This document shows, in pieces, positions 1-64,000 of a stretch of DNA of 64,000 bases. The position numbers and the translations under genes are program-made. The notes under the pieces were generated by a model, which was given only the letters and a program-made list of their open reading frames with translations, ran no database searches and had not been told where the DNA came from. Source of the DNA: Bispira polyomma (lineage: Eukaryota). Location of the stretch: contig OZ287750.1 of assembly GCA_965649765.1 (NCBI GenBank), positions 98,332,001-98,396,000 on the forward strand. Direction: 5' to 3'. Every line of letters starts with the position of its first letter. Positions within the stretch are counted from its first letter, which is position 1.

Positions 1-404
1 ATGCAGTCAAGTAGTATTATCAGCAAACTGTCAGAATCTTTAAAACAAAAACAAACGACGTGATGTACTTGATTATTTAACAAAGTCAAAAGCTGGTATT
101 ATATGCTTACAAGACACTAATTGGACCTCAAAAGATGAAAGCATTGTAAGGCTAATGTGGAATGGTGATTGTATTTCAAATGGTGAATCCTCTAATTTAA
201 GAGGCGTTGCTATTTTGTTCAATACCAACTTTGAATATAATATTGTGTCTGTCTCTAAAGACAAAGATGGAAACATGATAATGCTTGATCTTAATATCGG
301 AGACATATCATTAAAACTGCTTAATATATATGCTCCTAACAGAGAGGTTTTTAAAAAAATAAAAGAAATCTTAGAATTAAATAACAAAACTTATATATTA
401 CTAT

Positions 405-1931
405 TATTATTAATATTATAGACTTTTAACGCGCTTTATTGATGCTAGGCATCTTCTGAAGCGCAACAGCAGAATCATTAGTCCAATCATTAAGTCCATG
501 GAAATTGCAAAGTGGTAAGGAAGGAAGTGGGAGCGTGCACGAGGAAAGCTAAGGTGGGTAGGCAAGATTAAAAAGATAGGTTTTAAGCTTTTTCCTAAAA
601 CCGATAAGTGTGTCAACTGATCTGAGATCAACTGGGAGACTGTTCCATAACCGTGGAGCTGTAGTGGAGAACGCTCTGAAACCTGCCTTTCTGATTGGTC
701 TGACCGAAGTGACAGAGAGTCTGTTGCCTCTCTTGCGGTTACTGAAGGAAAGAAGGGAGTCAAGGTAGGGTGGCTGTTGAGTGACTACAGCCTTAAAAGT
801 GGTAATGTGAATGTTAAACAAAATTTGAGATTTAATGGGCAACCAGTGTAATTTTTTGAGGTAAGGAGTGACGTCTGTGCGACAACCCAGGCGAAAAATA
901 ACCCTACATAAGTAGTTTTGGATGGACTGGAGCTTTTTAATGTTTGACTTGTTTGCTTCGTACAAGAGAGAATTGCAGTAGTCGAGGCGGCTACTCACAA
1001 GGGCATTTGCCACAGTTATCGCTGTGTCCATGGACAAGTGGTGTCTGATTCTTTTGATGTCGCGTATGTGGTAATAGCAGGAGCGACAGATGTTGGCAAC
1101 ATGAGTATCAAAAGAAAAAAAGCAGAATCAAAAGTGACACCCAGGTTTTTAGCATTTTCGGAAGGTAGTATATCTTTTCCCAGTAGGAAGATGGGAAACA
1201 AAGATTTTAGGAGTTCACTGTTTTTCTTGTTTCCTATGAGGATGAATTCTGTTTTGTCAGGGTTAAGCTTTAGTTTGGAGTAGTTCATCCACGCCTGGAC
1301 ATCAGGCAGACAGTCTGCAAGTAGGTCTATGTTAATATCTGCGTTTTGTGGATTGAGAGAGAGATAGACTTGAGTGTCATCTGCATACATGTGGTGTTTT
1401 ATATTGTGTTTATTGATGACAGTGCTGAGAGGATGTGTATAAAGGGTGAAAAGTAGAGGACCAAGGACGGATCCCTGGGGTACTCCATATGGAAGTTTTA
1501 TGGAAGATGATAGGTGATCATCTAGTTTATTTCTTTGTGCCCTAAGAGTAAGGTAGGATCTGATCCATTTAAGGACACTGCCATTTATACCGAACCACTG
1601 CTTGAGAGTGTCGCAGAGCAGGACATGATCAATAGTGTCGAATGCAGCTGAGAGATCCAGAAGGGTGAGGGCCACTGTGTCGTTGCGGTCCAGTGCAAGA
1701 TTGATATCATTGCTGATGGAAAAAAGGGCACTTTCTGTAGAGTGAAATTTTCTATAAGCAGACTGGTGGCGATTTTCAATGTTTTGTCTATTAAGGTGGT
1801 CAGAAATTTGTTTAGCTACAGCTTTCTCGATGACTTTTGAGACGAAGCTGTGGTTTGACACCGGTCTGTAATTTTTGAGCTGGTTTTTATCAAGCCTTTG
1901 TTTTTTAATCAAGGGAGTTACATTTGCCGTC
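405..1931 (-). mobile_element. L2/CR1-group LINE, 5'-truncated (RT domain, C-terminus, 3' tail)
   Basis: ORFs 1016-1933 (YRPVS, LDLSAAFDTIDH, GVPQGSVLGPLLF, YADDTQ) and 549-1037 (SRLDYCNSLL, LHWLP, APRLWNSLP). 3' end reads GCGC..AATAAAGCGCG followed by a (TAA)n-like tail at ~405-450. Confidence 0.9.
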
Positions 1932-2165
1932 ATGTGGGGATTAAAATTTAGTAACGGACCCTATCCAAGATTGTGACCAATATAAACATATAAATGACCT
2001 CAAGTCACGAAAACTTCTTTTAGAAATTATGAATATTTTTAATTTAAATGACACTTTTTGTGTGCTTCACCCCTCTTTAAGAAGGTACACTTGGAGAGAA
2101 AAACCCTAGGTGTCAGGCTAGACTAGACTATTTTTTAATGTAACATACCATGCATGATATTGTTA

Positions 2166-2850
2166 GCCTACGCTTCCTTTCAGCACATTCGGACGTCGGC
2201 CGATTTAAAGGTGTCCGATCCGATCCTACGTCGGCCGATGTTGTGCTTCCTTTCATCAGATATACACTCAAAATTTGTCGGATGGTAACTTGAAAAATGG
2301 CAGAAGAAAGCCTATTTTATTGTGATTACTGTGCTTTTTTCCCCATCAAAATTCCTTGTAAAACAGCTGATATATATACAGTTAAGTAAGGGTACCCATT
2401 TTTACTTCCTGGTGTGTAAGCTGTGATGTAGCTACATAACTGACGTCATTATGACGTCATTGTGACGTATTCTGTAGAAGGGAAAGTTAAATAGAGTACC
2501 CATCTATAAACTTAAATATCTGAGCCGTTTCTTAACGGATTTTGGTGGGGAAAAAAGCAAAGTAATGACAATAAAATAACCTTTCTCATGCCATTTTCAA
2601 CTGACGAATATTGAGTAAATATAGGATGAAAATCATAACTATGATAGCATTTTTGCAGACATTCTTGTTTCAAAATCGGTCAGTCCTCCCGATTTTTCCC
2701 CTCCCTGACAGATAAAAACTGATGGCCAAACAGACGTCGGCCGACGTCTGATCGGATCTGATGCAAATCTGCTGAAAGGAAGCACTTGTTAGTATTGTAT
2801 AATGAGGGAAAAAATCGGCCGATAAAAACATGCTCAAAGGAAGCGTAGGC
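2166..2850. mobile_element. Foldback MITE (PIF/Harbinger-like termini)
   Basis: 20-bp TIRs GCCTACGCTTCCTTTCAGCA / TGCTCAAAGGAAGCGTAGGC (1 mismatch). Long internal inverted arms (~2295-2370 vs ~2520-2600). The Tx1 reading frame resumes across the insertion. Confidence 0.8.
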
Positions 2851-3196
2851 AAAGTGGTTGTTGTATTAATCCAAGCTATAGAAGCGATCACTTGAGTGTT
2901 CAAATTAAAATAACGAGGAAAGGGACTTTGGAAATTTAATTGTAGCCTCTTCAAAGACAAAGAATACTTAAATCTCATTTATTCTGTTATTCTAGATGAA
3001 AAATATAAATATGCTCTCCCAATTTATAATTTGAAATGTTTAGACACAATTCTGGACAGTGATATTAATTTTACTGTCAATGACGGCCAATTTGTGGCAA
3101 TGCTACTGCTAAGAATTAGAGGCGAGACAATAAAGTTTGCATCCTATCATAAAAAGCAAGCAAATGAACTTGAAAATAGATTAATAAGTAAAATAG

Positions 3197-5020
3197 ATTT
3201 GAGCCTTGATGACTGAAAGATAGTTAGACACTGATGTGTGAGAGGTGTTATTGACTACTAGCACTTCTAAAAAGGCAAGCAATGAAATTGGAGTTATACT
3301 ATAGATGGATATATGAGCCAAACAACAGTAAGCTAGGAACATCCTAAACATGGAAGAGTAAGCTTTTTGAGTGGCTGGTCGGAATGCTTGATGAGCTCGA
3401 TTGGCCGCGCTGTCAGCTAGCCTGTTGACCCAGGTGAAAGAACCGGAAAAAGTTTCACATCTAGATAGCCCAATTTATCTCTAGCAGGTCCTCTTTGACC
3501 TGAAGCCATGTAGGCTTTTTTACTAATTTACTTAGTTTGTCGACATTATTGCGTGTAATCGCCCATCTTGATAGTAAATCCGCGGTAGTGTTTCTTTTGC
3601 CCAAAATATGGACTGTTCTCAATTCAATATCGGCCTTAGCTGCCTCCATGAAAATATTCCTAGTCATTGCGGACAAAGTGTGGTCATAGGTTTTATCGAG
3701 TTTAAAATTAACACGACTGCCTGGACTAGCAATTTTCTTCCAGACCAGTGATTTTTCCAGACTCTTAAGGCAACTAATATGTTTAACATTTCCAAATGGC
3801 AATGGTGTAATCATTATATCCCAAGGGTATTTGTTTAGTATAAATTTCATTGTTACAGCACGCGCCCAAACCTTGAAGGCAGGCATCTAAGTGTACTTCA
3901 TCAGTAACAGGTTTGTGATCAAAAAAAGCTACCCTGTTAAAGCTAGTGAGAAATGTCTCAAACCAATTCAAATCTGTTGAAAGGCTACATCTAATTTATT
4001 ATTGTTGGTATCTCTAGCCCCTCTTAGAGTATCTAGCATCCAGTTTAGATATGCTCTGGAGATTCTAACGCATTTTGACACATAGAGAAGAGAACCAAAC
4101 AGTGATTGGATTTGCCTTCTATTACAGACTTTTTTGTATTTCTAGCTTTGACATATTTGTCTCATTCCTCCAGTTTATTGTCTGGAATTGACACTGTAAA
4201 ATTCTCAGTATTAACTAGATACCTAAACACACCACTTTTGTACTATCGGCTACCACCTTCTCCTCGCTTATGGCAAAACCTAGTTTGTGAAAAATATCCT
4301 TTAATAGATCAAATGACTGAGATACTGTAGCTGGAAGCCCGTAACCTATGATGTCATCAATGTAGTTGATTACATCATGACCATGTGACGTCATAATAAA
4401 TCTTATAGCGTCACTGAGCCGTTAAAAGAAGGCGCTTCCGTGGCGATACCCAAATGGTAGGCAAGTATCTATAAAGAAATTATCTAATTACAAACCTAAT
4501 AAATCATAGTCACCAGGATCAATTTTAACGTGTCTAAATGCACTACTAATGTCTAATTTATATAGAAGTGCACCTTTTCCTAGTTTAATCAAATTTTTGG
4601 TAATATGGTCCATTGTGGGAAGAGTTAGAATGAAGGGAGTACCAAGTATTGTTCTTTCTGCATTGCTGGATTTACAGCATGACCTTCAGGATAGCTTAAA
4701 TCTATGATGACTCGCCTATGTTTTGCCTTTGGCTTTGGACGTGTCATAAAAGGGTAGATGTGAAGTTCGGATAATGGAGGGTCCCTGAAGGGACCTATTA
4801 TTTCACCAAAGTTTTTCTTCTCATTAAGGTAGGCCTTAACATCATCTTTATACTGAATAGCCGAGCTGTGATTTTCCCCTTTGTTTTCTAGGGGGCAAGT
4901 CTTGTCAAAATCTAGCAGAAAACCGAATTTGATCAGATGAAAAAATTGGCGATCCCAGTAATGTTTAAGCAGTTGTTTCCATGCTGCGATATTCAGTTGC
5001 GACTTTACAGGTATTTGAGC
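3197..5020 (-). mobile_element. Internal fragment of an Ngaro-like YR retrotransposon (copy 1): RT, RNase H and the start of YR
   Basis: ORFs 4625-5059 (NHSSA, PFMTRPK..RRVIIDLSYP), 3783-3971 (LDACLQGLG) and 3461-3886 (ADLLSRW). YIDD-encoding sequence at ~4350-4362. YR start AFRPATQKAY..SVSNYLSVIKA. Collinear with the 45-50 kb element. Confidence 0.85.
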
Positions 5021-5865
5021 GCATACCACATTGGTATTATGCAGGAATATGTACCCCATTGGACCTTTTAAATCATGATGGTAGTATTATGGAGTTGGAG
5101 CAAATATGTCCATTATATAAAGTGAAAATAAATTTTCTAGAAGATTTTAGAATTAAACAATGTTTAAAAAGTTTGCATAAAAAAATATGTTTTAAAACCC
5201 TAAGAAGAAATGATTTTATTTGGTTTCAATACAGAATTATTCACAGAATTTTGGGTAGAAGGGCTTATTTAAACAAAATTAATGTACGTAATAATTCCTC
5301 TTGCTACTTCTGCAATATGTATACTGAGACAATAATCCACATGTTTATTTCTTGTCCAGTCGTTATTATATATTTAATTCTGGAATGACTTAAAATCTTA
5401 GCTTCAACAATTCTTTGGTTTGTACCAAGATCTAAATCCAATGGGTATAGTGTTTGGTTTATTGGAGAAGGAAGGTGATTTTTTCCCCCAACAATGTTGT
5501 TTTTATTGTGGCAAAAAAGTATATATTTGGATGTTCTAGAAATTTAAAACCCTTATCTCAGAAGTATATGTATTGACCAAGAATATATAGATAAAACAAA
5601 CTACCAGCTTGACAAGTTTCAAGCAACTTGGTCTGTGTTTAACAGAATAGTACAGAGCTAATTTATATATTTTATATAATTAATTAAAACTTTTGACGTA
5701 TTTACATGTAGACTTATATGGTTGCTTTGCATGTTGTAAACTTATTTTATTTATTTCTAAGCTGAATCCCCGCTCATGTGTTTCAAGTTTTTGCAGATTT
5801 TTATTCTTTTTGTTTTGAATGTAAATGTATGTATTTTATATATATGTTATAAACAAAAAAAAATT
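5021..5865 (+). mobile_element. Tx1/L1-clade LINE 3' end (zf-RVT region, 3' UTR, A-tail)
   Basis: HWYYAGI..DLL, WFQYRIIHRIL, CYFC..ETIIHMFISC; stop at ~5660; AT-rich UTR ending in an A-run at ~5855-5863. Confidence 0.8.
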
Positions 5866-5899
5866 AAATACTCAATGTTAACAAATCAACCAAAATGCA

Positions 5900-7700
5900 A
5901 AGTATTTGATGGATATGTTTCACTATAAGACGCTATTTATATTTGGTTTTACATTGTATAAGAGACTCATACTATGAGGATGGGATTTGGCCCATATTCA
6001 AAACTTCCAAAATAAAATACAAATTAAAAGCAATGCATTTGATGGATATGTTATAACACTACTTGTCAGTGAGGGTAACTAATACAGATGATAACAAATT
6101 AATATGTTAACCAAATTATAACACTGTTTAAATGTAACATGTTAAAGTGAAATGATTTAAAGTTTTGGTGAAATAGAGTTTTACAGTTGTTTCAGAACTA
6201 CTTTCTTGTTGGGTACATAGCACTAAAACAGACACTAATGTTTGATAGTCCTGATGAACATTAGGATATTTATTTTTATAACTGCCACACAATGCCGGCC
6301 TTAACCCCCATCGTACAAAAAGCATTCAGCTTATTTCATGTCAGGAACACCATCTATTGTATCAGTGTACATAGGGCCAAAAAGGGGCAAACAATCTCAG
6401 TCACAAAGATCATCTCTACTGAGTGGCATTACGAGGACATTGCTACAATACACAAATACTGCCAAACAATTTAGTAACAAACAAGTCCCATTTTGGCCCT
6501 TATACTTGGATCTACGAAACCCTTTTCTCTGTGTGGCCTGTTATTGCAGAGATATTTGTAAGGGGTAAGTGTGGTCACATTGATACAGGGGCTCAATGAG
6601 CCACATAAAACGTGACATTGAATTACAAATTAAGAGTGGCGTGGGCAAATAAACTGTCTGTAATACCCCAATATATATACAATGGTAGGCATTTAGCATT
6701 CAACAAGTGGGGGGAATGGCTTTCTTATGGCAGGCTTCTTATTCATTGAGTTATTGTTCACGTTGTGCCAAATACTCAAAAGTGTAGCTGTAATATGGGG
6801 CATTGGTGGCTTTATTATTACACACAATCTACACTGAATCTATAGTCAAGCTACAGTTTAGTGTTAACAGAAACAAGTAGTGTATTATGGCACAATAATA
6901 AACATCTGGTATATGTGAAGAACAAATTGCACATAGAATTGATAGTGATAATTGCATCTTGGCAAAATATAATATTAACTTCTATGTTTTAATTCTGTCT
7001 GACAAAAGAGAAACACACATAGTTTCTTGACAATATGAAAGCACCTGGGGCTGACACCTGTCTGTTAGATTCAACTTAATTGGGACTTAAAGTCATTTTT
7101 AACAACTGTGTATTTCATCATTATTTTAATAGTTAAATCACTTAGAACTGCAGGACAGGGTGTTGGTTATTGTTTCTGCAAAGCATCATGACAAGTCCAC
7201 TGTCAAGGAGGCACGAATATTTTGAAAGGTTGGTAAAAAGCCAGTGTCTTCATGATACAGGAATCAATCTATCAATGCATAATGTTACAAAGCTATAAGA
7301 AAAAGGGAGTCTGCTTTAGTGGTTTTGTCATAGGTAACACATGTCAGCTGGTTATTGTATGACTTTAGAGTCCTTAACTATTGTGTGGAGAGAGCCAGAA
7401 ATTCTGTAGAAGCTGCTCAGCAAGGTTATGGAGATGAATGCCAGAAGATATACCTGATTGTGATTGGGTTTTAAGCCTGGTCATTATAAATACATATGAA
7501 CCAGTTTATTAAAAATGTATCTGGTATTAAAAATTGGGAATGCCCCTTATGTTAAGCTATGAAAGCATGACAGGAGTAGCTGAGTTCTTTTAAGCTCTAG
7601 CCATTGGATATTATTGCTAGGTAAACTAGGTTCAAAAGATTGGTGACTGTATGTCATGCAATCTGGCTGAACTGCAGCAGTTATGAAATCTATCATCGCA
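5900..7700 (+). pseudogene. Decayed Toll-like receptor-like gene (LRR-CT, TIR)
   Basis: LYLDLRNPFLCVAC at ~6500-6541 (LRR-CT), VCNTP at ~6655, CLH at 7245, and KAIRKRESALVVLS*VTHVSWLLYDFRVLNYCVERARNS at 7289-7405 (resembles TIR AIxxSxxxxVVLS..SxWCxYEF). Many stops and frameshifts; boundaries approximate. Confidence 0.55.
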
Positions 7701-8549
7701 AAGGGTATCTACATAGTCTAATCATTTATCATCGTGGTGTAGTGGAAATTTTCAATCGATTTATGATTGTGAGAGCATTGTACTGAACTTCAGCTTTATG
7801 TGTATCTCAACTGCATGCAAAAACATTTTATTATACACTCGGCCATGGAATAGGAGGTTTTGGGGTGCAATACACACGGGATATAAAATGTGTTGAATTA
7901 CACAGCGCCCCTGTGTTAAATTTTCTCAATGTTGTTTCTGTCTCTATTAATAGGGCCCAATTATAAAATATATAATTTTAATGCAACAGTTTCTCTTCCT
8001 CTGATGTAGTTGTGTATGGCATATCTCTTGTGATCCTTTGTTGACCCTTTGTTTCTGTTTTTTTCTATTTGGAAAACCATCAGAACTGCAAGGAATAAAT
8101 AAATTCGTTTTAATTAAGAGCAGCAGTAACATTAGGGTAGGTGTAACATTTAGAGCAATAGATTAACATTTCCTTAACTCAACTTAAATTAAAGATTACG
8201 TCACAAGTGGCTGTACACAAATTTGCCACAAAAAAAATACTTATATAACTTTTACACTATTCAATGGAATTCTATTTCATTACTGACTAGTACTATTTCT
8301 GACAAATGATTTAAAATAAAATTTATAGGTATGAAAAAAATTCATGGTTTTATAATTGATGCATTTTCATGTCTGCACTGCTAATAGATATCTGAAATTA
8401 AGATAATGTGCATGTCTCAGTTATGTAACCTTGTGATGTAGCCTTCTAAATATATGTCGTAAATATTCCATCAAAACTGTTCCTGTTAAAATTAAGTGCT
8501 ATGGGATCCACATGGTACTTAAAGTTAGAAACAACATAAAATATTAACC

Positions 8550-8830
8550 TACACTTGTGACCATTAATTCTGAGAGTATGACATAACAGTGTCATTTACC
8601 ACAATCAGGAATTGTAGATTTTAGTTATGCAGCTTATCTGGTAAATATGGAACTACAACTTATTGATCCAATCATGCATAAAGTTAGAAGTAAATAAAAG
8701 AATAACATATACTTGTGACAATTAATATTAAAAGTATGACATGATAATGTCATTTACCGCAATCGAAAAACTTTAGATTTGAGTTAAGCCACTTGTCTGG
8801 TAAATATGGAACTACAACTTATTGATTTAA
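8550..8830. repeat. Two-copy ~160-bp direct repeat
   Basis: ACTTGTGAC..AGTATGACAT..GTCATTTACC..CTGGTAAATATGGAACTACAACTTATTGAT occurs at ~8553-8668 and ~8712-8826. Confidence 0.75.
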
Positions 8831-8849
8831 TAATTGTAAGCATTACATC

Positions 8850-10420
8850 AAAGCCGATAAACTGTAATAAACCAGGTGGATACTAAATGTCATAAACCTA
8901 CATGGCACATTTATTTCAGTCATATATCCTGGTCACACACAAGATACAATCAGTGATATCTAGTGGTAATTACCCCTTATATACATACACCATAGTAGCT
9001 TTGCTTGTGTAAGCTTAAATGGCACTTCATTGTATTTACTCTCAGAAGAAGTAGGTGTTAATTGCCACAATAATAGTACACGCACATTGAGACTGCACAG
9101 TAAAGCTAAGGATAAGATTATGTAGTGCATGATATGCTAATATAACAACCATTTTGATTCCCTTATTTAATGCAGAAAAAAACTAAGCTGTCTGATAAGC
9201 TGGCATTGCAGTGATGGAGTATTCAAGAAAACATGTGTGGTCATTGATTCGAGGGATATTGACCATATACAGATTGGAACTCTCTGATTAGTAACTTAAA
9301 TTGGAGTCCTTAATACAAGTCGCCATAGACACTAAACTGTAAAGAGCAATTTTGTCATCTATTTTCTTGTTACACCAACCACATATTACATTTAAAAACA
9401 ATACACATCAGACACCCCACTAAATATATACCAAATTCATACTTAGCTGGTCGTATATTGCCAAACCTAAGCCATTATAAATGGTCACCGACAAATAGTA
9501 TTACATAATTCTGGCTATAATCCCACATCATACATACAAGATACAGTCTGCTTAACTTCACCTCAATGGGGCCAAAAAAGCAATAAACTAAGTAAAAGAT
9601 AACCTCAACTGGTTTGCATTAAGGGGACAGCCAACAATGCACAAAGAATGTCAAATGATTGGTTGGAAAGAAGTCCCATTTTGTCCCTTATAGTTGGGTC
9701 TAAAGAAACCCATTTCTCTCTGTGTTAACTGTTATTATAGTAATGGGGACATTAAGGGGCAAGTGTCGTCATTGATTCCAGGGAGAAAATGGGCCACATA
9801 TAGATTAGGGCCTTGAATAGCAAATTAAGACTCGCGTGGGCAAAATAACCCGTCTGCAATACTCCAATGTATAACAAGTGGATGAAATGGCTTTCTTATG
9901 GCAGGTTTGTATTCTTCTCATTAAGATCCCTCTGTATCTGTAATGCCATCACCGTCACAAAAGTCAGGCTGTGATAATTATGTGGGAATGGCTAGCTTTA
10001 TCACCAACACAAGCCATAGGGAGGACATAGTCAAGCTACTGTGTTTTCAAAAACAAGTAGTGTTGTATGACACAAGAGGCTGATATATGTGATGTATAGC
10101 AAAGCTATAACAAAAGGAGTCTGAATTCAATAGTTTTTGTTAAAAGAAACCCATACTAGCTGGTTTTTTAATAACATTAGCATCCTTACATATATTGTGT
10201 CAGCTAAAATGCTGCTCATTCAGTTAAGATGTACCTGTACACCTGGAATAGTCAAACTTAGTTGATGCTCTCCTAATAGGCTAAATTATGATAGAATAAC
10301 AGGACTGTCTAATGTTTGAGACTGTAGGCAGTGGACTATATAGGCCTCTAAGCTAGATCCAAACGATTTGTGACTGGTTAACATGCAATCTGCCTGAATT
10401 GCAGCAGCTTTAGAGTTTTT
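8850..10420 (+). pseudogene. Paralogous decayed TLR-like copies (partial ~8850-9330 and ~9400-10420)
   Basis: Collinear blocks shared with 6370-7680: AAGTCCCATTTTG (6483/9671), GGCTTTCTTATGGCAGG (6718/9889), TAGTCAAGCTAC (6843/10029), AAAGCTATAA (7289/10101), CATGCAATCTG.CTGAA.TGCAGCAG (7655/10382). Confidence 0.5.
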
Positions 10421-12778
10421 TTTCCCATAAATAAAACTCCACTATTTTAAGAAGTGTTAGAGTTATTCATATTATTAAAAACCCATAAAATAAATTCGAT
10501 AAAAGACAAAATTCTAAACCTATCATAACTGTGAGATAATTGTGCCATAAATTAAGGTTTGTTAATATATCTAATTGCATGAGAATGAGTATTATTCGTG
10601 ACTCGAATCCAAGGAAAAAGAAGATTATTTGCAAATAAACTGACACAAACTGCAATGCAAGCTTTGTATTCCAGTCTTTTTATTTACAAGCTTTATTGGC
10701 TATTTAGGTTCCTCTGATGGGTTATTAAAATGTGTACTTACTACTCTACCTTATGTGTGAAGATTTGTCAATATCAAAATATAATATTTGATATGTCAGC
10801 TGTGTTACACTAAAGTATATACTTTTGATGGTGATTCGCTTTATACTATGTTTTCGAAAAGCTATGTAATGTTCATGTCTTGGTGGTGATATAATTTGCC
10901 TGAAGATGCTGTAAGTTAATTGTGGTAACTACATAAGACAATAACAGAGGGATATTAAACACAATTACCACAAAATTCTTCTGTCGTTACTTCTTAGATA
11001 GACAAAGGGATGTGTATACCTGCACATATGTTACTGTATTTTAACTGTAAGTACATAGTTATTCAGCAGGACATACAACCATGCTTTGATAGAAGTGAAA
11101 AAAATGGCTTTTTCCTATGATCATTTGCGTGGACGCAAGCACAGTTAACATATGGATTATCTTTATTACCATTGTATTTTTTGTGCTGCTTGAGAACAGG
11201 CCACATGGGGTTAGTACAATAAGTGTGGTTGGTTTAACATTGTCCTTATACTAATATGTTTTTGTCTCCCTCATGTAACATGTACCCTTAGGCCATATTA
11301 GAGCAAAACACAAGACCCTAGACAGACTGTATATCTAACTGTAATTAATGATCTTTTCTGGCCATGTGATCGTCTCACGTCCAAAAACAATAACCCTAGA
11401 CTTACTGCAGACACCAAAGTTATAAATATTTAGTGATGCTTATTTTTCCCAGGATCACAATTTATTGACTTTTAGAACTAATGGTTCTTTTTGTCAAATA
11501 TCAAATAATTATTTAAAAATTAGTTGCAATGCGAGAGATATACGACAAAGCTTCTAAATCAATCGATTACTTAACACAGGATTTGATGGGTATGCATAGA
11601 TTTTCTGCAACAATATTATTCCTTTCACAAGATAGAGTTTATGGAGAGGCTAAATTAAACACTTGGTTGAGGAGACTGAAAAAAAAAATTACATGGAACT
11701 GGAACTCATCAAGCAAATGGAAAAAGTTATTTACTTGTACTGAAGAAAAGAGTCTAGAATAAGGAGAAAGTAAATACTGGAAAAGAAAATTGTAAGATCT
11801 TTAGTTGAAAGGAAGCAATTTGTTTATATAGCCAACACCATTGAGTAAGCAAATAGTTGCCGAGAGGGAAAAGAAGGGAAAGCACAGGGCCAGAAAGTGA
11901 GAGGCAGCTGACAACTACAGTTCAGTCTATAACATACTACATAGAGAGTCAGTCAAGTAACACACAGAGATCGAGGTACACTGCATCAACAAGTCACTAG
12001 TATACTGCTTTCAATAGGACTCACTGATTGTTGTGTGACAGATACACATATACATTGAGCCATAGAGAGCTGGAGAGATTAGATGGGGGGAGGGCTTATA
12101 CACACAGCAGCTGTGATGCTTTAGCTATTTTCTCCCAGGTGATGTTTTAGAAGCTAATGATGTATAGAGAAGAGAAATTGACAGGGGAACCCTGTATATT
12201 TTAGCAGCAGTTATTGTTATGGCTGTTATTCTTGTATAGTTCTTATTATGATTAGGGTTTGTGTGTGTGTGTGGAGAGAGAGAGAAAAGGAGAGAAAAGG
12301 TATAGAAGTCATATCTGTACAATTAGAGAAGACTGCCAACTGCCACTTGAAAGCCAAGAGAGAAAACACTACACACACTCAAAATTCTCTGTGGACTATG
12401 TGTGAAAACAGATTTTGGCCTGTGTGTGATAAGTAAATACCTGGTTTGTTCTACTCAGGTGAAATGAGTAAAAACCCTAAACTCAAACTGGACAAAACCT
12501 TATCTTGTCAATTGATATTTAAAGTATTTTTTTGTCATTATAATACATAGATTGCCTCTTCACATTGTAGTGAATATCTCAAGAATTCAACAGAATCAAA
12601 CTGTTGACTTTCAAAAAGATGCTTATAATATCATTTTGATGGCAAATTGACTTATAGGAAGCAACCTGAGTACTAAAACTAGTCATTTTTGGCAAAGGAA
12701 CTGTTTTTACAATTTTTTTCCCCAATTGATAATCCTGATAATTCTGTAGGACCCAGGGATCAGGAATCAGTTCTCGCC

Positions 12779-13471
12779 ATGTTTGCTGGTACCCACGCCT
12801 ATTTCACGATGGAGGAGTCCCGGACATGTAGTGTGAATTACTTCTGCTTCGGGGCTCTGCTGATTTTCATCGGTTCCATCCTGCTCTGTTCGTTTGGATT
12901 CACTATCGTGCTTCCTTTTGAGAGGACCAAATACTGGCCGGAAGTGACGTGCCGTGTGGTGAAGGCAGAGGTGAACCAATCCCTGTGTGCATGTGAAGAG
13001 CAGGGTCTGGCTTACCCCGGATGTTCTAAGTTCTCACCGTGTCTGCAGGTCATCATTGCCTACAATGCCACCTACGGCAAGGAGTATGAACAACTAGTAG
13101 CTACTGTATCTACCACAAGCTTCAGTCAAGGGAGTACTATTACTTCTGTAGAAGACACCGGTGATAAGGTGTCTGCTGGTAATCATAGAAATGTGGCTAA
13201 TATGGTAGTCAAACGTAAGAGTGACCAAGAGAGGTTAGACCATTCCATCAGCATCAGGACCAACCTCACTGGTGGCATAGAAAGAACTCAACTTGTACAC
13301 GGAGAAGGACATAGTGTGGTGGATGGTGATGGTGGTGGTGGTGGGATATGGGGCAGTGACTGGACAACCACTAGCTCTGGTACTGGACGCAGGAAGCAGG
13401 AGGTAAAGATTGTCGACAACTACAGACAAGCCATGCTCTTCAGATCCTGGGGTGATGTCTTCTATACACAT
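12779..13471 (+). CDS. BK (Slo1) channel beta-subunit (KCNMB/tipE)-like two-TM protein, coding exon 1
   Basis: GCCATG start (alternative ATG at 12809) after a likely acceptor TGTAG at 12748-49. TM1 YFCFGALLIFIGSILLCSFGFTIVLPF, WPEVTCRV, PCLQVII.Y. Ends at a phase-0 donor CAT|GTGAGT. GC-richer than the flanks. Confidence 0.85.
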
Positions 13472-14489
13472 GTGAGTTACAGTTAGTCTTCCTCTTTCTT
13501 CTACAGTGTATCAGAATGCAGTAGCACTTGGTAATTAAACTCTTGCTTAAACTCAAATACAAATACTTTTATCGATTTACTTATTAATAGAGTTATACCT
13601 AGACATGTTACTATTGATATAATAGTTTTCAGAGTGATAATCTAATGTGTGTAGTCAGATATGTAGTTGTAGATATGTTTATTGTATACAAAGATACATC
13701 AGGAGATATTTTGAGATTATTGTGACGACTTTAAGTTTAAGATCTTTGATAAATATAAGCATCAAGATCATGACCTATATGTGGTGAAAAGTGGGTCAGG
13801 TTAGAACTACCAATTCATTTGGGTCATAATCACTTTTGTTTATTCCTGTGTTCCTTTCAATTTCGATTTCCAATTAGGCTGCTAGATATTTTGTACGACA
13901 AAGGCATATTTTCATGTTTAGTCAACTGTTAGACTAAAGTTTAGATAGACTGATCACATGTGCATTAAATATTATTTATGATTAGGTTATGTAAACAAAT
14001 GAGTGGTGTAAAGTTTTCACGGAGATATCCAGTCACATGGTTGACTTTCACTAGGGAAACTTTGCTATGAACGGTTTTCTTATGACTCACCCTATATATA
14101 TCGTTGGTTTGCCATGGGTTATTTCTGATTTAAGTATCTATGATAGGAATATGAAGCCATAACGTTGGCCATAACGTCACTGTTGGCAAATTATAAAAAG
14201 GGCTATTTCATTTTTACAGTTACCCCACCAAAACCTTAAATTATGGGAATGTCTTTATTGTTTTGTGGCTTACTAAAATATATATTCTTTTAACACAGTA
14301 AGTCATAGTTTTACCCATATGACCTCTAGCATGTATAAAATGAAACATTGCTGCTCTGTCTCTGCTTAATGTACAGAATATATGGAGATATATAACTGCT
14401 TTAAACATCTGGATATGCAGCAAAAAAAATGTAATGCTGATTTTTTTTATCTGGCCGAGAAAGCCAGTGACAACACCATGTAATAAGGA

Positions 14490-14710
14490 TGGGGTTTTCA
14501 AGACTCTCCCCACACTTCTGCAGTCACGGTTTTGAATCCTTTGCCTTGGCATGCATGCATGTGGGAAAAGTTGACAGTAGAGACCCTTGCTGAAGATTGG
14601 TGGTTTACAGTGTAAAGATCCAACTCACCTGTATCAGTAGACTGCTCTCTATCGTGAAATGTACCACAAACTACAGCAACGTATGCTAGGCAGAAATGTT
14701 AAACCCAGTG
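14490..14710 (+). mobile_element. Degenerate MESC/Meta-core tRNA SINE
   Basis: GGTTTTGAATCC B-box, ATGTGGGAAAAGTTGACAGT..CTTGC..GGTGGTTT core, GTTAAACCC tail. Confidence 0.5.
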
Positions 14711-15931
14711 ATGGTGATGTAAACAGGCACTTCCTCTGTTAGTATGGAAGATAATGTTAAAGGCACTGTTTGCGTGATGTACATCTGAAACACACTCTTC
14801 CATTAAGTCTAAATTAGGCTGCATCGTGAAGAGGCAGCAACATACTTTGCAAAAGGCGGTTGGTAGTAAATAGACATAAACAGTTTTACTAGTATCTGGT
14901 TTAAATTAACAGCAGTTAAAAAGCCTCAGGTTAATACACTCGTATATACTATGTTATATTTACTCACCTTGATTTTTTTATTCTAAAGCAATCTTTCTGC
15001 GGATGAAAAATGTAGCCTTAACAGGCTCTAGATTTTACCACTGATCTTTTCTCATTTTATTCTTTGTTATCTTAGAATGTCATTTACTGTCTGTCCTCCA
15101 ACTTTTTTCTGAATTAATATATATTGTTATCAAATATATAAAGAAAAATATTTTCTTCTGAAGACCTTTTTTAGCTGTAAGCCTAAATATTAATTCCATT
15201 CCCACCAACAATAATAGTACATGTATATATTTTAATGACAAATAATCTGTCCACGAAACGGAGCCTTGGAAAGTACAATCAGATTCTCTGTTAAAAAAAT
15301 AATGGTGAAAAATAGGTGAGGTAGATGTTTTTTTCTTATTATTTATCAACCATCAGTTACAGAGAAGATAGGTTAAGATTACATGTGCAAACAGTCAGCA
15401 TATACTCAGTCTAATCAAGCACCAGGGGATTCGGTTTGATAACGAAGGCAATACATATGACGTCAGAGGATCCATTGTGTAAGGAATACTGCAAAGTCTA
15501 TGGAAAAATCTTCAGTAATGAATCCTGGAAACCAGTTAATTAAAACATTTTCCCCCCATACAAAGATATCAAGTTCTGCAGTAATAGAATAAAACAAGAA
15601 TTCAATAAGGTATTTTTGTTGTAATAATTTCCTTTTTGATTAGATATTCAATAATGTCAAAGTTTAATAACAATTCCTGTAATAGCAAAATCAGACTGGG
15701 GCTTCGTTTCAATTTAAAATAACTCGGGTTGCAATTAAAAGTAATAATCCCACATTCCACATCATTTTGTTTTGATCCGTATTTAGTTCCATATACTTTA
15801 CTCAGTGGATCTTTTATCCAGATTATAGGTGACAAACCTTATTGATAAAGATCGCTTATCAACCATTCCTCAAATTAGCCATTAAAAACATAACTTAAAC
15901 CTATCTCTTTAAGCTCACTTACCCCCCTTAG

Positions 15932-16385
15932 AGACCAGTCCCACTGGATTGACTTAGTCTATGTTAACCACGCAGGGCTCTCGCAAATATGTAATGCAAA
16001 AGTCCACGCAGAAGTTAGTTTATATATTTAAGGCATTACCTTACGCAGAGATCCACATATTTGTACGTCACTAAATTAAAGACTCGCAAACATTTGTACG
16101 CGCAGACACGCAGATATACATAAAACGACGAACATTGACCCATTAATATAGGTAATACTACGTCAATTTCTATGTATTCTTACGCTGTATTACATGTATT
16201 ATGTTACCACACATTTATCTACATAAAACCACGTTTAAGGAATAGATGTACGCAAGTCCACGTTTTTGGTTACATTGCTTGACGCATCAATCTTACATGG
16301 TGTGCTTGTCCAAACGGTTTGAAATTACAAATTTCTTGCGTATCATCTCTTACCGAGTATTCTACTGCCAATGAAACTCATGCAT
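15932..16385. mobile_element. Possible Harbinger-type MITE remnant
   Basis: Left end GACCAGTCCCACTGG and a degenerate right end GCCAATGAAACTCA. CpG-rich interior with repeated ACGCA(G/A) motifs. Confidence 0.3.
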
Positions 16386-18249
16386 AGCCGATTGGCGACA
16401 GAGCGGCTTCCATATGCAAAATGTTGTAAATCCCAATCGGCATATATATATAGAATCTGGTAAAAATAAATACATATCCTCATTCCTTATATATGATATA
16501 GTAGCCGATTTTCTGATATATCATGCCGACATAGTACATATCAATTAATATAAATAAAAACTAAAACCAAATATAAATTTACAACTTTTTTCTTTTGATC
16601 GCTGTTCTGTCCCTTTTTGTGATTCCATCGTCAAAACAACAGCAAGGAATCTTGGTAAATAGGGACAGATTACTGGGTCTATAGAGTACCAGACAGAGGT
16701 GCACATAAATGAGTATAATTGGACTATAAATACACACAAATAAGAATTTGTCTATATTTCTATTCACTATATGCTTTCAACGCTATTTGGTTTTTTTCTT
16801 ACTGTTGCTGTTGTTTTCTTCCAAAAAGTCAGTTTTTACTACCTCTGTGCAGCCTTCTGCCTGTCATCCAAATACCCTGCTCAGAATTCAGACCACGAAT
16901 TCTGTTACAAAACCTGATCAGAAGACATGAAGCCCAGCCTGAGCTGCCACTTTATCTTGTCACTAGATGCGGGGGGGGGGGGAGGGGGGGGGAGTGTTAC
17001 TATTTATAGGGTGTTTTTATTATCCTGGGTTTGAAAAATAGCCCAAAAACGTCACAGTCGCACACTTTGTATATCTAGGTAGTTATTTAAAACTTGCTAA
17101 TTATGGAAATAAGAATTGGGTCAGAAAATGCCACATGGAAAAGGTTATTCCAACTAAAATTCCATGTAATACAATGATTTCGACCCTCCACTGGCGTTTC
17201 AGGAATAGTTCTTAGTTTTCTTAATTTGACTTTTGTTTTACCTGCTGGAAGTAAAAATATTTTAAAAACGTTTATTGGGCTGTAAACATGCAACGAAATT
17301 TGTATTTGTCTAAATCTAAAATAAGCAGAAATTATAATAAGAAAAGCCAAACTAAGCCTTTTTTTCTCACGATTTCAGACCCTTTGTGAAATGGAAGCAT
17401 CAACTTTATTTAATCTTTAAACTTCATTTTAGCAGACTAGCATGCTATCATACTTACTATAATTCTGCGGCAGACTAATTATGCAATTTTTTTTAATTAT
17501 TGAACCATAAAAATATGTCGAAAAATGTGTTTCTCTAAATTTAAAATATAAAAATAGCTAAAATAAACATTAATTTTAAAAGGTTTCAAATAATGTGTAA
17601 AACGAACAAATGTTATTGGAATTTGTACTGTCCATCCTTGTTCGGATTGCATGATTCAAGTTTATATATTGATTTATTGTTCAGATCATGTTTGAATACT
17701 TGTTGTAACTTCTTTTTGAGATGAACAGGTTTAAAGTGTGAAATATACTGAGTTTACAGTTGTTAGAACCCGCGTATACTGTGGGATTATGATTATTTAA
17801 GGACTACTTTAATGTTCCAAGGTTTGTCGTTTATTATATTAGTTATATTTTACATGTACAGAACCCGCGTATATTGTGGGAATATTTGCTGACTACCTTA
17901 ATGTTACAAGGTTTGTTGCTTACTAGTTTATATTTTATGGTTTTTATGCCTTACAATTAAGCCATATGGCCTTTTAAAGTTTTAAAAATCACATATTTTA
18001 AAACTTTTGTAGAGTTGTACAAAAATTATCTGTAAATAAAAATTCTCCAAACTAGCATCAGATCTTCCAACATCCAACATATCACTACCACTTCATCTTT
18101 ACTTCCAAATAAAGGTCAAAATCTCTAGACACAAGTATACTATTTTGACCATTATTTACTACCAGCTATCTTGTGAGACTGAATGTGTAAAACAAACAAA
18201 TGTTATTGGAATTTGTACTCGCAAGGAATATGATAAATTTACCTTTTAA

Positions 18250-19100
18250 AAATATTTTTAAAGAAGAATTTAGACTGCAATAACATACTTAAGTTTTTTA
18301 TATATATTCATGTCATTAACTCAAATCATAGACTACTAATTCATTGAAACGTTGACAAATTAGTCCATTTAAAAGGCATTCCAAATAGGTTCATCTTTGA
18401 GCTTTAAGTTCTTTCTGACACAAGAAAATTAAGCCGACTTTACATAAACAATTTCCGCAACCTTATTTTCATCTAGAAGTGAGAAGTTTTCCTAATGAAG
18501 AAAGGAAATGGGGTTCCTTATATATTAGAGTAACTAGAACCGAAGGCTGTTGCTGCCATTAGAAAGAGCATCAGGATGTAATTTGGTTTCTTGTGAAAAA
18601 ATTAGCCTCTTGATGCCCTATTTATTTCAGTTATGTTTTCAGACAAATGGGAATTAGCTTCTTCTAAGTTTGAAAAAAATCTTTGGTGTTTCAACCATTT
18701 TTGCAACATTAGCCAGCCTTTTTTCTTGTAGTTTTTGTCACAGAGGAAATATTGTTACATTTTTTTTCATCATCATTCAGCACAGAAAGTAAAAGCTTGT
18801 CTTTTAATGAAGTCCTTTTTTGGGATAGATTTGTTTTGGTTCTTAGAGACTGTGTAGTGTGAGTACACTAGTTAAAATAAAATAAGACTCAGTCATATAA
18901 ATGTAGGTATAGCAAAAGTGTGAAGAATTTGAATTATTTTGATATGTATTTTTATTAACATATCCATTTTCCTTATCACAACCTCTTGTTGCTTCAAAAA
19001 AAAAAAATTCCTTTCAACATTACACAGAAAATTGTGTGATGGGTAAAAAAAACTAAAGTCACAAGGACACAGATTTACAGATGTCAAGAAAACATAAGTT
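18250..19100 (-). pseudogene. Decayed LRR (TLR ectodomain-like) segment in the KCNMB-like intron
   Basis: Minus-strand translation gives SKNQNKSIPKKDF, WLMLQKWLK..FQT*KKLIPICL and YIRNPISFLH*ENFSLL. Paralogous to ~33530-34140. Confidence 0.45.
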
Positions 19101-20796
19101 ATCTTCAACTTACCAATTTGTTGAAAAATGACCTTTTAATAGTGGGTTCTTCTCTCATTCAGGTTTATACACTCCATACAAGCTCTTTGAATAGTCACAA
19201 CAGTATTCCGGATGACTTGCTTTTCCAGGTTTTCCCACTCTTTCCGAGTGCCTGGATCTGCATGACCAAATTGGAACAGGTGGATTATGATCCATAACAC
19301 TCTTGTGACTATGCAAAGACATTGTACCGAGCGTATTAACCTGAATGGGCTACAACCCACTATAAACAGTTATTTTTTCAATAAATTGACAAGTGAAAGA
19401 CAACTTTTATGTTCTTGACATCTGTTTTTCTGTGCTTGTGACTTTTGATTTCTCGCCCATCACATTCTTTCCTTGGTAATTCCTTAAAGAATTTTTTTGC
19501 TGGGAGCAATAAAAGCTTAAAATAAGGAAAAAAGATGTGTTAATACAAATACAAATCAAAAAAATTAAAATTGTTCACACTTTTGAAATTACCAACATTT
19601 ATATGTCTGAGTCCTATTTTATTTTGACCAGTGTACAAGACAATAATGGTCATTACAAATAATCTGGTCACAACACTATGACCCAATGTGTTGAAAGTGA
19701 CATCAAAGCAAAACAATATCATAAGGACTAGAGTAATGTTTAATATATTATTTTACAGTTCAATTTTAAGCTGTGAAGTTAATTGGAGTTATCATAGTTT
19801 CCAAAGTGATTACTTAAAGTGGTACTGGATGTTAAGCTTCATAAGACAGTAAAACTCTTGTTTGAGGGTTTTATTTTTTTACACATTAATATGTATGTTT
19901 ATACAAGTACAGATAATAATAATTAAATGGTAAAATTTTTTTGAAATTTTGACACCCATATAATGTAGTGCCAAACAACATACTATTAACTTTTGACACC
20001 CATATACTATTAAATTTTGACACCCATATAATGTAGTGCCAAACAACATACAATTAACGTATCAAATAATATATCACTCCCAGAAACCAATATTAAGGTC
20101 ATAATACATAACAACGTTAGTGCTATATCCAAGATATAAAAATGACAAATATCACTTTTGTTAATTACTGTTATTAAATAATTATTACACATGTTAACTA
20201 AAACTTCAAAATTCTCAGGGGCTAGCCTAATTGATTAACTGATTTGAAATAATGTAGAGCATAGGGTGTGTTAAATATTCTCAAGGCTGCTCCTAGTCGA
20301 ATCTTTCCTCTGCTATATACTAGCATGCTAGTTTCTAAAACAGTACATGTCCATAAGTCTGGCATAAACCTGCTATTACAATAGACAAAATCACCCCTGT
20401 ACTGGTTCATAAACACACCATAAATGGATATTAATATTACATTTGCTTGTGACGACCTCTTCTTTTAGCCAACATACCACACAATTGTGGTTTTGTCTAG
20501 TTACACAATATTTTTTGTGTATTCTATCCTTTATATTCCTTTACATCAATTTATTAACATACTTGAAGCTAGCTTCTAAAAATGGCGACAGCTCAAGGGT
20601 GCCCAGCTTCCCTACATACTGTAGGAGAGGAGTTAACTTATAGGATGTGGGGAAATATATCTAATCTTGAATAATTTACCTTATTGAAATGTTCTTAATC
20701 TTAACTTATATGTTTCCTTATCTTTCTGAGTAAGATCCCTATAGGAAACTTGAATTTATTCAAAGCAATGTACAACCCTGTTCCTACACACTATCA

Positions 20797-21041
20797 GCGG
20801 TGGCCTAGTGGTTAGCAAGCATTGCGCTTCACAATCACTGGTCTCTCACCTCTGGGCGGAGTGAGTTCGTATCTCGTCGATGCCTATGTGGGAAAGGTGG
20901 TAGTTCCTTACTGTGGGCCGCTGGTTTCTCTGCAGAACCTTGACCGACTGTATGCAGTGTTTCCTCCAGCGTTTCCAACTACCCGTCCCAATATAACCTA
21001 CTAAAAGGTACTAGAGTGGACGATAAATATCCAAATTCAAA
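20797..21041 (+). mobile_element. tRNA-derived SINE with 15-bp TSD
   Basis: A box TGGCCTAGTGG, B box GTTCGTATC, (CAAATT)-type tail. TSD TCCTACACACTATCA at 20782-20796 and 21042-21056. A second copy lies at 57168-57415. Confidence 0.9.
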
Positions 21042-21103
21042 TCCTACACACTATCAATCTACCATAACAGTCATAAGTGTTTGCTAATACTGTGTATAGG
21101 GTA

Positions 21104-21280
21104 ACTAGATAACCCGGGAGGAATTGAACCCGACCTGCGGCACCAACTCGTCTAGCCCCGGTCAGTCTCTGCTCGCAGAGCTCAGAATTCTCTTGGCAGC
21201 CATGCCAAGAGCAATTATTTAGAAGCAGGAACCGTACGTGACACAGTAAAGATTCAACTCGATCCTGAGGGAACTCTAAT
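21104..21280. repeat. Short dispersed element with back-to-back tRNA-like halves
   Basis: Homologous, in opposite orientation, to 38314-38510 (GAACCCGACCTGCGGCACCAACTCGTCTAG vs CTAGGCGATTAGGTGCCGCAGGACCGGGGTTC). Begins ACTAGA. Confidence 0.45.
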
Positions 21281-21799
21281 AGAACCATGGCCATTGCTGT
21301 GGTAAAGGGGAGGTAGCGGATTTTGTAAAATATATGTGTTGCTCGTTCAAATCTCAAGTTAATAATGCTACAAAATGGAGCGGAAGCGGGCATGGGTGAC
21401 TGAACTTGAATCTGATTGGAAGTTGTCAAATAAAAAAGAAAATAAAGGTTGGGTATAACCTACAGTTCTTAAGGTTGGATAAATCTTGTGTTAGACTGAA
21501 TTAACAGACCCCTAGAGCAGTCATGTTGTGCATAATCAAGATTAACCTCTATTATAATAATGATAATAATATAATAATAAGCTTTATAAGTTATTTTTAA
21601 AAGATGTCATATTTAAGATATAAATGTCTAAATCTGATGATAATAATATAATAATAAGCTTATAAGTTATTTTTAAAAGATGCCATATTTAATATATGTA
21701 TGTCTCAAATGTAATAATGCAATGATATTATTGGGCCAAGTATGTAATTTCTAATAAAAAACATGGAGTGCCTTAAGATCTAATATAGTAAGCCGTAAG

Positions 21800-24700
21800 A
21801 TACATAGTTTATCAATTTAGCTATCGCCCTTCATTCCAGAGACAAGCTTGATTTATTCGATTTGTTCGATAGTGCTTTCAATCAATGCCACTATTCAGGA
21901 GAGAGTGTGGGCCATACAAAAAATCAACAGTGAGATCTTTACTGTTGAATATACTGAAGCTCTAATGCTTTTGATCTCAGTGCAGTAAAATCTCGCAGCC
22001 GATAAACGAACACATCTAATTCTAGAGAGATAATTTATTCCATCCTCTATTTCTTCGAGTTTTAAAGTAAATGCCAAAATAATGTCTGTTTGTATTCTGC
22101 TTTGAAAAAGATAATCTGCCATTCTCCTTGGCTTTAGCCTCCTTGTAATGTGAGTAAAATGACTGCTACCGTATACAAAGTCACGTGTTTGACTAAAAGA
22201 GAGAATACTTATCATTTAGTAGAGAGAACTTGTCGCCATGGCACTCTAACGTTTAATGATTGCCTGTACTAATTAAGTTCCTCACTCTCTGAGTCTGTCA
22301 ACAACTTTACCCACGATCAATACATATTTGGCAGGTTCACTAAACACTAGTATTCCAAGTGTGTGTGAGAGGAATTTGAGAAATAACAAAGTCACTCCAA
22401 GAAGTACAAACAGCCCCAAAGCAGAGTTAATTCTGTCATTTTGATAAGGGTATAATTCTGGGAACAGTCTGTGAATTGACTTAATATTGCTATTATGTAT
22501 ATTTACATACAATAGTGAAGCCAGTAGAAAATATTAACTGGCAAATAATAAACTATATGGCACTGCTACTTTTCTGCGACTCCTACTAAAACCAAAAAGA
22601 ATGAATGGTACGCTCATGATAAATAGGAGTAGAAAATCACCCACATCAATTGTGTCTCCTTATGGTTGACAGCATAAAGTAGAAACTCAAAGGAAAATGA
22701 TAGGGAATAAGTCACTCCAAAGAGTTAGATACTGCAATCAGTATGACAGAGGCCCCTTTTCTGTACACACAGACTCAAACCATCATTTGTGGCCTTATCA
22801 GTTCTAATGCCCACAGTAATATATAGTATGTCAAACATGTGTCCATTTATACAAGGAAGGATTTATCAACATGTTGGTGACAGTTTACAGCATTGAGCAG
22901 ATGAAATCATATACCCTGAGAAGGCTGAGACACGTGTTTAAACCAGGTTCAACACCCTACATGATTCTGAAGTGGAGGTTAATCCCGGAACAACTCAAGA
23001 AAATTTCTGTTATTCTGTATAATTTATAACATCAGTTTCAACATCTTGGGTTGGTTGGGTAATAAACAGTTAAATAATTGTCCATGAGAGTGACATCCTA
23101 CATCCTCCTGCTCCCAATTTGTCTTTTAGTTTTTGCTTTGATGAAATTGTTTTATCCCTGTTCTGAGTTGAAAGGTCTTTGAACCTATAAAATAACACCT
23201 AGTCATTTAATTCCCATAGAAAATGTCAATACATTGTGTATCACCACATTTCTTTGCTGTAGTAAATGTTACATTTTACTACCTAAGAGTACTATAGTTA
23301 AGATATTCTTACTTTGTATTTTATCTGACCAGTTGTTCAGACCAGTTGATCCTGTTTAGACCCGATTATGCACTACGTATATAAGTATGGCAGTATCGAA
23401 TTAGAGTGTAAACTATTGTTGAGCATTAAAGAGTTGCATAGACATATATTGACAAAGTAGAAATTGTCGCAGAAATTAGTTTTATGTCCTGGGGGCTGTT
23501 ACCACAAGTGGGAAAGGCAGGAATTTATACAATAGTGTAATGGCTAACCTGTACGAAACACAATTCAATAGTACATCTGCCAACAGCAGTCAATCTGTTA
23601 TTTCCTCAACCAACAAAATGTGTTCAAAGATTTCTTAAGTAGTATTTGTTAACCATGTCCATCAAAGGCGATAACATTTACATAACTTTGATTGCAATTT
23701 TTAAGTAACGTTTGCCTCATCACACCTACTCGTGCTGGAGTTACGTGCATGTAACTTTTTTAACTGTTTTGAAACGTAGTAGAAGGTAATACTAAAATAA
23801 GGATCCCTAGTGCATTTGTTCCGTGACGTTGCTTAATGGATTATATCTTTCGGAAACATCTCCGTTTGGTCCACTGCCACAATTACTTCAAACTGTTTGA
23901 AATAATCAGGGCAGAGCTCTCCGTTTCTTGAGGACGTCTCCACTCGTCTGTATAAGTAGAATAACGTAGCATAACATAGCATAACATACCAGTAAGTATC
24001 AGTAAGTAGTGATTTCGTCTCCACTCGTCTGTATTCGTCATGGAACGTTTCACTAAGTAGCACAACGCAGCAGAACGCAGCAGTAAGTAGCAGTAAGTAG
24101 CTCTACATAGTCGTAGGTAGTGATATCCTACCAGTAAAGTGTTTGATTTTTGCCCACGCTTCGTGTGTACAAGTACCAACATCGTCATGAAACGTCATAA
24201 AACGTCTAATCGTCTACACCTTTATGAAAATGACGTCACTTTGACACAAAATATCACGTTTTCAGTTTATATAGTTTGCTATGTTGCGGGAGGATAGCAT
24301 GTCTAGGTGTGACCAGGCCATAAGCAAACAACCATAAACAATGAAAATCTTTACCAGAGTAATTCGGATTGTGAACCATAACACACACGTTTGACTTAGC
24401 GTGAGACAGGCTTGTGTTTGGTCAAAGCCCTTTGCAGTCAGTTCAGAAAAATGTTCATGTTTTTCGACTTCAGAAACAACTGCAAGTTATTCCAAAATTT
24501 ATGGTTCTCGAACTCAAGGTGACTTTAAATTAAAATAGTTTTATAGCTGTTAGATATAACTTTGTAAAATACTATCAGAAATAAAATGGAAGAACAGTTA
24601 GCATGTAGAATAAACACAAACATTAAGAAAAAAAGAAAATGTACTTCAATCTGCAGAGCTATCAACTCATATACAATTTCATCTTTATTTAAAAAAAAAA

Positions 24701-25740
24701 TCAGGCATTTACTTTCTCTATTCAGTTTCTCTGTAGAAGTTTTATGCAGAAGAGTATTTTGTCTAGGTAGCACAAACTGGGCAATATTGTTAGATAAAGT
24801 TTTCATTATGTGCTGAAACCTCAGAACAACAGATAAAAATACTTATAAACACCAGAAATACTTGTGTATTTGTTTAACAAGATTGCTGATACACAAACTG
24901 CATACCTTGTCAGTTCACAAAGAGGGATCACACCACCACATAGAATAATAAAGTCAGTTGAAATGGTCATTATACTACATTAAAAAAATAACATATGTAT
25001 CCACATTAAAAAGAAATTTAGACCTGTTAAATGACTTCAGTACTTAGGTTACCAAACAGATCACTTCTAAGTAGTGTAATCATAGACTGAAATATACCAT
25101 GTAAGGAGTCTTATACATTACTTTATGGTCCCTCTTGTTTGAGACTTACGAAACTGTATCAAATGAGGTAGTAATGAAGTAGACAGACAGCTCCACCCAT
25201 AGAATAGGCCATTAACTCCTCTCTAACAAAATACACAATAAAAAATTAAGCACATGTTTGTATAAGTAAAAACATTGCCTCTTTGCGGGTAACCAGTTCT
25301 GTCATTCTGATGATTAGAGTAGATTTTGTTCTCTAGGTGAACAGTCCATCAATTCAAGCTGTGAAAAGTCATAATCTAGTTCAGAAAAAAAACTTTATTT
25401 CAACTGGAAACATTTTACTGTGTTGTATAATATATTGGATAGATAATCTCTATGTGATTTTAGTAACCACAATTTAAGGATGAATTAATTCATCATTAGT
25501 TGCTTTCAGAGATTTCAACAGCTTTCAAAACTACATATTATGTTCATGTCATTTAGTACGTTTTTCAGGCTATCCCTTGGTTTATCAATTTTGATTGCAC
25601 TTTAGAATATGCCAATAATGTGTGTTAAAAATCTACAATACTATACAATACATATACCATTATGTTGTGTTCAGTATATCATGGCAACTCAAGAAAAGAT
25701 TATCCACTTAGAAACAGCTTTCAGGTCCCAAATTAAATAT
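21800..25740 (-). pseudogene. Decayed TLR-like gene (LRR remnants, TM, TIR), antisense within the KCNMB-like intron
   Basis: ORF 22282-22512 gives a TM-like stretch SALGLFVLLGVTLLFL then AKY..V..D..RE. Next come LECHGDKFSL and ORF 21895-22215 RDFVYG..MADYLFQSR..DIIL..LEEI (TIR-like boxes). Paralog at ~35200-37870. Confidence 0.5.
23713..24319. mobile_element. Harbinger-type MITE
   Basis: TIRs GCCTCATCACACCTA / TAGGTGTGACCAGGC (13/15). CpG-rich internal short repeats (CGTC, AGTAAGTAG). Confidence 0.6.
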
Positions 25741-25764
25741 TTTTGTTTACTTTGTCTATTTCAG

Positions 25765-26046
25765 TGCACCCTTCAGGAATGTGGAGATGAGTCCTGGAAT
25801 GACAAAGAAACCAGACGTTTTAAGGCCAAGTGGGGCGATACTGGACAGATATTTCCCTGTTATGTCGATCCAATACATCCAGACACTGTGATCCTGACAA
25901 GGACATCCTTCTGGTCTATGTTACATGCTATACTGTGGCCCTCTACCTGTCTGTTTGTGGGCATCATCCTGTGGGTGGGACTGTGTTGTGGATGCTGGAG
26001 TCTAGATAGTGAGAGTACAACATCTGCATATTATGGGGTGTTATAG
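25765..26046 (+). CDS. KCNMB/tipE-like protein, coding exon 2 (joined product ~324 aa)
   Basis: Acceptor TTTCAG|TGC, phase 0, matching the exon-1 donor. CTLQEC..F..KWG..QIFPCYVDP.HPD.VIL.R..LHAILWP followed by TM2 and a TAG stop. Matches the CaKB-family C-terminal half. Confidence 0.85.
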   Translation, partial: CTLQECGDESWNDKETRRFKAKWGDTGQIFPCYVDPIHPDTVILTRTSFWSMLHAILWPSTCLFVGIILWVGLCCGCWSLDSESTTSAYYGVL

Positions 26047-26049
26047 TGT

Positions 26050-27250
26050 TATATATAAAGTGATAATACATCCTGTCAAATTATGAGGTGTTATAATGTA
26101 ACATGATATAAAGAACATCAGTCATATAAAAATTCTCTATGTAAACGTCTAGGGATGTTTTTAGTTTTACACAGACAAAGAACAAAAGAGAATGATGTAA
26201 ACTGGGTCATATTGAGAATACAATATCAGTATTTATGTATTACATTAAACCTGCAATATTGATATATGTATAAGTTTCCTTGATCAAACAAGATAATGTG
26301 AAAAATGCTTGACAATTGATATGATGTAATATATATACTGGTACCTTAAAAAAAATGTAGATACCAATGTCTGCAACAGCTTTTATTTAGAACACAGGTT
26401 CCATTCCTGTTTCCCATTTGTAAACAGTTCTTAGAATAATGTCATACTTGATATAATTTACTAGCTGTAAAGAAGCCTCAAGGATTAATACAATATCGTT
26501 ATCACTGTTGATAATAAACACAAGGTAGCTGTACAAAACCTTCATAAAATACTTTTGATATAGCCTTACAGAATCTGGAGATTGCTATTTTCTGCTTCAA
26601 AGACACTTATTGAAAAGAACAACTTGTTTATATATATCTTCATCTTTATAATAATACTATTTTTACTGTATTGTTAGTAATTGTTCCTGCTAAATCAAAT
26701 AAGCTATCAACAAGTTATTTAATTTGTAATTAGATTTATCTACCTTTGTGTGCTATTATAGCACTAATAAACTATTTCTTGACTACCCAAGCGCAACCTC
26801 ACAACAATAACTGAAATTTGTTTCTACTTACACTGTAAGTGCTAAGATACCAGTTATTCATGAAGAAACATTTACTTCTAATTTAAATTCTAGAGGAGAT
26901 TTAATCAACTGTCGAAAGAAGATAGTCTTAGCGACGCCTTTACATATTGAGAAGAATTAAATTTAAGTCATTATGTGGATTTTATATTCATTGTTCTGTA
27001 GACTTTACTGGCCAGCCACATCCTACAACTTAAGCCTTTATTACGGCTGAAACGGAAGGCATAAGCAGTGAAGTTTTTCAATGGACAAAGTTAACTATTT
27101 ACCTCTTTATCCGATCGTTGGATGTTTATTTCACTGAAACCCCATTCGGTCATAATCAATAATGTCATTTTAATGTTGCTATACTTTAATAATTGACATC
27201 ATTGCTGATTATATTGAATATATCATTGATATGCACAGGCGATCTGTCTG
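26050..27250 (-). pseudogene. Decayed LRR segment overlapping the probable 3' UTR of the KCNMB-like gene
   Basis: Minus-strand PLKNF..FSRNKRLKL*DV..SLQNN. Paralogous blocks at ~30800-31790, ~38930-39630 and ~51300-51870. Confidence 0.4.
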
Positions 27251-27309
27251 ACATTTACTCTCTGACTGAAAGCAAGTGATTGGAATTTAATGAACAAATA
27301 AAATAAACT

Positions 27310-28102
27310 CACAGCAGAAGGTAATCAATCCTGTATCCTGTCCACAAATATAAAGTACAATATCAAATCTGGTTGGCGGTTAAGTACCAGTGAATGAAAA
27401 TAGATAAATCGGTACCATAGCCCAGGTGGTGAAGTATACTATTTGATCAAATTAGTGGCGACAGACATTAAAATATACAATTAATAATAGGAGGCGTCAT
27501 CCCTTCTGTTTGTATAAACTGTTTGACCCATTGTATTGTTACCATAACATTAATACATTGACGCTTGTAATGTTCATCCAGTGTGACAATCTGTTGATGT
27601 TTTTGTGGTACTGTTTTCCATTATTGCTTAGTGAAATAATTTGGCTGTAGCATATACACAGTATCTAAATCTGAGTGTACCCATATCCCAAATACACAGT
27701 TTGCGCCTATCTGGGGTATCGGTACAGAATTATAAACCAGGGTGTTTGTCGCAAGCGCCGATAAAATAAATTGAACTGGTTTAGGGTGTTTATCGATGCA
27801 GTTATATTTATAGGAGAAAACAAAAATAAAATAAAGATAGTTATAGGAGTGGCAGTGTCCATTATCTTATAACCATATACATCTGTTGATAGTAAAGTTG
27901 TATCAGGGATTTCGGATATATTCTGTGGAAGGTTGTTGAATTGAGATAACTCCTTATCAAATTAGAAGAGGTTATTATTTAGACTTGCAATTGTATTTTC
28001 AGTTTCAGTTGAGTTTGCTTAGATTAAACCAGGTGGAATTGTAGGTGGAAGAATTAGTATGGTGGTTTGTGGTGTTGAGTTTATATCTTGTAAGGTTGAC
28101 AT
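27310..28102 (-). pseudogene. Possible rhodopsin-family GPCR pseudogene, internally deleted
   Basis: ATG at 28102; N-terminus rich in N-glycosylation sequons (NST, NST, NIS); TM1-like PITIFILFLFSPINITA; TM2-like KPVQFILSALATN after a frameshift; TM7-like HSLVLNRQPDLILYFICG. Several stops. Confidence 0.35.
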
Positions 28103-28479
28103 TTTGTCTTACTTGAAAATTCCTAGATAATACTTTGGCCATTCTAGTGAATATTATCTTGTTGAGAGTTCTTAGATATCTACCTGGTATTTTTAAAATA
28201 ACAGTAGCAAAGTTGCAGATTGGAATAATCTTGAAACATATACTATTACTGTGAAAATTATTACTAAAATAAAAACATTGCTATCAATTTTGAAATATCT
28301 GGTGAACTTTCTTGTTAAACAGCAACAAATCAACAGCAGCAAATCAAGACTGACAGTGATTTGTGAACAATACGAGGTATACTGTGTAGTTGAACTGGAG
28401 CAAAGTCATAACTTTGTGATCGGTTTAATAGGTTTCTTGTGATTCGTTTGAACGATTTGCTATTAGCTTAACATAACTT

Positions 28480-29662
28480 TGTAAGGGTTGTGCATGACTC
28501 AGTAATTTGAGTTCTTCAAAGCCTTAACTAAGTTACTATACCTAACTTGTGTCATTCCTGACTCATTAACCGAGGTATAATAACATTGACATTAGTGAGT
28601 ATAAGCACAGTTAGCAAGTCACCTTGCTAAAATATCTCTTCACAGAGATACTTTAATGTTCTAGTTCAAAATGGAACAGGTATCAGTGGACTTGGATAAA
28701 TTTGAGTAGGAACTAAGGGCAGCTTTCTGTGACTATTTAGGAGAGGATGACTCAAAATTAGCAGACATAGCTCTCTCTTGTAAAGTAGAAGACTTCCAGT
28801 GATGGGATATGGAGAATGAACTTGGTAAATGTTGCCATAGGAAAGATGCGATGGCATTGTCTTTTATTATGCTGGATGTTCATACCTCTCATGTCTCGAG
28901 AGAGGCAAAGGCAGGGATTGATTAGGAAAAAAATAAAGATACATTTCTTCAAACAGTACTCGGGCAAATAGAAGAGGATCTTATTGATGTGAGAAAGGCC
29001 AAAAAGGAAAAACTTCAAGAAATAGGGTTAATTTTAGGTCGGTTGGAAAGGAAGAGGAAGGAATCCGATTTCCTCTCCGAAAAATGCAAAGATCAGGAAG
29101 CCATGATCTTGAAGTTGAAAGCAGTGAACCGAGGGAAGCTCAGCGACGTTGAAGTTGTTACTGGTCCGGGTCAGTTGAAGGGTAGGACGAATGTATTCAA
29201 TTTCCTCTCTGAAAAGTGCAAAGATCAAAAGGTTATGATCCTAAAGTTGAAAGAGGTAAACAAAGAGAAGCTCAGAGAAATTGAAGCTGTTACTGGTAAG
29301 TTAGAGAGGAAGATATAGCTATAGTTTAAATGTTTAAGTATTACATAATGTATCAATATTTTTCAGCATGTAATTGTCATTTCTGGGAAAGGTCACATGT
29401 TGATAAATTATTCAGGTGTTTGGCAAATTACCGGTGTTTTGTAATAACGGGTCTAATGTTATACTTTTGTAAATATGGATCAGTTACAATGTTTAATTGT
29501 CAAAAGAGAATATTAATTATCAGTGATAGAATTGTATGTGTGATATATACTGTATTATTGTATTGTATATTTTGTTAAGGGTTTTTTATCCAGTACCAGT
29601 ACCAGAATAAAGATATGTTAAATCAGGGACTTTGTCAGTGTTGAACCTAACGACCCACTACA
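28480..29662 (+). mobile_element. Putative solo LTR carrying a small repeat-containing ORF
   Basis: Begins TGTAAGGGTTG and ends CGACCCACTACA (imperfect inverted termini); AATAAA at ~29607. No clear TSD. Confidence 0.4.
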
Positions 29663-30438
29663 TTAAATCAAACAATGATTGAATGGACATTACAAAAATC
29701 TTACATATAAACCACAGACCTGTCAAATTAATACGAGGACTCATGCTAGCCACAAAATGACTTCTAATTAGTACAACAATTACCATGAAAGGAGTCTCTA
29801 ATACATTAGTTTCTTGTCACTCTTGTTTGTGGCTAAACAAACTGTAGTAAATGAGGTAGTAATGGGGTAGACAAACAGCTTCACCCCCAGAATAGCCCAT
29901 TACCGCCTCCCTAATTAAATACATACTCACAATAGAAAATTTAGCAAGTGTTAATAGGCTGGCATTTGTGTACGTAAAATGACTGTCTCCTTCCACGCAA
30001 CTAGTTCCTGTCATTCTGAAAAGATTTTTGTTGTCTTGGTGAACAGTCCACCAATTCATGTTGTTGGAAAGTCATAATCTATATCAGAATGAACTTTATT
30101 TAAATTGGAGACATTTTACTGTGTTGTATATTATATCTGATAGATAATTATGAAAATATGATTAAAAAAATTACAATGTAAGACTGAACTAATTTAATAG
30201 TTGGTATTGTTAGTTGTTTGATTTTTAAAACTACATGTTATGTTCAGGTCAAGTTTGATATTGCACTTAAGAATATGCCAATAATGTATGTTAAAAATCC
30301 ACACTTCAATCCACAATCCACAACACACATACAATTATGTTGAGTTCAGGTCATAATGTCAATCCAAGAAGAGAGTCTCCACTTAGAAACAGGCTCTACG
30401 TCTAAAAGGAGATATTCTAGCTACGTTGTCTATTTCAT

Positions 30439-30799
30439 TGCACCCTTCAGGAATGCGGAGACGAGACCTGGAATGACAAAGAAATGCAAAGTTTAAAGGC
30501 CCAGTGGGACAATCCTGGACAGTATGGATCCCATACATCCAGACACTGTGATTCTGACAAGGACATCCTTCTGGTCTAAAACCTAACGTTTTGAGGCCCA
30601 GTGGGGCAATCCTGGACAGTATGGATCCCATACATCCAGACACTGTGATTCGGACAAGGACATCCTTCTGGTCTATGGTACATGCCATACTGTAGCCTTC
30701 TACCTGTTTTTTTGTGGGCATCACTCTGTGGGGGGACTATGCCGTGGATGTTGGAGTCTAGTTAGTGACAATACAACAGCATATTATGAGGTGTTATAG
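30439..30799 (+). pseudogene. Dead duplicate of KCNMB-like exon 2
   Basis: High identity to 25765-26046. Acceptor is CAT instead of CAG, IFPC codons are deleted, and there is a ~97-bp internal tandem duplication (30491-30678). Confidence 0.9.
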
Positions 30800-31939
30800 T
30801 GTTTTATAATTATAGTCATAATACATCCTATCATATTATGTAACATGATATACAGAACATCAGTCATATAAAAAATTCCCTATATAAACGCCTATGGATG
30901 TACACAGTTTTACACAGACAAAAACAAAACGGAAGAAAATTATGTAAACTGGGTCATATTGAGAACACAGTATCAGTATCTATGTTTCATATTAAACCTG
31001 CGGTATTGATATATGTATGTGTTGTTTCCTTGATCAAAGACAATGATAACTAATGCTCGACAATTTTTATGATGTGATATATACAGGTACCTTGAAAAAA
31101 AAACAGTTTAGGAAAAAGCGTCTATAATATGGAATAATGTTATACTTGATTATATATCATTTATTAGCTGTAAGGAAGTCTCAACGATTAATGTTACAGT
31201 TCATAATAAAGCAAAAGAATGGTAGCTGTACAAAACCTTCATAAACGACTTTTGATATACCCTTACAGAATCAGGAGATTGCTATTTTTCAAAGAGAAAA
31301 AAATATGTATATACGCTTTCTTTACTAGCCAAATACAGTTACCCAATAGCAGTAACCGAAATTGGTTTTTTACTTTCACTGTAAATGCTAAAATACCAGT
31401 TATTGATGAAGACACTTTTTGCTTTTAATCAACATTTAGAAGAGATTTAATAATGTATAGAAAAAGGTAGTCCTAGAAAAGCCTTTACACAGTGTGATGA
31501 ATTAAATTTGAGTCACAATGTGGATCCTATATCCATTGATCTGGCCAGACACAGTCTGCAACTAAAGCCTTTATTACAGCTGACAACGTTAGCTGTGAAG
31601 TTAATTTCCATTTATCGAAAAAAAAATTCAGGGAAACTTCATTATTTCCCTCATTATTCTATTGTTAAATGTGCATTCCACTGAAGCCCCCCTTCGAACA
31701 AAATCAGTAATTTTATTTTAATGTTGCTATGGGGTATGCTTGGGTAATTGACAACCTTGCTGATTATACTAAATACACCATTTATATGCTGACAACATTG
31801 TATTTTATTGTATTATGGATTTTTAGAGTGCTTTGTTGATCCAAGGCATTTTCTAGGATAGGCTTTTTCTAAACCAGAAAGGGTTACAAATAAGCACATG
31901 AAATCTGTTGTTTGTCTGGGTGCTTAAACAGACATCTAA

Positions 31940-32541
31940 GCCGTGGTCACACCGAGTATGGTCGCGTTACGAGGATTTTTTCATAAATGGGAGAAAACGA
32001 AGTAAAAAACCATGGAAAAATCGGAAAACGTAGCAAACTCAAATGTATGGGCCGTTTTGTACATATTCAGTGCGCATCTGTACATGTTTGTACATGCATT
32101 CAATATATTTTAATAGTCATTTCAATTATGTTTAACTCGTTAGCCACGTTTTAATGATACGTTACCCTCGTTAGCCACGTTAGCTAACGTTAGAAATCTA
32201 GAAAGACGTTAGCCATGCTTCTAAACTCGTTTCAATCCCCTTCTCCTCGTTTTTAACCTTTGTAAACCCGTTTCATTCTCGTTCTCCTCGTCATTAATAT
32301 TATTTGTAGGTATAGTTCGTTTTACTCTCAAATACGCAATAATCGGCTAAAAATGTAAAAAATTTCGAGCGGTACGAAAATTCAGAAAATAAGAAAACTT
32401 GAGATACCATATTTACTTAAGTTTTCTCATGTTACTTACGTTATTTACGTTTACTACATTTTACTTACGTCCACTACATTTTAGCTTACGTTAGCCATTT
32501 TTTTGTGCGTAAGCAAAACATAAGGGCACTTTGACCATGGC
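31940..32541. mobile_element. Harbinger-type MITE
   Basis: TIRs GCCGTGGTCACA / TTTGACCATGGC, preceded by TAA; CGTT-rich interior. The paralogous site at ~51940-51975 (AACAGACATTTAATCC..) lacks it. Confidence 0.7.
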
Positions 32542-34204
32542 ATTACTGCCTGACTGAATAATTCCAAAAGTGTATTTATAACATTTAATTTTCTTTAAAA
32601 AAACTGAAATTTTTCCATCAACAAAAAAAGCTTAGACTTTAACTGTGTCTCTCTATTTTGCTTTGAGACAAAACTTAAAGACGTTCAAATTAAAACGGAG
32701 TAATTTTCAGTTTTGTTATCTGATTTCTGTTTTCCTCTTTTACCTAAATACTTCTAATGTTCTTACTTTATTCTTACTTTGTTCACTGATAATTACTGTT
32801 GTTTGTCAAAGGCAATAATTATGAATCATCATTCAGTGCTCTTTGATTGTCTTTCTTTTAATACTAATTAATGCTGATCTAACAAGATTCCTGAATGCTA
32901 TGTGACAGGTGCTCTTCAAAGGGAAGATTTTTGAAGTTGATTACTAATACAACATGAGACAAAGTGTTTTGCATGCCTATTTTTTTAAGTGTCTTTTTCT
33001 TATGTATGTAACTTGTATATACATCCATAGCTTCTATACAATTACCATATCCACGTATCCATGACCTTCAGTGAAACAGACATCTTCACCAAAGTTACCA
33101 AATTTATGATTTATTCAAGCAATTAATATAAATACACAAGCTATATAGCAGTAAGTCAATTTTTAAAAGAAGGTCTGTTTAGTAGTATTGTGCAGGCTAT
33201 ATATAAAATCAAAGCAGTATTCTGGTTTGTAGAGGATAATTCTGAGAATGCCAACTTCAAGGATCAGACAGTAACAAGCACAATATTTTCACAATGAAAG
33301 TTGTAAAGATTTCTGCTTCTGCATCAAAGTGAATCTCTGCTGAGACAAAACAGTGCCTCTCTTACTGTGTCATCATTTCTCAAATATAAAAAAAACTGTC
33401 CTTCTTCAGAATTAAATTGATGTTATGTTTTTTATCATACAAATACTGCTGTAATTAATATATCGTAAAATGTTAAAATATCAAATTACATCCAAATATA
33501 ATTTATGTGAGTTTGAGCTGCAGGTTCTTTCTACAACACGAAAATGAACTCGGCTTTACATATCACACATATTTTTCCTTAACCTTATTCTAATCTAGAA
33601 GTGAGGTTTTTTGCTAATGTAGAGAGGGAATTGGTTTCTTTATATACATGAGAGTAACTGTGAACTAGAGCCTGTTGCTTTCATTACAAAGAACATTAGG
33701 ATGCAATTTGCTTTCTGGTGAAGAAACAGCCTCTTGATGCATTATTTTAATTATTTTTGTCAGACAAATGGAAATGAGCTGGTTCTATGTTTGAAAAACA
33801 TTGCTTTGTGTTTCAATTCGTTTTGCAATATAAGCCAGCTTATTTCTTTCAGTTAATGTAACCTTTTACATTTTTTTTTCTCCGTCATTCTGTACAGAAG
33901 GTAAAACTTTGTTTTTAAAAAAGTTCTGCATATGCGATAGATTTCTTGTCTTTCTGACAAATTTGTTTATGTTATTGCAACATCAGCCAGCTTATTTCCT
34001 TTTAGTTACTGTAATTCATTTTTTCTTCATCATTTTGCACAAAAAAATAAAAGCTTGTTTATAATAAAGTCCTACATATCGCATACTTGTTTGTCTTTTT
34101 TAAGAAATTCTGTAATGTAATTAGAAGACTAATATCATACATAAAATTTATCACGTATAACAGAGTTACAGAAGTGTTACAGTTTCAATTGCGTGCCTCC
34201 CATT

Positions 34205-34800
34205 TATGAGGACAATGGAATGCATGCCCTGATAACAAATTATTTCAAATAAGCCCTACTGTTGGAGAATTTAATTTTTGGACGGGTTTATCTCGTAGGG
34301 AAGAAATAGTTACCACTCGAGCCCGTATAGGACACACCTATTTTACTCACAGTTATCTGTTGAAAGGTGAGTATATGCCCTGGTGCATTCCATGTCATTG
34401 TCCCGATACAGTCAGGCATATTTTATTAAACTCTATTGACCTACTTGACATTCAAAGAAAATATTTTAATTCAAATAGTTTAACAAAATTGTTAGATGTA
34501 AATGTAAATAGTGTTTTTAATTATTTAAAAGAAATAAACTTGTTTTATCAATTTTAATACATTGGTATTTCTGGTCATTGTTTTGTGGTTGATTTGTTAC
34601 TTTTGCAGTTATTTATTATATAGTAGTCTCTTTATATTCCAGTCATCGTTTTGTATTTTATTTATATATATATTTATCTGTATGTCTAGTCATTTTGTTC
34701 TGTTTTTGTTTTTATATTCTAGTCATTGTTTGCCTTTTATTTGTGTGTCTTGTCATTTTGTTCTGTTTTATTTATTATTTATTATATTGTAAAAATGTTT
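34205..34800 (+). mobile_element. 3' fragment of an I-group (Nimb/Ingi-like) LINE
   Basis: QW..NKLFQI.P..SRREEIVTTRARIGHTYFTHSYLLKGE..P.CIPC..TVRHIL, followed by a T-rich 3' UTR. Confidence 0.7.
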
Positions 34801-36139
34801 TAGGTGTAGCATAACACCACGGTGTTTATACACCTTAATTTTAATTTACTTTTACTATACTTTATGAGGACAGTGAATGTCACTGGTTACTGTATGTAGG
34901 GATGTATGTGGGGTGCATGCCATAGATTGGTGCTTTCAACAGATCACTGCTACAAATCACTTGTGATATTGTTTTCCTCTACAAAAACAATGTGGCTGCA
35001 ACAATATGACACGGGATGTTGAAAGTTACAAAAAATCAAAACAATACAATAATAAATGGAGTAATATTAAGTATAGCAATTACTACAACATATAATCCTC
35101 TAAAATAATAAAATTATCATTAATTATAACATGTAATTTTTAAGATATAAATCTTTAAAATATGACGTTGTAATAATATTACTGCACTAAGTATTCAGTT
35201 ATTAAAACAAAAAACATGCTTAGGAATTTAGCTACCTCCCTGCAATACAGACAGAAGCTTGATCTATTAGACTTTTGCGACAGTGTTTTCAATCAATGAC
35301 CATCATTCCAAGGGAAGGGAGGGGGTATATCTTAAAGACATAAACAGTCAGATATCTGACTGCTGCATGTGCTGAATCACTAAAGATTTTTACTGTGGTA
35401 GTAACGTATGCAACCACTAAACCTGCACATCAAATGTCTGAAGAGATCAGTTATGTTGTGACAGTCTATAGTGTATTCTGTTCTATCAACCATTTGTTAG
35501 ACTTATAAGTAAATAATAAAATAATCTCTTTTTGTATTCTGCTTTAAAAAAGGAGGTAAGCTGACATTGTAATCAGAGTCAAATTACTGCTACCATATAT
35601 ACAAGATTACATGTTTTGTCCAAAAGAGAGAATATTTATCATTTAGTGAAGAACTTTAATGGAACTTGTTGTCATGGTACTCTAACATATAATTATTGCC
35701 TGCACTTAATTGAATTCTCCAATGTCTGAGTTTCTTTACAACTTTACCCCACATGAATATAGATTTGGCAAATACACTAAACACTAGTATTCTAGGTGTA
35801 CGTGATGTGAATATGAGAAGTAATAAAATCACTCCAAGACGTTATTAACTTAACATTCAGTGTGATAGAGGCCCACTATTTCTGTATATGAGTGATAAAA
35901 AATATATTTCTGAGAACAGTTTGTGAATTGATTTCCACCAATTATTGCTATTAGTCATTAATTCATGCAACAGTAAAGCCAGTAGAAAATGTTGACTGGC
36001 AATTATGCACTGTATGGCGGTGACGTTTCTCGATTAGTGTTTAATCCCAGAAGAGTAATTGAAATGCCTCTGTAAGAAGTAGCACATCATCCACATCAAA
36101 GTGTGTCTCCTTCTACATGACGAGATGAAGTATTAATAT

Positions 36140-36640
36140 GCATATTTAACACGCTTTATTGATGCTGAGCATTATCCAAACCACAACAGCAGAATCAGTG
36201 ATCCAATCGGTTAGTCCATGGGCTAGCAAGGTCATGAGGAAAGATGTGTGAGTGTAGAGGAGGGAACTAGGATGAGTAGGCAAAGTTAGAAAAGATAGAT
36301 TTTGAGCTTTTTTCTAAAACCAATAAGTGTATCTAGTTATCTGAGGTCAACTTGAAGACTGTTCCATAACAAGGTAGCTGCAATGGAGAAAGCTTTGGAT
36401 CCAGCCTTCCTGATGGGTTTAACATTAGAAGCACAGAGAGTCTATTCCCTCTTTTTATGCTACTGAAAGAGAAAAGGGAAGCAAGGTAGGAGGTTGAGTG
36501 ACTACAGCTTTGAATGTGGTAACGTGAATTTTGAAAAAAATTCTATAATGGATGGAAAGTGTTGTTTTTTGAGGAATGGAGCGACATCGGTGAGACTGCC
36601 CAAGCGAACAATCACCCTGCATAAGTAGTTATGAATGGAC
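36140..36640 (-). mobile_element. L2 LINE 3' fragment, same family as 405-1931
   Basis: CGCTTTATTGATGCT..CAACAGCAGAATC tail and the QNYLCRVI.RLG..TDV.P.LKK-like translation match 425-930. Confidence 0.85.
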
Positions 36641-38313
36641 TTATTAAACCTAATCATTGAATTATTACAGCAGGTCTTTCCTAACATGGTATAAAAATAA
36701 ATTAGGTAATTCATTTGTGTACCACGACATTTCTTTGCTGTGGTAAATGTTACATTTTACAGCCTAGGAGTAAGATAATAGAAAAATTCTAACTTTACGT
36801 TTGTATCTCTCACTGGCTGTAAAAATATAGAATAGCATCACTACTTTTATTCAGACTGGTTGCCCCTATTGAGTCATATCATCAACTACCTATCTAAGTA
36901 TTGCAGTATTGAATTAGAGGTGTAAATAAGCAATAGTTTACCCTAAAGAATTGTATAGACATAATATTGCAAAGTAGAAATTGTTACTAAAATTAGCTTT
37001 AGTGTTGTTTTTACAAAATGAACTTTGACAAGTAATTTCAATTAAAAACGTAAAATCTATGTATTGAAAACAGGTGGAAAGGATTAAAATAGCAAAAGGT
37101 GACATTTGGTTGTTGCTTTAGTTTCAGGTTATACATTCTCGCCTTAGGGCGTTTTAGTAGGAAAAAGCCAGGCAAGTTGTATTTGATACCCCTGTACACT
37201 TTTTTTAGTCCAGTTATCAGTGTTGAAACCCATCAGCCTAAAATCCTTTATTTTCTAATAAACCACAGAATGTGCCCGCAGATTTTCTTTTTAAGGTTAA
37301 GATTTATCTTTTCGGTCCTCTTGACTTGTATATTAAATTTTTACATTCAAATTTATGCAAATTTTCCTGCCCTTTTTATCAAAAATGTATCCCGAGTGAC
37401 TAAGATAATACAATCGACCCCTCTCCCTGACTAGTCTTGATAGTCGAACATTACCACAAGCAATATTAGATTTACCCATTTCCCCATCATAGTGCATCAA
37501 CAAACAAATTAAATTTCAAGACAAATCTACAATTTTTCACTAAACATAAAAGTTTGAGAGTAAACATGTAGCTTGTGCTTACAATTTAAAAAATTAGATT
37601 AAAAGTGATTAGTTAGTTTTTAGGATAAGTGAACTTATTTTCAAGGTTTCCAAAAATCAGGAATTTAAATATTAATATGTTGTGGACACTTCACTCTGTT
37701 GTATAATATATCTGGTTTCTGGTTAAAAAAATCTTATGTGATTTAAATAAGTACAATTACAGGTTGAATATATGTTTAATAGTTCTTATAACAAGTTTCA
37801 ATCATATGTTCATATTACTTAGAGATGTTTTTCAAATTATCCCTTTGTTTTATCGATTTTAATATTTCACGTTAGACAATAGAAGTCAAATTGTAAACAA
37901 ATTATCAGTAACCATGTCCTACATTGAAACCTCCAGTGGTGACTTTTGAATGTACTATTCCCTTGGCAAAACAGGGTGTGAATGTAAATTAACATTTGAC
38001 TGGCAATTGGTATGATGGGTTGTATAAGTAATATACACTAGTACTATAACTAAAACCAACAGTGTCAAAGTCACTGCATAACAAAAGGATGGCTCGTCAG
38101 TCGCTAAACATATCACCTTTACGGTAATTTGTTGACAAGTATTTGTTGTTATTGTCGCTAAGCAGAAGTATTTACGGGCAAGGGTATTTGTCGCCCTTTT
38201 TCATAACTAGCTTCGAAATTGAACAAGAAGGAAGCACAAACTTTTAATTTCCACATCTACCTCCCAAATGCAAAGAATTCAGAACAAACTAGTGAAATTA
38301 TCAAAACTAGACA

Positions 38314-38510
38314 ACTAGAACACCCATGGGCCACTACTATAAAGTTCGAACCCAGATCCGTGTGGTGCTGGTCCCCGGCCCTCAAATACCTCCTGGTGTG
38401 GGCTACCGGGGATTAAAGCTCTGCAGCTGGGGACCTTCACTGCTAGGCGATTAGGTGCCGCAGGACCGGGGTTCCAACTGTAGTAGAGGCTTTCCCAGAG
38501 CTGATAATTC
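38314..38510. repeat. Short dispersed element with back-to-back tRNA-like halves (second copy)
   Basis: GTTCGAACCC near the left end, GGGGTTCCAAC near the right end. Homologous to 21104-21280. Confidence 0.45.
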
Positions 38511-39629
38511 AGCAGTAGTCGAAATTATCAATTGGAAATCATGGACATTAGGAACAAGGAGAATGATACTAAAACAAATAATATATGGTGATATATATAT
38601 ATATATATGTACAGTTACCTATAATTGTAAAGGAATTTAAAAAAAAGGAAGGCTGATACATGATGGCCAATTTACACACTTCAAATAATAGAGGTTGTCA
38701 AAGGGTTTTTAAGGCTGATATATAATAGCCAAGTTTTGCTGGAAAAATTGCTAGTGTTCAGACGTCTGTATTAACACGGTGGTTTTTATGGTAACAAACA
38801 TTCTACTGCCATAGTGGCATTTTAAAAATTTTAAATAGTAAAATTGTTCTGTATAGTTGTACAAAATTTGTAAAACTGTAAATAAATATGACTCCAAACA
38901 GCATCTGCAATTTTCATATGAATACATATCATACACTTCACATATAAGAGAACATTATAGTTTTAGAGCCTGTGGATGGAAGTGTCTACTGAAGCATTAC
39001 TTTAGAACAGTTTTCCATTCGTAAACAGTTTTTGGAGCAATACCATACTTGATGATATGACTTACCAGCTGAACATAAGCCTCCAAAGTTAAGTGGATCT
39101 CACTATTATTGATGATATTGGACACACAGAACAATTAATCAATAATGATGAATAATGACTGAATATTTTAATGCAAACTTATCTGTAGCTATCAGCACAG
39201 AGAAAAGTATAGTGTGAAAAAACTAAGTTTGAACACATGCCCTCACTATAATTTCTAACACATATTTTTTTGTTGTCCTCAATTTCACCTTTACTGTAAA
39301 TGCTAGTGTTTGACGATTTACTTATATTTGCAGGTGGTTGATGTGTAGAAAGAAAGCATTCATATGTGAAGCACAATGAGGCTGCACAATTAGGATCTCA
39401 CAGAGTGTATCATATTTATTAATCTGTGAACTTAACTGACCATACACAATCAACAGCCTAAGCATATATCACAGAAGGAGCAGAAAGCCTTAGCTGTGCC
39501 GTTAGTGGCTTTTTGGGTGGATTCATCATTTACCTTCTTTTACTATCTTCAGTTATTCAGTTCACTAAACTCCCTTGGTTTAAATCAGTAATGGTGTCTT
39601 TCTAATGTTGGCTAAGGATGATGCTGCAG

Positions 39630-42600
39630 AGAGAGAGAGAGAGAAATTTTTTATTTTAGTGCCACCTGCACTCGAATATAAATATACATTTTTAACAGGT
39701 CATAATTATGGCAGCCAGCCCAGCATACATGGGCTTATGAGGCACTTTTTTATGTATATTACAATTACTGTCATGAGATATAAATAATATATATACTATA
39801 TACAGTAGTTACACATATCAATATATACAAATATTACATAAAGTATAAAACATGTGGTACATAGGTATATCATATAAACAGTAGTCCAAGGCTAATTAAA
39901 TATTAGAGATTTACGTTTATCATATATAGTTACCAAATAATTACAAAAATGGGTTATATTTTCTTTTTGCATCAGCAATTTTAACTTTTCTGGGTAACTT
40001 AAAACATCAAAATCAGGGTATTTACTTTTAACATAGTTTATGAATTTACTCCGCTCATCATAAAAAGCTACACAGTTTAAAGAGAAGTGAATTTCGTCCT
40101 CTATATGTTCATTGCAGAGTTTGCATATTCTTTGTTCAAGTTGAACTTGATTCCAACGGCCAATTCCAATTTGTAGAGGTAGTACTCCACTTCTAAATTT
40201 AGATACTATTGCCCTATGTTTTCTGTTTTTGATTCTATAAACATAAGGTTCCAATTTTGCTGTTTCTTTATATGTACAATATGTCCTTAGTTTAGGACTA
40301 TTTTTGACATTATTTGTCCATAAGTCTTTTTCTGTGTAGCTTATTTGAGATGTACACCAATATATATCAACAGGCAAATGGTTTCTGAATGCGGACTGAA
40401 GGTTTAGCTTTTCAAATATTTTTTTAACTTCATTACTCCAGGAGAGCTTGTTTTTAAAAATAAAATCCCACTGGAAGACGTTATACAACAGTCTTGATGT
40501 GTCTAACTTGCATAGTTTATTCCAGAATTAAAAAATTTGTAGTTTTCTCCGACACTTACTTGTTAACCAATCTAGATCACCAATTAATGCAACAGTTGGT
40601 GTAAATTTTGGGGCCCCCAGAAAAATCTCATTGCTTTGTTTTGGACGGATTCAATTTTAGGCACATCTTTGTATCCCCATGCTCCTGAGCCATAGTCCAG
40701 AATTGGAGCAACACACATGTCAAATAATTTTTTATAACTATTGTAACCTAATCCATTTAAACAGTTAAGTTTATTAATAATACTACCAAGAGCCCTATTT
40801 CCGGAATCTGCTAAAACTAGAGCCATTTTGCCAATGTCTACAAATTCATTAAAAATCATCCCTAAGTATTTGTATTCTGAGACTGTATCAAGGGCATCAC
40901 TTCCAAGTTTAAAACTAAATTTTGTTTGATTTTGTGATTGTTTTCTAAAATGTACTACTTGTACTTGGTCTATTACATTGAGCATCTTTTGTAAATCTCC
41001 TTCAGACTCTGCTAGAATTGCAATATCATCTGCGTAGAGAAGCACTGAGATACTTTTGTTATTGTCTAATGGTATTCCCAGACCTAGGTTATTTATTTCA
41101 TTAACGATATCATTTATAAATATGTTAAAAAGAGTTGGAGATAAAGTATCACCTTGGCGTACTCCTAGTTTGTTGGAAAATGTCTTTGTTAAACTACCAT
41201 TTATATTAATACAACATAGGCAGGACTCGTAAATACATTTGATTAACCTGTAAGTTTTTCCATTTATTCCCACCTTGAGTAGTTTATAAAGCATAAATGT
41301 TCGATTTACCTTATCAAAAGCTTTTTCAGCATCTATAAAGGCCACATATGTTGATTGATTTTTTGCTTTGCGGTTTTTAATATATTTAAGAGTATAAAGA
41401 CATGGTCTTCACAGCTACGATTTGGTCTAAATCCGTTTTGTTCATCTGCTAGGACATCGTTTTGTTCAGGGTAGTCAGATATTCTTTTATTTAAAGTAGT
41501 GGTGAATAGCTTATAGACAGTCGATAACAGACTAATTCCTCTATATTGGGTGGGAATTCTGGGATCTTCTGTTGAATTCTTTGGTAATGGTTTAATTATA
41601 GCTAATCTCCAGTTTGAGGGAATAATGCCAGAGTTATAAATTAAATTAAAGAGTTCTGTGAGCAATCGGACTGAGTTTTCATTTTTAAACACTTCATAAG
41701 GGAGATTTTCTAAACCAGTAGCCTTGCCGTTTTTTACTTTACTTAAGGCTTTTTGAATTTCTCTTTGGGATAGAGTCATGCTTAAATCATTATCAGTATT
41801 ATAGGACAAGTTTGATTCAAGGACTTTTAGTTCATCTGTAATGGCTTCATTGAATTTTGTTAACTTGACACTACCTTCATTACTATTGTACAGGTTTTCA
41901 AATTCATCAGCCCATATTTTAGAAACTAAATCTGGATCATTACTAATGTATTTTTCCCCATTTTCGTCAACCCCATATACTTCCATCGGGATTCTATCTG
42001 ACTTGCGTTGTGGCCCTAGTGACTTTATATGTTTCCAAAAATCTCTGGGATTTTTGTAGTTGGCTGTTTCAATTGAATCTTGTTTTTGCCTGTTGTATTT
42101 TCTTTTTTCTCGTTTGTAAAACTTATCAAAGTGATTACAACAGGTTTTATATAGGTTCAGTTTAACCCTTCTTAGGTTAGACGATTGGGGACATTTCAAG
42201 TATTCATTTTCACTAGTTAAGACAGCTTTCCACAGTGTTTCTAACTCTGAATTCCAGAAAGATTTTGGTTTAAACTTTCTCCTTTTGTTAGCTTGCTTAT
42301 TGATATTTATCTTTTTTAACATAACCTTCATTTCATCACAATAAATATTGCAGAAACTTTCATATAATTTATCAACAGAGCATTGCGTGATTTCTGTGTT
42401 TAAGAAACAAGATATTAGGTCACCCATAGCACTTTTAGCCATATCACTACTCAAAAAGTTACAAGGTATATCTTTTGTATAGTACTTGGGCTTTGATTCC
42501 TGACAATTTAGGTCTAGAGGTGTAACATTTTGCTTACTAGTTTGCTTATCTATAACAATATGGGGTACATATTGCAGCTCAAGTATCGAGTGGTCTGGTA

Positions 42601-42870
42601 TTTTGTCGGTTTTTATATTTAACTTGTTAAGTAAATTTGTTACAGAATGAACTTTGAATACAAAACAATTTTTAACTTCATCATGTGGAATACAAAAATA
42701 ATCTATGACAGAGCTACCCTTTTTGGATATAGATGTAAAGTTGTTAAATTCAGGAGTAACTCTTCCGTTCGCTATGCAAAGTTTACTTTCTTTCAGGAAG
42801 TCAATAAATTCTTGAAAGTGACCACCGCGAAACTTGTCTATATTTTCTCTTTTTGTTACATTGTCTGCAA
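39630..42870 (-). mobile_element. Crack/Daphne-like (CR1/L2 group) LINE, 5'-truncated in the endonuclease, frameshifted ORF2
   Basis: ORFs 41333-42913 (SVIDY, PDH, YRGISLLS, EQNGFR), 40584-41345 (KAFD, GVRQGDTLSP, LYADD) and 39892-40488 (KLRTY, RICKLC..EDEIHF..C). AATAAA plus (CT)n tail at ~39630-39656. CTGCA at both junctions. Confidence 0.9.
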
Positions 42871-44279
42871 GAATCAACAACATTGGTTGTTCCACTAAAT
42901 ACACAATTAACATGCTACCAACATCCAGAAATGTTATTCATCACCCCTCCCCCCCCCAAAAAAAAAAAAAACAACAACATATTGTTGAAGTGAATTTATC
43001 AAGCTTTATAAGACAGACTGCTAAAACTTGAAATTTTATACTTTGAAATCCATCAAGGCTTTAATTGATTTTAATTTGTACATTATTCATTTTATATGAT
43101 TATTCTCAAGTAAATATGGACACAACAGTAATGTGTGAAATATTTGGTAAATTTTAAAATAAATAAAACTAGTTTATAGTTGGGTTTTTACATTAATTGG
43201 TTATGCCTAATATTTTTAATTATCAATAAATAGTAGCCTTAGCAACGGAGTCCAATACAACTCGCATTTTAAACTTCAAACGTCAATGTTCCAAAACCAC
43301 TTGAACCGTGATATTTTACAAGCCTTTTATATACAATCAAGAAGCCATATTCTTAAACCAGACTGCCAACTTCACACAATTGTCACAATTGAAAGGTAAT
43401 AGTAGACTTTCTCAGTGCCTCATTATTAATCAGATGTAGAATACTGAAAGCTACTGTTATGCAGAAATTATTTTCTCTGTTTTTTTCAGTCACTTCTGCT
43501 CTGATAAGTCATTACTAATATAAATGTGCATGTGTTTGATACTGAACTGAAAAAAGTAATTAAAGTGGCATATAAGCCACATAGGGGTTATTTAATAATT
43601 ATATTAAAGTAATAATATTTGTTATTTTTAAGTAGTTAATGCGGCATATAAACCTACTACAGGGGTATTTCATATTGAAGTATCTGTATTTGTTATTTTG
43701 ATGTTACGTGGTATCTAAGTGCAATAGATTACTATTTAATATTTAAATCGAAGTAGATATATTTGTTATTTTAAAGTGATTCAAATGACGTATAATCCTG
43801 ATAGAGGCCCGGGTATTCTTTTGAATTTTTTTAAAATTGGTTACATATTGTAGTGTCATTAAAGACCCATGTCACTATAATATATAAATAAATAAAAGTT
43901 GTAGCTGCATCGTGCTTGTTTTGTTTGTTTATCTCTCTGCTTGTTTATAGGTTGGTGGTTCACACATTAGTTGCTGTGGTAGGGTGGTATTCTTTACCAA
44001 GGCCTAATTCTACACTAATAATCCAATCAAAGAATGTTGTAGCTGTTTCATTCTGTGTCACATGTGTCTTAAGGTTTAGGCCTTAAAGTAAATATTTTCT
44101 GGATAGGAAACTGTTTAAATTTTGATGAGCTCAGCTGTGTTAGCAACCAATTTGCCACTGGTGCAAATTGCCATATGAATAATACAAGTGTTCTCTGTCA
44201 GATTCTCACTTTAGAGAAAAGAATTTGCTGATATGGTGTATGCTGTAGTGGTCATCTTGTAAGATACTTTATTAATAGC

Positions 44280-44510
44280 TCCAAGTCGAGTAATGTATAA
44301 GACATATTTGCTTGTTTAGGATCCAATTTTGTATGAGACATAGGTGCTTCTCTAGGATCCATTTTATTGTAAGACATAGACACTTTCTCAGGAACCAATA
44401 GGTTATAAGACATATGTGCTTCTTTAGGATCCAATTTATTATAAGACATAGGTGCTTCTTTAGGATCCAATTTATTATAAGACATAGGTGCTTCTTCAGG
44501 ATCCAATTTG
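44280..44510 (-). repeat. 36-bp minisatellite, ~6.5 copies
   Basis: Unit TTGGATCCTAAAGAAGCACCTATGTCTTATAATAAA; translates open as (LDPKEAPMSYNK)n. Confidence 0.85.
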
Positions 44511-45040
44511 TTAGAAATATTGTTCAGAAAAAAAATGGTATCATTGTCACCTGAAATATTAGTACATGTAACTTTCTTAATGTCACTTTTTATATCTATA
44601 TTTTTTTTAGGTGCCTTGTTTGGATAATAAAAAGGTGGAGTGGCATTTGATCTCAGTGCCTCCCCAAAGTGTGGATTTATGAATTAATATATAAATAAAA
44701 CACCATTCTTTGGGCATATTAGTTTAATTCACTAAAGTTAGATCTACAGATTATGTACAAATTGTAATATCATTAACTAAAAGATTAAGTCCACCTTAAA
44801 TTAATGTTGAAGTTAAGAGCATGAGTTTAAGTCCATGCCTGAGTTTAAGATGTTGACTTAACTTCATTTAAGATTACATTAAATTTAAGTTACGTATAGT
44901 TACTAATCTTATTACTTCATTTAAGATTACATTACAGTTTAAGTTACATAAAGTTAAGGTGGCCTTAAGTATTGACTAATATATAGTGTATATAAATGCC
45001 ATTTGAGTTTATTGTCTGAACTAAAAACACCAAACCCCAA

Positions 45041-46026
45041 CTAGTAGGTAGAAGAGGAAGGTTGATGTAGTGAATTTTGAAAGGCCAACGCCACCTGGTC
45101 AGAGGAGTCATGGTCTTGTGTAATGTAGCGCCAGACGCATTCTGAGGTCCAAGTGCCATGACGTTGAATATTTTGAATGGAAACATTGTTGTTAAAGGCC
45201 CACATGGCTCCAGAACGTCTAAAAGAATGAAAAGTGATGTTAGAATTTTGCAAAACAAGATCTTTAAGAATGATAGCGAAGTTAAGCCTGACTTTAGTGT
45301 CAGTCATAGGGAGCCACGTGGCCAAGCTTTTACATTGAAACAGAGGCGAGTTTTTTTGACCAGGAGCGATGGCAAGCATATTGGAAATGGCAGCCACTGG
45401 ACACAGTGGGGAACCCCCAAGTGAGGGTATTTTTAAAAGTCTAAGTGTATCCCTGCTCTGTAATGTCTTACTCCATTTAATCAATACTTGAAGACCAGGA
45501 GGTGCAAATATGGCTAGGTGTTGTAGGGGTGAGTAAGTCGAGTTAGAGTGGGGAACCAAATTTGATATTCTCAAGAATGAGAAAAATGCAAAGAGGTAGA
45601 TGGCCTTGTAGACCTGACCCATGTACATAAAGTCACATTTTTTGATGATTTGGATCAGCAGAGGAATGTCAATGATGGATTTAAGTTGTACTTTAAAGGG
45701 TTTATGCAATGCAATTGCCTTTTGGAAATACTTTATTCTAGGGTCCATGAAGGCTGAGGTGTCAAGGCCATATAGGGCCAACCTTGCCTTGATTGCAGCC
45801 AAGTAATTTGCTATACCAGAGTGAGAGGTGTTGTTTTCAGCCAAAACCTCGAGGAAAGCTAAGAGAATAGTAGCCGTGATTGGTTGTATTGCAATATTTG
45901 CAAACACACAGTAAGCTAGGAAGTTTCTGAACATAAATTTATAAGATTTTTGAGTGGAGGGTCTGAAGGCTGTATGAGCCCTTCCAGCTGCTCTGCCAGC
46001 TGCCTTTGCCAGCCAGGAGTTTGTAC
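45041..46026 (-). CDS. Tyrosine recombinase (predicted spliced exon; ORF has no N-terminal ATG)
   Basis: Catalytic set FLRISNL, WSKT, HSFRRSGA, HGTW, VWRYI. Preceded by TTCTTTAG|GT. Has a small deletion (QHLA--IF) relative to copy 3. Confidence 0.85.
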
Positions 46027-47924
46027 CTAAAGAATACAATCAAATATTCCAGTCAAGATGGGTGGCTTCCACCCCTACAGGTAACCATATTGGTTCTACT
46101 ATAAATTTCCTTAATCTGTTTGAAGGTTCGCTGGTTATTGCCCATCTAGATAGCAAGTCTGCTACCTCATTATTTTTACCTAAGACATGTACTACTCGTA
46201 GGTCAATATCTGCCCTGACAGTTTCCATCTGGATGTTTCGAGCCATGGCTGCCAGAGTAAGATCCCTAGTTTTGCCATTGGTAAGTACCGAGACTACTGC
46301 CTGATTGTCGCACAATACCACAATTTTATTTCCTGCCCAATGGCAACCCCATAACCGGATAGCCACGAGAATATTGATCATCTCCAAGTGAACAATAGAG
46401 TAATTTTGAAAGCGTAGAGGAAGTTGAAGTGTGTACACCTGATTACCCCATCGCCCACCCAGACCTTGCAAGCATGCATCTAGCTCTATACCCATTTTGG
46501 GGATTCTATGGTCGAAGAAAGCAACACCATTGAATTGTGAAATGAATTTACTGAACCATGCAAGGTCTTGTTTCAATTCAGTTGTTAATTGTATGGACCT
46601 GTCATCATGTGCCGAGCGAAGTACATCAAGCATTCTGTTTAGAAAAAAGCGTGAAACTTTAACACACTTGGATACATATAATAGGCTGCCTAGTAACGAT
46701 TAGAGATCTCGTTTTGAACAGTGTGTTTTTTTATGCCACTTTAGGCATACATTCTCGACATCATTGAGTTTTTCCGGTGGAATTGAGACAGTGAAATTTT
46801 CTGTGTTTATTAGTACACCCAGACATGTAACACTAGTAGCTGGGCTAATGAGTTTTTTCTGGCTAATTGCAAAACCCAAATCTACTAAAAGTTTATGGAG
46901 CATTTTAAAAGACTTTTCTGCCGTACTGGGCATACCGTACCCTATGACATCATCAATGTAATTCGTGACTTTAAAGCCCTTTTTAGACATAATGAAGCGG
47001 ACAGCGTCACTTAGGCATTGGAATATTGCACTTCCGTGCCTGAACCCAAAGGGCAGGCACGTGTCCACATAATAGTGGTCGAGTTTTTAACCTAAAAGGT
47101 CATAGTCTTTAGGATCCATTTTGACGTGCCGGAATGCCCGGCTGACATCAATTTTGTACAAAAGGGAGCCTTTGCCTAAGCATCTAACTTTATTTGTGAC
47201 ATCATCTATAGTAGGTAAGCATGAAGGGGGTGCCTAGGTAGCTATTTCTTAGAACCCCTGCATTGACAGATTCACCTAAAGGAAAGCTGAGATCAATTAT
47301 GACTCTTCTATGTGCACCCCCAGGCTTCTCCCTGGTCATGAAGGGTGATATATGTAAGTTTTTTATTGGAGGTTTCTTAAATGGACCTAGTATAGCTTTG
47401 AACTGCTTTTCTTCTTCTAAATATGCTTCAACATCTTTAGTGTAAAATTTTGCAGAATTGTGATTTGTATCCTTATGAGATAGCATATTTGATCTATCAA
47501 AGTCAACTGGAAAGCCATAGCGTATTAGGAAGGGGAGTTGTTTATCCCAATAGTCACCTAACAATTCTGCCCATTTGTCTGGTTTTAATGCAGATTCTAT
47601 TTGTATCTGAGAGCCACAAAAGTTATGCTGTTTATCAGCTGTTATGATCGCATGCAGTTTGCACATAGATGCACTACTTTTATTTTTCCTGTCTCGTGTT
47701 GGTAGTTTTAAATCCCCTAGGGGAACAAACCCAAATTTGTCAGTGCTTTGGTCATACCATTCCCTGAAGGTGGCATTATCTACTGCTGTACGCATAAGAT
47801 CCTTGTGCTTTGGCTTCACCTGTAATTGAAACTCATATTTATCCTCAGTGTTTATATTACTGTTGCTATCCCCTTTTAAGTTAAGTTCATCCCGTCCCAT
47901 GAGTTTAACTTTGGTTTTAGCAGT

Positions 47925-48380
47925 GTAAATAACCTGATTTTTTGAGTCATCCATTTGTTTTGTATTAGTCATGTTATGACCCCTATGGGGTTCCGCAGTG
48001 GGATCATTTACTATTTCCCCTTGGTTACCTATCATTATGGTTTCTTCATATTGAAATTGTTCTAGGGGGGGAAACCTGTTGTGTTGGTTCTTGAGTTACC
48101 CGTTTGTTTTGTATTAGTCATGTTGTGACCCTTATGGGGTTCCGCAGTGGGATCATCTAATGTTTCCCCTTGGTTACCCATCACTATGGTTTCTTTACAC
48201 TGAAATTGTTCTTGGGGCACAAACCTGTTATGTTGGTTCTTTGAGTTATCTGTTCGTTTTGGATTAGTCATGTTGTGACCCTTATGGGGTTCCACAGTGG
48301 GATAATTTACTATTTCCCCTTGGTTACCCATCACTATGGTTTCTTCACACTGAAATTGTTCTAGGGGGAAAAACCTGTTG
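47925..48380 (-). repeat. Three-copy 150-bp (50-aa) tandem repeat in the pol N-terminal linker
   Basis: AAACCTGTT anchors at 48371, 48221 and 48072; unit HNRFFPLEQFQCEETIVMGNQGE..SKNQ. Confidence 0.9.
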
Positions 48381-48903
48381 TGTGTGCCACTTAAAGTATC
48401 ATTATTAATTTGTTCACCCCGAGCTGAGTGTTTTTTGACACCACCTTTCTGGGGAGGGGGGGAAATAACCACCTTATTGTTGCCTTTTACCCATTTGGGA
48501 ACAATTGGGCCAGCATTCACCCTTGTTGGTGGGTGACATTTCCTGACATTCCCTGTAAACATACATTGGTTAGTGTTTTTATACAATTTCTGTTTTACAT
48601 TTCCTGTAAACATGCATTTGTTAGTGTTTTCGGACCATTTGCTTTTTACATGAACATTATTTGACATTTCGTGAAAGCACGAGCTGATTTTGGGGACTGT
48701 TTCCACTTTTTCGTTTTTGTTACTGATTTCCTTTTTATTCCCTTCCTGTACCACTTGTGCATAAGATATTTGATTTACTTTCTTCCAGTCGTGTCTCCAA
48801 TTCATGCTCGCCCTTTCACACATTTCACTATTTACACATATTCTAGTACTAAATTTCTTTACCTCCAACACTTCATCATATTTGATTTTTTCTGATCTTT
48901 TGT

Positions 48904-48937
48904 GCACTGCCCCTTGGCAGTGCCCTAATCGTTTTTT
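48904..48937 (-). promoter_or_regulatory. -1 programmed ribosomal frameshift signal (gag to pol)
   Basis: A AAA AAC (48937-48931) in the gag frame, 7-nt spacer, hairpin GCACTGCC-AAGG-GGCAGTGC. The -1 frame is that of ORF 48062-48907. Confidence 0.8.
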
Positions 48938-49920
48938 GAATTTGAGTTTTGGTTTGAAGTTTTCTTACAGTTTTTTGCCGGATGTTTGTGCTGTTTGCCA
49001 TAACCAGCACATGTCGCACACACATCAGAATACAATTGACCCCCTGATTCATGGTCTGACTTGTGAGAGCATGAACCTTTTTGATAAAATCTACACGGGA
49101 TTGCCGTAGTTTTGTCTCTGCCAAATTTTTTAATTGAACTACCCCCCACAATTTGATAAGATACCTTTTGGGCATGTGCCCTTCTTATTCTTTCAATTTG
49201 GTTTGTGTCGCCCCATGTTACTTTGCCATCTTCCATTCTACACAAGAGGACAGCATGAGCTCCCTTGGCAGCAGCCCAAGAGAAGCCATGGCTGTCCTCC
49301 ATTATATCATTCAGGTAATCTAACATGTGATTTTTGATAGCCACATCAGATTCTTCGCGTATTATAATGCTAAATCCAGCTATCCACTGTGCCATTGAAA
49401 ACTGATCATAACTGACCCTACCTTTGTTGCTTCCCCCCAACACATAACTTTGAGGCCATGGAACCTGTCTCTTAACATAAACAGTTTCTGACCCCCCTCT
49501 TTGGGATTTGAACCTACCCGACTCGTTTAGCAGGGCCAGCTCCTTTAGTCTGTCATCTACCTGGTACTGGACTGTTTGTGAGCGTCTCAATACTGTCAGG
49601 GAAGGGATCACCAGGTCGTCCTCCGCAGTCGACTTTGATGTGGAAGCGGGTTTAGTAGTATCATACTGAGAGGCCGAAGCCCCTAACGTGTCACCATAGT
49701 TCACTTTTTGCTCTATTTTTGACATGTGTCCTCCCAATTCCTTCAATTCTTCTAAGATTTTCATATTCACTGATTTCACTGACGAGTGTTCACTTTCACT
49801 ATAAGAATTATTCATTTCATCCCTGGAATTGTCTAGAACATTGTGTACAAATTGACAGTTTTTCCCCACTGGTCTCTTGTGGTTTCCGGCACACTTAGAA
49901 CATTTATATGTTTTAGGCAC
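48925..49920 (-). CDS. Gag-like ORF1 (N-terminal CxxC..H..C finger, C-terminal Cys/His finger)
   Basis: 331-codon open frame starting GTG; copy 3 has ATG at the equivalent site. CSKC..H..C at the N-terminus; CRFYQKGSC..H..CATC..H..C at the C-terminus. Confidence 0.8.
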   Translation of the reverse strand: MPKTYKCSKCAGNHKRPVGKNCQFVHNVLDNSRDEMNNSYSESEHSSVKSVNMKILEELKELGGHMSKIEQKVNYGDTLGASASQYDTTKPASTSKSTAEDDLVIPSLTVLRRSQTVQYQVDDRLKELALLNESGRFKSQRGGSETVYVKRQVPWPQSYVLGGSNKGRVSYDQFSMAQWIAGFSIIIREESDVAIKNHMLDYLNDIMEDSHGFSWAAAKGAHAVLLCRMEDGKVTWGDTNQIERIRRAHAQKVSYQIVGGSSIKKFGRDKTTAIPCRFYQKGSCSHKSDHESGGQLYSDVCATCAGYGKQHKHPAKNCKKTSNQNSNSKND

Positions 49921-50549
49921 AGCGATTTATTACTTCTGTATTGTTTGTATAGTCTACTGAAAATAGAATAACCCGGTTTTGATACATGCACGCACGCTAG
50001 AGGTTTTCTATATATTATTTTGACTGGTTGTAAAATTTGATGTATAAAGGTATAGGTGTATAAATTAGATATATGTAAAATCATAAAACAAAAAAAATAA
50101 GAAGATAAAAGCACTTTCCTCTAACAAAGCTCTATGAGCAGTATGAGCATGACTCAAAACATTGAGTATTTTTTAAGTCTCCTTAAGTACAGGAACCAGC
50201 ACACCAGTCACCTCAAGATGATCCACGTTTACACTAAAATATCCAGTAAATGTAACTGACTCTAACATATGAAGACAGTCCAACACTGTAAATTCCTATT
50301 ATAAAACTTTTATATTTAAAAATGGCGTCTTGCCTTCTTGGTAAACAAATTTATAATGAGGATTATGTGAAAAGAGCGGGAATAGCTGGGGTTATGACCC
50401 CAGTGTAGCCAATTAGAGACTGAATAAGAATAGTTTTAGCAATATTTTGGCAGCACTGACCCTGCTGAGTCCCAGGCCTCACCATACACCCTGGGGACCA
50501 CCTATTTGGATTTTTTAAAAATTCTAAAAAGCCACAAACACTGTATAAC

Positions 50550-52350
50550 AGCTGAAGTGATATTATGATTAAATCTATTGAAGCATTTAATTTTATCTCG
50601 ACCACAATTTAACAGTTTAACAACCTTATTCATAAATTTTGAAGAAGTTCAACGAGTCAAAAGTCAATCTATAAGCATTAAAATTTATAGATCTCCTCGG
50701 ATTCATCCAAGAAATATATCATTGTTTATTAGAAAGTGTACGCTCTCATCTGGCTTTCTCTTCTTCTGTTTCCCTGTAAATTAAACTTAAATGATTCTCA
50801 CTTTTCAACATTTTAAACGTTAGGAAGATTTTGTTCCCGAAGTGGAGTTATTTAGAAAGTTATCCCCAAACAGACTTTATAACGACCAATAAACCATGTT
50901 TACCAGATCAAGATATAGGTCTTTATTGGCTTAGCAAAGCCAAAAAAATTAACACAGTAATAAAAATAGTTCCAGCAGAAACAAGAATGGGCAATGATAT
51001 TCATTTTGTTATACATATATGTAAGCTTGAAATAGTGAACTTCAGCAAGGTCTGTTTGCAACAAAGACTCCTAGGGCTGTATTTACAACCATTCTTAGAA
51101 CATTCTTAGTCTCAGCTAATAAGACTCTTTGAAACAAAATTTTCAACCAATCAAGTTGTTTGCGACAGAATTTAAGAAAAGGAATTTTTGTAAAAACCAG
51201 GCCAGGTAAATCATTTCCAAGAAATACCTGGCTGAAAGAATTACTATTTATTCCTTGTTTATTTAATCCGTAGAATTATTTAATAATTTCCACATGTTGT
51301 AAAGCTTTTTTTACTCATTTTACCATTTTATTCAATTTGAGCACAAAGCTATTGTCTAAATTGTAACCAAGGAAATAATCTAACATGAAATATTTCAACA
51401 ACGGCTAAGGACAAACCCCAAAGTATTGATAGAAGAACACACCATTTGAAGACAGGCCAGTCTTCGGTTAAATGTAAAAAACTGAAGTTAATAGTGCAGA
51501 CCCTTTAAATCACTTACATCTGTAGGTGACTTTATACTGTACAGAAAGGAGATTGTATGAAAAGTCATTGATCTGTGAATTTTACTGGCTAGACACATTC
51601 CAAACCTAAGCCCTTATCACAGCTTAAAATAAAAGCATAAGCCTTGCAGTTAATACCTATTTCAGTTTCTTTCTTTTTTTGAGGAAGAAAATTCATCATT
51701 TACCTTGTTGTTTTCTAGCATTAGATTTTTATTCCACTGAAACCCCATCCTCTCGGCCAAAATCAGTAATGATGTCTTGTTAATGATGGCTCAGGAGGAT
51801 GCTGCAGCAATTGACAACATTAATCATTTCTCTGAGTACACCATTTATATGCTGAAAAACGTCTAGAAATGTTATTCATCAAACCCCAACAAAAATTACA
51901 AAGAAACACAAGCAATCTGTCTGCTTGTCTGGATGATGAAACAGACATTTAATCCTAGGCTGGAAAAATCCAAAATAAGTTCAGGTATCTATTTTATTTA
52001 AATAAGACTCCTTTTTTTCAACCAAATTGTAATGAGGTTACTTTTTATGTCTGTCTGTATATTAGTTTGAAAAAGATCCTAAAGGTGTTAAAAACTTTGA
52101 GTAAAAAGTTATAAATGTGCAATTTAAACATTCCTTATTTTAAATGTCCATAGATTTGCTCCTTTAATCTCTTTGGAGCTATTTTTCTATTATTTTCCTT
52201 CCTACTTTTACCTACAGAAATTTTATGTTAGTACTTATTTACTGGTCATAAGTCTTGGTTGTCCGAGCAATAATTATCAATTATCAGTGTGTGTTTTTTT
52301 ATTGTTCTCTCTCTTATAAATGCCTTTACAGACCAAAGACTTCACATACG
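50550..52350 (-). pseudogene. Decayed TLR-like paralog (LRR, LRR-CT, TM)
   Basis: NLMLENNKV at ~51700, KIPFLKFCRKQLDWLK at 51141-51188, TM ISLPILVSAGTIFITVLIFLALL at ~50930-51000. DNA homology to the 26.8-27.2, 31.4-32.9 and 39.3-43 kb blocks. Confidence 0.5.
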
Positions 52351-52789
52351 ACACAACAAAAAATTAGAAATAAGAATATGCATAAAAATTATTTAGACTG
52401 CTTTTTAAGAAATGTGCAGAAATTGGGGTAAATTCTAGAAAAAAGATAAATATCTCATATAATAGACAACATAGAGATGTCATAAGGTTTACTGCAATAT
52501 TAGGTAACACTACAAAGATAAAGCATCAGTAGTCTTATCTCAACTCATTTTTGTTTTTGTGTAATTAACGCCACAATTTAACTTGGAGAAAATTCTAAAA
52601 AAAAACAAACTGTGTGTTGTTGTGTATATAATGTATATTTTTGACTATTTTCGAGTAGATGTATTATATTTTATATGGATTATGTAGTATTGTGTCGTGC
52701 TTGATGTACATAGGACTGTCGTGCTGTGCCATGTCATCCACTGTCACATGTCCTGTGGTCGGCAGTCTATGAAGATGTTTATTCTAGAG

Positions 52790-55700
52790 GAGGCTGTTGT
52801 AACGAGACCTTTTGGGCATAATGTTAATTCATAATGGTCCACAACGCAAACAAGTATTTATGCTTATTTGAAAGTATCTATTTATGTGCTGCTTGTCAGC
52901 TGTAGATACATTTCTGGAGCCTATTAATGTTTTTTATGATTTTTCATCCAAAGAAATACCTTTCACCAAGTTCCCTAAAATAATTATTATTGCAGTAATT
53001 AATATCAGTGCACAAAGATCACTAGAAATTTTAAGAAAGGTCGTTCTGCAGTACTCTCCTAAAACAATCAGCGACCTGGGATCCAGCCTGGGCCGAATCT
53101 GTGATGTAACGCCACACACACTCCGAGATCTAGGTTCCCTGCCTCTGAATATCCTGTAATTTGACATTATTGTTGAAGGCGAATGAGGCCCCCGAACAGC
53201 AAAACGAGTGAAAAGTAAAGCCAGACGACTGAGCACCTACCATTTTAAAGACTTGCTGTCTGCGAACTCTTGTATCAGTGAGAGGAACCCACAAACTAGC
53301 CAACTTAAATTGAAACAAAGGAAGGCGGATGATACTCAATAAATTTTTCAAAGCCCTGACATGACATAAACTAGACTCAGGTATGCTGGGAACCGAAATT
53401 AACTTAACAGCATCATTGGTTTGCATTGTCTTAGACCATTTTATCATTAAAACAACATAGCCTGGCTTGAAAATGACATCAGTCCTAGCAAGTTGTTTCA
53501 GGGGTGAAAAGTGAAAAGTGGCTACTGAATGGGGGCACAAGTTGGAAAGCCTCAAAAAGGTGAAAAAACTAACCAAGTAGACTGCTTTGAAAACCTGCCC
53601 CATATAAGTAACTTTATATTTACCCACAATCTTCTTAAGCAGAGGGAGATCAAACAAGGACTTCAGTTTTACCTGCAGAGGCTTATACATTACCAGCGCT
53701 CTAGTAAAGTACGTAATTTTTTTATCCTAAAACGCTTCCACATTTAAGTTAAACACCACACACTTTGCCTTTATAGCAGACAATTGATTGGCAATTTGAG
53801 AGGCTGACATGCTATTATGACATAGAAATTCAAGGAAAGCCAAAAGCTGGAACATATTCACCTGATATAAGGGCCAGTTGAGGAAGGCCCTAAAAGCCAG
53901 AAACAATCTGAAGGCTCTATCATATTCTTTCCCAGTGGCAGGGGTGAATGCAGTATGCAACCTCTCACAAGCCTTTCTAGCCAGCATAGACTCAATAGAG
54001 TGTACACCTGAAATAACACTATGACTTGCTATATAAGCGGATTAATATCAAGTAAAGAGTTATGAGTAGGAAGCCAGGTGCCAGGCCCGACTAATTCATA
54101 CAATAATATATGGTTCACCTCAGTCTCCACCTATCTGGACAGCAAGTCGAATTTGCTAGCCTACATATAAATATTTCTAGTGTAAGCAGCCAAGGTGGGA
54201 TCTCTGGTATGTCCAGTCTGTAACACACCTACCACAGTTTGATTATCACACTTGACCAACACACGTTGGCCCTGCCAAGCTTGAGCCCAGAGCTTGATCG
54301 CTACAAGTATATTTAACATTTCAAGATAAGCAATGTTCATTTGTGTCATATTCATGGGTATTTTAATCTGATACACTTAATTATAATAAATGCCTCCCAT
54401 TCCTGTAAGGCAAGCATCCAGTTCAATTTGTGCATTATCCACTTTAATGGCTTTATGCCAGAAAAAGGACACACCATTAAAATGCTCTACAAAGGTTCGA
54501 AACCAATTCAAATCTTGTTTGAAGTCTTCTGTAAATTTTATGCGCTTTCTGGTATGATTGTTTTTTTAATAGATCAAGCATCCTGTTAAGGAAAACTAGC
54601 ATATTTAATGCATTTTGCGACATACAGCAAAAGCTCCATTAAGGACTGCAGTTCATGTTCTGAACTGCAAGCATTACACCTATCCTGGATTTCCCTTAAT
54701 TTCTCACTGGGAATAGACATCGTCCATTTAACAGTGTCTATCAAAATTCCAAGACAAGTAACCACTGTAGTCGGTGCTAGTGATATTTACTGGCTCACTG
54801 TTAAACCAAGTTCAGCAAGCACTTGCTGCAATCTTACAAAGGTCTTGTTAATTTTGCTAGGTAAAGAGACCGCCAAAAAAATGTCTATGTAGTTGAGCAC
54901 TACATGACCTTCAAATTTCATAACGTAAACGGCACCAGAAAGACGCTAAAAAATCATCAAGCCATTTTGATAAGTGAATGGCAAAGATTTGTCAGTATAA
55001 TAGAATTTTCAGTGTGAACTAAGCAGATCTATGTCCCCCAGATCAACAGGTATGTGGTGGAACGCTGGATTGATGTCAACCTTGAATATTTGGCAACCTT
55101 TACTCAATTTCAGAACCTCACTGGTGAAGTTGTCAATACATGGATAGGATAACAAAAATTCTGTACCAAGATACGATGTGGGTGAAGCTGCTGCATTAAC
55201 AGAGAGCCCTTAAGGCCAACTTAAGTCCACAATAACGCACCTATTAGCCGAGTTTGGTTTATTTCTTGTTATTTAAGGTGAACCGTGTAGATAAGCAAAA
55301 GAGGAGTTTTCGAACGGGCCCAACATCGTCCTAAATTTACATTCCTCTTTTATATACACATCTACATCTCGGGGGTATTCCTCCGCTGAGGAGTGATTAT
55401 TACTATCAGACTGGGTAATATTAGAACGACAAAAATCAAGGGGCATTTGCCAGTCTCAATAATTTCTCAGATACTTTTCCCACTTTTCTGCATGTAACTG
55501 CGATTGTACTGGGATTTGCTAAGTTTGTCAATTTCCGTGCCTTCATCCTTAACTAGATTACCCAGATTCGAAAGGGGAGTAAACCCATAAGGAAAGTCCG
55601 TTTGAGTACACCACTGTTAATATGTGGGATCATTGGCCACTTTTAAAAGCAAGTTCTTTTTTATTTCTTTTTTGGTTTTAACTCCCAAGTGTATTTTTAA

Positions 55701-56750
55701 AACGAGGTGGCAACATAACAATCTGTGTCATTATTCTCTAAGTTGTTGTCCCTCCCGACGACCCCCTTACCACTTCTTTCATTACGACCCAAGGTGCTAA
55801 CACAAACGCCCCCCTTTTGTGTAATGGGATCATTTTTGTGACATTCTGTTTCTGCTAACACCAAGCACCTATTGTTTAGTGGAACGTGTGAAGTGTCATT
55901 GGAAGTTTGACCAGATATATTGTGCTTGACACCTCTAGACCCAACTTAACCATTGTTACCTGAAGACGCTGAAGTCAATAGGTGCCAAGCACTGAACATT
56001 GTTAGATCATCATAAGAGAGACGGGTTTTCGAGCTACCTGTGAGGACATTGTCTTGGGGCGACTCTACAGACTTTTTAATCAACACATCAGCACCACCTG
56101 TTTTCTGCGACTTGATTTTACCTGACGAAATCTCATTTAGGGCCTTAAGTCTCTAATCGACCTGGGCTTGATCTGTGTATTTGTTTTTAAATAGTCGACA
56201 CTAGACACGATACTGTCAGTGCCACTAGTGTGGTCTTTACCCTTGTTTACAGGAATAGAAATATCAGAATTACTGGCTTGTTTAGATGTGAGGTTCTCTG
56301 CAAGTGCTGCCTCCGTAAGTTGAACTTTGGTCCATTCGTTTCATAACCTTGGACAGTGATTATTAACTGTTGCAAAATGGCTGTAGATACAGCTAAATTC
56401 TCACCTGTGGAATGAACCAGCGGGTCCTCGCCACGTGACACAGCACTCGCCGCCTCCAACCTAACAGTTCCCTTTGTACAGTTTCTGCCAATCGGTCTTT
56501 CATGATTTTTCAAACATTACAGACAGAATACTGACTTAATATCTGGCATGACTACAGAGTAAACTAAAATAATAAAAAAATTGGTAAAATTCAAATAAGC
56601 ACAATGGAAAACTTTCGGTTTTCACACCAGGTATTTTCACTACTTCACTCCTGTAAACAAACGGTAAAAGGAGGGAACTTTTGAAAAGGGGTTGGCTTTT
56701 ACACTAGGCCAGCCATCCCATAATAGCAATCAGACTGGTACCCCAGAAAT
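52790..56750 (-). mobile_element. Ngaro-like YR retrotransposon (copy 3), more decayed, gag C-terminus deleted
   Basis: gag ATG at 56549 (MPDIKSVFCL*CLKNHERPIGRNC), SSGKIKSQ motif, RT and RNase H remnants at 54030-55500, YR remnants 53727-53987 and 53130-53690 (FLRLSNL, WSKT, HSF) continuing to VWRYI. Confidence 0.88.
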
Positions 56751-56809
56751 GAAACCGCTATGGCGCTACTTTGCAAAGCTTTTTCCCAAAACCGATAAGT
56801 TGTCTACTG

Positions 56810-56950
56810 ATCTGGGTTAGACTGGGAGTCATGTGGGAAAGTTTGTCAGATACTTGCCATATGTCGGTGGTTAACAGTGGCCTCAGCACTGCTTTCTTCC
56901 ACCATTAAGTCTGGCCATCGTGATATGACATAACCTGTTGAAAAGGAGAC
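56810..56950 (+). mobile_element. MESC/Meta-core SINE fragment
   Basis: ATGTGGGAAAGTTTGTCAGATACTTGCC..GTCGGTGGTT..TCCACCA..CTGGCCATCGTGATAT..TGTTGAAA. Confidence 0.6.
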
Positions 56951-57167
56951 CCGACCAAATTTGTTTTATTATCAGGTGCAGCCTAATATTGATTTTATTC
57001 TAAAAAGGGTGCCACCATGTTGGAAATAAGTAACGCCTTAATGGATTTGTTAGAAGAAATCAAGCCAAACAAACTGACATGCATCAGATTTATATTATCA
57101 GGCTATTATCAGGCACAACCTGATATTGCCGCTATTTTGAAAATAAAGCCTTCATTGTTTGGTTGGA

Positions 57168-57415
57168 TTTTGAATTTGAATTGGGATATTTACCGTCCAC
57201 TCTGTTTAGGTTATATTGGGACGGGTAGTTGGAAACACTGGAGCAACACTGCAGACAGTTGATGAAGGTTCTGCACTGAAACCAGAGGCCCACAGTAAGG
57301 AACTACCACCTTTCCCACATAGGCATCGACGGGATTCGAACTTACACTACCCAGAGGTGAGAGACCAGTGATTGTGAAGCGCAACGCTTGCTAACCACCA
57401 GGCCACCGTGGCCCC
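57168..57415 (-). mobile_element. tRNA-derived SINE, full length, with TSD
   Basis: Reverse-complement homolog of 20797-21041, starting GGGGCCACGGTGGCC. TSD ATTGTTTGGTTGGA at 57154-57167 and 57416-57429. Confidence 0.9.
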
Positions 57416-57459
57416 ATTGTTTGGTTGGAAGTGATTCTGTCAGTTACAGTGTGTGCTGA

Positions 57460-57755
57460 TGTCTTTTTTAAAAGACAACTCTCACCAAAAATGGTTTGCT
57501 GTATCATATGTGTGACATTAGGAGAGTGCTTAAAATCAACATATATTGATCTCCATTCTCTTAACCTCCCCCTGAGATCACTGTTCAGGGATTCCAGGGT
57601 AGATTGAGACTCTGTAGGGCGCTAATGTCTCTTTTAAAAGACAACTCTCAACGAAAATGGTTTGTTGCATCATATGTGTCACATTAGGAGAGTGCTTAAA
57701 ATCAACAGACATTGATCTCCATTCTCCTAACTTCCCCCTGGGTTCACCGTTCAGA
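57460..57755. repeat. Two-copy ~165-bp direct repeat
   Basis: TTTTAAAAGACAACTCTCA..CATTAGGAGAGTGCTTAAAATCAACA..TTGATCTCCATTCTC occurs twice. Confidence 0.8.
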
Positions 57756-57849
57756 ATAGGGACGCCGAGGAGCGGAACTTCCCTCTGCTAGGCGACTACG
57801 TGCCATAGGTCTGGGGTTCTGGCCTCAGCAAAGGGAAACCAACCAAATG

Positions 57850-58134
57850 GGGCTGTTACATTGGACTGTGGATTTGATATGGTACGTCTTGTTTCAAGGG
57901 CTGAATTGCTCAAATGTGGGTCGTAATACTAGGTATAGTAGGCAGCACACAGTGTGCAGAAGGTACTATGTTATTATTTCAATGAAAAGTTCAAGAATAA
58001 TGATTGTGAGCCAAGAAGGTTTGAAAGTATTTATGGTCCATTTATGGGCACTAGTGCAATTTAAAGTCAGGAAGGCAATGTGGCTTTCTGTTGGTCAATT
58101 GTCTACAAAGGAAATACCATTTATGGGTGTTTAG
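57850..58134 (+). pseudogene. Possible decayed TIR domain
   Basis: ORF 57847-58134 VIISMKSSRIMIVSQEGLK resembles TIR IxxxIxxSRxxIxVxSxxFL. Weak. Confidence 0.25.
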
Positions 58135-59934
58135 GGGTGATAATGATAGAAATACTAAACCTGATCATTGTGTTGGAACTTATGAACATGTGGTCAGAGG
58201 CACACCAATTGTAAATATGCAGGGTTTGAAAGAGATATAACATATATGGACTTACTACATGTTAGTTATGTGTAGTCCTATTATTTTAGCTATATTATTT
58301 TAATATTTCTGTGTTTGTTATTGGTTCCAGTTTGTGTAAACTGGTATTGAGACAAGAATAGTCTTCATGTGATGGGATGGTAATTCCCTTGAATTGTTGT
58401 TGACTGTATTCTATGCAAAATACCTTGTATATGGTATATAAAGGTCATAAGATTGTGATTACCTATAGTTGTTAGTTTTATCGTATGTAAACTATTTTCT
58501 ATTGGCCAGTTAATATGTTATCTTACGGGATCATAAGATCTTGGTATTTTTAGCTAGCCCATATGAGGCTGGGGCTAGAAAAATTCATAAAATATTTAAA
58601 AAAAATTCAAGCATTATTTAGTTAACCTGTAAATTCGTGTCTAAATACAATATGTACAAAATAAATTCTTGAAGCTATTGTTTTACTACCTTTGTCTCAA
58701 CACAACATCATCACTTATTAATTTGAACTATCTTGTACTATCTTGGTATCAATATAATATCACAGTTTTAACTTGGAGACTGTGCTCAACATCAACATAT
58801 AATGATCTCCAATTAATCATTTATTGGCCCATTTTTTTTTTAGTTTTTGTGGCTAAAATATTGACACAAAGCATATTGCTTGACCCTGTGTATACAATTT
58901 TTAAATCATTTTACTTGTGAGTAAGTAGTGGTGTGTAAGGTATTAATAATATTCTCTTTGTACATTTACTTTATTCATACTTCTGCCACAGGATATATGA
59001 CCAGTCTCTTCCAACAATAATTACATAGTTAAATTCTACTTTAGGTTTTATTGTTGAAATGCTCTGTCCTTCCCTTTTAATACCAACACTTTAACCCTTC
59101 CTCTTTAGTTTCAATTCTCTTTAGTAAGGGATTAATGTAAATTTAAATTAACCTTAAAATAGTTGTGGTGACATTAAGTTGACAATTAAAAAAATACTAA
59201 TGTGACTACAAGTAGCCGTTACATTTTCTATTAACCTTGAAATAGTTTGTGGTGACCTTAAGACTCCACAAGTTGATGATGTAATTTAAATTTAAACTTT
59301 ACTAAGGTGACCTTAAGTCACATATATCCTGTATGTACATGAATGTAGAATTAGATATGTGTTGACAATATCTTCCTTTCCTGTTTTGAATGACAAGTTT
59401 CACCTATATTGACCTTTGTTTGAACTCAAGGCTACTGGAACCAAGGAACTAAAGATACATATGCAACAATTAAATAACCTACACTTGCCCAAATCTTTGT
59501 AATATATGAGGTCATTGTAAAAATCAGCATGTCCTTACTTGTTTATGATGTCAGAACAAAAGGTTTTACTCTCAACTCCAGACGTTTTAGTCACGATGTT
59601 CTTGCATATTACAAATACAAAAAACGGACTCAAGAGTCTTACACCAGCCATATATAACTACCTAATGTTTACTACTGATACATTGTAAGATGTATCTACT
59701 GCAACAGAGTTATACTGTTGTTTGTAACTTAGATCCGGAAGTTCCTAGCAGCTCCTCAAGTATACTTCCGGTTTCTATGTCATCGGTGACGTCATCCGTG
59801 TCGTCACAGTTGAGATTTCTGTGGGTTGGTCTCATACGGACTTCTTCCACATGTTCCTGTTTAAGATAAACAGATGTTATGCATGACTATAATTGTTATT
59901 TAAAACATTTCAGCATTAGGTTCTTTCGGCATTT

Positions 59935-60245
59935 ACCCCATATAATTTAAAATTGATTTTAGATTACCCCCATTTTACCAGAAAAGGCTAATTGATTTAA
60001 TAACTTTGAATAAAAGTAACGTAAAATCATACAGTACATTCAAAAACATACCACATTTAGAACTATATACATGTATTTACAAAATAGACAATAATTTAGA
60101 TGTGCTAAACCTCGTGTAAATTTAAAATTGATTTTAGATTACTCCCACTTTACCAGAAAATGCTAATGGATTTAATACCTTGGATGAAAGTAATGTAACA
60201 TCCCAGTACCTTCAAAAGCATACCACATTTAGAACTATATTTAGT
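59935..60245. repeat. Two-copy ~178-bp direct repeat
   Basis: AATTTAAAATTGATTTTAGATTAC..TTTTACCAGAAAA..CATACCACATTTAGAACTATAT occurs twice. Confidence 0.8.
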
Positions 60246-60379
60246 ATACTTACAGAAAACAGTATAAAATTACCTGGGCGAGGGTGTTTAAATTCAATGC
60301 ACCTGCAAGCGAGGGTGTTAAAATTCCATGTACTTGCAATGTACAATAAAAATTAAAACACAGGAGCTTTCTGCAAATA

Positions 60380-60564
60380 CAGTCAAACCTCTATTATCTA
60401 CATAGCTTGTTGGAGCACGATTTTATATGGATAACAGAAGTTTGATCAAATAATAGGCATTTAAATATAAAAGAATTGGAAAATAAAAATTTGGGAGACC
60501 GAGACTATGTTCATAAAACTAAATTTTGTGGGTCATAGGAGTTACAATATTGGAGATTATACTG
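60380..60564. mobile_element. pogo/Tigger-like MITE
   Basis: TA|CAGTCAAACCTC ... GAGATTATACTG|TA. Confidence 0.55.
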
Positions 60565-60811
60565 TATTTACCTCAGTGTGAGACTGTCTTTTACCCTCAA
60601 ATAACACAAACAGTCTGTAGGTCATGAGTAGTAGAACCAGGCTGTTCTTGACCGTGAAGAAGATGTGCATGTAACTACTGACCTCATACTTGATTAACAG
60701 CAGCAGTCGAAGGGTTAAAAAGGGACCATCCTGCAAAAAAAAAAAAAAACCCCAAAAACTAACAAATGCAATACACGGCTTATGAAATAAAAATACAATT
60801 GTAACCGGTAC

Positions 60812-61260
60812 ACAGTTTATTTCCGTAATATCGCTTGGGTCCGAAAGATTGTCCGGTCCGAATTGACGCCCAGGCATTTCTGAATTGACGGATCTGAATT
60901 GAAGCCCCCACTATTTTATTTTTTACACAAATTTATACAATACAAACATAAAATAGGAATGAATTGTAATTTCAATATATTACAGGAGTTTTATATTGCC
61001 AGTTAAATATTGCCATATGCTGGAAAGAAGGTGCAGTATTTTGTATTTTTTTCAAAGTTATGTATGGTTACGGGTATTTATTCAAGGATGTTGAACCTAC
61101 ACTGGATCAATGAATAGCTTTTGGTGAGTAAACTGTGTATGAAAATTAATAGTTCTTAATAAAGGCCCTTACTCAAATAATCGTCGGGTCCATTTGAACG
61201 GCCGTCTGTTTACATTATGAAAACAATGATTGCCTGGGCAATATTACGGAAATACACTGT
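60812..61260. mobile_element. Tc1/mariner-pogo-type MITE
   Basis: ~27-bp TIRs ACAGTTTATTTCCGTAATATCGC / GCAATATTACGGAAATACACTGT. Confidence 0.65.
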
Positions 61261-61299
61261 TAAGACGTCCAAATTGAACCTTAAAGTGATTTTTACAGA

Positions 61300-61720
61300 C
61301 TTACTCAAGACTTTGTATTATTGAATTATGTACAATGTGTGTTATTTATATATTTTGAAGAAGATGAAAAGCATTTGTTATTGGATTGAATACTTTATGA
61401 TAAAGATAGAAAAGTTTTTTTTAATTAAGTAGATTTATGAAGTAAATTTTTATTTTAGAAGGAAATTCAAATTTTAATGTCACTCAGTGGCAAACAAATT
61501 AAATTATTTGGAAATTGTTTGTGTAAATAATAGAAATACAGAAAATCCAAATTTATAAAGTATTGACGAAAAAAAAATTTCAATAAAGTTTGAATTTTGC
61601 CTTTTCTGCAAAATAGCATAGTATTACACATATCTTTCTGCACACATATAATTTGTATATCTTATTTAAACTGACTTATAAGCCTAAAGGCGGAGTGTTA
61701 AAAATTAATGGAACACGTGA
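61300..61720 (+). mobile_element. Crack/Daphne-like LINE 3' fragment
   Basis: RLC..C..EEDEKHLLLD..LY..R. The 3' motif ACTTATAAGCC..GGGC resembles the tail of the 39.6-42.9 kb element. Confidence 0.55.
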
Positions 61721-62471
61721 AACGTTTGTATGAATGTATATGTATAGCACAATGTCGGTATAATATGACAATTTGATCTATCTATCTTGTGTATCTATAT
61801 AAAAATCATCATGAAAAATATCATCACTTTTTTTAGATGTCAGTACACATATCTCAACTGCATTTCTAATAGATAACTGGCCAAATGAACGTCATAAGGT
61901 TCTCATATATTACAATACGAAAAGGACTTGTAAGAAACTATATTGTCTTAAATACTCTTAATACAGAGATGATCTTTTCAAGGTTCAATGTTAACCAACC
62001 ATGGACCAGTTTTTTCTCAAATCAGTGGTCAATTATACAGGTGTAACTCTTATCTAACTCACACTCCTGTATAATTTCCCAAATTGTATTTTACATTATG
62101 TAATACCGCATTAATGTTTTAAAGGAAATAGCATTACAATCGTTGTCTCCTGTGGCCTAGTTCTCTGGGAGTTGGTATGGTATTATCAGGTCAACTTTTA
62201 GTTGGGCAATTGGTTTGGTGATCAGAAAATATTTAGTTAAACTTCTGATAACATCATAATGCTAATTAGAGATAACATCCTTCGGTAAGAACACAACATT
62301 GATTACTAATGATGACCAATGGGCTCTGTATTAGGATCAAAATTAATGTTGTATCGATTTTCATGTGCTTTTGAAGATGCTTGGCATTGCTGAGACATTT
62401 TAAAAATCCACAATACCAATACTAAAATGTTTTACATGTTTAAATAATATTGGTCCTTCCCAGCATATATA

Positions 62472-63016
62472 TGTAGTGTAAACAAACCCCGTCACCTGTA
62501 ACATCATTGTGGTGACAATACCGAACACTTCAGTGCCACAGCAGTAGCAGTTGTCATGACAACAGTCACAGGAACACAGCTCCTCTTCCTGTGGGGAGAA
62601 CAGTCACAACCAGCATAATAACCACAAATACAGGAGTGCTGCTCCAGTATATATATATAGAGTGAGATAATAAAACTGTCATATATCTTTACATAAATTC
62701 TTATTGGCTAGAAAGTGACCACTAAGCTCCTCCTATATTTATAATCAAGTCGACTATCTCTGTGTAAAAGCTAGCCCAGCGGGAGAGAGAGGGTCGGCCG
62801 CCTCTTCCTCCTGACTACATTATGAGTGGAACCTGTACCAAAGGCTTCGGGGAAAGTTACATACTATATTTGTGTATTTGGTGAGTGTGAATAAAGCTCA
62901 GAAATGAAAACTAAACTTGCGGTTGTGAAGGGTGTTCACACTGTCTAAGTTCAGCTAACCGTTTAATCAAGACCTGAACAACTTGGCTAATCGGGATAGA
63001 AAAGCCATTTGCTGAT
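62472..63016 (+). mobile_element. Putative solo LTR
   Basis: Begins TGTAGTG, has a TATA-like GTGTAAAAG at ~62762 and AATAAA at ~62890, flanked by TATA on both sides. The 3' CA terminus is degenerate. Confidence 0.35.
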
Positions 63017-63284
63017 ATATCCATTCCCTGTTTATGTCCCGTTTACCCCCGTTTAGCCACGTTATGCCCAGTTTATGTAACGTTTTCTCTAGTTCTCTCC
63101 AGTTCTGGCAAGATCACACAAGTTCTAAGCAATTTAAGCCCCGTTTAAGCCCCGTTTTAGCCTGTTTATGCCCCGTTTATGCCCCGTTGATGCCGTTTTC
63201 TCAAGTGCTCTCAAGATGTGCCTTCAGAGCCGTCAACCCACTGAAGTTTTGAACATGTTCAAAATTTCTGGCTGTAGCTTAAGT

Positions 63285-63447
63285 TTTAGATCGAATCCCA
63301 CAGGTTCCTTCTCCATATGAAAGAGTTTGTCAGTACTTGCCATAGGTCGGTGGTTTACAATGCTTTGGCACTGGTTTGTCCACCACTAAACCTGGCCATC
63401 GCAATATGGCCAAAGTTATACTCAAATAACTTCAAATAAATAAATAA
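63285..63447 (+). mobile_element. MESC/Meta-core SINE
   Basis: GATCGAATCCC B-box, GTTTGTCAGTACTTGCCATAGGTCGGTGGTTT core, (AAAT)n tail. Confidence 0.65.
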
Positions 63448-64000
63448 GTTCTAATCCTAAGACATGACCATACCTAAGCTCTTCCACAGATTCATCCCTG
63501 GTCAAGGTTATGACAAAACAGATCTGAAGATTGTTAGAACTGTGTGTAATAATTAATATACAGAAAGCTACTCATGGGGGACATTTTTTGGAAACAACAT
63601 TTATTGTTTTGTCATAGATCTAGTCTATAGTCACTGTTTAAAAGAATAAAATTTACATGATACCACACAACTATTGTTGGAAGTAATGGTATTTTATTGT
63701 GTAAAATGTACCTTAAATTAATTTATAACAATTGCTATAACTGACTCCGCCGGGAGTCGGCTCAATTAAAACGAAAAATCCTGACACTACCTAAGCTGAC
63801 CCCCTTTAGCACACACCATTATACAGGTCACAGGTCACGCGGCTGCGCCCCAAGCGGGCTTCCGTCCCTTGTCTTTATTACAAAATTGTCTGCCAAACGA
63901 GCACACATTATTTCGAGGATTTTTTAGTTTTTCCCAAGTTTCGGTGTTTTTGTCATTTTTTATTTTATATTTCTTAAATATGAGTAAGGATAATTCTTCT

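Follow-up and report, generated by a model that had tools for sequence, protein, structure and literature searches.

A spliced fusion to the Gag N-terminus as the likely route of recombinase expression in Ngaro-like retrotransposons

[quoted passage not shown] The question is taken up here from three element copies in one window (the whole stretch of Bispira polyomma DNA analysed, 64,000 nt). In copy 2 the YR frame has no ATG at its N-terminus, as a preliminary description had correctly observed. We propose that the best account of YR expression in such elements is likely a Gag(N)-YR fusion made by splicing; the proposal is inferred from sequence alone, and neither the splicing itself, nor the transcript, nor the fusion protein has been observed. 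What is established is the splice signals, their phases and conservation, the failure of alternative routes, and the YR fold, the last as predicted by a model. No report of Gag(N)-YR splicing in YR retrotransposons was found in the full texts searched, which did not include Goodwin and Poulter 2004 and covered the 2005 and 2015 reviews only as quoted elsewhere.

[quoted passage not shown] These same features define the Ngaro group (PMC3783388, PMC4157794, PMC9210276). Gag is followed by RT/RNase H and then by a YR ORF 3' of pol; the pol of the intact L018 family has RT and RNase H only and ends soon after RNase H, the window pol can be aligned as far as that point, and no methyltransferase, protease or DDE integrase was found, as judged on the intact L018 pol. 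Split direct repeats (A1-ORFs-B1-A2-B2) are present in the relatives L003, L004 and the L018 family; around the decayed copy 2 they were searched for and none were found. A DIRS1-like placement is not met, the repeats of L003, L004 and L018 being direct rather than inverted and a methyltransferase being absent, and the same absence excludes PAT-like elements, which carry a methyltransferase after RNase H (PMC4157794). The features of copy 2 are as follows.

50319..50332, reverse strand: 5' motif that also ends the A repeat of relative L003, with a YY1-like core; a promoter role is an inference
48925..49920, reverse strand: gag ORF, 331 aa, beginning with GTG (ATG in relatives)
49518..49920, reverse strand: predicted coding exon 1 (Gag N-terminus), 134 codons + 1 nt
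49512..49520, reverse strand: predicted splice donor, phase 1, CGG/GTAGGT, GT at 49517-16
46027..49517, reverse strand: predicted intron, 3491 nt, containing the C-terminal part of gag and the entire pol
48904..48937, reverse strand: gag-pol -1 frameshift signal, A AAA AAC at 48937-31, 7-nt spacer, 8-bp hairpin at 48923-04
46040..48964, reverse strand: pol (RT, RNase H), interrupted by stops and one frameshift, stop TGA at 46042-40, without methyltransferase
46052..46057, reverse strand: branch-point-like CTTGAC, its A 26 nt 5' of the acceptor G, within the last pol codons
46025..46039, reverse strand: T-rich tract and phase-1 acceptor, CTTTAG/GT, AG at 46028-27
45041..46026, reverse strand: predicted exon 2, complete Cre-like YR, first in-frame ATG at codon 31 (45934)

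Removal of the predicted intron would give 462 codons in frame: 134 codons and one nucleotide of gag (403 nt, 49920-49518), a shared Gly, and 327 YR codons. For this copy the preliminary description held in its donor, acceptor, branch-like motif, interval, phase and length. Copy 2 is nevertheless decayed, because its gag opens with GTG instead of ATG, its pol carries stops and a frameshift and its YR has a gap of 4 residues; the other window copies are decayed as well.

53031..56549, reverse strand: copy 3, decayed gag-pol-YR with an internal deletion, stops and frameshifts
56116..56124, reverse strand: donor of this decayed copy 3, CAG/GTAAAA, GT at 56121-20
54006..54016, reverse strand: copy 3 acceptor, phase 1, TTTCAG/GT, AG at 54009-08
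3175..5116, reverse strand: copy 1, truncated pol and the 5' part of YR

Copy 3 had also been described as carrying an in-frame pair of phase-1 sites. The sites, 2114 nt apart, are right, but they are in frame only locally: the ATG (56549) lies 428 nt 5' of the donor, which gives phase 2, and stops and frameshifts intervene. For copy 1, which has no gag within the window, a near-acceptor at the equivalent Gly had been placed one base off; the triplet, CCG at 3446-3444, takes the place of the YAG of relatives. The observation that the distance from the upstream stop varies (13, 21 and 17 nt) while the acceptor phase is fixed was confirmed.

The comparison set comprises related elements from eight sample sources, with YR identities of 30-76% and saturated third codon positions (median identity at four-fold sites, 35%); 10 of its 22 elements derive from one host sample. 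Near-identical duplicates were excluded from the counts, as were a stop-riddled gag remnant (L017, 19.6-20.3 kb) and the gag of the upstream element of L027, whose match stops short of the helix end. A phase-1 YAG stands exactly at the opening of the YR frame in 21 of the 22 elements, fixed, where scorable, 17-19 codons 5' of a conserved AFxxST turn. With a coding-sequence background of 0.19 and elements treated as independent, the probability of at least 17 of 18 such YAGs within a 5-codon window is ~7e-12. The consensus is TTNYAG/G (T-6 and T-5 in 15/17, Y-3 in 17/17, G+1 in 14/17); upstream of it the previous AG lies at a median of 34 nt versus 13 (p 6e-6), and pyrimidine content is 0.66 versus 0.53 (p 1e-4). 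YTRAY branch-like motifs occur in 11/17 elements against a background of 30%, at scattered positions. Correctly anchored YR N-termini read [LIVSPTA][GD] at the site in 28/30 cases, versus 24%. Read upstream, the YR frame meets a stop in the first 20 codons in 19/21 elements; downstream, 40 codons are free of stops. In the young L018 family, from the host of ENA ERZ22147071, whose intact copies are 99% identical, both splice sites are present, with a predicted junction of L018 positions 6759 and 9909, and no ATG precedes codon 31. Among loci fetched later, 4/4 acceptors and 3/3 donors fit.

The same arrangement of frames bears on the rival view that YR is an extension of Pol. In the Ngaro model of Poulter and Butler 2015, as cited in PMC13003380, ribosomes would enter YR through a programmed -1 frameshift where the two frames briefly overlap; alternatively, they would read through the stop codon of pol. 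In favour of this view, 6/19 elements have a -1 overlap; in 4/19, among them the young L018 family and copy 2, a single stop codon separates pol from a YR in the same frame; and the element already uses frameshifting at gag-pol, where the signal of copy 2 is also found in L004, L005, L007 and L018. Against it, 3/19 have a +1 overlap, and 6/19, including L016 with its intact ORFs, offer no continuous reading at all (gaps of up to 776 nt, or YR-frame stops past the pol stop); none of the -1 overlaps has a slippery heptamer, whereas gag-pol has a clear one, and the donor and acceptor consensus would be left unexplained. We regard this route as very unlikely, and as a general route it is refuted.

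The donor lies in gag. A phase-1 donor follows the N-terminal helix in all 17 scored gags, 13 with GTA and 4 with GC, the latter only as a perfect AG/GCAAGT; A at -2 is present in 15/17, G at +5 is missing in 8/17, and the first 14 scored match the U1-like consensus at 6-8 of 9 positions. With elements treated as independent, the donor pattern occurs in 14/14, versus 14% of 232 other Gly codons. Had the Gly codon varied freely at synonymous positions the splicing proposal would have suffered, but it is GGY in 17/17 (never GGA or GGG), compared with 57% elsewhere. The next residue is K, R, M, N, T, I or S, all with codons starting in A, in 96/105 contexts against a 42% background. The preliminary description had seen a partial donor in the gag motif G(K/R)xKS; this held in part. 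In distant families, whose donors were initially chosen by eye, the donor Gly lies 8-35 residues N-terminal to the KSxR motif, and the donor therefore follows the helix end and not the KS motif. Judged again from sequence alone, splicing has probably shaped no more than the Gly and its neighbours, with KSQR a protein constraint.

A referee might accept the acceptor but pair it with another donor, elsewhere in gag, in pol or in the leader, and assign the Gly motif to protein constraint. Equally scoring donor-like sites do occur in several gags, the pairing is inferred rather than observed, and donor scoring did not cover pol. However, no other phase-1 gag column is common to more than 4/13 elements, and protein constraint explains neither the invariant GGY (~1e-3 even when only Gly codons with a following A are considered, 54/82), nor the restriction of GC to a perfect context, nor the exchange of K, M, T and N after the Gly. 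This pairing, too, we consider very unlikely. Spliced-leader trans-splicing was rejected because phase 0 would result from a leader that ends in AUG.

The predicted model of the YR exon matches Cre (PDB 4crx and relatives) from end to end (E 9e-8, TM 0.63-0.68, 17% identity), with confident helices at residues 3-17 and 22-41; searching PDB sequences with the YR profile yielded no real match, the fold search did. This bears on the remaining rival, translation of YR alone from its own ATG or a near-cognate start, on RNA that is initiated internally or spliced to a non-coding leader. In L005, copy 3 and L026b an in-frame ATG lies 4-7 codons past the acceptor; a start at this ATG would retain most of the first helix and may offer a side route in those families. 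Yet no ATG is conserved for YR among the compared elements: the first one ranges from -19 to +122 codons and falls at +31 or later in 9/18, where a start would lose the whole first helix and some of the second, and a non-coding leader would neither hold the acceptor at phase 1 in 21/21 nor account for the gag donor. The rival is very unlikely.

The Gag N-terminus of copy 2 has a Cx2Cx3HxRPx4C finger, a long helix (45-80), a low-confidence linker and helices at 108-133. No fold was assigned to it, because the fold search with its model (pTM 0.24) gave no significant match. As a single-sequence query it found nothing; its profile found 697 hits among 1.84 billion representatives, none of the best 150 running on into YR. 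Nor does a fusion protein appear among 240 listed homologs; in both searches the entries are ORF calls on genomic contigs. Scans of viral collections, prokaryotic collections and phages with YR and Gag gave no matches, and no intronless Gag(N)-YR copy was present in the fetched loci.

Under the splicing hypothesis, which the comparative tests support well beyond the window, one element transcript would have two fates. Unspliced, it would serve as genome and yield Gag, plus Gag-Pol by a -1 frameshift (stop read-through in distant families). Alternatively, the host spliceosome would join the phase-1 donor just past the Gag N-terminal helix to the phase-1 acceptor just past the pol stop, yielding a protein of ~450-510 aa. 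Its N-terminal part, from Gag, would comprise the zinc finger, the long helix, the linker and the pair of helices; a single residue at the junction would lead into a complete Cre-like recombinase. Modest or GC donors may keep most of the RNA unspliced. That the Gag N-terminus routes the recombinase to particle or DNA remains inference only: co-assembly with full-length Gag via the long helix, by which the recombinase would enter the particle together with the cDNA, is in our judgement as likely as not, and it is possible instead that the finger binds DNA or chromatin. A bolder reading is that splicing to the Gag head is the general YR route of Ngaro-type retrotransposons, that the annotated YR ORF is merely a second exon, that the head is needed for particle loading or target DNA aiming, and that the spliced RNA, keeping both terminal repeats, may yield intronless non-autonomous copies; taken as one joint claim, we consider it less likely than not.

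If the fusion is real, annotations that begin a YR ORF at its first ATG describe a truncated protein, biochemical and retrotransposition assays require the fusion, and the recombinase-to-genome ratio is set by host splicing, a control point for the host. The predicted junction is directly testable in existing RNA-seq.

Among known systems, Ngaro elements share with the present ones the order of their three ORFs, the missing domains and the split repeats of intact relatives. They differ in that ribosomal frameshifting has been given as their probable YR route (Poulter and Butler 2015, as cited in PMC13003380), whereas the present evidence favours splicing; in the A2-B2 spacer, ~650-790 nt in relatives of the window elements; and in a hydrolase ORF, not seen here. 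A variable YR frame was noted without explanation in fungal Ngaros (PMC3783388). The predicted intron has U2-type features (GT/GC donor in U1-like context, 17/17; YAG acceptor preceded by a T-rich tract and a zone without AG, 21/22). Retroviral and gypsy env mRNAs are spliced (PMC4276936), likewise reaching a third ORF past pol by excising gag-pol as an intron while unspliced RNA is kept as genome; here, in contrast, the third ORF is a recombinase and 130-190 Gag residues would be retained. The env of ASLV shares the first gag codons. In murine leukemia virus, the SD' RNA joins a gag donor to an acceptor near the pol end, retains both ends and is packageable, and its product P50 fuses the Gag N-terminus to integration-enzyme sequence (PMC10496198), much as proposed here; P50, however, is accessory and carries no more than the final 116 aa of a DDE integrase, whereas the fusion would be the main source of a whole enzyme. 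The YR exon matches Cre over its entire length; in the fusion it would gain an N-terminal module in a position like that of the arm-binding domain of lambda integrase (by analogy, not homology). If the fusion is made, a retrovirus-like splicing strategy has been arrived at in an unrelated group of retroelements.

Three copies of a gag-pol-YR element (YR, tyrosine recombinase), all on the minus strand, lie in the window, which is AT-rich animal DNA (GC ~34%, zero N) and also holds LINE fragments. The host is inferred to be an invertebrate, perhaps a mollusc, and none of the loci retrieved had a human appearance. The features on which the splice model rests, together with the signal at the gag-pol junction, are:

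49517-16, minus strand: GT of a donor-like site, CGG/GTAGGT, in gag of copy 2 (phase 1)
48904-48937, minus strand: canonical -1 frameshift signal (A AAA AAC, short spacer, GCACTGC hairpin), found also in L004, L005, L007 and L018, fetched loci that hold related elements
46028-27, minus strand: AG of an acceptor, TAG/GT, before YR of copy 2 (phase 1)

The preliminary description had joined the two copy 2 sites into a Gag(N)-YR fusion, and on rechecking the sequence their positions, phase 1, the 3491-nt interval and the predicted joined reading of 134 + 1 + 327 = 462 codons held. It had claimed the same pair in copy 3, where both sites held but the in-frame claim is weakened, as exon 1 is out of frame counted from its ATG; copy 1, described as one base from an acceptor, has CCG where YAG is expected and lacks gag. 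Copy 2 itself has a gag beginning with GTG, a broken pol and a gap of 4 residues in YR. All three copies are decayed, and because the window by itself is therefore weak evidence, relatives were examined.

Protein searches returned 526 YR and 406 Gag homologs, and loci were drawn from ENA and JGI assemblies, yielding 22 elements in which the start of YR could be read; these came from eight sample sources (10/22 from one long-read host assembly). Across 16 of the 22 elements, YR proteins share 30-76% identity and the median identity at four-fold sites is 35%, so third positions held in common are not due to recent inheritance. A phase-1 YAG stands where YR homology starts in 17 of the first 18 elements, copy 1 being the sole exception, and in 4/4 fetched later, so that the proposed presence of this site across relatives held in 21/22. 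The consensus is TTNYAG/G; the median distance back to the preceding AG is 34 nt, compared with 13 nt at other AGs (p 6e-6), and the upstream tract is pyrimidine-rich (p 1e-4), p-values here and for the donor treating elements as independent. The YR frame has a stop at most 20 codons upstream in 19/21 and none within 40 codons downstream, and the conserved AFxxST turn lies 17-19 codons after the site; coding constraint thus starts at the acceptor. In database YR proteins, the residue pair predicted by the acceptor DNA pattern is present in 28/30 correctly anchored N-termini.

A phase-1 donor stands directly after the N-terminal helix pair of Gag in each of the 17 gags scored. Of these donors 13 are GTA and four GC, every GC one reading AG/GCAAGT; GC-AG introns need a strong context such as this. 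Among the other Gly codons of these ORFs, 57% are GGY and 14% fit the donor pattern. The residue following the donor Gly is K, R, M, N or T, a chemically odd mix, all with codons starting in A (96/105 vs 42%), and no other phase-1 gag column is common to more than 4/13 gags. The donor has a weak point, the +5 G being missing in eight of those scored, and donors of distant families were initially picked by eye. The claim that the conserved G(K/R)xKS motif is partly a splice donor held in part: the donor pattern is kept, but it is separable from KSxR, since in distant families the Gly is displaced 8-35 residues from that motif.

Poulter and Butler 2015 (as quoted in PMC13003380) guessed that YR of Ngaro is expressed by -1 frameshifting from pol, a route that the counts fit for only part of the elements. 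Pol and YR overlap in -1 in 6/19, but in +1 in 3/19, while 6/19 permit no continuous pol-YR reading and 4/19 have YR in the pol frame behind a stop. Moreover, every -1 pol-YR overlap lacks a slippery heptamer, whereas A AAA AAC and the hairpin occur at the gag-pol junction in five elements; this gag-pol signal accounts for the conserved KN(D/E) ending of Gag. Translation of YR from its own ATG is a possible side route in a few families, where an ATG lies 4-7 codons into YR. A conserved YR ATG, which the preliminary description held would refute splicing, is not seen in relatives, the first ATG being scattered from -19 to +122 codons, and the codon-31 ATG of copy 2 and L018 falls inside the second helix of the YR model (mean pLDDT 86), which matches Cre over its full length.

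The sequence feature is real; the spliced-fusion reading is backed by strong comparative evidence, and RNA is still awaited. It is most likely that the RNA has two fates, a scheme in which splicing is inferred without RNA evidence: unspliced RNA would serve as Gag and Gag-Pol messenger and as genome, and spliced RNA would give Gag(N)-YR. The Gag head comprises a Cx2Cx3HxRPx4C finger, a 35-residue helix, a linker and the helix pair, and its model gave no fold match on structure search. By inference, with no assay data, the long helix would let the fusion co-assemble with Gag, placing both enzymes under the same head, as in Gag-Pol; alternatively, the head may target DNA through its finger. Neither a junction read nor the fusion protein turned up in searches made with each exon separately, which says little because the proteins that could be searched are ORF calls on genomic contigs.

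Several further observations concern the relatives and the surrounding DNA. In distant families gag and pol share a frame with one TGA between them (L010 1562-1564, L013 1317-1319), an arrangement suggesting stop read-through in place of frameshifting. Elements in L007, L009, L014, L026 and L027 lie head to tail or clustered (a YR end, then another gag), which could reflect either tandem insertion or A repeats collapsed in short-read contigs. A partial element in L006 (1-3901, minus strand) has as neighbours a gene for a family B DNA polymerase and an ORF of 1080 aa; these may represent a Polinton. A YY1-like motif at the A repeat end, common to window 50319-50332 (minus strand) and L003 (3970, 9580), may be a promoter part. 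In pol of copy 2, the region before the RT contains tandem copies, three of 150 nt and two of 51 nt (47935-48383 and 48546-48647), LINE fragments on both strands (44-3213 and 4969-5385) flank and truncate copy 1, and a frameshifted LINE-type RT element occupies 39892-42913 (minus strand). Elsewhere in the window are an ORF of 265 aa (12689-13486, plus strand) with a Pfam match (E 3e-5) to the calcium-activated potassium channel beta subunit family, diverged duplicated blocks (21.8-36.8 kb), two MITE-like inverted-repeat elements and one 36-nt tandem array (2294-2597, 18913-19585, 44260-44547). A 200-nt repeat with tRNA-like boxes, in two copies 91% alike on opposite strands (20798-21000 and 57207-57408), is probably a SINE; ARAGORN called no tRNA in it.

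By architecture, and without a tree, the copies and their relatives agree with Ngaro-like elements, although the window copy has no detectable repeats; DIRS1 and PAT membership was rejected, as the architecture does not fit. Split direct repeats (A1-ORFs-B1-A2-B2) are present in L003, L004 and the L018 family, whose 7.2-kb copies (L018-L024) are 99% identical with ORFs intact in most. Ngaro is usually drawn with adjacent B1A2B2, whereas in L018 (11783-12429) and L003 (9609-10394) a spacer of ~650-790 nt separates A2 from B2. For YR retrotransposons, no report of Gag-YR splicing was found in the open-access literature searched; this did not extend to Repbase entries or the primary papers on Ngaro, and a prior mention therefore cannot be excluded. 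Outside this group, MLV P50 (PMC10496198) is a known case of Gag-internal splicing and gypsy (PMC4276936) of a spliced third ORF.

Follow-up and report, generated by a model that had tools for sequence, protein, structure and literature searches.

We found that a Ngaro-like tyrosine-recombinase (YR) retrotransposon of Bispira polyomma, lying on the minus strand from 50489 to 44654 of the 64,000-nucleotide stretch analysed (hereafter the window), carries at its gag-pol junction a cassette whose best explanation is, with high probability and judging from its sequence, programmed −1 ribosomal frameshifting to a Gag-Pol fusion. The earlier note had read this cassette as a retroviral-type −1 frameshift signal linking gag and pol, and the reading appears well supported by the phase of the slippery heptamer, its spacing from the downstream structure, the −1 position of pol, the replacement of the stem among relatives and the narrow gag-pol overlap in the elements L126-L128.

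The gag-like frame ends in TCA AAA AAC GAT TAG (S-K-N-D-stop) on the minus strand, as had been claimed, and direct reading places the slippery heptamer A AAA AAC (48931..48937, minus strand; S-K-N in the gag frame and kept in relatives) in the correct X XXY YYZ phase. It is followed by a 7-nt spacer, GATTAGG (48924..48930, minus strand), which includes the gag stop TAG (48927-48925), and by a predicted stimulatory hairpin, GCACTGCC-AAGG-GGCAGTGC (48904..48923, minus strand), with the arms GCACTGCC (48923-48916) and GGCAGTGC (48911-48904) enclosing the loop AAGG. The hairpin that had been described as a perfect 8-bp one, 7 nt past the heptamer, is so in the window copy, but its conservation covers only the outer seven of the eight pairs. 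The region 48840-48940 (minus strand) was predicted to fold at −20.6 kcal/mol with a z score of −3.44, none of 200 shuffled sequences being as stable. By a criterion chosen with the window cassette in view, a GC-rich perfect hairpin of at least 8 bp at 5-9 nt downstream was found for one of the 955 slippery-type heptamers that the window has on its two strands, namely the one in this cassette. An Rfam search of 48700-49100 returned no match at E up to 5, and three sequencing runs of unknown kind gave no difference in the cassette among the differences listed.

The −1 frame reads KKRLGHCQGAVHKRSEK into pol and stays open for 291 codons, in agreement with the claim of a −1 entry. The further statement that pol lacks a proximal ATG fails for the window copy, in which the first two −1-frame ATGs occur at codons 39 (48823-48821) and 45 past the heptamer; it stands insofar as no ATG is conserved across families. 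A conserved −1-frame motif, W-x-x-D-W (WRHDW, 48785..48799, minus strand), lies at codon 47 past the heptamer.

The window element and its relatives have the ORF order gag-like, RT/RNase H and YR on one strand. In the window, all on the minus strand, these are preceded by an A1 terminal repeat (50304..50489, 87% match to the A repeat of the sibling L097) and consist of the gag-like ORF1 (48925..49920), with an N-terminal C/H motif and a C-terminal CCCH plus a second zinc knuckle; pol (46040..48937), entered in the −1 frame and encoding RT and RNase H without a methyltransferase (intact pols of relatives have 840-878 aa); and the tyrosine recombinase ORF (45041..46039), with SAM-like and catalytic domains at Pfam scores below the cut-off. 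A B repeat (44654..45030) closes the copy, the second B and the A2 of complete siblings being missing here. The window copy stops exactly at the end of the B repeat, which fits the outcome of recombination between two B repeats.

The window copy is a dead relic that has retained the signal. Its pol is split into four reading-frame pieces (48964-48062, 48095-47202, 47086-46700 and 46699-46040), its gag begins with GTG where all eight siblings checked have ATG, and terminal repeats have been lost, so the frameshift claim concerns the family and not the activity of this copy. None of eight siblings, taken at length, has an intact pol. Three 150-nt tandem repeats lie at 47935-48383, in the variable N-terminal part of pol, and also occur in L093 and L097, both siblings; in other families this part contains different ones. 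Elsewhere in the window are a further, decayed tyrosine recombinase ORF of another family (53130-54041, minus strand), a decayed relative (3319-4801) with fragments 66-77% like the pol/RNase H of L097, and a 143-codon open frame across a 36-nt tandem repeat just past the B repeat of the element (44252-44683, minus strand).

Ngaro elements are defined, in PMC4157794 and PMC8547959, by gag, RT/RNase H and YR, by lack of a methyltransferase and by the split direct repeats A1-ORFs-B1-A2-B2. Such repeats were found in five of 13 self-compared elements (L097, L107, L115, L128 and L196). The five intact pols of relatives all gave RVT_1 above the cut-off and an RNase H domain and ended about 30 aa past RNase H; none of the five had a methyltransferase match in Pfam at E up to 1 or a Pfam protease domain. 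Pfam matches of the YR were weak (E 0.0025-0.005), and a PDB sequence search with an intact pol as query gave a single weak RT match. The elements thus have the structure by which Ngaro is defined, and the assignment is one by structure; classing YR elements by structure alone risks misassignment, as PMC4157794 points out. Relatives were sought in 1.04 Gb of sequence in 75 contigs, and all DNA evidence comes from this one genome. It carries a large, partly young radiation of Ngaro-like elements with at least five gag lineages, and the terminal repeats are 99-100% identical in L107, L115, L128 and L196.

Conservation of the heptamer was assessed at 150 loci from gag protein searches, with the gag stop placed without using the motif. 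After exclusion of eight loci with an abnormal stop position, the remaining 142 represented 100 distinct junctions from 22 families, and 97 of these junctions had an in-phase heptamer within the last four gag codons. In one of these, L078, the cassette has been lost and the heptamer is there by chance, giving a corrected count of 96/100, and the three junctions without a heptamer are premature stops. Four-codon windows in gag bodies, taken as the control, contained the heptamer in 21 of 1320 cases. All 20 family representatives read NNA AAA AAC, with about 0.06 expected per family from gag codon usage (A as third base, 443/1837; AAA, 260/390; AAC, 101/269); these representatives were drawn from heptamer-bearing copies, four having been exchanged for cleaner ones, and two of the 22 families, known from prematurely stopped copies only, are without one. 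Within a looser set of 30 loci, found with a more distant query, 16 had the heptamer in the last four codons; nine of the 14 misses belong to lineage D, with the heptamer seven codons before the stop, and five are damaged or truncated copies. A further set of 20 loci had it in phase in 17, the other three showing a lost stop, a shortened A run and a premature stop. A pattern for the stem type of the window matched 422 times in the genome and its reversed control 0 times, a count that is circular for conservation and usable for copy number only. The shuffles, the gag-body control, the scan of window heptamers and the reversed pattern together reject a chance origin of the cassette. Two checks proposed in advance, a conserved gag end and retention of the signal by relatives with intact pol, had a positive outcome: K-N is kept at the gag end, and heptamer and stem are both kept where pol is intact.

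The frame relation of gag and pol was determined at 80 loci of 9.2-9.5 kb, 19 of which have a frame of at least 780 aa with RT and RNase H. In 14 of these 19, representing six families, pol lies at −1 and the heptamer falls inside a gag-pol overlap of 16-139 nt. Sibling comparison identified the five exceptions as single-copy mutations: a substitution creating a −1-frame stop in L112, downstream deletions of 13 nt in L192 and 5 nt in L273, and, in L198 and L207, a single additional base 13-14 nt upstream of the heptamer, which fuses gag and pol into frames of 1239 and 1040 aa, respectively. The last two loci (G000:C12:38414900-38424100 and G000:C8:527400-536600) come from different families, and their extra base may be a real mutation or a homopolymer assembly error. 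In one family, that of the elements L126-L128, the −1 frame becomes open just one codon ahead of the heptamer and the gag stop comes one codon behind it, so that a change of frame is possible within 16 nt only. Stop-codon readthrough was ruled out, as pol lies at −1, not 0, and both the identity of the stop (TAA, TAG or TGA) and its place vary.

No start codon of pol is conserved. The first Met of intact copies is found anywhere from codon 19 to codon 116, and lineage A conserves, in its −1 frame, the motif W-x-x-D-W followed by K-x-Y-A. Ahead of W-x-x-D-W a Met is present in four of nine families, that of the window included, and absent in the other five, which indicates protein constraint on the pol frame upstream of any start codon.

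Pairing of the stem was analysed in 18 representatives, one for each of 18 families, that have the stem type of the window, two with other structures being excluded. Paired cells made up 91.3%, compared with 83.3 ± 1.7% after shuffling and 18-46% in slid controls. The pol-frame codons CAC, TGC and GCA across the arms are invariant in 18/18, and elsewhere in pol these codons account for 59/141, 24/93 and 50/196, respectively; this invariant codon choice, set against pol usage, rejects constraint on the protein sequence H-C-x-x-A-V as the sole cause. The spacer measured 7 nt in all 179 A- or B-type stem matches, counted without de-duplication and with a pattern that allowed 5-9 nt. Covariation, another of the proposed checks, is thin. 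Five of nine stem pairs never vary, and the stem is mostly invariant rather than covarying; in favour stands a G-C/C-G swap of the outer pair (10 versus 7) between two clades, which is one event on the gag tree. The eighth, inner pair speaks against it, being complementary in 17 of 29 distinct cores where shuffling gives 13.9, with 781 of 10000 shuffles as high, and since this is not significant, the conserved stem is taken as 7 bp.

Comparison across deeper divergence was more informative. A tree built from the C-terminal regions of 30 gags (identity 34-95%, with a median of 45%; L167 excluded for stops) contains five gag lineages that all retain A AAA AAC, with different downstream structures starting 6-9 nt past the heptamer and a gag stop 0, 1, 6 or 7 codons past it. 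Lineages A and B have the stems GCACTGC/GCAGTGC and CCACTGC/GCAGTGG, respectively; lineage D has GCCAGCA/TGCTGG with the stop within the loop; lineage E has bulged GCTGC/GCAGC stems; and lineage C has two interleaved arm pairs that read, by eye and in one family, as a pseudoknot. In the L162 family, for example at L162:1412-1504(-) (G000:C4, near 73259700), the arms CGGGGT/ACCCCG and CTAGTCAT/ATGACTAG interleave 8 nt past the heptamer. These arms, present in about a dozen copies of the one family, suggest an H-type pseudoknot that would have replaced the hairpin. Replacement of the stem at constant distance is better evidence than the covariation within it and, together with the late opening of the −1 frame in L126-L128, gives the frameshift reading its strongest support. 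Because synonymous positions are fixed against codon usage and the stem is replaced at constant distance, the signal is under selection beyond protein coding; like its anatomy and frame relation, this is shown by the sequences.

Gag homologues from other assemblies, no more than 74% like any locus from this genome (257 of 268 compared), extend the picture. A KN or KNx end is found in 69 of 85 near homologues and in 31 of 67 more distant ones, i.e. fewer than half. In several homologues the protein extends beyond the usual stop with G-T-A-x-x-Q-C, a tail consistent with what the same hairpin would encode in the zero frame. Searches of metagenome and viral contigs found no DNA of relatives from other organisms, so the cross-species evidence is protein-only.

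On the tandem-slippage model, the hairpin would pause the ribosome with tRNA-Lys on AAA in the P site and tRNA-Asn on AAC in the A site, and both tRNAs would re-pair one base back (AAA, AAA). After the slip, a minority of ribosomes would continue K-N/K-R-L-G-H-C and produce a Gag-RT/RNase H fusion from unspliced RNA, and the remainder would stop one codon later to give Gag ending in KND. From the arrangement we infer the pausing, the slippage, its efficiency and the fate of the fusion. Against frameshifting count the short (7-8 bp) and mostly invariant stem, the phase of the CAG in its 3' arm (see below), the AUG ahead of the conserved motif in four of nine families, the minority of KN/KNx ends among distant homologues and the origin of all DNA evidence in one genome.

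The third ORF would be reached by a different route. A phase-1 splice donor, G/GT(A), is predicted from codon constraint in a conserved gag Gly codon (49516..49518, minus strand), and a phase-1 acceptor, consisting of a U-rich tract and TAG, is predicted just past the pol stop and before YR (46027..46039, minus strand). All 16 representatives with the motif K-S-x-R-G (of 20) have GGT, followed by A, as the Gly codon that precedes it, and the donor pattern occurs in only 5/20 further, more distant loci. Of 14 elements, 11 have the first YAG past the pol stop in phase 1 to YR, and the YR frame relative to pol is 0, +1 and +2 in 6, 3 and 5 of the 14, respectively. A YR frame that varies while the acceptor phase is constant is as expected for splicing, and not for a fixed −1 frameshift into YR. 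Such a frameshift, from RT/RH into YR, was proposed for Ngaro by Poulter and Butler 2015, as quoted in PMC13003380, and in fungal Ngaro the YR is described in PMC3783388 as either in frame or shifted; the present frame data argue that the published guess is misplaced in this lineage. For the YR, splicing may put the first ~135 gag codons in front of its ORF and take out pol along with the frameshift signal, which is a weaker inference than frameshifting into pol. Processed copies were absent among 40 scored matches of the window family and, by donor-side patterns, in two other families, an absence that is uninformative, and a joint at the predicted intron was absent from the three sequencing runs of unknown kind, which is likewise uninformative on expression. 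The earlier proposal that one transcript yields Gag, Gag-Pol and Gag(N)-YR is supported for Gag-Pol, through frameshifting, and qualified for Gag(N)-YR, which would come from a second, spliced mRNA with support from sequence only.

The same donor offers another way into pol, in that an alternatively spliced mRNA could join it to the CAG in the 3' arm of the hairpin, the conserved block being a splice signal. The donor-like site in gag is conserved, and the 3'-arm CAG is in phase 1 to pol, matching the donor, in 11/14 elements. However, the 15 nt before this CAG are 33-60% pyrimidine and coincide with the paired stem, compared with 47-73% for the predicted YR acceptor, and by hand count the CAG is missing in lineages C and D and in phase 2 in lineage E. 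Splicing into pol would also leave the invariant heptamer, the fixed spacing and the complementarity of the arms unexplained, and we consider it very improbable. Slightly less credible still is translation of pol from its own start, by leaky scanning, by reinitiation past the gag stop with the block as an aid, or from an internal promoter. The gag stop directly before the stem would suit reinitiation, and in the four families with a Met ahead of the conserved motif an AUG occurs 36-50 codons past the heptamer. These points are countered by the shifting position of the first Met in intact copies, by its place behind the motif in the other five families and by the stop, which moves by up to seven codons while the distance from heptamer to stem is constant.

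The near-invariance of the arms across lineages A and B, around a 6-nt core that is free to vary (29 distinct cores), exceeds what pairing needs, and would be expected if the inverted repeat were a protein-binding element, with frameshifting absent or secondary. The Gag zinc fingers might bind it as a packaging hairpin in the RNA, or the recombinase as a DNA site with 7-bp arms and a 6-bp core. The arms are, however, wholly replaced in three other lineages, and a binding element would leave pol without any other route to translation, which makes this the least probable of the readings considered; protein binding may exist alongside frameshifting as a further function of the repeat. The reading we adopt is programmed −1 frameshifting to Gag-Pol.

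Signals composed of A AAA AAC and a stem-loop operate at −1 in deltaretrovirus gag-pro and astrovirus ORF1a/1b. The window cassette resembles them in heptamer class, 7-nt spacer, GC-rich 3' structure and the arrangement of a structural gene upstream and a polymerase downstream at −1, and differs from them in belonging to a YR retrotransposon and in having the gag stop inside the spacer. The env gene of retroviruses is reached by splicing, and the YR here may be likened to it. With animal LTR retrotransposons the element would share the −1 gag-pol frameshift; those elements encode a DDE-integrase within one pol, whereas the Ngaro-like element has a separate third ORF for its integrating enzyme, with splicing as the predicted way to it. 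With described Ngaro elements it shares the order gag, RT/RNase H and YR, the lack of a methyltransferase and, in complete relatives, the split repeats. As no protease domain was found in the five intact pols of relatives and YR elements lack one according to PMC3783388, the Gag-Pol fusion would not be self-cleaved.

According to PMC5009743, A_AAA_AAC ranks with the heptamers on which mammalian ribosomes shift most readily, and pol is at −1 in 28 of 51 surveyed animal LTR retroelements, many with classical heptamers. The terms 'DIRS', 'Ngaro' and 'tyrosine recombinase' are absent from the first 300,000 of the 449,034 characters of that source. The available parts of PMC3266345, PMC6681497, PMC9210276, PMC7192593, PMC4157794 and bioRxiv 10.1101/2021.01.25.428050 give ORF overlaps or none, and no slippery site. 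No description of a slippery site or stimulator for Ngaro or the DIRS order was found in the literature searched; the primary Ngaro papers, the 2015 review and Repbase may mention a gag-pol frameshift.

The type of signal is textbook, and its host order of retroelements is one for which none was found described in the literature searched. We regard it as rather likely that animal Ngaro-like elements follow a full retroviral plan without a protease, in which Gag, an uncleaved Gag-RT/RNase H made through the invariant A AAA AAC, and an env-like spliced Gag(N)-YR would be produced. If this is true, the YR is fused to the N-terminal zinc-binding and coiled-coil part of Gag, which would bring the recombinase into the particle, and splicing replaces the published guess of YR expression by frameshifting. 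The family would then also be a natural series of interchangeable stimulators, comprising two hairpin types, bulged stems and a predicted pseudoknot, acting on one slippery site. On the translation of the second and third ORFs of YR retrotransposons, the literature searched offers guesses or no answer, and the cassette supplies for gag-pol an exact site, its phase and a predicted junction peptide. In annotation, a Gag fusion is the appropriate model for Pol, and not a frame taken from its first Met. On this reading −1 frameshifting would be extended to another order of retroelements, and the hundreds of copies in the genome, with 422 matches for one stem type, would allow stimulators to be compared.
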